A stretch of 64,000 nucleotides of DNA from Tubulanus polymorphus (taxonomy: Eukaryota; Animalia; Nemertea): NCBI RefSeq assembly GCF_964204645.1, contig NC_134025.1, positions 4,774,001-4,838,000 on the forward strand, in the 5' to 3' direction. The position numbers and the translations under genes are program-made. Under the pieces are notes generated by a model, which worked only from the letters and a program-made list of their open reading frames with translations, was not told where the DNA came from and ran no database searches. How positions within the stretch are numbered: the stretch's first letter is position 1; every line of letters starts with the position of its first letter. Positions 1 to 64,000 of the stretch are shown piece by piece.

Positions 1-495
1 AAGCTTGTTGTTTTTTGGAATAAACCATCGCTTAACCAAGCCGGACAATACCCTTGAAAATCCTGGCGTAAGGGCAAGACGAAATGGCGAACTTCAGCTG
101 CTTTCTTAGCTAGTGAACTAGAGCTAATTAACCAGATGCACTATAGTTCGGTCGCCGTAACAATTATCGTCGGCTATCTTGGACATTTCGGCCGTATACA
201 GCGACCCAGCGCGCTAAATTCTGTTGTCGACCAGGGCTAGTTCCGGCCCACAAAGAGAGTGGCCAGCGTGGTGGACCATTTTCGGACCATAATTTCGCCT
301 AACTGACATTCGGTTTGTGGCTCTAAAGTCCAGGGTCAACTTCGGTGGAGTTAGTCGACTGTAGTCGAACTAAATGAAACCGAAAGTCAGTTAGTCGGAA
401 CTATATTCTGGATATAATTCGTAAATTGAGCGCATTCGGTTATTAGTTCCGACCACTAGTCGACTAGATACGAAAACCAAATTTGGCCCAGGCTG
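1..495. repeat. Probable non-autonomous element fragment rich in internal inverted repeats
   Basis: Repeated TAGTCGAC/TAGTTCCG motifs. There is a 17/18 inverted repeat, 299-316 (ctaactgacattcggttt) against 377-394 (aaaccgaaagtcagttag). No ORF; probably truncated by the window start. Confidence 0.4.
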
Positions 496-675
496 CCGGC
501 CCGACGACCCACCGCTCGCGCGCAACAATCGAATGTCCTGTCCAGTATTCCGCTCTGGAACGCGGTTAGGGGAACACTGGCCAAGAATGGATTTTCAAGG
601 TCGTTGGCCATGTAAATATTGAATGTAGCATTTCTGCTTGTTTACTCCTCCACGTTTTAATTGATACTGGTAATC

Positions 676-3630
676 ATGGCTACGATAAGTGAAAACGATT
701 GGGTTATTGTAAAGAAAGACGATAATCTGAAAGTTTTGAAGATACGCTCAGAGCGGTAAGATCCGAACCACTTTTTCAGCGTACTATTTTCCCTTCCCGG
801 CGGCGTGCGTCGTAGGCCTACCTCCGCTCCATTTCATGCGTGCTAGATTATGATATATTTCTGTTTATTTGTGATACATGCATGTTGAAGTGGTTCTTTA
901 ATGAAATCTTTGCAGGCCGGTATGGATGGAGAAAATGAAATTTGTATTTGATGGTGCTGTCGGTCATTCATATGGTACAAAATTTGAAGTTGGTAATGGT
1001 GCATTGGTGAAATTTGTTCAACCTAACGATACACCTGAAAGTTGCCTTACAGATATGGAAGAAAGGAAAGGTAGGCTACAATTTACCAGTAAGCCTTGTC
1101 AGTTTGTGTTCCACAAGTTCCACAATTAGATATTAATCAAGCCAACGTTTAATCCCATCCAATCATAAAATCACAGCATATCCAAAGATAAGATCGCTTA
1201 CTGATTTATCAAATAGTTGACAACTCTCTTTAGTAGAGTGAATCAACAGATACAGTGAGAACATTACATTTCAAACAATTATCATTCCGTCATCATTACA
1301 ACTGTAACTCCTGGATTATCATGACAAATTCCATCTAACTGAATTCATAAGAAATTGTCTCATTCCTTAGTTGCTGACAACCGGAATCTGCACGATTGTG
1401 ACACAAATCAGAAACTTTCGAAGGAAGATATTGAAGCTATGCGAGCTGAAGGACTTCATGGAGAGGTAACATGTATTCAGTCGATGCTGCGCTGATGAAT
1501 TAGGCAAACCTAAATTCTATGTAGGATGATGTTTGATTTACATTTTTCTATTTTAAATTATGTACAGGCAATCATTGGGAAACTGATTCAAAATAGTGAA
1601 ACATTTGATAAGAAAACTGAATTTTCTAAAGAAAAATATATCAAGAAGAAGAAAAAGAAGTTTGTGAAATTTTTTACAATCTTTTTTGTGTTTTTGTGTT
1701 AGATGAGTTCTTGTCTGATGATTGCATTCCGTTTCAGGTTCACCAAGATAATAACCATTCTGAAGCCAACTTTAAGATTGTTGTGTGAGATGCATTTCAA
1801 TAAAAACAAGACAAAGATATGGTCAGTTTAGTACGGCATTGCTGTTGTTTAATTGGCTCGCTTCATAGCATATTGAATTACTTAACAGTTAAACTTAATT
1901 CTAAATTTCAGTGGCATGCGAATCGATTCACTCGGCCAGATATTATCCCATGCAAATGTAAGAGCTGGGTCGAATGTAATTGTCGTAGAATCATGTGGTG
2001 GACTAGTATTAGGAGCAGTTCTAGAACGTTTAGGAGGTAAATGAGTTTCATCCATTATATGATAAGAAATGTACTGGTACCTCAATCCAATTCTTGCAAT
2101 AATAGTCATATGACTAAAGTTGATTAATCGTTGAATATTCTTCCGTCAACCCATTTTTTCATGTTTTAGGTTTGGGTAAAGTATTTGACTTTCACCCTGG
2201 AAATTCACAAACCAGGTAAGTGTGGATATTTCAAATAAAATTCTGTGTCATTTTCGATACCTGTATAGCGTTACTTTTGGTGTTTTTATTTTTTCACTCT
2301 TTCAGAATCATGGATGGTATGCCAATTTCTAAAGAGTACATCGATGAACACGTAACAAGTATATCATTGTCTCATATGCAAACATTAGTTTCTGGTCAAA
2401 AACTGCCTGATCCGACCCCGGTCGAAAATGTGAGTAAGACTTACTAAAGTGACTTCCATTTCACGATTGTGGATTACGTTTAATAGCAGTTTTTCTTTTC
2501 AGGATGAAGACGCTGTTCTAGGGATCGATGACAAATCTGAAGAAGAAGCAGCAAACAATCAAGCAAACTCGAGTACAGTGAATGTAGACAAAAAATCGAA
2601 TGCTCCTGGAAAACGTAAATTAACAACAGAGCAAATTCGACTGATCATTGAAAGAAAGAAGAAACGAATTGATCAAATAAATGAAGGAATGGATGATTTA
2701 CGTAGTAATTCTGTTGATAGGTCAGTTTATTTAGAGAAGATGAATTTACCGAGATTCTACCTCAAAATTGAATTCTGTATTTATGGAGTATTTTGATTTC
2801 TTTCCAGTTTGATTTGCGCAACCAAGTTCGATCCCACACCGATAGTAATGAAACTCATCAAGTTTCTGAAACCATCGCGACCTTTCGCTGTATACAGCCA
2901 GTACAAAGAGGTGAAGGCATTACAAGCATAGGTTTAATTTAGGTCTGCTATTGAATACATACTGACTACGATGATCTTTCCCTTTTTCAGCCATTGATGG
3001 AGTGCTTCTTGAGACTAAAAGAAACCAGAAAAGTCGTTTTTCTTCGGTTATCCGAGACCTGGCTTAGGGAATATCAGGTACTGCATATTCATTTGCAAGG
3101 CTAAATTCTAATAAAGTTTGAAAATAAAGAAAAATAGATTGTACAGTCAACCCCCGATATACCGCCCTCCCATATACCGCCACCCCGCCTACCGCCAGGT
3201 TTTCTTAATGTACATCTCTATACAAATACATAGTAAAACACCCCCGATAAACCGCCATACTCTCTATACCGCCAAAATCGTTCTGCACCGATGTGGGCGG
3301 TAAATCAGGAGTTGACTGTAGTTAATGTGCACCTAGTTTATTTAGTACACATAGTATCAGTGCTCTAGAAAAGCTGTAAAATATAAGAACTATATAATGA
3401 ATATACTATATGTATTGATTATTAGACAGAGGCCTCATTTTGTGACAGTAAACTATGAGTTCAGTCGAAAAAGTGTCCTCTGCATATTCCACGAAGGCTT
3501 GTGTATTTATCATATATGTATCGGTGTTTGTTGGTTGCAGGTTCTTCCGAAACGCACTCATCCCGAGATCAATATGAGCGGTGGTGGTGGCTATTTATTG
3601 ACTGGTACTACTGTTTTAAATAATGATTGA
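676..3630 (+). CDS. TRMT6: tRNA m1A58 methyltransferase non-catalytic subunit TRM6 (multi-exon)
   Basis: ATG at 676 (MATISENDWVIVKK). Spliced exons give YGTKFEV, DNRNLHD..NQKLS.EDIE, LIQNSETFDKKTEFSKEKYIKKKKKK, MRIDSLGQILSHANV, LKPSRPFAVYSQYKEPL, LRLSETWLREYQ and VLPKRTHPEINMSGGGGYLL. TGA at 3628-3630; AATAAA at 3652. Confidence 0.95.
3144..3318. mobile_element. Tc1/mariner (pogo/Tigger-like) MITE in the last TRMT6 intron
   Basis: Terminal inverted repeats CAGTCAACCCCCGATATACCGCCC / GGGCGGTAAATCAGGAGTTGACTG, flanked by TA on both sides. A second copy lies at 37372. Confidence 0.85.
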
Positions 3631-4188
3631 CAATTGTATATATAGTAGATGAATAAATTTCTATATAACACGTATTTATTGTGTTAAGTCATGAATATGT
3701 GGACGCTCGAACATAAATCCTCTTGGCCTATTTAGAATATTAAGGGATCCAACTACGTAAGCCTAATCGTGGACAATGGTTTTGCGAGAATATCCAAGAT
3801 GATACATGTGAAAAGGAATATCTACACTTCTCTAATGTGAATACAGAAACTAGAGAATATTATTCATTTGCTCAAAAAGCAATTGACGGGAATAGTTTCT
3901 CGAAAATCCTCTTGTGTTTTCTTTGAAAAAAGTATTTTCCATTTACATCCTATAAAACATTTACAATACTAATTCCCTATAGCAAATGAATTATGATTGA
4001 CATTTCTGACAACCGATGTCATAATACACGTCACAATGCAAACATGTGCAAACGCTGGATGAAATCTGGCGGTAATTTGAGACAAGCGTCCACCGATACA
4101 TGCGTACGTGTGATCCACGTTATAATATTAATTTGAAATTTTTGGATTCCTTAATCAGTTCCTGGCAAAATCATCAAATCATTAGACC

Positions 4189-7100
4189 ATGGATGTAGTG
4201 TATCTTATTGTGTTTTTCGTTATATTACATTTAATCGGAATAACGAATGCGCACTGTTACACGGCGGTTTTTAAGTCGGTCCAGGCCGTTGAAACCGAAG
4301 CAGTCTACATACAGCTAGGAATAACGACTCTGCAGAAATTAGATGAGGAAAAAGATAAATCCCATTCGGAGGACGATTTGAAAGCCATCCAGGAATTCAG
4401 ACGGTAAAGAAACTTATTTCTACGGTGTGGGAATGAATAAGGAACGATTTTATTTATTTGAGTTATAGTCGGTATATCCTTAGATATTTAACCCCTACAA
4501 AACAGAACAAATTTTTTCAATATATACATTACTGTCGTAAAAAGGATCCAGATGGATTAGATACGTAAATCGTAAAAAGGATCCCGATCGATTAGATACG
4601 TAAATTATATGAACACGTACATGTATGTTTATATGAGGGCTGGAATTTGGAAAAAAATGCGCACCAATTTTATTTCGAATTTGAAATTTTCTTATGTGTA
4701 CGCAGACATATATGCGGATGGAGCTTTTTTCATTCACACATATATGATGATTGATCTGAAGCCTTTTCTAAAAGTTGATGCAGATGTCGAACTTGCGCGT
4801 TGATTTATGAAATCTAGTCACACGTATCGATTAGTACCAGAGTGTTCGGTAGTTATCAAGCTGAACCATTGCACCATAGCCACTAGAACTTCTGTATTTC
4901 CAGTTCACCATTTGGGAAATAAGAAACGTATCACATGCGCAATGTTCATTGCATTCAATGCATTTTCTTCAGTCAAGTTTACTAAGAACAGTACCACGGA
5001 AGCGTCCTGGGGACATCATTTACGTGAATTATGTCCCCAGGACGCTTCCGTACACTAAATGGAAGTTTATAACTAAAATACAAACGGTGAAGATTGAAGC
5101 GCAACTTCAACTACAGATTTTCAATTTGAGGAAGTTTTATTTTTAGATTTATTCTCGAAATTAAAGAAGCTAACAAGCCTGCCATTTCCGATGAGGGCTA
5201 TATGGAAAATCCGATTAATATATTTCACATGGTTCGAAGATTGGCGGTGAACTGGACCTCGTTCATATCAAAACTTGAAAATGTTGAAGTGAATTTGATC
5301 AAAGGTATATTTGACTCAATTTTACTAATGAGCCATTAATACAAAGCACAGATACAGTAGTCAACCGTAAGCATTGATTGATTTATGTTTAGAATTCGTG
5401 GATCAATACCAGATGGACAGAAAACGAAAACATGTTTGGCCTACAGAGTTAGACATCACTGGAACAGCGATGGCTTTTATCAGGCTTAGAAATACATATT
5501 TTATCAGCTTCGATGAACTTTACAGCGGCACACTGAACGGCACGCACTCGCAACCGTTAACAATTTTCGAGTTTTTCGAAATCGGTCGCGTCGCTTATGA
5601 CCGAGGAATGTGTTACGAGGCTATCGAGTGGTATGGATATGTCATCGAACAACTCAAACGAGGAAAAGTGCAGTCGAAAATAACTGTTTCTGCTGCTTTA
5701 AGGAATCTTGCCGCAGCCTACGAAAAGGTACAAAACCAGTATGCAATTGTGGTAATCTGTTATAGCACGTGAAATGAATCTTTTTTACAAGCAGAATGAA
5801 GATGGAATAATTCTCATACCGTAAATATATATAATCTTGAGGAAGAAACCTCCTATTTTGATAATCTATCTTAAACAAAAGTTTTCATGCATCACACGTA
5901 TATATTTCAGTACGGAGATATGCCAAGCGCCTACAGAATTATTAAAGAAGGCCTCGTTCTTGGTAAGCCTGATTTCTGTAGAATGGGTGACTATAAATTA
6001 ATGGTGTAATATTGTTATCCATTATCAAGTTCGAATTTCTATTTGAGAAGATCCGTCAGATGAAAAGCTGCAGCGGGATTTGAAGTATTTCGAAAGAAAA
6101 ATATCCCACATGGAACAAAAAGAGAATGTTACCATTCAACGAAATCCGGCTTTTGAATGGACGTATAAGTACGAGGAACTGTGTAGAAACGATCATAAAA
6201 AGGTAGATAACAACTGAAGAACAGATTTATAAATGATTAGTATTTCGTTGTTTTGATTCGTATAAAGATAACAATATAAGTCTGTGTATTATTATCTCTG
6301 TGTAAAATCATCTCTGAACTTTCCAGAGCAAATACAAACAAACGAAATTGAAATGTTATAAGCGAAAAACGTCGATACCGTACCGTACAGCCGACGTCGA
6401 GATTGTAAATATCAAACCGGAAATCGCTATATTTCATCGCGTCATTTCCGATGACGAAATTAAAAGAGTTAAAAGTATTGCGAAGAAAAAAGTATGTAAT
6501 TCCACGATCTTTTTATAGTCCAAAACGTTCATTTATATAGCGGCTAATTCTCGATCGGACCATATCGTAAAATTCCTGAACGCCAAAACTAAGAAAAACG
6601 TCTTCTAAAATAAGTTTATTCTAAAACGTTAAATTCTTCCATTTTTGCAGATTTTTTCTATAGAGAAAAATCGACGTTTTTCTTTGATCTTGGCATTTTG
6701 GTGCCGTTTGACGTATCTTGTAAAGGTCACAGAATCCGCCACATACAATTTAAACAAGAAAACCCATTTGCTGTTTCTATTTTAATTTCAAAACAAAGAG
6801 ATTTTATCAAGATTTGATAACTTTGATTCAAGCTGAAGCAATCAATTGTCGTCAGCGCAGATGGATCATCTATGGAAATCTCAGACATGAGAGTCAGCGA
6901 AAGGTACATAATTTTCTTCGCCATCCATTAGGTTATTATAGTCGTCACACTTCACACCTTTCTCAGCAACAGCAATCTCATCACCATATTCTAGTGGTTG
7001 GTTGGCAGATACCGATAACGAATTAATACAACGGTTATCGAAAAGAATCGAAATCTTAACTGGATTGAGTACGGCGATTTTACCAGTAGCTAGCCATGCT

Positions 7101-7985
7101 GAAGAATTACAGGTGAATGTTTTTTAAGGGCCGTGATTTGGAATCTTGTTCAATTTTTTTAATTATAGGGTTAGCAACTATAATCAAGAGCTATGATCAG
7201 AGAGGAATACTATTACGTACCTTATATGAAAATGCTGATTTTCAGAGATTTTCTATTCAATGCAGGTGTTGAATTATGGAATTGGTGGAATGTACGAAGC
7301 TCATTACGACTTTTTCGTAAGTTTCTTTTCGCATGTTAGAATGTAGTCAGCTTACGTATACCTAAACGATAGAAAAGTTACACCGAATCAAAAATGAATT
7401 TTTCAATCTACGCAACAATCTTATTCATCTTGCCCCGTCAATCAGTGCTTTTTAATTTTCATATGATATCTGAAAAGGATGAGACTTCGTACAAGTGGAA
7501 TGTTGGAAAACAATTTCAAGACTCCGGCAATAGAGTTGCCACTTGGATGTTCTATGTATGATTTTTCAATGCAGACTTGAATTAATCATAAATTTAAAAT
7601 CGTCGTATTCGCTAATTAAGCAACTTCAAATCTTGCATCCCAATGGCCTTTTTTTCCAGCTATCCGGTGTCAAGATAGGCGGAGCTACAGTTTTCCCGAG
7701 AGCAGGTGCTCGCGTGCCGGTGGTAAAGGGGGCTGCAGCGTTTTGGTTTAATCTGAAACCGAGCGGCGCTTATGATTATGAAACTTTACACGCCGGTTGT
7801 CCTGTACTTATAGGTTCAAAATGGGGTAATGTTTTTCTGTACCTTTATGACCGTTCGCAAAAATGTAACCGTAAAATCCTAATCAAATACATTTTATTTT
7901 ATTTATAGTGGCAAACAAGTGGACACACGAAGCTGCACAAATGTTTCGTCGTCCGTGCAATAAAAATGAATACATGTATTCTTAG
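4189..7985 (+). CDS. P4HA: Prolyl 4-hydroxylase alpha subunit-like, copy 1 (multi-exon)
   Basis: Signal peptide, then ENPINIFHMVRRL, WPTELDITGTAMAFIRLRNTY, a TPR-like FEIGRVAY..AIEWY segment and YEELCR. The catalytic domain reads EELQVLNYGIGGMYEAHYDF, GNRVATWMFY, GGATVFP, TLHAGCPVLIGSKWVANKW. The H-x-D...H and Lys residues are intact. TAG at 7983-7985. Confidence 0.93.
4536..4605. repeat. 35-bp tandem duplication in P4H copy 1 intron 1
   Basis: cgtaaaaaggatcc(a/c)gat(g/c)gattagatacgtaaat occurs twice in a row. Confidence 0.75.
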
Positions 7986-8648
7986 ACGGAAAAAGTATAC
8001 GATTTAAAACGATAATAAAATTGACAATAAAATATCGTGCCAGTCAACTTTTACGTCGAGGCGTCTTTTGGTATAAGGGTATTATAGAAACACACCCCAG
8101 GCCTACGGTTGTGGGTTCAATTCATATCTGCTGTAATAGAAATGGAGAAAATTGTATTGACCCGAAAGAATTGTTTGCCGACAGCCGTCGAGGAACGACT
8201 GTATAAGACATGAATCCACTGGTTATTTAATTCAACAGCCTGCTCTAACAATCGTTGTTTCGCGTTCCCTCAGTAATTCACCCCCGAAAAATGTTGATGT
8301 GGTACAACAGGCAGATTACACCATTCGCATATACAAATCAAAATACTCAGAAATACGTAGGATCCTAGTTATTTCCCAATCATCATTGCACCAAATGACA
8401 TTAAACACTCGCGTAATGACGAGTTTACCCCGAACAAAAGAACAGCCCTACGCTAAGTACAAAACATGTTACAAATTATTAATCAAGTAGCAAAGAATAA
8501 ACAATACATAAGTAATGCATAAGCATAACTTCTAAATGTGTTTGAAACCGCTTATCAAATTGTCCATGAAAATGTGTCTCCATCCAACGTCAGAGGTATT
8601 GATTTTTACACATGTGTCGATCTGAACAGATAGTCAGTTTCAATACTG

Positions 8649-11600
8649 ATGCGACCGATTATGAAGGGATCTCATTATTTGTGCTGTTGGATCTTTTTGA
8701 TTTGTTTGTCAATCGATCAAGTACGGATGGAATGTTTTACGGCAGTCTTCCGAGTGAGGAGTGCATTGGAGGAAGAGGCCCAGTATTTGAGACTTGGTCG
8801 AATGGTTTTAAACAAACTTGATACCGTACCTCCGGACAGCGACGTCGATAGTTTGACAAGGTAATTTGATACGATTATCCAAACACGCTTTCCCTACAGC
8901 TAGGTACCTGATTAGAACATGGGCGAAAATATGATACAGAATATCGTATAGAACGAAAAAGGTGGGTGAATAACTATATCTGAGATTGATATGTAGTACA
9001 TTATCAGCGATCTATATTCGTCATACTTGTATCAAAAGTTTGAAAGAGACATTGGTGACATCTGCCCTTATCCAATAATCCATTCTGTGGGGATATTGAA
9101 CAATGAGCGACTGGCATATGGTAATTCTTAACGTATATCATCATTCAATGTGTCTCAAACATATACGAAGCTATCGAGGAACGAAATCTGAACAGATTTT
9201 ACAGATTTAACTTTTGCCTTGGTATCAAAATATATAACAGACTCACGATCGTTCCCAGGAATATATTCAAAATAAGTTTAACAAAAGGTTGAAAAAAATG
9301 TTATGAAACTATGGCCAGAGAATGAACTAGTCTTTACACAGATCACAAGATTACTGTTTCACTACAGTTTGAACCAACTCGCGTTCAATATTTTGTTTCA
9401 AAAATAATTTTTTGTATGGCTTGAGAAAGGTTTAGATCTAGTAAATTTTCGACCGTCATTGCAGTTTTATCACGCAAACTATAGAAGTAAATCGTCTGGC
9501 AATAGAAGACGACGAATACACGGAAAACCCCATAAACATATTCCACATGGTTCGTCGATTAGCGAAGGTCTGGTTAGAAAATCTATCCAAATTTGAAAAG
9601 TCTACTTTTCTTGTCATCAAAGGTCAGTGAAGGCTTCAACCAGATGGTCAAATCTGAAATCGATATTAGGGTTTGAATTTCAAACGAATCTTCTTCCGCA
9701 GATTTTTTTCAAAGCTTTCAAAACGGAAGGCAACGAAGTACTACGTGGCCAACGGAGGAAGATATTATCGGTACGGCTCTTGCCCTTGTAAGACTTAGAA
9801 ATACATATTTCATCAGTTTCGAAGAATTGTCGACTGGTACTCTAAACGGTAGCCATTCCGAGCCATTGTCCATCAACGAATTCTACGAAATAGCTCGAAT
9901 CGCCGAAGATCGCCGCATGTATTACGAGGCAGTTGAATGGTACGATGCTGTAATTGATCTGCTTGAAAAAGGTGGTGCATTCGATCAATCTATCACCGAT
10001 ATCATGGTACGCCAAGCACATTGTTACGATTTGGTACGTATTTCCCGCTTTCCAAATTAGACGAGCGAACAGCAGACAATATGAAAAATATTCATACGTA
10101 AAAGGAAATATGAAAACTGTTTTAGCACGGTGACCCTGCGAATGCTCTGAGGATCATTGAGGACGCTATACTAAAAGGTGAGACTCACCAATATAGATAA
10201 CCACGTTTATTTATGGCATCGAAAATAATTTGTTTTTTTTTTCATTTGTCGTGGTATGGTTATCGTAGATAGAGATGGTACCGAGGAGTTGAACGAGTTG
10301 ATGGATTATTATATACACTCAGTAAAGAATCTAGGTAATAAAGATCCACCCGTCGAAGCTCTTTCCAGGACGGATATCATAGAATACACATACAAATATG
10401 AGGCATTGTGCAGGAATGACTATGTTAAGGTGGGTCCATAGTATTCTCTTTATAGTTTAATCTAGATTCTAATTTAATTACTATATTTCATCATGATTTC
10501 ACAATAGAGTGCATCCGAGTTGGCCAAGTTAAAATGCTATCGGCAGAAAACCTCGATTCCATACAGACCAGCAGATGTTGAAATCGTCAATATCGAACCA
10601 CGGATCGCCTTGTTCCATCGCGTTATTCATGAATCAGAAATAAATGCAATCATCGAAAGAGCAAAAAGAATTGTGAGTATTTTAATTTCGAAAATTAACC
10701 CATCTTTGACGCAAATCCAAAAAACAACATTTGTTATTTGAAATAGTTAACCAGATCAGTAGTGATATCTCGAAACGGAAGCGCAACTCTATTTTCAGAC
10801 GATCGAATCAGCGAAAGGTTAGTTCACTTGTTTAACTCTATCTTACTTGAAATTCAATATATATCTTTTCCAATCCATCGGGAAGATTCTTATCTTTTGA
10901 AAATGTTTTAGTGGTTGGTTGGCCGATGTCGATGATCCAGTAATTGAAAGAGTATCCAAGAGAGTAGAAATGTTCACTGGTCTAAGCACTCGAATTTTAG
11001 ACCGTTTAAGTCACGCAGAAACACTGCAGGTTTGAACCTGGAAATACACCGAATTAAGTATATGTATTAATGGTACTAACATTTTCATAATGTAATATTT
11101 CAAGGTACTTAACTATGGTATCGGAGGAATGTACAATTACCACTATGACTTCTTTGTAAGTAAATATATCATACCTTATATATGCCTATAATAGTGAATA
11201 CAACGTACACCTGAAATTATGTTCGTTATAACCGATATTTCGTTGTATCCAGTACGAAATTTATCAAAGTCTTACTTGGGACAAAATTCGTTGTATCCGA
11301 TGAATCGTTGTATCCGAGTTCGTTTTAACGAGGTTCGAATGTATGTATTTTGTGAATAATGGATTTACTTTTAATTTGATGAGATAACTTGCGAAGACCT
11401 TATTGCCATAAGGAAGTAAGTTGCCATTACTGTTTCGGAGGTGTTGTCTTATAGGATGAAACTGAACATAAATGGCAAGTGGCTGATTTCATGGAAGGAT
11501 CCGGCAACCGACTCGCAACATGGATGTTTTACGTGCGTTTCTATGACCGTAGCACGTTTTTATGATCGGCAACTCATTAGTGCATTGAATATTCTTACGT

Positions 11601-11962
11601 TTAAAATGACTATTTTCAGCTATCTGACGTCAAATTCGGTGGAGCTACAGTTTTCCCGAGAGCAGGTGCTCGCGTGCCGGTGGTAAAGGGGGCTGCGGCG
11701 TTTTGGTACAATCTGAAACAGAGCGGCGCTTATGATTTTGATACCCTGCATGCCGGATGTCCAGTTATCATTGGTTCAAAATGGGGTAAATATCGAAGAT
11801 AAATTCATGTAGTGTTCTACATAGATATACACCAATTCTTTCAGTATTCCTGTATTAGGTATTATACCGTGAGCATACATTGGTATTTCAGTTGCAAACA
11901 AATGGATACACGAGATTGGGCAGACATTCAGGCGACCCTGCGCGAGAGATCCATCGCTGTAA
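8649..11962 (+). CDS. P4HA: Prolyl 4-hydroxylase alpha subunit-like, copy 2 (multi-exon)
   Basis: Same exon layout as copy 1. Motifs: ENPINIFHMVRRL, WPTEEDIIGTALALVRLRNTY, YEALCR, ETLQVLNYGIGGMYNYHYDF, GNRLATWMFY, TLHAGCPVIIGSKWVANKWIHE. TAA at 11960-11962. Confidence 0.93.
11218..11343. mobile_element. Partial pogo/Tigger-like MITE (one end) in a P4H copy 2 intron
   Basis: Repeated TTCGTTGTATCC subterminal motifs ending in ttcgttttaacgaggttcgaatgTA, a typical ...CTG-TA-like terminus. Confidence 0.6.
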
Positions 11963-13348
11963 ATATGCCGTTGGTCTAATGAAGGCCGAATTCATTACAA
12001 CGAGCCTAGCACACGACGTATGATTCTTTTTTGTTTATTCATTTTTTGAGAATCTTTGTTATACTGACAGAGTATTTCCTCGATTTAAACACTTATAGAC
12101 AGCGCACTGGCTTATGCAGACAGCGCAACGGGACGGAGGGGTTAAAGGAGCCCTTGGAATACAAGTCAAAGATCATGAACATCCACGCTACATTCATAAT
12201 TATGTATATATATAATCATACTATATTTTATTAAAATGATATGAATCAATGAGCACTTTTTGGTCTGTTCTTATTCGTTATTGTAATAAGCAAAATATTC
12301 ATGTGCGTAATCAGTGATGAACCGGATAAGTCGAACAGTCGTCTTGTGTCGTTACATCACCATGAAAATATACTCTACTCGGCTGGCGATATTTTTGGTA
12401 TCTTAGAATATGAATTATAGTATATATAGGTTAAAAGAATCTATCACGATATCATCTACGTAACTAATCGTCGGACGTTATATTTTCTGAACCTTTGGTG
12501 AAGTGCTGGAAAAATACAAACAGGCCTATATCCTAGTCTTTCTGCATTGCGTGTGACAAAGGTCAGACCATGATAAGTTGCAATAGAGTTAAAGTGTGTG
12601 AGTTCGTGAGTTGACTGCCTTCGCAGGTAAGAGGTAAGCATTCTGAATAACACCGATGAATTATGATAGTTGGTATAGTTTTGTTGTAATATTCTACGCT
12701 GTTGTGTTATGAGGAAAAGTCTGGATTTAGTTTTCGATAGGTTATCACGTTTGATTTAGGTCAGTGTGTCTGAACGTACTTCACTGAAAGTTCATTTTCT
12801 AGCTAATATAGTCAATGCTTTCACTTAATCATCATATATAGGTTTTGCTTACAATGTGTGAACAACTGAAAATAAATATATTCAGTCCATGGCACAAAAA
12901 TTACAACATATGGTTTTCCCGTCACTTTTGTATTCTATATATTGTACACATATGACTCTACCATATATACCAGCACATCGGCTATGACTATCCTTGAAGT
13001 AATCAAGGACTATCATATGATGTATTCGATTGCAATGAATTACTGTGATATATATTGCAATCTGGAATCTCCCTAAGCTCAAGTTCAAGTCCGACTTGTG
13101 TAGAATATAGAATATCTAAAAACTATGGTTTAAATAACAAGGTCGTTGGAACACAGGCAAGTCTTGATTCCAAGTCCATTGGGGTTTAGACCCAGTAATA
13201 TCATGTTTTATCTTTCAGACAAGGCGCATCGTGTGAATGTGGGTTGTTATTCCAATCATCGCAACAAAACAATTGTGACTAATCGGAAAATAGAAAGGAA
13301 ATAGAATTCTTATATCTTGAAGGTGTGACTTGAGCTCGCGGATTGAAG

Positions 13349-15116
13349 ATGTCGAATATCCGAAACCTTCTTTCTTGGAAAGGCCTTACGATCATTTTAT
13401 GCTTGTATGGTTTCTTCAAAGAATTGAGGCCCTCGGAGGCATGGCTGACGCGGTACTTGAAAGAGAACAAAAACCTAACGGAAAACGAAGTGAACAACCA
13501 AATATACCCAATTTGGACATATTCTGCGATGGTCGCCCTTTTGGTAGTCTTACTGATTACGGATATAGTGCAGCATACCCCTATTATCGCTCTAGAGGGT
13601 GTCGCGTATATCGCAACCTGGGCGCTCATTATTTGGGGAGAAGGGGTTTTTCCTATGCAAATGATGCAGTTCGTGTATGGCTGGGCAACCTCGACAGAGA
13701 TCGCCTATTATTCGTATGTTTATTTGATAGTATCGGAAGATCAATACCAAAAAGTAACTTCTTTCACTCGTAGCTCCATTCTGTGTGGTCGCTTCCTGTC
13801 GGGTCTTTTTGCTCAACTTTTCGTCACTTATAACGTTATGAATTATCTGCAGTTAAACTATTTTTCGTTAGTCAGCGTGGCCACGGCAATGATTCTGTCG
13901 ATAGCCTTACTGATCATTGCTGGTCCCAGACGTACCCGCCGTACTCGTACGACCATACTGGTCGCTTCTGATCAGGAGGGATCCACTAATGTCGAAGCAC
14001 CCCCTGGTATTTGTGATGGCGATGATATCAACATTTTACCAACACATCGCGGGCCACTCGAAATCGAACCGTCATGCCAAGGGGATCAAAGATGCTGTAT
14101 GAAATTCCGACGGCGGGTTGTTTTCGAAATGAAAGAAATGTATTGGGGCATAAAATCCAGCTATTCCGACCTCGGTTTGTTGAAATGGTCGGTGTGGTGG
14201 GCATTGGCTACGTGTGGATTTATGCAAGTTGGAAACTATGGTCAGAACTTGTGGGACGAGATTTTGATCGACCAAACGAATCGAAAACTGTACAATGGCA
14301 CCGTAGAAGCAGTTAGCACAGTCCTAGGTAGACCTTTAAATAAACCATGAGATTGATTATGTCGTCGGCGTTCGTTTTTCAATGTTTCAAGAAAAATCTT
14401 TTTCTAGGCGCAATAATGGCATTTTCTGTCGGTTTCGTCAAAGTGAATTGGAAAGAATACGGGGAGCTACTATTGTTTGTTATGTCATTCTTGGACGGAA
14501 TGTGTTTAATGGTGATGTCTCAGACCACTGAAATTCTGACCTGTTACATACTTTATATAGTATTCCGTTCCAACTATCATCTTGTGATCACAGTAGCCAG
14601 GTGCTAAGTATAATCCCAAAATATCATTAAATCGTATTTGCAATATTAGAAAACTCAATATAATTACCAGTAATTTCGATCATGCTTGTCATGTTATCAA
14701 GTTTTTGTTCATTTGATAAAGGTTTCTGTTCCTTCATCACTCATTCTATATCTACTTTTCATCTATAGTTTTCAGATTGCTACTTACCTGGAAACTGATC
14801 GTTACGGTTTGATATTCGGTTGCAATACGTTTATAGCGCTGGTGCTACAAAGTATTATTACTTTTATTGTCGTTGATAAACACGGTTTAAATACACCTGT
14901 TCGACCACAGGTACGTTCCAATTGATTTTGAATGACAATATTCATAGAAACTAACTTTTTTTTTACAATATTCCGGTTTTTTTCTTCCAGTTCATGGTAT
15001 ACAGCGGTTATTTCATCGCGATCGGGCTTATTTTCATGTTCGCCATCTTGTATCAAGTCCAAAAACGTTGTCGTAATCGCCAGGCCCAGACGCTAGAGAT
15101 ACCCAGTCAAAACTAA
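13349..15116 (+). CDS. SLC19A: SLC19 family thiamine transporter / reduced folate carrier (4 coding exons)
   Basis: [103 protein letters not shown] and QFMVYSGYF. First ATG at 13349 (the ORF-track start at 13343 is TTG); TAA at 15114-15116. Confidence 0.95.
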
Positions 15117-16588
15117 GACACATTTGTGTAAGAAGTACATAGACATACCGGTGAAAAAAACAAATTCTTGCTAGATTTTAAACTATAGTCGAAACGCTAA
15201 GCTTATAAGAATTCACTAACTTTGATTTATATATAACAAGACTTGATTGACGTTACAGGATATCGCATAACCAACACGGTTGCGCTATTCAAACATTTAT
15301 AATGATCTTAGTTTGCTTTTTATTATTGCTTTCTATTATCGTATACGTTATTAAGGGTGATCAAAATGAATAAAAACAAATGCTTAAATGTTGACGAGAA
15401 GCGCTTTATTTGGAGATATCAACGATATGACTGCCATCATCAACACAATAGCTAGCCAATCACTTTCACAAATATAATATTATGTAATTTTTCAATATAT
15501 GTATAATATCAATATCAATATATCATTTTGTTAAAGATTTAAGAAAATAAATCGGCAATTATCAGTGAAGAGTTATCGCAGTGTACATTTTTCCTCAACT
15601 TAAGGTGTTATCATTGAAAAATAAACAATTAAATGAAATGAAAATGTTTTTGGTTTCATTTCGATTAGCAAGAATTTGGAAAAGGCAGAAATAGGCTTGA
15701 AATTTCACGCAGTCCGTGGCCATAAACTTTCGTCAAACAAAAACATCAACCAATTAATAGATATAATATATCAATAGCAACTAAAATTTACGGTAGGTGT
15801 CGTCTGAAATCACAGTCAATATCCAAAGTACTAAAAAAATGTCCAAACAAACTTTCGTCTCCACTCATTCTACCGCTGATCCTGAATTTCTGAGCGTATA
15901 AATGAATCGTAGTAAATATTTTCTTGTATAGATATGATGGCTTATTTGGACCAAGAAGAGAAAATACCACCCAACAAAAGTTAATTTCACATTTTTGTTA
16001 TCAAATCGTTTCTTGTGGCGAAGATATAACTCAAAAATTCAGTTTTCAAAGTATCTATAATGGAATGAATTTTGACATTTTGACAACTTTTGAAATTTCC
16101 TGTTCATGGTCCGGATCAGCCAATGTACGGCAAATACTACAGAAGGGTGCGCGTTATAACGCATTTTTAAGTGATTATTTTACATGTGGAGAGATCATTG
16201 ATAAATACATAAATATCATCAGTCACCCATGACACTGCCTGATTATGCGATCTTTTTCAATGTTATTATTTTCGTTTCAAGTCGCACTTTCCTTCGATAA
16301 AGATGTAGCAATGGTGAAAATTACTATACACGACAAGAAGGGCGATTGTAGTGCACCGTTTAATTACGAAGCTACCAAAGTGAAACACGCCTATAATGTC
16401 GTCTACAAAATGCGAGCCGACTTGAAGGTGGTTGCCAACTAGCCCAACAAATACGGTTAGATAATTCTAAATGCCAAAATGTGTTTAAATACTTTTTGAC
16501 TAGCAGTTTCGGTTGAAGCTGGCACGCGTGTACATCACTTTGGTAGCTAGACCTATTTACAGCGCCGAAGAATGGAGATCGGGACATC

Positions 16589-19500
16589 TCAATTCGATGG
16601 GCTCTCTCCGTCGTTGATCTGTTGGCTGTATTTCGGGCCACCCGCTTCCGAATCTTTCAGTCGTACTTTTTCATCGTCGGATTCCTCGTCGCTCTTCATA
16701 TAGAAATGGAAGCCTAGGTTTAACTCAGGTATTTCGTAGACGACCGCCAGCGCGAGCATCATTATGATTAGACCGAGCAGAAGATACACTGAAACATAAC
16801 GAGAAATGATTTAACAAAAAGCAAAAGAAGACGAACAAATACTCTTCGTCAGGATGATGCCCGGCTAAAAGTTCCAAAACTATCTCGGAAAAAGACGCAT
16901 CGTGCTTTGCTGAGGATTATAATTCAATTTCAATTAGATGCAATACTCAACCTCTCCAACCGACTTCTATCTCACCTGTAGTTACGATTTTATATACGGC
17001 CCGATTCTTCTGCGATGGATTGTCACCCGGAATGTAATCACCGAGACCGATAGTGGTCATCGATATGAAACAATAGTAGAATGCGTCCAGGTAGTTCCAC
17101 TCGGTTTCCAGCGCTGAGAATATCGCTGCCGGTACCAGGAACACGAATACCATCAGTAAGATGACGATTGCCAGTAAATGAACGAGGCGAATATACATCG
17201 GTCGGTACAGGTGCTCCAGTTTTTTGTTGAGCCATTTAAGGAATATCGTCGACGGAATCATGAGCCTTTCGACTACAGCCGTGAACATGATCAACGTCAA
17301 CGGAATGCCCAGTAAAGCGTATATGATGCAGAACACCTTACCCCCCTCTGACAAAGGGGTGGTGTGGCCATATCCTGAAAAAATAGATTCGATTTATATG
17401 AATTAAATCAACAACTCGTTCACTATGATAGACCAAATTCTAGTAGTGTCATTGGGTAGCTGTATGATCGCTTCAGATCAGATGAGACATGTCTCTGAAT
17501 AGTTTAATATCAAATCTTCGTGGTTTTTAGCATCTAGCAAAAAGAAATGATCGAAGAAACGATTGCTGCAACATATGTCGCACTCGTCACAACGGCAGCC
17601 CTGGAAAGAATGAAATGAACGCGCATTCATATATCTTCAATACCACTGTGACTAATGAATCTCAGTTACAGCACTGTTCTTGAGATTGAGTACAGTTGAA
17701 GATTTCTGGAGAAATAATTTAATTTGATCACGATTTCAGACATCGATATGCATGTGAATAAAAACGAATGTTTTAACAGTTATACTGTCAGATCTATAGA
17801 AACACTCTGTATAACTAATGGGGGGATATATTGGTTGATGTGTCAAGGGCCCTTGAGAGCGCACTTAAAATCTTTGCCACCATCTGTTGGTATGCTTGGA
17901 TACACATTGGTGGAATGTGCTATACGTTTGTATTGCAATACGACGAAAATGATCGATCCATTATTGAAAAGCTAAAATTCATAGTCATTTCTTATAAGAA
18001 ATTTTATCTGAAGGAAGCTAAAATAAAACTAACTGGTTCCATCTAGTCACTGTTAATGAATCAATGAGCTCAATGGCACATCCTAAATTTTCATCTCAAT
18101 TCTACTTGTTATGGTTTGGAAAAGTCGCAATGATTTCCGATTCACCCCGTCCTTCCCTGATCATCTATACTCCCAGGAGCTTAGTTGTTAAATTTCTAGC
18201 CAATTGGAAAATCATATGGCTACACTGTACTGCGAAAGAAATGTAAATATATTCGGCAAAATAATGTGATTCTCACCTATAGTTGTAAGTATGGTCCCCG
18301 CAAAGAACAGGGATTGTCCGAAGCTCCAATTCGGCTCGCTGGACACATTGCTGATAGCTGACACGCCGCGTTCATTTGCCTTCACTATCTCGACGATAAA
18401 AGCTTCAAGTTCTCCATCTATGTAAAAGAAAGTTAAAGATATAGAATATAAGCCTTTAAGAACGCAATACCACTGATATTATTCTATCTTATTCGAGATA
18501 ATCATATTTCTACTAAAACACAAGGTCGCTGCAGATTTTCACTTCATTCGTTGAACCACATCAAAGAGGTTCCACATTACAAGAGACCTGTCACAATGTA
18601 ACGGGTGGTAATGAAATTTGTCGAACACCCTAGGACATAAGAAACACCGGGATTCGATGCGAAATGATCAAATAAAAATTCTTTCGGATACATTCTGCCG
18701 CGATATATTCTCAAGGGGTATTTTGTGTAGATTTCAGATCGTCAGGATTCGAAGCATGTTTTGGTAATTTTGCTTCATCGTTTGACGGTTGTTGCCGTTC
18801 GTCTGCAGCGAGTGCTGCACCGATTTTATGAGGTATCGTGTTTCTGCTGCTAGGTAACACCCGAGGTACATCGATCAACCGTGAGATGTCACGATCTTGT
18901 CTCATCGTTCCCTCATACAACGTTCGCGCAGAGACGACGCGAGGACTGATCGGAAAGTAGCGTTAATTAACGCGGGAAAAACAGGGTTGAACACGTGCCA
19001 TTTCGCTATCTCAAATAACAACAATAAAAGTAGAAATGTTTGAAACAGCATAATGGAGTACGGCTTAATGATATTGTTATGACTGCACGTACAGAGTGAC
19101 ATGTCCATACTCACTATCGCAATTAGAACAATGGGAAACATTGTTGCGAGTCGTATAAACATGATTTCAACGTGATCCGACCGGTCAAACCGCAGCCAAT
19201 TCATTCAAAACTAAAACCACCATTGAATAAACCCATTTCATGGGGACTTTTACCAAACTCTTAAGCCTAATCGATTGTTGTGATCAGATTGGTGTTCAGC
19301 TTTGCGCGACGTCCCAGGTATCTCCGCAGGGAGGTGGAATACGTCTCTTATTCTTTAAAAAATTTAAGCTGTCATTAATATGTGTTAATTGCCCAATCTA
19401 ATTTGCTCATTAACACAATTTTGATAGCTGTCGGTCACAAAATATGACATCGCTGTGCTTTTTTGGACAATAAATAAAGTGGCCACATACGGTCCGTGTA

Positions 19501-21580
19501 CTCCTGGATATCTAGATAGATTGCTCTATGAAAAACGTGTGATATGTATCTATATACACATTTTCGCTTCATGTTTCCCATACGAGTTAAATGAAGCTCA
19601 TAACCGGTGACAGGTGCAGTAGGCAGATCGATGATAGAAAACTTGCACAAAAAGTGAATTAATTCACCATCAAATCGTTCATCGAAACACTCTACTATCA
19701 CTTCATGGCAATCTATGATAAACATCGGTTTTCATCGCGGAAAATACCGAACCGCCACGACTGAACTTTTACGCCCGCATAACTTACAAACATATATACC
19801 CCTTTCGCCGAGGCTGACAAATCGGGACTTCCTGGTGGTACATGCGTGGTCGTTTCAGTATACAGATCTAATAACTACTAATGTCCATTTATATGAACGA
19901 CGGGAAACAATTATTTTGAACTGAAGCCGTCCAATTATATAGATGAACGGCTGACGCCCTATATGCAGCATGTGTCACCCACGTTGGATAGAAACCCTAC
20001 ATAATACGTTAACGACCAAGTCAGGAAATATGCCCTTTTACGTTGTATGATTGTTGAGCCTGTGTAGGAATAAACTTTGTTTCCGTTGAAAATATACTGT
20101 TATCGATGAAGATGAAACGTTTTGAAATCTAGTTTTACTGGAATCGTTTTAAATCTATTTCCTGACATCATCTCCGTCGAATAGATTTTCTCTTATTCAT
20201 TTTTTGCGCCATGTCGAGTAAAATTGAATGTCTTCGGGGGTATTCCCGTTATCTCGTCGAATTTAGACTTCGGAAGAATGATAGAAAATTAGTTAACGGA
20301 AATTGGCAATACAATAGAGCATATTTGTAAATATTTAAGTCGTGAATTTTATATATTCAAATATATATCTTGAAATATTTCATATGTATATACATATTGA
20401 TACATCTGACGCGTAATTGCCTTTCGCGCTGTGTACACAAATTTATTCATTTTAACAGACGGATGTTTGCGAACGTTTCCACAGTAGCAGTATCTTATTT
20501 GACATTGATATCCAGATGTAGAGACAGCGGTTACACCCTGCAATATGTCGTGAGCCCGTGTATGGGTTGGACACACGTTACGGCTAATTAACATCGCACG
20601 ATACAGCGCTAAATACAGCACTACAGATTAACAAGAAAATGGCTACCATCTTCCAAATAAAGCAATGCAAGATATTCAACCAAATTCATAATTTCTAGTG
20701 ACACCAAAAACGTAGGCATTTAACAGTAATGCACTGAATGTAAATTAACAAAAGCCATGGAGTAAACAGATGTGGAATGAATGAAAATAACGTTTTAATT
20801 TTAGTAAAATACCCTCTAATTCGCATACAAAAGATTAATTTCAAACTTATTTTCTGCTATCACAGTGACGACAATACGTTGCTATTTGAAATAATTAAAC
20901 GCTATTTTTTTATATGAATCGATTTTTATGCGCTTTGACGGCAATAACGAGAAAAAGCGTAGGATTTATGAAGTAACTTGACGACATTGCGCGACGAAAA
21001 AAAATTTCCTGTCACCGATGACAACACGATAGGCAAGACGAAACAAGATAACTCGTCCTATGGCGAGTCGTGGCCATGGTAACAAGTTATTCTTCTCTAT
21101 ATCATCTGCTATGACAAAACGGTTCTTAACGCATATACATATATTCATAATGACTCCGATTGGCTTAATTCAAAGGACTAACATGTCACGTCAGGAAAAT
21201 GATACATCAGTTAGACTAGTCTCTTAAAATGTTCTTGTTTAAGATGCTTCAGATTTTCTCAATGATTGATTTTGTCTTCCCTTTTAAAGTGTTTATGAGA
21301 AAACTAAATTACTTAAGAATTAATGATAATAATAAATAGACCTTTCTATCCATGGATTATTCGTTCATTAATTGGCGTTATTGAATTCCTCAGAAAGAAA
21401 ATTCATATACATGTATCTACCATAAAAACCGATTAATATACATAGATCTACACGATAGATTTCAACTAGTCAACAAAATGATAGCAATATATGCGCGCTG
21501 GTCTAGCTAGCTTATCGAATGGTATTATTAACGAGACAGATGTTTTCAATGATTAAAACCAGATGAAAACATCGACTAAA

Positions 21581-21623
<43 letters not shown>

Positions 21624-24600
21624 TATATATTTATAACAGGGTACATACGTTTATATATGCCCCAGTGTCCGCGATACGGAAATCATCATAGAATATGTTA
21701 AACGTTATCACATTTTTGCAACAAAAATGACTATACAGAAAAACCTCTGTCAGCTACTTTTTGTCAAACGGGTACTATTTCAGTCGCTAGTTCAATGCGT
21801 TGGTGGCTCTCGGAATAAGAAAAAAGAGCATTTCTGGTGGTAAAAACTATCCTGGATTTGTGGCTTACCTGTAAGGCACTGACTGTGGGTCCTTAGAAAA
21901 TCGGCCCTAATATCTTGTAAACAAGCTCTTAACTCCTCTTCTTTGGGCCCTTCAATAGCTGCGAATACTATAGCTCCAACCACAAGGTAGACTATGATAA
22001 ATACAACTAGTCCAATAGTCCGAAAGGTACTACGTCTACACCACCAACATTTTGCCAAGTGGGCATCGGAGGGCATCTTTCATATTGACGATGCCGGAAA
22101 TCTTTTCGCCCTTGCGGCTAAATGGAAATGATTTAATTCGTAGCGATAAATAATTTCCACGCGATATTTAAACGAATCAGTCTATTGCAGTGCTAGGGGT
22201 GGTACTAAAGCCGACACAGATGACACTATAGGCAAATCAATGGGGAAAATATAAAATGCTTCCCACCTGCGTGTACGCGAACGCGTAACGACACCGAGAT
22301 CTACGTAGTCGCAAGCGAGTCTACAGTCGTAAAGTAAAATTTTACGAGATGGCAATCTGAATAATGGCGCTCTTAATTAAAACCTAATGGTTCGCATAAA
22401 GTTTCATTAGTAAACGAATATATATGCATGAATTCGCCAGATGACTCGCACAACTTCATTCGACGGGATCGCATTAATTCCACAATTCCCTGACCGCTGC
22501 GTAGGACACGAGACGATTCCAAAATCACTGTCCTTGTGCATCAATAATTAATGAAATTCTAGTTCTCCTGTTCCTTGTCCATCGCCCACGATAGCACGTT
22601 CGTATGTTTATGCCACGTTACGTTAACCTTTCAGCCTACATTAGCCCTGTCCGGGCATATTATATCCCTAGGAATGTAATTGTTGTGTATATGCGTCAAT
22701 GCATGAACATGATATTAGCGTGTGTTTTCTGGATATAATGTGACCTTTATTACTATATCGTTATGGTTAGCATTTATTTAGGTCGCAGTCACAAATGATA
22801 AACCTTCCATTTGTATTATTTGTCTGTGGATTAATTTAGCGACACCAACACAAAGTAAATATGAAAATTGATTGTATTTTGTCGGAATGAAAAACGGAAA
22901 ATGCGTAAACTATTTCAATTGATGCCGACTTCTTCATCCAGCAATTTGACTGCAGATGTGAAATTCGCATACTTTGATGATTCCGAAGAAATGATTTGAA
23001 TTTCAATTTCACGGTTTGCATCAACACTGCCGTCGTCGGGCAAACCGGATACTATAAATAATCGCGCGCATACATTTGATGAAATATGACGCTCTGTATG
23101 AGAGTGGTTTGTAAAAAGATAGAAAAACAAACAAATCGCGTGCGAAATCGTCTGAAACTTTCGTCCCGCATTAGTCAACGCGATCTAACGAGCCATTTTC
23201 CGATCGCCAAGAACCGCGGTGATGGTTTTGATTTATTTGTTCTGTCGAAGTTTTTTCTTTTTTAGTACTAAACATGGAACCGGAATCGATTCGCAAATTA
23301 CACGAAGTCACGAGAACAGTATTTACATATTGTAATGGGATTTTATGCGACGTTTTCCGGCATGATGTATTGGCATCGACTGATTGACGGAGAAATCAAC
23401 AGTGATCAGATCAGAGTTTTCGTTGTTTCAGTCATGAGTGAAAAGTAACAACTCACGATTCATTTGATTGAGGTCGCCCACTCCTCCAACAAGTTACAAA
23501 ACGTTGGGCATACGTAAAGTGGCATTTGCTTGTTTTTTTTTTGGTCTATTCACAAGGACGTTTTGAGAAGAAATGTATGTGAATGACAATGACACATGCT
23601 GTAAACACGATTGCACTCGACCAAGTTTTAAATCATCCTACGGATGATGTAAGTTCAATGCCATCATCGATTCTAAGTAAATTCCAGTGGCCGTGCAATT
23701 ACCGGAATTTCGTTCAGTAATCAACTTTGATTAGTGATATTGATTGGATTGACCTGTACACCAATAACAGACGTGACTTGACTTTATTCGCCCACACTTT
23801 TCTGCTAATGTACATACGAATCTCCGATGCAAGTGTTTCGTAGCTAATTTATACTCAAGAAGTTTGAAACATATATTTGAATCTGCATCTATATGGTTCA
23901 AATAATTGATTACATGTATTAGATCATAATACAAATACATGTACGAAATATTATTCAACAGTTCATTTTGTTCAGGAAAGAAAGTGACACACCACACAAT
24001 GCATATATAACAAGTCACAATGCATCTTGGCAAAATGTTGACATGTTTAAGCTCATTTCAAAGTTTTATATGAACTAAGTGTATGCTTTTATTGACTTGC
24101 GATTATTTTCGAGAACGTCATATCAAATGCAAAATTTTGCCCATGGCATTTACAATAACATCGAGTATCTTGTTATTAAGATATCGATTACTGATTGTCT
24201 GAGGGAGAGTGTTTCAATCGGTTTTTGTTATGAAAATGGGTGGTAAGTTCGCAACCAGGAAATCTGTCGGCATATCATTAAGCGCAGTGTATGATTGACG
24301 AGGACTGGTCAAGCGTAGGACTAATAGATAGCCCCCTCAGCGATGGATGAGATGATCTCCCCGATAGCGAATTCTCGCAAGGGCAGTCGCCTCGAGACCG
24401 AGGTCACTCGCACGCTCGGTGTAAAAAATATTTTCTTTTGATTTTATTGTCTTAAATAATTATTTATTGATTAGCTACAAAACCTAACCGTTCGTTCGAA
24501 TTTTTTTCGCATTTTATTCCCCATATTTAGTTCTGGAAAAAAATTCAGGTAGCCGATTATCTATTCACGTTATATTATAGTGTTTGGCCTCCGTGACCGC

Positions 24601-25971
24601 CGTTCATATCGTCGAGCTAAATAAATACATGCAATGCGTGCTTTCTTCGCATCTATATCGTGGACACAATTTGATGCATCCGTCAACATCTACCCACGCA
24701 CGTCCTATATAATACTCAACCCCACACCGCCCGATTAATCCTAGCCACTACATCTTCTAACATAAATGATACGTTTTTAACCGTTAATGTGCAATCTTCT
24801 TGGCTGGTAAGCCTCGAAATACGAGCTAAATATTGACCTTCAACGTGGATCCTCATAAACAAAATATTGTTTTCCGCTAAAGCTCGATACCCAGCGAGCC
24901 GTGCGCATCTCAGGGATTATTTTGAACATGCAATGTTTTGAATTATATGAAAATATTTGTCGGAATCACAGCTTCGACTTGAGATATTCCATTCATTTGG
25001 AAACTAAGTGAAATAGGGATGTCACGAATCCGTCGAATAATTATTCAACCTTCAAACTATCATCGATAAAAGACTTCTCGATGATCTGTTTATTTACTTC
25101 ATGTTCTGTGTTATGCGATATAGCTCCGTGGGATTGCTAATAACATCAAATAAATCCGTCGCATCCAAATATCGCCAAATATATTATCAATACACAGCGA
25201 GCGAGACAGGGAGCGATCTTTCCAAGATCAATCTTTGCTCTCCAAAATCTCGACATGCGAATATTAAAAGGCGGTCGTAAGCGGCGCGTTATAAACGCTG
25301 TTCGTGGTTGAGCGAAAAGAACATGTAGCAATTCCGCACAGTTGCCAGAATGCTTCATGTGTCGCTAAACTAATATATTAAACATCAGTAAAGAGTGGTT
25401 GTGACATATGGCACATAGAGCGTACAACAGCAATTCGCTCTGCTTTTCTGTTTTCCTTTGAAGAAGCAAAGGAATTGATCCAACTAAGCCAGACAGGGTA
25501 ATATCTTATCAAACATAATTGATAAAATGAAGTGCGTTTGAAAATGAACCGTCTGGTTCGAAGGCGTCAACTGGCATTCTACGGATTGACTTTCGTCAAA
25601 TTCTGCTTAAGGATACATACATGTGCAGATATATTATTACATCAAACAATTGCTTGGCTCCTGAAAATAATGATTGTAAGCCCGAGGTTATTAGAAGTCA
25701 ATTGATACACTGTGCAACAACCCCGCTTTCAGCTTCCGGACTTTACGGTCTAGGTTTCCATGGTGATAAATGTATTTTGGGTCTCATTAAGGCGTAGATT
25801 AATTCACTTGTAACGCAACTTAAATCCGGAAGTAACGGTGTCAAAATAGTAACGTCATACTTCACTTTCTTTTCGAACTATTGACACATTGAGTAAAAGA
25901 TGTATCAAAACTCTATCAAGACCATAGTATATATAAATATTTTGTAACTGGTTCTACCACAAATGAGCCTT

Positions 25972-26042
<71 letters not shown>

Positions 26043-26927
26043 CAGTGTTGCTTCCGAATGTAGATGCGTGTTGCCGATGATGATTTAGCGCAGGCGATCT
26101 GCCGCAGTCTCAGACGACGCCTCACGAATCTCCATGGTTTCATTTGACGGAATCTTTCCGTGCCATTTTCAAAGTCGATAATAGCTTTCCGTCTAGCCGT
26201 ATGTATTGGTCAATACACAAACACGATGTAACTCTTCAAGACGTCGGATTTAAACGATATCTTCATTAGCTGGAACAATCAACGCAGCGTTTCCCTTCAT
26301 AAACAAGGTCTAGTCAATAAGACCGGTTTGAAATATCTATTCGATCTATACCAGCTAATGTCATGTTTTCTAATAATAACAGAAAGCAGTTTCTTACGTC
26401 ATCTGTAAAAGCTCATGTTAGTTTATTTATATATCAAATATAGATGCAACCACATTCAGGATTAAACGATGCAAATGCTTATTAGATGGCATCTGTTTTG
26501 ATAGATCAGTAATTGACCTCTCAGGGGAAATCTTTGTATCTGCAGTGCTCTGATTTAATTAATCTTCGAGTTTCGTGATGCATGCAATTTATAAGCAGAT
26601 ATGCCAGTATAGCAGATTACGCGTACGAACAATAATTATTTACAAATTAAGCATTCAAGATATTCGCCAAAAATTGAACGCACTACAACTGCAGCTTATG
26701 AATTACCTAGGTACACAAACACCATATATACGCCTACCTGTTAGGCATGGATAGTTTGATGTTAGAAATTGCGATCTGTAATGTCTAATCCGACGAACGA
26801 TTTCCTTCTCGATCGGGCCTTCGATTGCTGAGAATATGGACGCCCCGATCACCAGATAAAGGATATAGAAAGATACCAACACGATCAGTCGAATGGTACT
26901 TTTCCTAAGGTTTAAATGGAATCTCAT
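16589..26927 (-). CDS. KCNK1: Two-pore-domain K+ channel, TWIK (KCNK1/6)-like; isoform using the distal first exon
   Basis: Exons 26927-26738, 18417-18277, 17374-16976 and 16788-16589 splice in frame. They give M1 (YLVIGASIFSAIEGP), the cap (PCLTDGELEAFI), P1 (WSFGQSLFFAGTILTTIGYG), P2 (WNYLDAFYYCFISMTTIGLGDYIPG) and M4. The GYG/GLG filter pair is the TWIK signature. Confidence 0.9.
21587..21630. repeat. (TA)n microsatellite
   Basis: Visible TA run. Confidence 0.9.
21869..22076 (-). CDS. KCNK1: Alternative (proximal) first coding exon of the TWIK-like channel, encoding N-terminus + M1 + cap helix
   Basis: MPSDAHLAKCWWCRRSTFRTIGLVVFIIVYLVVGAIVFAAIEGPKEEELR...HSQCLT, ending ACAG|GTAAG in phase 1. 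This is the same phase as the distal exon and is compatible with exon 18417. Confidence 0.85.
25974..26042. repeat. (TA)n microsatellite
   Basis: About 30 TA units. Confidence 0.95.
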
Positions 26928-27707
26928 ATCGCTGGTATTCAAAATGATCGTACGCAAGCCAGCTTACTCAAAATCTGCGACAGTCTCGTCTGCAACTGAA
27001 TGAAGCTGCGTTGAATGGTAAAGCATTCGATATTCCGCCGTCTCGTGCCGATCGATCTTATTGCTACATTTGCTAACTGCTTTTTCTAAACTGCGCACTG
27101 CATCAATGAAGCGAAACCAAATTCAATCGTTTTCAAGAAAAAGGAGCGAATACTGTCCTCATTTTTTAACTCTCCACAAAGTTTTTGTTGATAATCGGTA
27201 GTGAATCTATAGACATTCTGTTTCAGATATTGTTTTCTATGATTCTTTCTTCAAAAGGTATATATACATAAATATGTTTTAGACTTTGGTAATGATTCAA
27301 ATTATTTTGAACTCAATTTCGATGAAACGTTAATTGTTGGTGACTCTGGAATGGCTCGCGTTGTTTTCAGGGGTCCCGATGTACAAAAATCGAGAAAAAA
27401 AATATTCAGAGATAAACAAATGCGAACACGATATTCTCTCCGTTTTTTTTTTCAAATACTGTCCGTCCATTATAAAACCCAGCGTAGTTTATATGCCGCA
27501 GATGCCGTGTCGGACATCCATCGACCCGGCGCCAGGAACCCGCAACAATCGCTGACCGTACACTACTGCCATCTATGTAAAATCGAGGTATGAATTGAAC
27601 GCGATAATTTATTGTGTGGATACTTTACCCACCGGTTCCGGTTCCTCTTTTTTGGATAAAACAAAGAAATAAAAGCCAACTTATTAATCAAGAAGCTATA
27701 TTCAAAC

Positions 27708-30700
27708 ATGGTTTATGAAGCGGAAAACATAACTGAAGATGAAGCAGCGTTGTATGACCGGCAAATCAGGCTGTGGGGTCTCGATGCTCAAAAACGGTAT
27801 GTTCTAATTTTCAATTCAATTCATACTTTATTGACTGGTAAGTGTTTTTTAAAACACTTTATCTTATATTCATGCTCCCCATTGATAATGAGCAGCATGA
27901 ATATAATTCATGAAATATATAAATCATCATAATTTATGAAATTGTGATGGTATGGGGATTTGTCCAACCAAGTCCAAGGCAAAGGTCTGACAGCAGCAGC
28001 CGGTTCATCTCGGTAAAATACATCATCTTGGTAATAAGGATGACCCTTCACAGGGGCTCGTATCAGAGTTGTAGATTAATTTAAAAACGATAATCTATAC
28101 ATCCAATGTCTACAATGTATATAAGATAACAAGGGGGCTAACGACGCTCACAAACTAGTCAACTTCAGTCACTTACTATTTTGTTATTCCTCATCCAATA
28201 CATTACCGATATATATATATACACTATAGACATTAGATTAATAGATTATCGTTTTTACAGTACCTACAACGAGCTGCCTACAACTCTTATACGAGCCCCT
28301 GTGGTCTGATTGGTAGTGTAGGCTTGTTTGATCCTACAAAAATGGCTTTAAACTTTCAAATTGTTTTTCATATAGTTTGCGTGCGGCATCTGTCCTCCTT
28401 ATTGGCTTAAAGGGTCTCGGTGCAGAAATTGCCAAGAATATTGTTCTTTCTGGAGTAAAATCAGTAACATTAATGGATCATTCAACTGTAAGCAAAAACT
28501 TCACAATCCATTTTGACTGTATGTTAAATTCTATCTGTTAAAGCAGTGAAATTCTTTCTTCAAAAACAGGTAACAGAAGAAGACGCTTCTGCCCAGTTTC
28601 TAGTATCAAGAGATGACGTTGGAAAAAATGTGCGCATTTCTCTTCTTTGAACTATGATATTTGCGAATAGAGTAAGTTATAATTTCCTATTCATTCTGTA
28701 TATTCTCAATTACAGCGAGCGGAAAGTTCCAAAGAAAACGCCCAGAAACTCAATCCGATGGTAACAGTTAGCGTCGATACCGATAAAGTTGCCGATAAAC
28801 CCGATGAATTCTTCACGAAGTTCAGAGTGATTTGCGCCACGTGTTGTTCGAAGGAAACCTTGCTGAGATTGAACAATTTAACCCGGCGACACGATATGAA
28901 ATTCCTCGCCGGCGATGTTTACGGATATTATGGTTTCTCATTCACTGACTTCATTCAACACGAATACGCTGAGTGAGTTTATTTGTCTTTTAATTGAAAC
29001 TTAAATTAAAAAAAGAAAATTTCTGCGGGTAAGAAAACATTCTAACAGGAATTACTTATTACTTATTTAGATCAATGATCTACGAATGTCATCATCTTTT
29101 TATAGTTGGGTTGTCTGCGAATTTTGATGTTCGTCATCCCTCGCTTGTTTCGTTTTACTGTTATCATTGTATTCGGTATCGCCACTAATTTCTACCACTT
29201 CGACAACGGTTCCTGTAAGATCCTGTTCTGCTGTCGTGTCATTCTCAAAACCATCATTTGTTTCGCCATTTCCTGATTCGACGTGAGAGCTATGGGGCTT
29301 CGGGTCCGCCGGGTCATCGCTCTGCGGACAAACCTCTGAAGGTTCCTGTTTATTGAAAATAAACGTGCGTAGCAGTATCGGTATGAGCACGAGCAATCCG
29401 AATATAATCGCCGATACGAAGGCTACAATTGTTCTAGTATCGATGTTCAGTAATTCCTTCATTGTTGAAAATTCGAAATAGTTTAAGCCCCATTTCGTGA
29501 TGATGGTACCATTCGTTCCGTTAACTACGCAGTGGTAAAGTCCATTGAAACTCTTCTCCATTTTTGTAATGGAAAATGTCCCGCTGCTTACTTTCCTGTT
29601 GCTATCGCTCCAGCCATCGCTAACACTCGTACCATTTGGCAATAACCATTCCATGCTGCCTACGATTTTCGTGAGAAGTGGGTTACAGTCTAGACTATAT
29701 TGAGACTCCATCGGTACCATAATCAACCACTTTCTACTGACCCCTTCACTTTGGTCCATGGCCATGAGACATATCGTGGCCAAGACAAAAAACTTCATCT
29801 ATGAAACAAAAAATGACGTATTTGTTACTTGCAAGGATGTCAATATTTTCAGTACAAACTAAATCTCAAAAAATGATGGAATTACCAATCATCACCTATG
29901 AGATTAAAGATTTTTACCTTGAAATAAATGTATGGAATACACGCAGCGGAAATCCTATCCTTTGAATATATAGATAATGAATCATATCAATGGAGCTATG
30001 TGGGTTTTATTATAATCCACAATCTCAAAGTCATAACCAGTGACCTATCTATATCTGTGAATGATAAAAGGTCAGATTCCAATTTGTCCAAAGAAAATAT
30101 TCTTCTCACTCTACTATCCATGTTCTAGTTTACTATTTCGAGGCTTCATGTTTTATCTTACATGCTTAATATAATGTCAGTGATACTATCCCTTCAGGGA
30201 AATAACTAAAATGAAGAATGATGACAGCAAAGGTGACGAAAACAACGAACCACCAGCTAAAAAGAAGAAGACGACTGAGACTACTGTCGTTAGAAAGGTG
30301 AAGATCAAATTCTTATCACTGATTTTCACCCTATTTCAATTAAAAGAACATCGAGATAAATAGTGCTACTAAACATCCCATGATATTATATACCAGTAAT
30401 CAAGGCTTTATTTGTCATATGCATACGTCTCCAAAAAGTGTTTATTCTTAAAATGTGACCGATATATTTGTAGGAAATGGAATTCTCATCTCTACAAGAT
30501 TCACTACACATTGACTGGACTGGTGATAAATATAAAAATGAACTGAAACGAACTCCGAAAGGTTACTTTATAACGCAAGGTAAGAACTCATCATTTTTTA
30601 CTATGATAATAAGAATGATATCTAATTCTGCTTCCTGTAATCTTGTTGAGAGGGAAGAGTTTTAAGTTGTAATCGTACCGTAATTCGTTTTAGTCATGAT

Positions 30701-31401
30701 GGCATTTCTGGAAAAGTTTGGCCATCTACCGAACTCAAAAACGCATTTAGAAGACAAAAAACAGTTGCTGAACATCAGATCTGAAGTTCTCAATGCATTA
30801 AAGGTTGACAGTGATATTTTGACCGAAGATTTTATTCAGTAAGTCATGATTGAAATACTTAACCTAACTGTAGTTTACCATCTTTTTATTGGATCTCACT
30901 AACTAACAGCCAAATTTGATGTTTTTAGGCATTGTATTGGGGAACTGAGTCCGGTATGTGCTGTTGTTGGTGGTATAATGGGACAAGAAGTTATTAAGGT
31001 AATTTTCAATTTGGGATCATTCATTTATTACGTACGCATAAATTTGAATTTTTCAACCCCCCCTCCCCCCTGTACGCAAAATCGGCCATTTTTTCATATA
31101 CATTAAGCATTACAGTACGCAATTGCACTGACCCCTCCCCCTCCCCAAATGCGTAGGTAATAAATGAATGACCCCTTTTCTAGAAAAGACATTCAATCAA
31201 CTATAGAACTGATCCTGATGTAGTTAGTACTGCTATGGACGTAGTTTTGGACTAGAAATGAATTGAGTTTTCTCTAAAATGATGTTGTTCTGCTTTTGCT
31301 ATATTTTGCAGGCTGTTTCCCACAAAGACGCTCCTCTTCGAAACTTCTTTTTCTTCGATGGTACTGAGGGATGTGGGTTAGTAGATAATATCGGTGGATG
31401 A
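27708..31401 (+). CDS. SAE1: SUMO-activating enzyme subunit 1 (Aos1), about 9 exons
   Basis: [79 protein letters not shown]-like [47 protein letters not shown] at 31399-31401. Confidence 0.96.
29100..29798 (-). CDS. Nested single-pass membrane protein with one Ig-like domain (232 aa)
   Basis: Uninterrupted ORF inside the SAE1 intron 28973-30197. It has a signal peptide ([14 protein letters not shown]), an Ig pattern (LDC...EWLLPNG...[18 protein letters not shown]), a TM segment ([20 protein letters not shown]) and an acidic tail. A splice acceptor (tttcatag) lies directly before the ATG. Confidence 0.85.
   Translation of the reverse strand: MKFFVLATICLMAMDQSEGVSRKWLIMVPMESQYSLDCNPLLTKIVGSMEWLLPNGTSVSDGWSDSNRKVSSGTFSITKMEKSFNGLYHCVVNGTNGTIITKWGLNYFEFSTMKELLNIDTRTIVAFVSAIIFGLLVLIPILLRTFIFNKQEPSEVCPQSDDPADPKPHSSHVESGNGETNDGFENDTTAEQDLTGTVVEVVEISGDTEYNDNSKTKQARDDEHQNSQTTQL
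31013..31174. mobile_element. MITE in the last SAE1 intron
   Basis: About 27-bp terminal inverted repeats gggatcattcatttattacgtacgcat / atgcgtaggtaataaatgaatgaccc, with internal cccctcccc tracts. Confidence 0.8.
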
Positions 31402-32222
31402 AAACTGGTACTTGTAGCGACTCACACTTCATCCAAATATCATTTATATATTTGCAATCATCCTTTTGTATTCAAGTTTCATTTTTACAATAAAAAAGTC
31501 ATCGATACGTAATTCATTCATTGCGTATTTGTGTTGTTTTCTCTGACTGGACCCTTGGGATAATCGTTTTGATTCACTGTCAGCCACATTTCTAGGCCGG
31601 ACTCTCCCTGCTTGCCGTGTACACTGGTATCAGCGATGGATTTGTCCCCAGTTCACGCGCATGGCCGGTTAGCTAGCTAGCTGCGTTCGCGCGTGGCTAC
31701 AACTTATTAGCTGTCACGTAACCATGGTGAGTTATATTTGCCCAACTATCACAATAATGATATCTCGAACCATTTTCAGGATTGATTCCGGCAATTTTAT
31801 TGCAGTTCCCTGATTGATCAACGAACGCTATAAAACCTTTAGTACAGTGTATTTAATACTATTTGCCACTAGCACTGACTACGTGGCTCGACCTGACTGT
31901 GACAACCGCATTGTATTTACATACATGACATACTTGGTTACTCAAATATAACACCCGTACTGTTATTTTCCTAGTTTGACCACCGACTGGGCTAATAGAT
32001 ATCTTGTTTGATATTAATCATTGTCAAACGGAACTTTTACCAAATTGGTAGATTGTCAATCGAAGAAAAGGCGTTCAGTTATGTGCGAACCTCGCAATTG
32101 AAATACAACGTTAGAAACTTTACTAGTTTCGATGACTTCCACATACACTATATTACAATGGAATATTTCATATTTTCGTAAATATTGTTAATAGTTCGGA
32201 TAAAAAAATACGCGACCAAAAC

Positions 32223-35200
32223 ATGGATTCGGATATAACTGAACAGGTAATATGATTCGACTGACGATGTTTTAATTATTTTCGAACTTAATTTCTATAA
32301 AGTTTTTATCAAGAAGTGTTCGTTTCCTTACGACGGCAAATTCTCAATTACAAAATAAAATTCTATTGGACCCAATTTTTCCGAATACGAAATGTCGGTA
32401 CTAAATTTTCCTAGTGTTTTTCAAGGTACCTAAACGCCAGTTATTTTTTTCTCCTAATGTATCGCCGCAATAGGAACCTATTCATAGCGACAACCCAGTT
32501 TTTTTCATCGTAATTCAATGCGCAAAATTCCTTTTAAGCTTATGTACTATACCCCTACGACACTTTGAAACTACAATTCCTTGGCCTATATGTATATCTA
32601 ACGTAATATAATATGTCATACGTGCGTTATATATTTTTAATTCTCATTTCTTGTTATTGTCTATTTAAAAAGTCGCTAAAACCGCTCTGCTTTATCATGT
32701 CCCTGACAATATTAATTCGTCAAACAACACACATAAATAAGTTGTCGCTTTATTATATATCATAAACAGCGTCGTTTATGAGGCCCTTAAGACATAATAA
32801 TAACGGTAATTTACCATGGAGGACGCCCTTTCGAATAAAACGTATGACTCGTAACTAATTCCTTCCTGTAGATATCTAATTTGTTTACGTCTGCTGTAAC
32901 TGTTATTACCTGTTCACGTGGAGATTAATCTCTTAATTTACGTGGAAAAAATCGTTATATGGCGTGTACTAATAACAGGGCTGCACTTAGCGAGGGGTGC
33001 CCTTCGTCATCATAAATGAAATTTAATTTTGAAATGCAAAATGAATTCAGTCATCCAGTCACTCGAAGAACGGCTATCATGATATTCTAAAATGTTTCAC
33101 GGAAATTACAGAAAAGTAAATTTGAATTTTCATTTTTCATCTTTATTGCCCTAAGAGCCCCGTTGATGGAATAGTTGCTAACGGTCTTCGCGAACCGTCA
33201 GTTATGGATACTATCCGCGAAGAAGACGACTCAAAATCCGAGTATGGTGCCGGCGAAGAAGTAGTTTTACCCGAGCAACGACCGCGAACTACGAGCGCCA
33301 AATTACCTTCCCTGAAAACCAGAGCGAAATTCGTTCGGACACCGGATTCGCAAGTCGATACGACGAACACCGAACAAATCCTGATCACAGAAATTAAACC
33401 TAAAGACGACGAAGATTACGAGGAATTAGGCGAGGAGCAGAACGAAGAAACTGCAGAGGAAACAGACGATACTGTGTCCGATATAACGGACAGCGAACAC
33501 GAGAAGGTCGCAGTGATTGAAGATGATTATGATACCGATTTAGAAAACGAGGGTACGACGGGTTGAATCAGCTTACAAAGAACTAATTGCGCTGGTTAAT
33601 AATCGGGGCCAATTATTCTTCGTCGCTCATTGAAATTCGAGCTCAGAAAAAACCAATATTCGATACCAAATATGCGCGCATGCAATTTATCAAACATAGT
33701 CATAATGCCCCAAAACACACTGTCATTTGATCACGAAACCAATCTATCTTGAAATGACATTTGATATTCAATTTGTATCAATTTGTAAGAACAACAATAA
33801 TTGTAACTGAATACAGACGACAGCTCTTATTTTGAAAAGTCACGAATAATTGCAAGCCATATCTATTTTGTCTTTCGATGCAGAACTAGAGGCCGAACAG
33901 CACGATCTGACCGGGCGACATTCCTACGTAAAATTGTGCGAACAATTGGGGGTTGTCCCGTGTTCGTATTTCGTGCGTCACATAACGGAACCACAAATAG
34001 TGATGAAGCATCATGGACTCGGACCAGCAGGAACTATGGCGATCGCTAAAGTGCTCAAGGTACATTCCAAAAACCCTTCGGAGTCAACAAAAAACATTTA
34101 CGAAGATCGGCTGAGGGGAAAATCGTGCGCCTGAAAATCATCCTACGAACACAAAATTCACTTAGAAAAATGTTAGATAAATATCAAATAGAAACTAGAT
34201 CAATTTTGGCGTCGAACACGTCACAAAAGAACCTGATATTAATGATTAAGATGTGAATAAATCTATGCGAGAAAAAGGTTCGTCAATCTTTATGGTGTCA
34301 AGTTTTACGAATTACCAAAGCGTGCACTGCAAATAGAAAAACAAAAAGAAAATGTTTTTATCAAGACTTTAAAAGACATGACGTGAATATTCGATAATAG
34401 ATATCGTTTTCTTATAGCTTACACTTCTATGTAGTGGGCTTTTGATAATTATCATCTATTCTGTTGTTATTCCACTATAACGTGTAGCTTTTTATATACA
34501 TATTTTTCTAATGTTCAGGATAATATAACTCTGGAAAAGATAGACCTGCAAGGCAACTGGATGGAGGCAGATGGTGGTCGGTATATAGCAAAAATGATGG
34601 AGGACAATTACTACATCACTGAACTGGTATATAACACCAGGAACCGCACGTTGAGTTTCATCGTGACGGAGCCTGCGCTTATGAATATTACATAACGCTC
34701 TTGTCTCACTATAAGCTTAATATATTACCAAGAAGAATTGTTGATGTCAGCGTTTATGGGCAGTAGCGGGAGATGTCGTTCCCGTGATTTTACTTGGCTT
34801 ACTTCATAATACGCATGAGTGGCACTGTGCATCCATTATTTACGACGATATTAAGCGGCATGCGAGCGATGTTTCTTCTGCGTTTATGAACAATGATAAA
34901 TGAATTGAGTCGTTCGTCTCGTTATCCGTGTAACCCCAGGAACCTCATTTACAACGATAGCATTGAATATTTAGATCGTCAGCTTTTTATTTGTACTGTA
35001 TATATTAACCATAACAATGATTCCCATGATGATTTCCACGCACTAGGAAATTCCGTTAACCCTATCGACACGGGCGGTGGGAATGCGTCTGATGATGTAA
35101 CCGAATGCCCAGATTGTAAAAAAAATCATGTTCAAACCCATCTGTGTATTAATTCATAATCATTCTTTAGGTTTTAGCTGACAATAAATTAGGTACAGAA

Positions 35201-37142
35201 GGGGCCTATCACATTTCGCGTATGCTCACCGTCAACACCACACTAAGGAAAATTGACTTATCAGGTAGATAACTACCCGTTAACTGTGAGCGGAGAAAAC
35301 TTTATTTCAATCTCTGGTCACGTCATTTGAAATTATGAAATATATAAAAATACTTTTTGATTACAAACAGAGAATGGTCTTGAAGACCGCGATAGCGAAT
35401 ATTTTGCCGAGGTACTGGATGACAATAAGGTTCTTAGCTACCTGAGATTAAGTGGCAATGCATTTGGGATTCGATCTGGACATGTGCTCGGCCAGGCTAT
35501 AGGTGACAACTATCGAATTGAAATTTTAATATGTCTAAACTTGCGGGCAAACGTATAAATTGCTTTCCGTTTCTTTTCAATCAAGCTGGGAATGATACTC
35601 TCGAACATCTAGATCTTAGCTGGAATGAGATACGAAGATCTGGTGCGATAGCGATAGCACAGGGTTTGAAGGTAAAATTAGTGTTCATACTCGCCAAAGA
35701 TCTTCCATATCGTGCATGCGGAAACTCGCGGAAGTACTGCATAACGACGCATAGGTTAATTCGCTCGACACTCAACGCATTTATCACATTTATCCGCTTC
35801 TAAAATCTCCCCGTTCTCATGTTGCAACAGGAAAATGTGCGGATAAAATCCTGCGATCTGTCATGGAACGGATTTGGCGAAGAGGGAGGATTAGCGATTG
35901 CGGAAGCGTTGACAGTGAATAGTACTCTGATCGAGTTAGACCTTACTGGTAACCGTCTTAACATTGTATGCGCTGAAAAGATTGCTAAAGCTCTAGGAAT
36001 TAACGACTGTCTCCAGACGCTCAAGGTATCACTAGCCTGTAGACTGCTTTCAATACGAACAATAATTCTAATTCCCTGTATCGATAGCTGTTCACAGAAA
36101 TTCGCATTTCGTCTATTTATTTAGCAAATCGTGTTTGGTTTGATTGATGTTTATCTTTTTACTCGTTAGATTGGAAATAATCCGATTTCAACTGCAGGAG
36201 CGATTTCAATTGTATCAGCGATCAACGCTAGTGAAAGTTCCGCCATCACTGTTCTAGATCTGACGGTGAGATTTGTGCCTGACGATGAAAACTGTTAATC
36301 TATGATTCGATTTACCAGTCATGGATGTCCTTTTATTGGCCACTATACTTTAGCCAAAGCGTGTAATGAATCGATTTCGTAAACGGCTGTTGTTATATCC
36401 CAATTCTAGGATATACCAGTGGAATTCGAGTTCATTCGTATCGTCGAAGAAATACAGATGAAGAGACAATTTCAGGTCGTTCACGGAAACCTGATGAGAT
36501 CCGGTAACACGACAGCCGATATCGGTAAACCCGGCGTCGACCCGAACGTTAAAGACCCGCTGATCGTGCTCAAAGAACACATAGTCGTCAACGATCTAAG
36601 AATCGTCGACGCCCTGAAAAAGTTTGATCCCGGTGATACGTTGTGCGTATCACCTGACAATTTCATGCAAGCTTTAAGCGTGAGTCTTTACGATTTTCAA
36701 ATGTATCCATCAATACAACATTACGCTACTGTTACTGATGAGAGTACTGTCAAACGAAATGATTCTGATCTTCATTTACTAATTTTAGGAACTGGAGATT
36801 CGTTATAAACGATCGCAGATAAATGATATAACACATAAATTGGACAAATTCAACAATGGTACTATCTATTACGGGTAAGCTCCGTTCCTGATACACTGTC
36901 ACTTTTTCCACCCTTTGCCGGTTTTCGATCATGACTAAGGTTTTCATTGGTTTTAAAAGGCGTTTTAGTCATACAAATATTCGTCAATGCTTCGAATATA
37001 TACAGATCTGTTGAAATGATCAGATCATTTCAAATTCTCTGACATTTCTTTCAGAGACTTCATTCCTCCAGAAGGTCCAGAACGAGGGGAAGAGGATTTG
37101 GGCGCGGTCATAAACAAGAAGAAAGCCTCAATTACAGAGTGA
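32223..37142 (+). CDS. LRRC74A: LRRC74-like leucine-rich repeat protein with a C-terminal EF-hand-like pair
   Basis: Acidic N-terminus ending DYDTDLE, then YVKLCEQLGVVPCSYF, MKHHGLGPAGTMAIAKVL and RI-type LRRs (LEHLDLSWNEIR, DLSWNGFGEEGGLAIAEAL, LIELDLTGNRL). The C-terminus has FDPGDTLCVS and LDKFNNGTIYYGDF. The start exon 32223-32246 is inferred from frame compatibility with the acceptor at 33155. TGA at 37140-37142; AATAAA near 37255. Confidence 0.85.
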
Positions 37143-37371
37143 TCCTGTGCGTTCACCTCGTGAACGAACTTGTAGATAGTCTATAATTTGAGTGAAACTC
37201 ATTTCTATTCAGTTATGTTTGGGCAAATTTATTTTTATAATCACCATCAGCGTAATAAAAACTATATCTATGATTTATTTTTCCATAATCGACCGACTTG
37301 TCTCCTTATCAGAATCTATGAGCGTTGAACATCTTCGAGTACAAGATGCCTACAGTTCCCCTAAGACCATA

Positions 37372-37540
37372 CAGTCAACCCCCAATATATCGCCCTCCCA
37401 TTTACCGTCACCCGCCTACTGCCAGGCTTTCTCGATGTATATCTCAGTACAAATACATAGTAAAACATCCCCGATATACCGCCATACTCTCTATACCGCC
37501 AGAATCGTTCTGCACCGATGTGGGCGGTATATCGTGGGTG
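37372..37540. mobile_element. Second, more degenerate copy of the Tc1/mariner MITE at 3144
   Basis: Begins TA-CAGTCAACCCCCAATATATCGCCC and shares the internal sequence atacatagtaaaaca...gttctgcaccgatgtgggcggta. The right TIR is truncated or interrupted. Confidence 0.8.
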
Positions 37541-40124
37541 TATTATCATTACTTGCACAAACCGAGTTCGATAGACCCAAAAAATCTATGAATTGTGCGG
37601 GATCAGTTGACTGGAGACTGGTAGATTTTTTACAATTTTAAACGTTTTACAAACACAATGGCCCATTATACAACACTATCCATCAAAACGGACTGATCAG
37701 AGGCTATGGATACACAAGACTTGATGTATTTCATTTTTTACTTTTCATACGTATTTTATTTATTGTATGTGTGAATCAATCATACATGTACAACTAATTA
37801 TTGTTTTTATCATGATTATAGAAGTGAGTAGCAACTATTAGAATATCTATTACACGAACACCTATCAGTAGTATTATATTTTACTATTATTACCATTAAA
37901 CCATCATTAATCATTACTAATGTTTATGAACAGTAATCAGGTAGTAATCAATACTACACGTGATCGTATTTGTAGGTACTAAAACGGTACATATACATTC
38001 GCAAGCATTCTAGACAATACAATCATTATATCATTAAAACTACCATACTGAATAATAGAGCACATTAAAACACAATATTTGTTTTACATTATCATTACCA
38101 TGCATTTAATAGTACAAAACAGCTCATTAATATACAGTTCGTTTGTAAAATACATCAGAAAATACGCATCATTGTTTTATGTAGGTTTTCTTTTTTAAAT
38201 ATCATTTTATTCACATGCTCACAGAGACAGATGCACCACACACGCATGTATGAGCAACGACCAACTTATGTTTATACAAAATATGGATAAATACCTAGCA
38301 TCAGTCAACCGAAAAAAATGCTGGTTTCATGAATGAATTGTAATGCGGGTCAAGATGAAATTATTGACTTATGCAGTGCATAAAGAACAATTTTTAGGTT
38401 AAGTGCAAAAACCTACTATTACAAGTTATTAAGCTCGAGTGAATTTTCCCAAAAAAGTGGATATGGGTTAGAATAACGTAGTAGCCTAAAAGCTTTCAAA
38501 CATTTTCAAAAAGTGCATTATTACCCAATCTTACAAATTTTCCAATTTCGATGAAGAGAAAATATGAATAATATAAAAAGACCGATTTTTTCTAAAATAC
38601 TCCTACTCATACATCTACGTCATGTATATTAAAATCTTTAAAAAATGTTAAAACAACGAATGATTTTTCTATACAGGGCTAACTACTGCAAAAAACAATC
38701 ATATATGAATAATGTTTGAATATGTCCTCATACAATGTATAATGAATAATGTAGATGAAATGTGCGTAAAATATAACCGTTAAAATACGAACAAGCATGC
38801 CAGGCCAACCCACACGCAGCTAGATTTGACTTAAATTTCGAGTGCCGGTATTGTGAAATTGGGACTTCAACAGCTATAGAGATGGGCCTGCATGTCCTGT
38901 AAACAAGCATGGTGTATATCAATTTCTACGAGCGACGCAAGCATTAATAGTCCTGACCTTTTTAAGGTTTGAAAAATCAACAAATTTAATACCGGAAATT
39001 CATGATTATCTTTCTTCCAAATGTCAATTCATTCATTTCATGATCATTCATTTAATGAAGTACGTAGCCAATCTGAGAAAAGAGCTCAGTGGCGAAAATA
39101 GTGTAAAATGTAAAAGATTACCCTGAAATTTATCAAAACGAAGGCAGCATGAAATAAATACAATGCTATGCATCTGATCTGATCAGACTACATGAATTAA
39201 TTATGAATAGATCAAATATCATCCAACACATTGTAAAATCAATCTGAAATAACAGCCATATGCGCCGTAAATTCAATTAGGTTCGAAATCTATGTTTCGT
39301 GATTGAGTTGTTCGAAATCATTATTCTTAATCGTCATAAGAGTATCTGATATCAGTCATAATAATTCAGACACACGTCTACGCACAAGAATCACCTCCAC
39401 ATATTCATAGTCTATTGAAATGTCACCGGTCACTTTTACTGAAGACTTTGTATATAAGATACAATGAATGCGCAGAGGTATCATTATTGAATACCTCACT
39501 ATAAGCTACTTACGCAGTAAGATTCTTCACATAATCAGATAAGTAAATTTGAAATCGCTTTTTGTTAAATTTTCTCATCGTTACATCATCGTTTACACAG
39601 TATGTACTAAGCCTCTAGTGAAAATATCCAGAGATACACAGCTAAATCACAAAACCAAATCCATGAGACAAACGGTTTTTTTTCATGAGTTCATATTAAG
39701 TTATTTCAGTACGACGCAATATTTGAATAATGAAGTCATAATATTATGCACAGTTCCGAATTAATAAGCAACTACAATCGTAGTTTATCTCAGTAATATG
39801 GATGGAATATATGAAATACGAATGACTCCATGCAACTTTTTTCACCATTACATACAATTATATGCATATCATATAGAACAATTAATTATTTACATCTTTC
39901 TGCAGTTGAATGTATGGAATATGAAGGCGGCGGCGGCTTTTTCGAGATAAGTTTCTCTGCGAATATTTTTTACAATGATGAATAATGAGTAGATGATAAT
40001 GTTTGATGTCGATGATTGACGGATAACCACCACACACTCACACCTCATGAAAAACAAGATTCACCCTTTCCATATTTCCATGCGTTATCTTTCGTACGGC
40101 TGCTTAAAATCGTTGGGACGTTGT

Positions 40125-43100
40125 TTACTTCTTGAATTGAACGATGTACCTTAGACACACTTGGGCTTCATCATATACTATATACTCGTTGTACGCGAGA
40201 ATGTGGTAACAGTCATTGTTCTCTTGTTCGATTAGTTTTCCCATTGGCATCACAATTCCTGCGAATAAAAGCAGAATGTTTTTATAGCATGATTGTCTAG
40301 CCGAAATACCTTTATTAAGCCGAGTTCACCTTTGGCTCCTAAATCAACCGTACATTAGCATTAATATTAAAACATACCCGGTTTTATGGTAACATCAAAT
40401 GAAGGGTTGGGTTCTTGACGTCCTACGCCTTTGATACTGTCAAAATTTCCTTTCGGTATTTCAGATTCATCATCTAAAGGTTGTTTAAATTCTTTGATCT
40501 TTCCGAGAGCACCCTTGAAAACATCATATGCATACAATGTCAAATTGTATGAAAACATTTAGAAGCCAGTGTCACAGTTTAGTAACGTAACTTTGAACTT
40601 CTGGAGATAAGATTTCGCCATCTGGTACATATACCAGCATCTTCACCCGTCAAGGGATTCGAACCCACTACACTAAAGCTGTTCGCCGAACCCCTTGACC
40701 TCACGACTCGTTGGAGTCGTTACTAGCCGACCAGAATCCGGTCGTACCAATCACAGCGCTTGTAATAAACGACTTTAGGCTTCTATTGGTTTTCCCGTTA
40801 AATGGACCAATCAGCGAACGTTTTACCGAACAAGGAAGTATTTCGCAAATCGATATATGATGTCATGCGCAACAGCGCCAGTAATGAAATCACGCTTCGT
40901 GAGGCAAGGGGGCTGGTGGAAGCGAGTTCGGGAGTGATACCGGACCTGGCAAGCGAGGATGATATACCAGCTAGTTCAAAAACACCCGAACGGCTACTAA
41001 AATCTACATCTTGATTAACCTACGATATCAAACTACTTCCATTTATTGAATGAAAATGAATGTTATTCGTATATCTACCTCGCAAAGTAACATAAACTGG
41101 GTATCAGATTCTTCATTATAATTACGGCAGTAATATGAGCTCTTCTTGAATGTGTCAGCCAGATAAATACCCTGAAGAGGACAATTAATGAGAGAAACAA
41201 TGAAATAAATATTTGAATGTCCTTGTAGAGACATTTTTTCGTTTTTACATGGCGAGTTCACGCGTATATTCGTGATCACATCCATACCTTTCCGAACATG
41301 GCTCCGGTGCTGCCAACTTGAGGAGGAGCTATGAGCAATCCCCGCGTGAGTATACTGAGCAGATTAGCTGAACTACTTCCATGCCAGAGTAAGTGTCGAT
41401 TATTGCGGCCGCATTTTTGTAACCGTTCCGATTCACCCTGACGGCTGACTTTATATATTGCTTCCACGTTACTAGCTGCAAGTAACAAACGCAGAAATAG
41501 AATATCATAACGCGATAGAGGCTCAAATGAAAATACAATTCAAACAACTGAACATCGATATATACCTGGCATACTACTGTGGATATACTTGAGAATGTAT
41601 TGCGATTTCGGATCATCTTCAGACATGAGCTGAATTGTGCATCCCATACACTGGTAAATGTAATCCAATGGATTCATCTCTGATTCGAGTAAACGAAGAT
41701 CATATATCAATCATAAAATTCATCGGAAGAATTGATCGATGTGAAAACTCGATATTATTCTGCGATAACATTCAACAGTCAATTAAACACACCTTTCTGT
41801 CTATATTGCGCTGCCAATAACATCTTTCCAGCTTGTTCTAATTCGAGTAAGTTGGTAATTTTACGGACCTGGTCACGAATGAGGCTGTCATTAGTGAGTG
41901 GCCTCACTGTTGTGTACTCGTAATTATTCGTCGGAACCAAATGGTAATAATCATTACTCAGTTTGGCGATCTAGAAAATATGTGAACATCCGTTCAAGTA
42001 TTAGCCGTTCTATGTGCAAGATATTTCAAAGTGCTATAGATGTAACAAACCTCCTCATAAATCTGATGGCATTCTTCCCGAGTTAGTTTCTGTGTTTCCT
42101 GTCGATGATGATGGGCAATTTTTTCCTGAAGTGGCCTGAAAAAAAACCGACAACATATTCTCATCAAACGAAAGAACTTTTTAAACCATGTTTATAGTTC
42201 CCCTGACATACTGTATGAAATGAACACTTACTTGATATGTTCCAGAATTTCTCTGGCTTTAAGAAGAGCTTCTTTTTTTATTTTACCAAAAGGCATGTAG
42301 TCCTCATCAATGTCAAATGATTCGAGAGCTTTGGACAGCATATTTATATTTGTCTAAAAAAAGAAATACATTGTCTATTGCCGCCATGATTTCCGGTGCT
42401 CATCATTTACGTCATTTCCAACATGGATATACAGGTATGCAGATACCCTACAGGTTCATTAGGCATACTGACCAGTTCTTTGAATATTTCTTGAATGTGG
42501 TCGGGAAGGGTTGATTTCACATCAGACTGGAGGGATAATTTAACTTTGCTAACTTTCTGTCCTGGAACTTGGTCCTCTCTAGCAATGAGTCGGTACTTCT
42601 TTGGATGGTTTGTGAAACTGAAAAAATAATAATTGAGAACCAGCGCATAAGCACATTACCTGATAGATATTTTGCAACATAATCAGATTATTATCAGCTT
42701 TATTTCTGACCTTTTAACATTATTCCAGTCATTGCCAGTTTTCTCTTTGAAAACTTTGTGGAATTCTTTGATAGCTGGTTCTTTCGCGGGGAATGGCGTT
42801 TGCTGATACTGGCCAACAGGGTCACCAATTTTACCCCAACGAGTCATCAAAATGTACATGTCCTTTCCAAGCTGATGAATAACCTAAAGTAACCAAGTAT
42901 AAATAGGTAAATCATTTAGAGCCTCAAATCTACTGGTATGTAAAATCAATACCACATTCTAATAATGCATATCACTTAACAATACTGCTCTATACTCAAT
43001 ATATTTTACATCTCTCCATGTTTCAATTTCATACCTGCATTTTATAGAATACATAAAGCCCGAAGTGTTGCTGCACATCAACTTTAACAAGAACCGTATC

Positions 43101-46100
43101 AAACGGAATATTCTGTTCATCATCCGTAACAACTTCACTGCAAATCACAAAGAAGAAATTTTATCATGAGAAATTTTCAGACGTACAGGTTTCTTTCTAC
43201 TACGTCAGTACACCGTCAAGGAAAATGCTGAATCCATTTTGAAAACGTACCCATTTTTCTGCATGCCACTCATTGGATCGGGACAAATGGTCACAGTTTC
43301 GTTAGTTTCCATGGAGTTAGTTTCCAATTGTTGCAACATCGCCTCAGCATCAGCCTGGTAGTTATACACACGACCATTTGGAGGCATGATTTCAGTGACA
43401 CCTAACGGTTCAACACTGGGCTTATCCTAAAATCAAGTACAAACAAATTGAAAGAACATTACTTAGAATATGAGGAAATAGTTCAGCTCAGAGCTAACTT
43501 ACCCATTTATCCTTCTTGATTCCAGCAAGTTTTTGTAGCCCCTTGGCTAGGTTCGAAGCTCCTTTGATTAAAGCGTAATCAAGTGGTGTGAGGCCGTTTC
43601 GATCCTTGGTGTTCATGACGGCGCCATTCTCTACGAGCAATTTCAATAGCTCCACGTTGTCATACGTGCCGTCATCGAGAGGACACACTAAATGATGTAT
43701 AACAGTCCAACCCTGTTTGTCCTGAACGTTCAAATCCACTTTACTTTTCTTCGTAAATGGCTCAAAATTCAAGTCTATGTCTGAAAAAACAATTCCAAAT
43801 TCCGTTCATTAAAATATCATAACTTTGCAGCTGCCTGCAATAGTATCATATTTATTTTCAGTAGTAAAGAACAAATGAATACAAACCATCATCATCAATC
43901 TCTTCCTGCTCTTCTGTCGCCGCTGCTGCTGCTGCTGCCGCTGCCACTGGTTCACTTTTCAAATCATTGACTTTTCCAGCTAGGATACTTTCAGCTTTCT
44001 TCAACATAAATCGCCTCACTGGAAACATTGAAAAATTATACCTTAAACCTGCTTGTCAAAATACATTGAGTATGTGAGAATAGGACACAAGTATGAATTA
44101 CCTCTAAACGATGCCGAAGATGCCCGTCTCATCATAAACCGGCCGGTCATGGAATAGGAATGATCTAATAAAAGCTTCAAAATATCGATGTCATTCTGAA
44201 ATGAGAAACAATAAACATATAATTACATCATGAACTCGTTCGGAGGCAGAAAATGAATCAATAAATCTGTTGAAATTAGCTCAAAACGCCTTAATTTCGA
44301 CCGCAAAATCACATTGTATGATGGAGGATTGACTGATGTAAGCGAACAATTTATCAGGTTATGAGTTGAATCGTAAGAGATGTAATTTTACCTGACGCAC
44401 GGCATGCATAACTGGTGTCATTTTCGTTTCGTCAGCGAAGTTGATGCTGGCACCGAGATCGAGTAGTAGTTTAACGAGCGCGAATCGTCTCCAGCGTATT
44501 GCTGACACGAGCGGCGACACGCGAACGCAGCCCGTTTTCTGATGATAATCACGACTGAACGCGCACTGATCGACTGAGTCGAACACGTCCATACTAACGA
44601 ACGGATAGTCGCACAGAATGTCTACATTAGCACCTTTCATTATGAGTTTTTTACAGATGTTTACTGCCGTTTTTTCTTCGTCGGTCGCCTCGTGTTTTTC
44701 TTGTGGTTTTATTGCTTGTCTGAAAATATGATTCACGCGTGCATTAAGTTGTGGAATACAGATAATTCACAGTGAATTATTTCCACTTGGCGAGCCCGGA
44801 GTAAATTGAAGGAACGCTCTCAAGCAATCATTTTGGCTAAAGACTATTAGCCATCATCAGGCATACTGATAGTATGTCTTTAGCCGAAACATTGCTCGAT
44901 ATAAACATGTATATATATATATACATTCACTTCTATCCATAAACTTTTCATCTTTGGCTGAATTATTATGGGATTTCCCTCGTATATCGTTTGTTTATGT
45001 CCAAAAACCCACAGTGTTTGTTTATGTTACCGGAGTAGCCCCAGTAATAAAATCGAATGAACTATTAGTAATTATCACATTACTCACCTTCTGGGTTTTG
45101 TACGAGTTTGTTCCGAATGCTGCTTTAGATCCCAGAATGCTACCGCAAGTGGAGTTCTACCATAATTATCTTCTTCAGTAATAACACTTTCAGTAGATTT
45201 ATCTGTTAATATAACGAAAGGCAACTCGTGAAAAACCAGAGCATCCTCTTAATCTTAAAATTCCGAACTCTTCACTTACTGATAATGAATTCTACGAGTT
45301 CTTCGTTATGTTTCAACACTGCATATGTTAGTGGCGAACATCCGTGTTTATCTTTCAAAGAGACATTGATGCCACGATTGCAAAGAATTTCTGCAACCTG
45401 AAATATTTTCAACCAGATCGAAATAAAGACCGTTACCTAGATCGCCTTGTACGGTTGTTCTGCCAAATAATTTGAATTTCAACTATACCTTCAGTTGTAG
45501 TTCTCTATCCAATGAAGTAGACGTATACGCCAGAACGTGAAGTAAATTTTGACGATCAGAATTTATGCTCGATCCAGTCAGTTCTTTATCATCCTTCACC
45601 TTCTTCATGAGTCTCATCGCGAGGTGATACTTATGTACGCGCAGTGCTGACTGAAATCAGGCGTGAATTACCGTAAAATATGACTTAGAAAACAGGAGAC
45701 GTTGATACAACATCTATCAATAAATAATACTAACCTCAACACAAAAGATTAATGAAATGCCCATGTGTTTTAGCTGATCAAGTAATATGTATGTAACCCC
45801 TTGCCAATCCCTCTTTACAATCGCCTGAAAAATATACATCAGATATCATACTTGCAGCAACACTGTGAATTCATCGAAACGGTTTTTAGGCATTTTAGAG
45901 CTGAAATCAAATTGAAAGTACAGAAATCAAATTACCTGGAACAATGACAAAGTCGATACATTTGAAATGTCTGTTTGCTTGAGAGGTTTCCAAACTAATA
46001 TTTTCTCATCAGTCTTTTTCAACCTGGATTCTTTGGATGGTGAATCAATCTATGAGAATCGATGAGAACATTGTATTTTAATGTAAGGTGGATATTTCTT

Positions 46101-49100
46101 GTATTCAGTCAGTTTATAAAGTTAATCAGACCTTTAACACAGCTGAGCCCCACTATTTGTCAGCCTCAATTTCTTACCTGTTTTTGGGATACGATTACTT
46201 CTTTAGGAGGGTCAGTACTGTCCTTAGCATGAATAACGTCAACGTTGATATTGGCGTCTTTTTGAATGAGTGCTACAGCACAACTAAATGGTAAGAAATA
46301 GATCCGATAGTTAAATCGTAAACATGAAATATTCATGTACGTGGTCTATCATTTTTAAGCCTACCTTTTGTGACCCGCCAATACTGCAAGACCTACTGGG
46401 GTATTGCCATTCTTATCTTTACGGTTGATATCCGCTTTTCTCTGTAACAAATGCATGCAGCAAACCATTGCTCCATGTAAGGCTGCTCGGTGTAGAGGTG
46501 TGCTGCCAATTAGATCTTGCGAATCTATGTCTCCCGGTTTCATGTTCATCGTTACTGCACCGCATAACTCAATCGGATCCATATGAGCCGTGTTATCATC
46601 CCTAAAATACACATGTACTACAATGTACTATTTCAAAATGAAAACTTCCGTATAAAGGACTTTAAACATAAGTCAAGAACAGATTGACAGGACAAGAGTG
46701 GCCACTTTTATTTGACCTGCTTTTCTCCTCCTGACTAATCCCTGACATGCATGTTGTTTTCCCTGACATGATCTGCTAAGAATCCAATCAATTTACACTG
46801 TCCAATAAGTAAGACATAGATGGAAACTGTTTGATTTCACGTGCAATCTAGCAACCTCAACAAATTTACCCAGACTTTTTCAATGATAAGACTTTCCCCT
46901 AATTTCTAGGTAAGTGGCCGCCCTGATTGATAGAGTGAAAAGAAGTTATTCAGAAATTTTGTTAGAAATTTAAATACATGTTACAATCCACAGAGATTTC
47001 GGTCCACTGAAGGTCACCCACATTAAGCAGATAAATATGATAAAGAAAGATCAATAACTTCTAAGGTAAACTTACTCAGCATCCTGTATGAAGACAAAAT
47101 GTAATGGAAGTCGACCTTCTTTGTCTTTTTTTGACAAATCGGCGCCTTGTTCGATGAGATATTCGACGATGTCGGTCGGGGTGTCCGATCCTCCATCGTT
47201 ATACAATATAGCCAAGTGAAGAGGTGTTTGTGATTTATTATTCACGGCGTCGATCGTCGCGCCGTTCTCTAAAAGACATTTTATCATTGATAACGACGAC
47301 TCGATGTCGGATACATCTCCGACGGCTTCGTGCAACGCAGTCAACTGATCTCGACAGTCTCGTGCATTGACGTTCGCGCCTTTCGCGACCAACGCCTTTA
47401 CTACATCTGGAAGATTGTTTCTGAAACGATTTTGATGAAATAAAATATCAATATACGAAATACACAACGCAATGGTGCAATTTTCAAATTATCTCAAGCA
47501 CTTTCGGGGATAAATTAGTCAGCAGTGGAAGAGTTAAGTAAGTTTGACTGTATAACGCAGCTTTCCGTAAGCTTAGCTAATTAATAATAACAGATGAGTG
47601 ATTGACCAGAAAATAGATGATTATATTACTACCTGACAGCAAATATAAGAGGTGAAGACTTTCCATCTTCTTCCTCATCTATTGAACTCATATTTACTGA
47701 GGCCCCGTGTTCTATCTGAAACGAACATTCAACTCGATCAGTTTTATTCCGCGCATTTGAGGCTCTTAATCTAATTCTGATAAGTAAAGAATGATGTAAT
47801 TATACATACAAGAAGCAAAGCCTCAGTACTATTTCCTAACAGAATGGCATCGATAAGAGGCGTATGACCGGTTTGAATGGCATACGTGTCTAACTGAGGA
47901 TGATAACGCAAAATCATCTCTAAACCGGGACGCTTTTCACCGTACAATTCACCCTCAGATTCATTCTGCTGTAACATGAAGTGAACTGCCGACATTTTTC
48001 CTGAAACAACAAAATCAATAAGACTGAATGTAACATGTCTGATACAAAGCATCAGTGAGGCTCAAACCACAAGTTTTTCAGTTTTACGCATTGACACACC
48101 ATTGTCAACATATCTCTCCTTTTCTTTCAGTGGTACTGGTTCATCGTTGAATTTCTTTTCACCGACGACGCTATTGACATCGGCACCCATCAAATCGATG
48201 AGACCTTTGATGAATTCCCTGGCACAGTCAAGACCCTGCTTCGTTTCCTCTTCTGATAATTCTGAATCGGGCTACAAATAATTACATAGATCTTATAATG
48301 CCCGGTATTCGGAAATATTGAAACAAAACACTCAAACAAGCCAAGATACAGAACTGTAGAACTTACAGAGAATTGGCAATATTCCTCACAGGCTCGCAAT
48401 AAAGGTGTATAACCAGAATTATCAACGACCTTTGACATATCTTTCAGAGAGGTGAAACTTCCAGCTTCTTTTCCATCCACCTACAAATTTTTTTACCGAT
48501 TTTAAGAAATCAAAAATAAGGATATAAGCACTATTATGCGTGAAATTACACTTGAAACAGCTAATATGCATGAATTCACAGAGATACTTCAAATGACAGA
48601 GTTATCATTTCTAGTATAGTAATGATTTCCGTTTTTAATAGTACCTGCATGAGAATCTCGAGTAGCTGCATCATATCAGCAGATGTTGACTGGTGCGCCA
48701 TATGGTGAAGAACATTCCATCCATCTTCATCGGTAGTTGTAGATACGGAGCCACCTTTTTCAATCAGCAGCTTCACAAGTCCTGCGTTACCCTAAAGTCA
48801 AGACATAATCATATAGATTATCGATAATGAACAACTATACTTGTATAGTAGGCACAAGAATATCTTACGGTGTATAAAGCCAACATTGTTGGTGTTTTCC
48901 CTGCATTATTGATTTGAGTAGCTGAAGTTCCATTCTCAATGAAAATTTCAGCCATTTTCAAAGACACTTCTTTAGCCTTAAGGACTTTTTCATTCAGCTG
49001 AAAAGAACAATCACATGCGGCAATATGTTGTTTGAATACATATTTGTATGCCAATAATACATAACTAAAGGAATACTTACCCCATATCCGACATGGTTGA

Positions 49101-52100
49101 TAGCCAAATGATGTAACTGAAATCAACAAAAAGACCACATTTAGACTCAAGAGTACAGACTCTAGCTAGTAAAATCCTAGTTGGTCAAATAAATTCTTGG
49201 GATATTTCGTACCACATTATTATCGGAAACATCTAACAAAGTATTATCAGCTTTCTGTTCCTTAATCAGATACTCGACTTGTTCAAGTAGATCATCTTCA
49301 AGTGGACTACCAGCGGCCAACATCAACAGCGTCATACCTGCATCAAGTCATTTATAGTAATAAGTAATTCAATATCTCAGTGCTTATTCAAAGTAGATAA
49401 ATTGTCAGTTTGTTTACCATCATCATCTCTGAAATTAATATCGACTCCAGGTCTGCTGAGAAGCATCTCCAAAAGACCGGTATTGCCTTTCATGAATGCA
49501 ACGCCATGCGGATTTAACTAAAACACAAATAGTTAAGATTTTTATGGACAAGCAGAACACTTGGAACTCACTGTATAGAGTTATAGTTAATTAGCAAATC
49601 AGTGATGGATACTTGCCATACAAAACAAGAAAAGATTATTAGGGGATTTAGAAACGTCGAGAGTCTGTTTAATTACTTATCCCATTTGACAACAAAAAGA
49701 CAATTATTTTGGGATGGCCTGGTAGTTATTTTTGATTGTAATAAAGCTGCAAAACAAACCTTCCAATCATTGGTTGCATTGGGGTCGCCGTCAGCATCGA
49801 GAAGAACTTTCAGCCCGAAATACGAACCATACGCAACGGCGTAATGAATACAAGTATTACCGGACGAGTCGGCGTGGTTTGGATTGGCGCCGATGTGAAC
49901 CAAGTAAGACGCGACATTCGTGTGATTGTTCATCACCGCGTGCGTAAGAGCCGTACGTTTAAAACGATCTGAAAATCAACGGCAGAAGCAAAAGAGAATT
50001 AGCAAAATTCCTCACAAACAGGAAAGTTAACAAACATCTTTAACAGGGTGGCCATTTTATGTGATTTAATTTTTCCCTCACATCTAGGCTGTTTCCCCCT
50101 CTGCTAAGAATCCAATCAATTAACCGTCATATACATAAAGCATAGATGGACACAGGTTGATTACACTCAACAAATTTCCATTTTATTTTAGCTTTTTAAC
50201 AAAATTCCCCGACTTTTTCCCCGAATCCCAGTAAGCGGTCACCCTCTGTTTGAATACTAACCTTTGAATTCGACTATGGCTCCTCCTGATTGTACGAGAT
50301 ACTGTACCATGGCTAGATCACCTCGAGCTGCCGCGATCTGTAAACAATTCATCTTGTGACGAGCTGCTGATGCTGCCTTGTTTGCATCGGCTCCGTGCTT
50401 TAGAAGAGTACGAACGACATCCTAGAATACAAACATGACAAAGGTCAAATCTTTACCGAAAAGACTATTTTCAAATTCTAAATCGCGGGGCTTACCAAAT
50501 GACCATTCTCAGCAGCCATGTGAATAGCACATCTACCCGACCTGTCCATTTTATGAACGCCTCCAATACCAAATCTGTCATCTAATTCTGGACTGTTTCC
50601 TTTCTGTCGAGCTGCCACATCTATGTACAACAAATAGAAGTAACACTTTCAGCCTTATTTTAGTTTAGATCATCTGTCATTCAGAATACGGATTCCCACT
50701 GAGAACATCCAAAATATGTCTCAAAACTTCTATCTTGGCCCTTACTATCAAACATTACAAACCTGCTTTAGCCTTTTTAAGGAGAGCCTCTACGTTATGA
50801 GCACGGCCGTACTTGCACGCAATCATCAATGGCGTGTTTCCCTGCGTCTCAATTTCATCAGCACTCACACCCCTTAAATACAAATGAAACATCAAAGTTT
50901 AACGGATCTGAAAATATTCCGCATATTTCACAAAACAGATCATCTGTCCGGTAACAGACTGAAATATAAACTACCTTTGAAGGAGAAGCTCCATTGGACC
51001 GGGACCCTCACAAGTTGCAGCATAGTGAATCGGTCTCCAGTGCTTCTTATCCATGATATTGTACTCGGGAAGTATGGACATTAGAGTCGTCAAGTAACTG
51101 GCATTTGGATTGATGCAAGCGCAATGAATCGGAGTGATCTAAATTTACAGAAATGATATAGATGTCAAATACTGAAATAATACAAATTATAGCAAAGAAG
51201 ACATGTTTGGTCAGTAGGTAAGACTGATCAAAGGGTACATGTTTTTCCACTTACCCCATCATTATTGTAAGGTTTCTTCTTCACAGACGGAGATTTCGCC
51301 GGTGAAAGAGGCTCGTCATCATTTTTCAATACCTCGATGTGCAAGAAATTGAATCCGTGGCCCGCTTTGATAGCATCAGCAACCAAAGCAGCAGCTAGTT
51401 TCCGATTACCAGTTCGAATCACATTCACTATGTTATTTGTAAGAATGTCCTCCATGTACTGTAAAAATAAATGGAATTTTATAAATGTCGCGACATATTT
51501 CCACTAGTTTTGGGTCAGATGTCCAATTAATGATGATGAATTAAAAAATTAAACCTACAATATTCTCTCCATCTGATGACTGGGCCAAAGCTACGTCTAA
51601 TGTATCTTTGCTGATATCATGAGTGATTGCATCAACAAGAATTTGGGATTCTTCTAGATCAATATCCATCATGTTATCCTGATAAGACAGAAAAACAAAT
51701 GTTACACATGACACATTTTCAGTTATGTTATAATAACATAAATGAAAATTGATGAATGAATGAATTACCTTTGTAAGAGCGGCATTACCCTCTTTAGATC
51801 CTCGTCCAACAGTTAGAGTTCGCACACGTGGAACTCCGAGAGATCTTGGATCATAGCTAGAAATACATACAATATCCCAGTCAATATATTGATATGCCAG
51901 AGGGTCACCCAGCTTTACACCTGTTTAATAGGGTGGCCACTTTCCGCCAATTTACAAATCCCCTGAGAAATTTCTAGGTTCAAAATCATTAATTTTCAGA
52001 AACATGTGGTCAATAGCATTATCCGAATTCCCCGAGTTTTCTAGGTTTTCCAGGTCAGTGGCGCCACCCTGTGTAAGAAACTGGTATTTAGGGAGACACT

Positions 52101-54161
52101 AACCGCCCAGTGCTCGGTGTAGATAGTATATTTGTGGGTAATTTTACGCGTTTTCGGTCGTCATCATAAGATGCTTTCCACAATAATTCAATAGCCTTGT
52201 GATTTTCCATTCTGATTGCGATTTGTAGGGGCGTTACTTTTTCCTGAATGCTGTACTGAGGATTAATCTGAAATAGAAATTTGTAAGTGATGAAAATCTC
52301 TGGCATAAGACTGGACAAGAACATATAAGATAAGAAGAACATACCAAAGCAACATGATCTAAGTCTTCGATGAATTTTGTCAATATTTTGTTGTCCCTCA
52401 GCTTCAGTGCTCTGAACAGTAGTTTACTTGAAATGAATGATGATACAACTGGAACATTTTCCCTGAAAATATAAAATGCAGGACATAAGACCCCAGACGT
52501 GTGGAAATCATCCACAGAATTCTGCAGCAGAAGTCCATCTTTCATACCTGCTTTCATAAAATGGATCTTTCTCTAGAACCTTTATTCGTGGCCGCGGAGT
52601 CAAATTGATGTTCGGGTCTTTAGGCGTTTTCGCTGTTGCTGGGGTTGCTTTCAAAGGACTCGGAGTTTTTCCTGAAACAAATAAGATATACAAAATCATA
52701 TAATCTTTCAAAATCATATAACATATGAAATTCAACCTAAAAGCATGGATAAACACCTTTGACTGGTTTCTTCTTGTTGTCTTTTGTTGTTTTTGTAACA
52801 GGAGTGGTTACTTTTGTCGTTGGAGTCGCTTTAGTGGTGGCTACAGCCTTCTTCTTTTTACCACCTTCTGAAAATATACCAGCAGCATAAATATAGATGA
52901 CTATCAACCGTCACAACATTGAAAAGTGAGTTTAAAAGGAGCTTCGATGCTAACTCTTTGTTCTCCTTGGTCTCGTAGGCGTTACTGCAGGGGTTGGAGG
53001 CGGAGACTGACTTTTGCTACTGGTGCTGGCAACGATACCATTGCTGTCCTGTGACTCCTGCTTTTTCATCGCTTCTTCAAAAGTTTCTACAAACAAAATT
53101 GCAAACATGTTGGAATATATTCACATACTTTCTTCGAATCTAACTGTGATGAATAACTGTGATGATTTTTCATTGTCTCTCTTAGTTTTTCTCTCTCTCT
53201 CTTCTTTTTTTGCTTTTCAAGGGTGCTTGCTATAGCGGCCTTTTGGCCTTTGCTTGGCCCTCATAAGAAAGCCTTCTTAATTTTACTTTTGTTCTGTTTG
53301 TAAATATTCTTATAACATGCTTTCTTATGAAAAAAATTGAAATTGAATAACATACCAGTTAAATCAACTTGTATCCCATTTTCGACGTTGAGAGCTTTTT
53401 GAAGTATGAATTCCGTGCGCAATTTCTCTCGTTCCGGTAACTTGTACGTTTCTCTAGAGACATGATCCATGCGAACTGTGGTGATCACGCATTCCAATTC
53501 CGTCGTGTCGTAGAAATCTAATTTGTAAACGTCAGGCGGTTGCGACAATGACAGCCAGCGCACTTTGAAACTGCGAGTATTGCGATGTACATGCTGATTG
53601 GTTTGACAGAGGTAAAATCCACCTGGAAACATAGATTATTGAAAATATCTCATCTCCGCTAACAAAGTTATATCTAAAAAGGGCTTTACATCAATCAAGT
53701 GCCAGAGGCTTAAAAGTTTAACTACGATCAATATCATCGATAAAGGATCAATATTTACCAGACTCATTTCGAACTGCTAAAAATTTGCTTTTCTTGAAAA
53801 GTAATTCTTTGTCCTGGCTACGACTTTTAGGCGCAGCACCGAGTTCGATAGGGCTTTGGAACGGAGAACGCTGAACCTTCGACCTTTTGCTCGGAGTGCG
53901 TGGCTCCACCTCTACAGGTCGTTTTTGACGTCTCTGCAATAGTATAATTGAGACCATTTGCTTTTACAGTGTTTGACAAAAATTTAGAATCTTAACAAAA
54001 TGAAGGTATTTCTTCATCTTAATGGTTGTTTACAATTAAGCTAAGATTAAACCTACCTTTCTCGTATTGCTCGATGGACTGCTACCTTTTTTCATTGTGG
54101 CATCTGCAGCCGCAGAAGCATCTCTAGGGCTTCTTGTCGCCCGCGAAGGTGACTCATCCAT
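40125..54161 (-). CDS. Ankyrin-repeat + WGR + PARP regulatory + catalytic poly(ADP-ribose) polymerase (PME-5/TANK-1-type tankyrase-like; many exons)
   Basis: ATG at 54161 (MDESPSR), a basic low-complexity N-terminus and many ankyrin repeats (TPLHLAI, TPLHRAALHG, TPVMHAV, TPLDYAL). Then a WGR domain (FYKMQVIHQ..MYILMTRWGKIG...FHKVFKEKTGNDW) and a regulatory domain (MPFGKI, FYEE..KLSNYYQLVP). The catalytic domain has LLWHGSS, GAMFGKGIYLAD, MLLCE.ALG and LAYNEYIVYDEAQVCLRYIVQF. TAA at 40125-40127. Confidence 0.92.
40600..40760 (-). mobile_element. tRNA-derived SINE-like head in a PARP intron
   Basis: Minus-strand B box/T-arm GGGTTCGAATCCC at ~40654-40666. No complete cloverleaf is visible. Confidence 0.4.
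46694..46925. mobile_element. hAT-like MITE (CAGGGTGGCCAC termini)
   Basis: Ends agagtggccact ... aagtggccgccctg. The internal ctgctaagaatccaatcaatt...catagatgga is shared with the copy at 50044. Confidence 0.7.
50044..50248. mobile_element. hAT-like MITE, same family as 46694
   Basis: cagggtggccatttt ... gcggtcaccctctg, with shared internal sequence. Confidence 0.7.
51929..52071. mobile_element. hAT-like MITE with related termini
   Basis: tagggtggccactttcc ... ttttccaggtcagtggcgccaccctg. Confidence 0.65.
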
Positions 54162-55646
54162 GGCCACTAATACTACCCCCTGAAATAAAATCAGTATCAG
54201 ATTTCTGGTTAGTATGTGATAAAGACAAGTCGCAACAATATATGTTACCATCAGACAGTGTACCTCACAATAACATGAGCATTAGTCGAAATTCTAATTT
54301 ACTATCTATCTAGACATTCAGATGTCCACGTGAAAAATTAAGACAAATCATGTTTCTAGATTCATCATCTTTCATTGAGTTTGGAACAGAATTAGGGGCC
54401 TATGAGGGACGGATCCAGGAATTTAGAATAGAGGGCCCAAAATTTCTTAGGCCTAGTTGTTTAGAGTACAGATAGAGCGAGCACTAACATGACTAAAGCT
54501 AGAGTAGGGGTTTGTAAGAACATCTGAAAAAATTGACAAAGTACAGTGCTTCTAAAATGAACATGCAATTATGTTATCTTGGCAAAATATAGGGCACCAG
54601 CCTTGGTGGATAGATTGTAACTGGAATGGAATTGTTCTCTTATGTTCTAGTTAGTGTACTAAAATACTAGCACTGAATTCAATTGACAAAAGCAGTCGTA
54701 CTAATCACTATTCTACTAGCAAATTTACAGTTAACTCAAATACATGTGTGGGGATGACATGCATGTTCCCACCACAACTGCCAGAAACACAATAGAAGAA
54801 AACCCTGCAGGATCGAAGCCTTTTATTTTAATTTTTTACAGCGCCGGGTCAACCGTAACGGTTTGCCGGCTTTTTAATTCACAACGCTCATTTGACATTT
54901 ATTAGGACGTCATTTATAATAGGGAATCCTAATGCACTGACTACCGAGAAGATTAATTACACAGTACTATAAACATACTTTAATGTGCAATGTAGAAAAT
55001 TGAGTCTGGAGGCAACGATAGGTTAAAAACCGACAGAATAGTGAAGAAAGTTTGCGGCGATCAGAACATTTTACACACGGCGGCCATTTTTCTACAGATG
55101 CCCAATTAAACATCATCCCACTTCTTCATTCTAAATAATTTCTCACAACTCACTTATCAATCTGTCTGTGTCGATAGGAGTAATTGGAAATATTAGAGCA
55201 CTTGGTAATTAAGCTTATTTACATGAATTGGGGTAATATGTGTGATTTGAATTTAAAATCTAGGCAATTACTATCTATGCTGATCGTCGTTATGATCAGA
55301 GGCTGGAACAGCCAATAACATGCCCACGTGATCAGATCTGGCAGTTGCTGTGGCACGCGAGTTAATATGCTCCATTGCCAGGGCTGGAATCCAATAACTT
55401 CAATCCAAAGGTTATTTTGTCTCCATTGGAACGAATATGAATACTTGAGTGACACCGATCTAGGGAGATCCGATAAAAACACAAGGATCCAGCAGAACGA
55501 GACTCCATTTTATTGCTATGATAATGATTTTTAGAATTCAAGAAGTTCCATGTTTTATTAGACATTCAACGACTAGAACACAGGCAGTCAAAACAATTTT
55601 GATCAATGTCATATTTATTTTCAATATATCTAAACATTTTCCTACA

Positions 55647-57372
55647 TCATTGATTGGATATTTTTTCTTCACAGTTATCTATAGCCCCTTGAGCATCCAA
55701 TTTATAAAACATAAATAGTCCTTGAAGTTGAGCAGCACTGATATTCATTGCACAGTTCGTGATGCGTTTAGTGAACTCCTGAGCTCTGGATATTGACTGA
55801 TCAGGATAAAATCTCAAAAACATTTGTTCTATTTGATATGGAGAAGCATAGTCTATTTTCTGTCTCACGTCTACCCTTCCCGGTCGAATCAAGGCAGGAT
55901 CCAGCCTGTAAAAACACAAAACACAAATTTTTAAGAATAAGAGAAATTAGCTTTTGTCAAGAAAACTTATAAGCATATATTTCCTGTTTCTGACCTGTCA
56001 ATGTAATTTGTTGTCATGAATATAATTCGGGCCTCAGCTGAAGCTACACCATCTAGAGCGTTCAGTAATCCGCTGAAAGTCAATCGCGATAAACCTTGAT
56101 ACATCTTAGATTCTGAAAGTAAAAAGAAATGCGAATCACATGTGGACTTTTGTCCTTTCTTATCAATTTCTGTAGGTATTGAATAATTCTTTGTCAGTTT
56201 GAGTGTCAGATTTTTCTTTTAAAAAAAACATGATCTTGAACTGTTTGATGTGCTCAGGTGTTATTTGATACACTGCATGCGGAATCCAGCACGTGATGTG
56301 TGCAGGATTTGGTTTGATTGAGAAACATGCATATTTCTTAGCATGACTTTAAGAGACATTTCAAAGATAATCTTCGAGTTGACCATCCCAATTTGCTTCT
56401 TACCTATTTCAGATTTTTCCTGATCCCTGCTGCTGAAAGCAGCATCCACATCTTCCAGTAAAATGATACTCTGTTGGGGTGCTACTGTGAGTAAATGGTT
56501 TAAGCGATCATCCGTCAAACCGCGTTCACTGAGGTTCAATACACAAATACCGTAATCCAGAGCACCTAAAAATGCAGTCGATATGAGAAAATAATTCAAC
56601 TGAAATAAGGAAAATTAAGAAAAAATAATTGTAACTAACCTGCTAATGCCATGATGAAGCTACTTTTGCCACAGCCGGGAGGACCATACAATAAATATCC
56701 CCTGCGGTATGGTATTCCTCTGTCCATGTACCATTTTGGATTGTTTATGAATTCAGTAACATCTGAATGAAGTTTCTCTGGAATATCCTTATCCAGTACC
56801 ACAGATTCTAATGGACGTTTCTTTCTGGGATAACCGAACTGTCTCCAATCACCACCCATAGCGGTGTACATGATTGTTTTGCCTTCTTGATGTTGCAAGG
56901 CCATTTGACGAGCGTATTCAAGAATTTCGAAATAAATAGTCCTTTTCATACCAAGCGTTGTCAGCGTAACAGTTTCCCAAGGTACACCGTGTTGAAAATC
57001 AACCATCTGTTTCTCGCGATTTCTTTCAACTTTGATGAAGTGGTTTTTATACCAGAAGAAATGTGTGCCCGGACTCGGTATGAAGTCAAAGTGAGTTGTC
57101 ACTTTGCCAGCTTCGCTCTGCTGGAATTTCGTTTCGACACTTAAATGTTGAGTTCTTGTTCCGTGTTCAGCGAGCCAATGTAACAACCATTGATAGCTTT
57201 TATCTTTACTAGGAACTTCCAAAGTAATCATACAGTGTCGCCGGAATAAAGTGACTCCATGTTGACCACCCTTTTTGAGAATGGCCAAAGCTGTACCAAC
57301 ACCAACAAGTCCAAATCCAGCACCAAAATATGGATTGTCTTTCAAAGATAGAATTAACTCAGAAAGTGGCAT
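55647..57372 (-). CDS. BCS1L: Mitochondrial AAA chaperone BCS1 (4 coding exons)
   Basis: [26 protein letters not shown], Walker A (GPPGCGKS), Walker B (ILLEDVD), [15 protein letters not shown] and [17 protein letters not shown]. Exons 57372-56640, 56565-56404, 56112-55995 and 55905-55647. Confidence 0.97.
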
Positions 57373-57849
57373 GTCGACCTATATCACCTTTAGCTACCAC
57401 CCAGTACTAAAAGACTGAAAAAGAAAATAAGACTTTTTATAGCAATGGTTTCTTGTCACATCTCATACTGGTTTGTGGCGTCCGAAAGCAAAGCAAATCT
57501 TTCGAAAAAAGGAAGGGCCTGTGACAATGACAGTCAAGTCAGAGTTTTGTGCGTCCCGTGGACGTGGTGGTCAAGAAATTTTGTGTTTTTTTCTACTATC
57601 GTGAAGTGAGCCTGTTATTCCAGCCTCGTATTCAGATATAGTGTGTACACACTGTATAGCTGCCTGTAGATACTGTTGACATGAAATGTATAACTTAACA
57701 CTTTGACCGGACGAAACGACGATCATTCAATAAAGTCACCGGGGCAGAAGAGTGATCAATAATTGTTTTATATAATTAAAATGTGTAGTGATTTTCGTAA
57801 ATTTCATAGATTTTCATCGAAATGTATTTTACATCAATTATGCCTGTTA

Positions 57850-60800
57850 AAATTCAAATATGTCTAAAAGTAAAACAAGGCTACCTGAAAATTAATTTCT
57901 CTATTCTTCGTGTTGATTTAAAGCAGATGTCTTCATTTGTTCATAGTAAAAAATACGCAATATTTCAACGCACGATTGCATCATGGCTCAACATGTTAAC
58001 ATTAAAATTCAAAATCAAATTTCTCTAAAACTAAAACCTCAGGGTTCCTGAAAATTAAGTATATTATTAAGGAAACTCTATTCTTTAAGTTGATTTAAGG
58101 CAGATGTCTGTGCATTGATTTGATCATAGTAAAAAAACGCGTTATTTCAATACACGATTGCATCATTGCGTGATATTTAAAAAGTTAAAATTCATAATGA
58201 GATTTCTCTGAAACTCTGAAACCTGAGACTTCCTTAAAATTAAGCATATTAATAAGCACACTCTGATGTAAAGTTGATGTAAAGCAGATGTCTGTGCATT
58301 GGTTTGATTATAGTAAAAAATGCGTCATTTCAATAGACGATAGCATCGTGGCACGATATTCAAAAATTAAAACTAAAAATCAAATTTCTCTTAAACTCAA
58401 ACCTGAGGATAATTAAGTTTATTAACTCTAGTCTTTAAGTTGATTCAAGGCAGATGTCTGTGCATTGATTTGTTCATAGTAAAAAAACGCGTCATTTCAA
58501 TACATGATTGCATCATTGCGCGATATTCAGAAATTTAAATTTCAAAAAATAAAATTCCATTAAACTAAAACCTGAGGCTTTCTGAAAATCGAGAATATTA
58601 TAAAGGAAACTCTATTATTAAGGCAGATGTCTGTGCAATGATTTGATCATAGTAAAAAATGCAATATTTCAATACACGACTGCATCAAGGCGCAGTATCT
58701 AAAAATTAAAATTCAAAATCAAATTTCTCTAAAACTAAAACCTGAGGCTTTCTGAAAATCAAGTATATTAATAAGGAAACTCTATTCTTTAAGTTGATTT
58801 AAGGCAGATGTCTGTGCATTGATTTGATCATAGTAAAAAAAACGCGTCATTTCAATACGCGATTGCATCATTGCGCGATATTTAAAAAGTTAAAATTCAA
58901 AATCAAATTCCTCTTAAACTAAAACCTGAGGCTTTCTGAAAATCCAGTATAATATTCAGGAAACTCTATTCTTTAAGTTGATTTAAGGCAGATGTCTGTG
59001 CATTGATTTGATCATAGTAAAAAAACGCGTCATTTCAATACGCGATTGCATCATTGCGCGATATTTAAAAAGTTAAAATTCAAAATCAAATTCCTCTTAA
59101 ACTAAAACCTGAGGCTTTCTGAAAATCCAGTATAATATTCAGGAAACTCTATTCTTTAAGATGATTTAAGGCAGATGTCTGTGCATTGATTTGATCATAG
59201 TAAAAAAACGCGTCATTTCAATACACGATTGCATCATGGCACGATATTCAGAAATTTAAATTTCAAGATTAAATTTCTCTAAAATTAAAACCTGAGGGTT
59301 CCTGAAAATTAAGTATATTAATAAGCAACCTCTATTCTTTAAGTTGATTCAAGGCAGATGTCTGTGCATTGATTTGATCATAGTAAAAAAACGCGTCATT
59401 TCAATACACAATTGCATCATGCCACGATATTGTGAAATTTAAATTTCAAGATTAAATTTCTCTAAAACTAAAACCTGAGGGTTCCTGAAAATTAAGTATA
59501 TTAATAAGCAAACTCTATTCTTTAAGTACATTTAAGGCAGATGTCTGTGCATTGATTTGATCATAGTAAAAAAATGCGTCATTTCAATACACGATTGCAT
59601 CATGGCGCGATATTCAGAAATTTAAATTTCAAGATTAAATTTCTCTAAAATTAAAACCTGAGGGTTCCTGAAAATTAAGTATATTAATAAGCAAACTCTA
59701 TTCTTTAAGTTGATTCAAGGCAGATGTCTGTGCATTGATTTGATCATAGTAAAAAAACGCGTCATTTCAATACACAATTGCATCATGGCACGATATTCAG
59801 AAATTTAAGTTTCAAGATTAAATTTCTCTAAAACTAAAACCTGAGGGTTCCTGAAAATTAGGTATATTAATAAGCAAACTCTATTCTTTAAGTACATTTA
59901 AGGCAGATGTCTGTGCATTGATTTGATCATAGTAAAAAAATGCGTCATTTCAATACACGATTGCATCATGGCGCGATATTCAGAAATTTAAATTTCAAGA
60001 TTAAATTTCTCGAAAACTAAAACCTGAGGGTTCCTGAAAATTAAGTATATTAATAAGCAAACTCTATTCTTTAAGTTGATTCAAGGCAGATGTCTGTGCA
60101 TTGATTTGATCATAGTAAAAAAACGCGTCATTTCAATACACGTTTGCATCATTGCGCGATATTCAGAAATTTAAATTTCAAGATTAAATTTCTCGAAAAC
60201 TAAAACCTGAGGGTTCCTGAAAATTAAGTATATTAATAAGCAAACTCTATTCTTTAAGTTGATTCAAGGCAGATGTCTGTGCATTGATTTGATCATAGTG
60301 AAAAAACGCGTCATTTCAATACACGATTGCATCATGGCGCGATATTCAGAAATTTAAATTTCAAAATCAAATTTCTCTTAAACTAAAACCTGAGGGTTCC
60401 TGAAAAGTAAGTATATTGATAAGCAAACTGTAGTCTTTGAGTTGATGTAAAGCGCATGTCTGTGCATTGATTTGATCATAGTAAAAAAAACGCGTCATTT
60501 CAATACACGATTGCATCATGGCACGATATTTAAAAAGTTAAAATTCAAAATCAAATTTCTCTAAAACTAAAACCTGAGGCTTTCTGAAAATCCAGTATAA
60601 TATTCAAGAAACTCTATTCTTTAAGTTGATTTAAGGCAGATGTCTGTGCATTGATTTGATCATAGTAAAAAAACGCGTCATTTCAATACACGATTGCATC
60701 ATGGCGCGATATTCAGAAATTTAAATTTCAAAATCAAATTTCTCTAAAACTAAAACCTGGGGCTTTCTGAAAATCAAGTATAATATTCAGGAAACTCTAT

Positions 60801-60900
60801 TCTTTAAGTTGACTTAAGACAAAAAGAATTTCTTTTATCTGAATTTTTTAAATATCTATAAGTTGATGTTAGGCAGAAGTCTGTGCATTGGTTTTTACGT
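57850..60900. repeat. Tandem satellite array, ~183-bp unit, about 16-17 copies
   Basis: The anchor gcagatgtc recurs at 58988, 59171, 59354, 59537, 59720, 59903, 60086 and 60269 (183-bp spacing). Edge copies are degenerate. Confidence 0.97.
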
Positions 60901-62289
60901 GGTATTGCAATAAACATTTGCACCATGGAGCGATATTCAAAACGAACACGAACACGTAAAACATAATTAATGAAAATGGCGTTTCATTAAAATTTCTCAC
61001 GGTTTATACCTCCTTTCGTTGGCTACTTATATGAAGTAAAATGTAAAAATTTGAAGCAAAGCGAGGAGGCGCTGCACAAACTGCTCTTTCTGGACATATG
61101 ACTGGCCCTTATAAGGGCCTATGATACGGGGATAGCTTTTGACCATAACGATGTTGCTGCATTCGATGTCAGCCGAATATACTCAGCCTTATTTTTTAAT
61201 GCACCTTTATCAATTTCCTTGTCAATGCTGCTACTGCTGCCGTTGTTTCCGTCATCATCGCTTTCTTCAGAAGCGGCTAACAAAGAGGTTTGCATGGCTT
61301 TAACAATATCAGCATATGTTATCGGTGAGGATATGGTCGATTCTATGCAACTCGAATTCGATGAGCTGGTCAAATCAACTTCATTTTGAATGTTATTGCA
61401 GGATTCCTACAAATAAATATTACTATCAGTCACGGTGCAAAAAGTGCAGATCTGTTCGAAAAATACTTATTTTTTGATAGATGGTGTATTGCTGCACTTT
61501 ACCGAACTTTGATTGTGTACGGGGACACAGGTAGAACAATTCGAAACCTATATAAATGGCTAAAAATGATACCTTGTTTCTCATCTATAGAGGAAAACTG
61601 TATGCCCAAAAGTGACCAGGCAGGCAGCATTTTATTTTTATTTTTTCCATAAAAAGTATGAAATTTGACATATTTCCACCAGGCCGGCCTTTCTTTATTT
61701 TCATTTCAAAACTGTTTCCACTGAAATTTTTGAGATAAAAAAGATGTACAGGATATGGTTTTTAGAAGTTCTTACTGTTTGTCAAATACCATTATAGTAT
61801 ACTTGTAGGTCTAGTTTGATTTCCAGATGTTGGATCATTCATATCTTCCTGTTTTCCCCAATTTTCGAGGGTACGTTAACTATTCAACTATTTTTCTAAA
61901 TAGCCAGAATGGAAACAATAAGCAAGAGACTCTGCCTAGTTTAGCTGCCAAACCTTGGATCATTCCCAACTACCGAGGATTTTTCGCTCATGGCTACAAA
62001 GCGTTCTATAGAATAAGCTTTAGTAAATATCGAAGAAACGCCATTAGTATGGGGAGTTGGCGTGATTCAATCGCATGAAAATACTTATTTAGTGCCACGA
62101 ATTAAATATCTAAAAGTAAATGAAATTATGAAAATCTCCAAATCCCAGACAAGAATCATCATGAACCAAATATAAATTACCTTATATTTCCAATTTGAAT
62201 CTGATTTTTAAATTTCAACTTCAAAAACATTTTTTTTTAATTTCTTTATGAAACAAGAGTTTCGAAAGTCGAAATGATTGAGTGATTAA

Positions 62290-62432
62290 GTCGAAATGAT
62301 CGAGTGTATTTCTGTTAAAAGCAAAGGTGTCCAGACTAATCTAGAAGTCTGGACACCAGTCGACGTTACGGGTTCTGGAACAACGACGATACTACCCAGG
62401 AGTGTTGGCGTAGGTTCAAGTCCCGACCTCAC
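62290..62432 (+). mobile_element. tRNA-derived SINE-like head with an internal hairpin
   Basis: A-box-like gtcgaaatgatcgagtg (tandemly duplicated), a 12-bp hairpin at 62326-62357, and a B-box ggttcaagtcc at ~62413. Confidence 0.45.
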
Positions 62433-63079
62433 GCTATTCGGCATCTGATTTTAAACAAGTAAATTCATTACCATATACTACTTATATTGACCCACCCGGT
62501 CGGTTTTTATCTGCATCATAAAAATAAGAAGGTAATAGGCCCGGTCGGCAGCATTTATTTTTATGATTTTTGTCGTACTTTATGGGACTCGGTCGGAGAA
62601 TGGGAAACAGGGTATCATTTTTTGCCTTAAACTGAGAAAATGAAATAATCAATAAATTACTGGTGCAGGTTGATCAAAGGCGAAAACAACAGCAAAATAC
62701 GCGAAGTTGAGTTTTATACCAAACATCATATAATTTACGGGTGAATAACCATGGACAGTGGTAATAACTAGCTTTCTTCAAGCATCAGAGAGGGGATTTA
62801 AAATCAGTGGTGATTTGGAGAGGGGATTATTTCTTAGCCCTTAACACCAGGAGCAGAATTTTCAGCGCAGCACAAGAGCGCATTTTGCTGTCATCACTTT
62901 TGGAGTAATAACGCATGTGCATTGACTACGAATGCTGCGCAAAGGCTTAATTAACTACTTGTCATCGGCTTCTGCTAATTTGTTGCCCACACCTTGCTAT
63001 GATCACCTACAGGCCTACCTCTACTCTCTTTTGCGGATGCATCCATATTACATAGTTTGAATCTAATTCAGACGAAGAA

Positions 63080-63780
63080 TCATCATGTAAAGACTGTAAT
63101 ATGATGTACATCGGCGAAACGGGACGTAATCTTAGTCAGCGTATTAAAGAACACAACATAGATATCCGCACCCAAAAGCCTGAGAGTGGAATAGCAAATC
63201 ATGTCTTTACAACTAATCACCAATTTGACTTTCAGAATTCGAAACTTATTTATCCTTGTAAAGATATTAATAAGAGACACATAGTGGAATCAGCCCTAAT
63301 ATGTAAACTTTCGAAATCCAATTTATCTACTAATTTAAATACTGGTTTTTCTCCACATAACCAATTATTATCCAGACACATCAATTCTTTATTAGATTTG
63401 GGTTAATGTCACTATGTGTCACTCTGTTATCGCCACCCTCTTCAGTCCACTTCACTTAGTTACATAATTTGTTTTTACTCTGAACTGTTTAGAATTGCTG
63501 TGGTTTCCACGGTACCCCTTGATGTTTTATTGCTTGGTCTGTTTATCTTTAGTTTTGACACACTGCTTCTATTTTAGATCCTGTGAGTTTATATGCTTTG
63601 TAACTTGTTTTTCTAGTCATTCCACCTGATGATGGCTGCTAGTCAACAGCCGAAACGTTGTGGTTTCGTAATGATAAATTTGATCGTATAATTTTAAATT
63701 CGAAGTGTGAGATTTCTTCATTTATCATCGCTGATATTTATAATGAATTTGTCAACCAAATCATTTGCATTATAAACTGA
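63080..63780 (+). mobile_element. 5'-truncated Penelope-like retroelement (GIY-YIG endonuclease C-terminus + 3' pLTR-like region)
   Basis: CKDCNMMYIGETGRNLSQRIKEH...SGIANHVF..NHQFDF...KRHIVESALI...NLNTG (ORF to 63406) matches the PLE GIY-YIG pattern. A hammerhead motif follows downstream. The right boundary is approximate. Confidence 0.88.
63622..63663 (+). ncRNA. Minimal type I hammerhead ribozyme (Penelope-associated)
   Basis: Layout: CCAC - CUGAUGA - U - GGCUG(cuagucaa)CAGCC - GAAA - C G U U - GUGG. It has a 4-bp stem I, a 5-bp stem II, a palindromic ACGU stem III and a GUU cleavage triplet. Confidence 0.8.
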
Positions 63781-64000
63781 CTTGTGTAATATCAGGGAGG
63801 TGGGAGTGAACTCCCACCTCCCTGGTGGAGATGCAAGTTATGTGTGTGTAGTTATTCACTCTTGGTGGACGCTGGGCTGCAGTGGGTCAGCACATCTGTG
63901 ATGGATCATTTGTGTAGCAGCTATCTGACAGCTCACAGCAGTAGCTGCTCTTTGATATGGAGAAAAAGCCGCACGTCAACTCATTATGAATAGACTTTAC

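What the first reader, a model, noticed from the sequence alone, without database searches (positions are those of the whole stretch)
21869..26927. K2P channel with two duplicated, interchangeable first exons that swap the N-terminus, M1 helix and cap
Seen: two paralogous ATG-initiated exons (22076-21869 and 26927-26738) each encode a basic N-terminus, M1 (YLV.GA..F.AIEGP) and the first cap helix. Both end C-L-T-G|GT in phase 1. Only one set of downstream pore exons is present (18417-16589). Established: in TWIK-1 the cap cysteine forms the inter-subunit disulfide, and M1 and the cap shape dimer assembly and extracellular access. Inference: alternative promoters put a variable M1/cap module on a constant pore, as in protocadherin or UGT1 loci, allowing two homodimers and a heterodimer from one gene. 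The proximal form adds a CWWC motif (possible palmitoylation) and an extra cap Cys. The 8-kb intronic region is very large for this compact genome, which fits separate regulation. I consider this the strongest candidate here for an undescribed system.
Basis: partly seen in the sequence, partly recalled or inferred. Interest (0 to 1): 0.8.

Follow-up and report, generated by a model that had tools for sequence, protein, structure and literature searches.

The report
Potassium channel gene, two swappable fronts
This potassium leak-channel gene carries two old, intact versions of its first exon; RNA shows one spliced onto the single shared set of pore exons and the other likely is too, so the gene likely makes two subunits that differ only in the first membrane helix and half of the outer cap, a layout already present in public annotations of many invertebrates.

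Summary
Observation confirmed. A TWIK-type (KCNK1-like) K2P gene, probably nemertean, has two paralogous coding first exons (A 26927-26738, B 22076-21869; 30/63 aa identical), both phase 1, and one set of pore exons. RNA-like contigs from 3 of 4 runs (2 studies) join B exactly to exon 2 behind a colinear ~650-nt leader, so B is a true first exon. The A-to-exon-2 join was not seen here. A is nonetheless intact and 66% identical to an oyster head. The swap falls at the cap apex. The layout is not peculiar to this genome: 25 protein pairs from nemerteans, brachiopods, molluscs and arthropods swap heads at this junction, most of them NCBI isoforms. The scan noted it before in an arthropod genome (e1-7709245). 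Ten literature searches found no description. It works like ASIC1a/1b and ASIC2a/2b more than like a protocadherin array. Heads differ in tail sorting motifs and cap cysteine, so different targeting or gating is the likely purpose (untested).

The parts
26738..26927 (-). Distal coding first exon A: short N-tail, TM1, hinge Pro, cap helix 1, cap Cys (C61); phase-1 donor
   Evidence: 39/59 identical to oyster head P0027, 31/63 to Lineus isoform X3 head; splice to exon 2 not seen
21869..22076 (-). Coding part of proximal first exon B: CWWC tail, TM1, hinge Pro, cap helix 1 with extra Cys (C52), cap Cys (C67); phase-1 donor
   Evidence: spliced to 18417 in X4, X5, X6; 43/67 identical to Lineus isoform X2 head
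22077..22722 (-). Transcribed, unspliced 5' leader of exon B (at least 646 nt) with 12 upstream ATGs; B promoter likely just upstream
   Evidence: contigs of X4 (from 22722) and X5 (from 22674) are colinear from their first base; ATG count
18277..18417 (-). Shared exon 2: cap helix 2, N-glycosylation sequons, pore helix 1
   Evidence: acceptor used in RNA-like contigs
16976..17374 (-). Shared exon 3: GYG-H, TM2, TM3, pore 2 (TIGLG)
   Evidence: (Ion_trans_2)
16589..16788 (-). Shared exon 4: TM4, C-tail, stop
26928..27635 (.). About 700-nt gap between exon A's ATG and the 5'-most transcribed base of the divergent SAE1 gene; likely holds the A promoter
   Evidence: SAE1 identity; SAE1 contigs start at 27636/27641; promoter position is inference

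Best explanation
One TWIK-type K2P gene has two duplicated coding first exons; the proximal one (B) is spliced to the shared exon 2, and the distal one (A) likely is too from its own promoter, so the gene likely yields two subunits that differ only in the N-tail, TM1 and cap helix 1. Shown: exon anatomy, B-to-exon-2 splice, B's own leader, one pore set, junction at the cap apex, same swap in orthologues of four phyla. Inferred: A is used from a promoter in the ~700-nt gap facing SAE1; promoter choice sets which head a cell makes. Since TM1 is the domain-swapped helix and TM1-CH1 is the hinged element that lifts the cap in TWIK-1 pH gating, the two heads would tune assembly, gating and above all address: A has a short motif-free tail (predicted default surface form), B a conserved CWWC tail (predicted S-acylation site). 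Co-expression would allow A/A, B/B and A/B dimers.
For: B junction: loose ends at 21869 in X4, X5, X6 equal the first 30 nt of exon 2 (3 of 4 runs laid, 2 studies); X4 and X5 also splice three SAE1 introns, so behave as RNA. A is under constraint: open frame, consensus donor, 39/59 identical to oyster and 33/58 to scorpion heads; the one coding difference in another sample is synonymous. A and B are not a species-specific duplicate (AU p=0.0007); B pairs with Lineus B (97/98). Lineus XP_064623628.1 (X3) and XP_064623627.1 (X2) carry the A-like and B-like heads on an identical constant part. 25 such pairs in all, 18 of them identical from junction to C-terminus; both head types stand on transcript-sized contigs (1.5-2.4 kb) in two unnamed JGI pairs and the cuttlefish group. 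A donor joined to any of 17 AG sites in the 400 nt before B's ATG always meets a stop. AlphaFold model of Lineus B (pLDDT 85.7): helix 4-61, turn 62-67, next helix starts at residue 68, the first shared residue. Domain swap and hinge: PMC9184524, PMC12960705, PMC8436263 (passages).
Against: No spliced exon A was seen in this species, so one of the two junctions is still inferred. RefSeq isoforms are predicted models whose read support I could not see. The window's B tail has no dileucine motif, and the motif differences among heads are patchy (dileucine in 4 of 25 B heads in the paired set), so the 'address' function is an inference. The tree on 56-58 columns cannot show that all B heads share one origin.
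Confidence: 0.87

Rival explanations
1. Exon A is an orphan in this species: intact but no longer spliced, so only the B form is made.
For: Only the B junction is demonstrated here; X4 and X5 each hold a long B-form contig that is not broken at the branch point.
Against: A is the more conserved head across phyla (short end branch 0.11-0.23), has an intact ATG, frame and donor, and Lineus annotates the A form. A dead exon would not stay 66% identical to an oyster head.
Confidence: 0.07
2. Two tandem genes, with A's own pore exons collapsed in the assembly or lost.
For: Tandem full copies do occur in this family: Lineus P0002 is a fused model of two extra B-headed units.
Against: No pore remnant between A and B; 18 of 25 orthologous pairs are identical over the whole constant part, which separate genes with heads this diverged would not be.
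Confidence: 0.04
3. A and B are used in one transcript (A spliced into B's leader), A acting as an upstream regulatory exon or giving a truncated one-helix peptide.
For: An acceptor-like site lies at 22117 (10 of 14 pyrimidines).
Against: All 17 possible acceptors within 400 nt give a stop; B contigs of two studies run unspliced through 22117 to beyond 22670; A's protein-level conservation argues for use in a full channel.
Confidence: 0.02

Closest known systems
Annotated isoform pairs of protostome 'potassium channel subfamily K member 1/6-like' genes (e.g. Lineus XP_064623627.1/XP_064623628.1; Lingula XP_013410263.1/XP_013410264.1; Mercenaria XP_045177470.2/XP_045177476.1)
   Same: Same gene, same junction two residues after the cap Cys, same A-like versus other head; Lineus B keeps CWWC and the extra cap Cys.
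   Different: These are database models; no paper describing them was found. Arthropod non-A heads have long tails and often lack the cap Cys, whereas this B keeps it.
ASIC1a/1b and ASIC2a/2b
   Same: One gene, two isoforms differing in N-terminus, TM1 and the proximal ectodomain with the rest identical; for ASIC2 this sets surface versus ER location, proton sensitivity and rescue by heteromers (PMC4967927, abstract and passages).
   Different: Unrelated trimeric Na+ channels; the variable part is about a third of the ectodomain. That these arise from alternative first exons is recalled, not read in the passages.
Vertebrate TWIK-1 (KCNK1) and TWIK-2 (KCNK6)
   Same: Best solved-structure matches of the Lineus orthologue (3e-71, 6.6e-59); GYG-H and GLG filters, cap Cys, hinge Pro.
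   Different: SF1 is TIGYG, not TWIK-1's TTGYG; no C-terminal [DE]xxxL[LI] motif; no swapped heads seen among the deuterostome proteins returned.
Clustered protocadherins and UGT1A (recalled)
   Same: Variable first exon chosen by promoter and spliced to constant exons.
   Different: Two exons rather than an array; no evidence of stochastic single-cell choice.

Membership tests
K2P, TWIK subfamily | Two pore motifs, GYG then GLG, in a four-TM subunit with a two-helix cap | tested here: met
   TIGYG and TIGLG; helix layout in model of the Lineus orthologue
K2P, TWIK subfamily | Closest solved relatives are KCNK1/KCNK6 | tested here: met
   Lineus P0005 as proxy (179/244 identical constant part): KCNK1 3e-71, KCNK6 6.6e-59, TREK 5e-42. 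The heads alone score best on TRAAK, too short to classify
K2P, TWIK subfamily | Cap-apex cysteine (TWIK-1 C69) and His after filter 1 (H122) | tested here: met
   C61 (A), C67 (B); TIGYGH
Vertebrate TWIK-1 proper | TTGYG filter 1 and C-terminal dileucine-type endocytosis motif | tested here: not met
   TIGYG; no [DE]xxx[LI][LI] in the shared tail; motifs from PMC9184524, PMC5428834
K2P, TWIK subfamily | Weak K+ current, acid inhibition | not testable with these tools
   needs electrophysiology
Duplicated alternative first exons (ASIC1/2 type) | Paralogous exons encoding N-terminus, TM1 and proximal ectodomain, same phase | tested here: met
Duplicated alternative first exons (ASIC1/2 type) | Each exon is spliced to the common exon | tested here: inconclusive
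   B shown; A not seen, inferred from orthologues
Duplicated alternative first exons (ASIC1/2 type) | Isoforms differ in trafficking or gating and co-assemble | not testable with these tools
   motif differences only
Variable-exon clusters (protocadherin/UGT1A) | Array of many variable exons | tested here: not met
   two heads only in the window
Variable-exon clusters (protocadherin/UGT1A) | Own promoter per variable exon, stochastic or CTCF-guided choice | tested here: inconclusive
   B leader is colinear, consistent with its own start; contigs cannot give start sites; choice mechanism not tested

The most novel reading that the evidence does not exclude
A single duplication in the protostome ancestor made TWIK's domain-swapped module (tail, TM1, cap helix 1) a promoter-selected address-and-gate switch: the conserved short-tailed A head gives a disulfide-capped surface channel, while the B head carries the sorting signal (Cys-rich, likely acylated in lophotrochozoans; acidic dileucine, often without the cap disulfide, in arthropods). 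Invertebrates would thus do with two exons what vertebrates do with TWIK-1 and TWIK-2 C-terminal motifs, and A/B heterodimers would be a natural test of what the swapped M1 does.
Probability: 0.3. Interest if true: 0.7.

Novelty: new variant of a known kind. Interest (0 to 1): 0.5.

Why it matters
A review of K2P structure (PMC8436263, passages) names as open what the domain-swapped M1 does and how pairing one subunit's M1 with a partner's pore changes heterodimers. These isoforms differ only in that swapped segment, cut at the cap apex, so they are a natural experiment for that question. The layout is kept in four invertebrate phyla that include neurobiology models and pests, so 'KCNK1' expression and cloning in those animals mix two proteins that may be sorted differently.

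Tried and rejected
No RNA holder was on record in the run search. No contig of the two RNA-like runs X4 and X5 lay on exon A; contigs drop rare forms, so this is no evidence of silence. No whole genome is held, so other K2P loci and the assembly could not be checked. A search with exon A alone returned only 4 proteins of 10 candidates. The single-sequence fold was unusable (pLDDT 46) and was replaced by an alignment-based one. The sigma-70 promoter scan is irrelevant to an animal gene. A complex prediction was not run, since a K2P dimer would pass by likeness to solved structures. Trees could not decide one versus several duplications: nemertean-only p=0.086, all-A clade p=0.357, all-B clade p=0.345. 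Deuterostome proteins returned (amphioxus 6 full heads, lamprey 2, urchin 3, crinoid 1) showed one head per species, but one amphioxus record is 'isoform X1' with an unseen X2, so the phylogenetic limit is open. One of the 25 groups flagged (Daphnia species, all B-type) was dropped as spurious. A lysosomal dileucine reading for this species' B head was rejected: it has none. Look-ups of earlier findings by sequence, relatives and place gave nothing.

Full report
Observation. A (26927-26738, 190 nt) and B (22076-21869, 208 nt) begin with ATG behind an in-frame stop, are open, and end in phase 1 at consensus GT donors. They are paralogous (30 of 63 residues identical; score 135, maximum 43 in 2000 shuffles), and each matches TM1 plus cap helix 1 of solved K2P channels. 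One exon 2 (18417-18277), exon 3 (17374-16976) and exon 4 (16788-16589) complete either frame. tblastn and four HMMs run over six frames with a shuffled control find exactly two heads and one copy of each pore exon in the window. The 'G' before the donor is the first base of an Asp codon.

Identity of the gene. The exon-3 search returned 301 proteins (E<=1e-20) of 764 candidates, 120 listed; those with a specific name are KCNK1/KCNK6-like. The Lineus longissimus orthologue is 179/244 identical in the constant part and shares the CWWCRRST head, so the window is probably nemertean (inference). Using that orthologue as proxy, the best solved matches are TWIK-1 and TWIK-2. The window protein has TIGYG-H and TIGLG, the cap Cys and the hinge Pro, but lacks TWIK-1's TTGYG and the C-terminal dileucine-type motif (motifs from passages of PMC9184524 and PMC5428834).

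RNA. No run was on record as RNA, but X4 and X5 splice three introns of the neighbouring SAE1 gene and have no intron cover, so they behave as RNA. On the exon B stretch, 3 of 4 runs laid (X4, X5, X6; two samples, two studies) end at 21869 with loose letters equal to the first 30 nt of exon 2. The X4 and X5 contigs (2863 and 2563 nt) are colinear from their first base at 22722 and 22674, so B is a first exon with a leader of at least 646 nt and is not reached from A. The A junction was not seen and remains inferred. In X2 and X3, which behave as DNA, exon A has one coding difference, at a third codon position (Gly, synonymous). A joined to any of 17 AG sites within 400 nt of B's ATG meets a stop.

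Conservation. Of 374 proteins held, 316 had a usable first pore motif; 35 groups were >=97% identical around it, and 25 showed two or more heads, one of which I dropped as spurious. Adding Lingula X2/X3 gives 25 pairs: 19 under one species name, 3 across species or genera, 2 unnamed JGI pairs and one cuttlefish group mixing named and unnamed records. All swap at the residue where this gene's intron lies, and 18 of 25 are identical from there to the C-terminus. They span Nemertea, Brachiopoda, Mollusca and Arthropoda. The other 10 groups showed one head, which says little because listings were capped. Window A is 39/59 identical to an oyster head, 33/58 to a scorpion head and 31/63 to Lineus A; window B is 43/67 identical to Lineus B. 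A clade of window A plus B is rejected (p=0.0007); a nemertean-only duplication (p=0.086), an all-A clade (p=0.357) and an all-B clade (p=0.345) are not rejected on 58 columns (29 rows chosen by me. The 104-row tree left out 8 duplicate, mis-cut or odd rows and is mostly unresolved). So the duplication predates the split from Lineus, and a protostome-wide origin is likely but not shown. No swap was seen among the few deuterostome proteins returned.

Structure and mechanism. In an alignment-based model of Lineus B (70 rows, pLDDT 85.7) one helix runs from residue 4 to 61, a turn holds the cap Cys, and the next helix starts at residue 68, the first shared residue. The variable exon is therefore the continuous TM1-CH1 helix. 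In TWIK-1 and TWIK-2 this M1 is domain-swapped between subunits, and in TWIK-1 the P47 kink in TM1-CH1 lets the cap rise during pH gating (PMC9184524, PMC12960705, passages). The proton-sensing His and both filters are in the constant part. Exon A faces the SAE1 gene across about 700 nt, so its promoter is likely in that gap (inference).

How the heads differ (104 heads grouped by tree and names, related sequences not independent). A-type tails are short (median 7-16 aa) and keep the cap Cys in 44 of 46. Lophotrochozoan B-type heads keep it in 17 of 17, and 7 of 17 have two or more tail cysteines, against 0 of 15 A-type. Non-lepidopteran arthropod B-type heads have long tails, with a strict [DE]xxxL[LI] in 8 of 18 (0.84 expected from shuffles; 0 of 18 in A) and the cap Cys in only 7 of 18; lepidopteran B-type heads have the motif in 0 of 23 and the Cys in 0 of 23. 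In the paired set the motif is in 4 of 25 B and 0 of 25 A heads. This class of motif drives endolysosomal sorting of TWIK-1 and TWIK-2 from their C-termini (PMC5428834, passages). I therefore commit to: promoter choice selects the head, and the head mainly sets location, with possible effects on gating and assembly. For this species the predicted signal is S-acylation of CWWC; this is untested.

Comparison with what is known. It works like ASIC2a/2b, which differ in N-terminus, TM1 and the proximal ectodomain and thereby in surface delivery and heteromer rescue (PMC4967927, abstract and passages); claudin-18 variants appeared in a search listing only (PMC13650739). The protocadherin/UGT1A comparison is recalled and fits the logic, not the scale. 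Ten full-text searches found no paper describing swapped TM1-cap first exons in a TWIK gene; the library lacks most subscription papers. A crab gene-architecture preprint notes only that KCNK1 has large introns (10.64898/2026.08.12.744261, passages; its supplements were not seen and may list isoforms). An octopus paper lists a KCNK orthologue without isoforms (PMC12919962, passages). The scan itself noted the same layout in an arthropod genome (e1-7709245) and related multi-front K2P genes with a different junction (e1-10603389, e1-7506955); I saw these after finding the pairs myself and did not test the latter two.

Verdict. Real, old and widespread, visible in public annotation, apparently not written up. 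New variant of a known kind. Interest 0.5: not unique to this genome, but it offers a natural test of an open K2P question.

Noticed in passing
window 27636-28976 (+): SAE1 (SUMO-activating enzyme subunit 1) lies head-to-head with exon A, about 700 nt away; three introns spliced in X4 and X5.
   Followed up: partly
window 22722-22077 (-): B leader holds 12 upstream ATGs; the one at 22083 opens a 15-codon frame overlapping the main start out of frame, which could damp translation of B.
   Followed up: partly
protein P0002 (Lineus): A fused model of two extra tandem channel units, both with B-type heads (59/67 and 58/67 identical to B), as expected if the proximal promoter plus pore exons were duplicated as a unit.
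   Followed up: partly
protein P0119 (Papilio machaon): One model strings two B-type heads in tandem, suggesting three first exons in that species.
   Followed up: no
window 29100-29798 (-): Uninterrupted 232-aa ORF that looks like signal peptide, Ig-like part and one TM helix, possibly nested in an SAE1 intron; no Pfam hit.
   Followed up: partly
window 28049-28303: Imperfect inverted repeat in an SAE1 intron with many loose-ended contigs, like a small dispersed element.
   Followed up: no
window 57899-60818: Tandem array of a 183-nt unit, 16 copies, 87% matches.
   Followed up: no
window 63056-63406 (+): GIY-YIG endonuclease fragment below the Pfam cut-off, probably a Penelope-like element remnant (element class recalled).
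   Followed up: no
window 5371-10060 (+), 13334-14350 (+), 41043-52807 (-), 55647-57378 (-): Neighbours: two similar prolyl-4-hydroxylase-alpha-like exons, a reduced-folate-carrier family gene, an ankyrin-repeat gene with a weak PARP hit, and BCS1.
   Followed up: no
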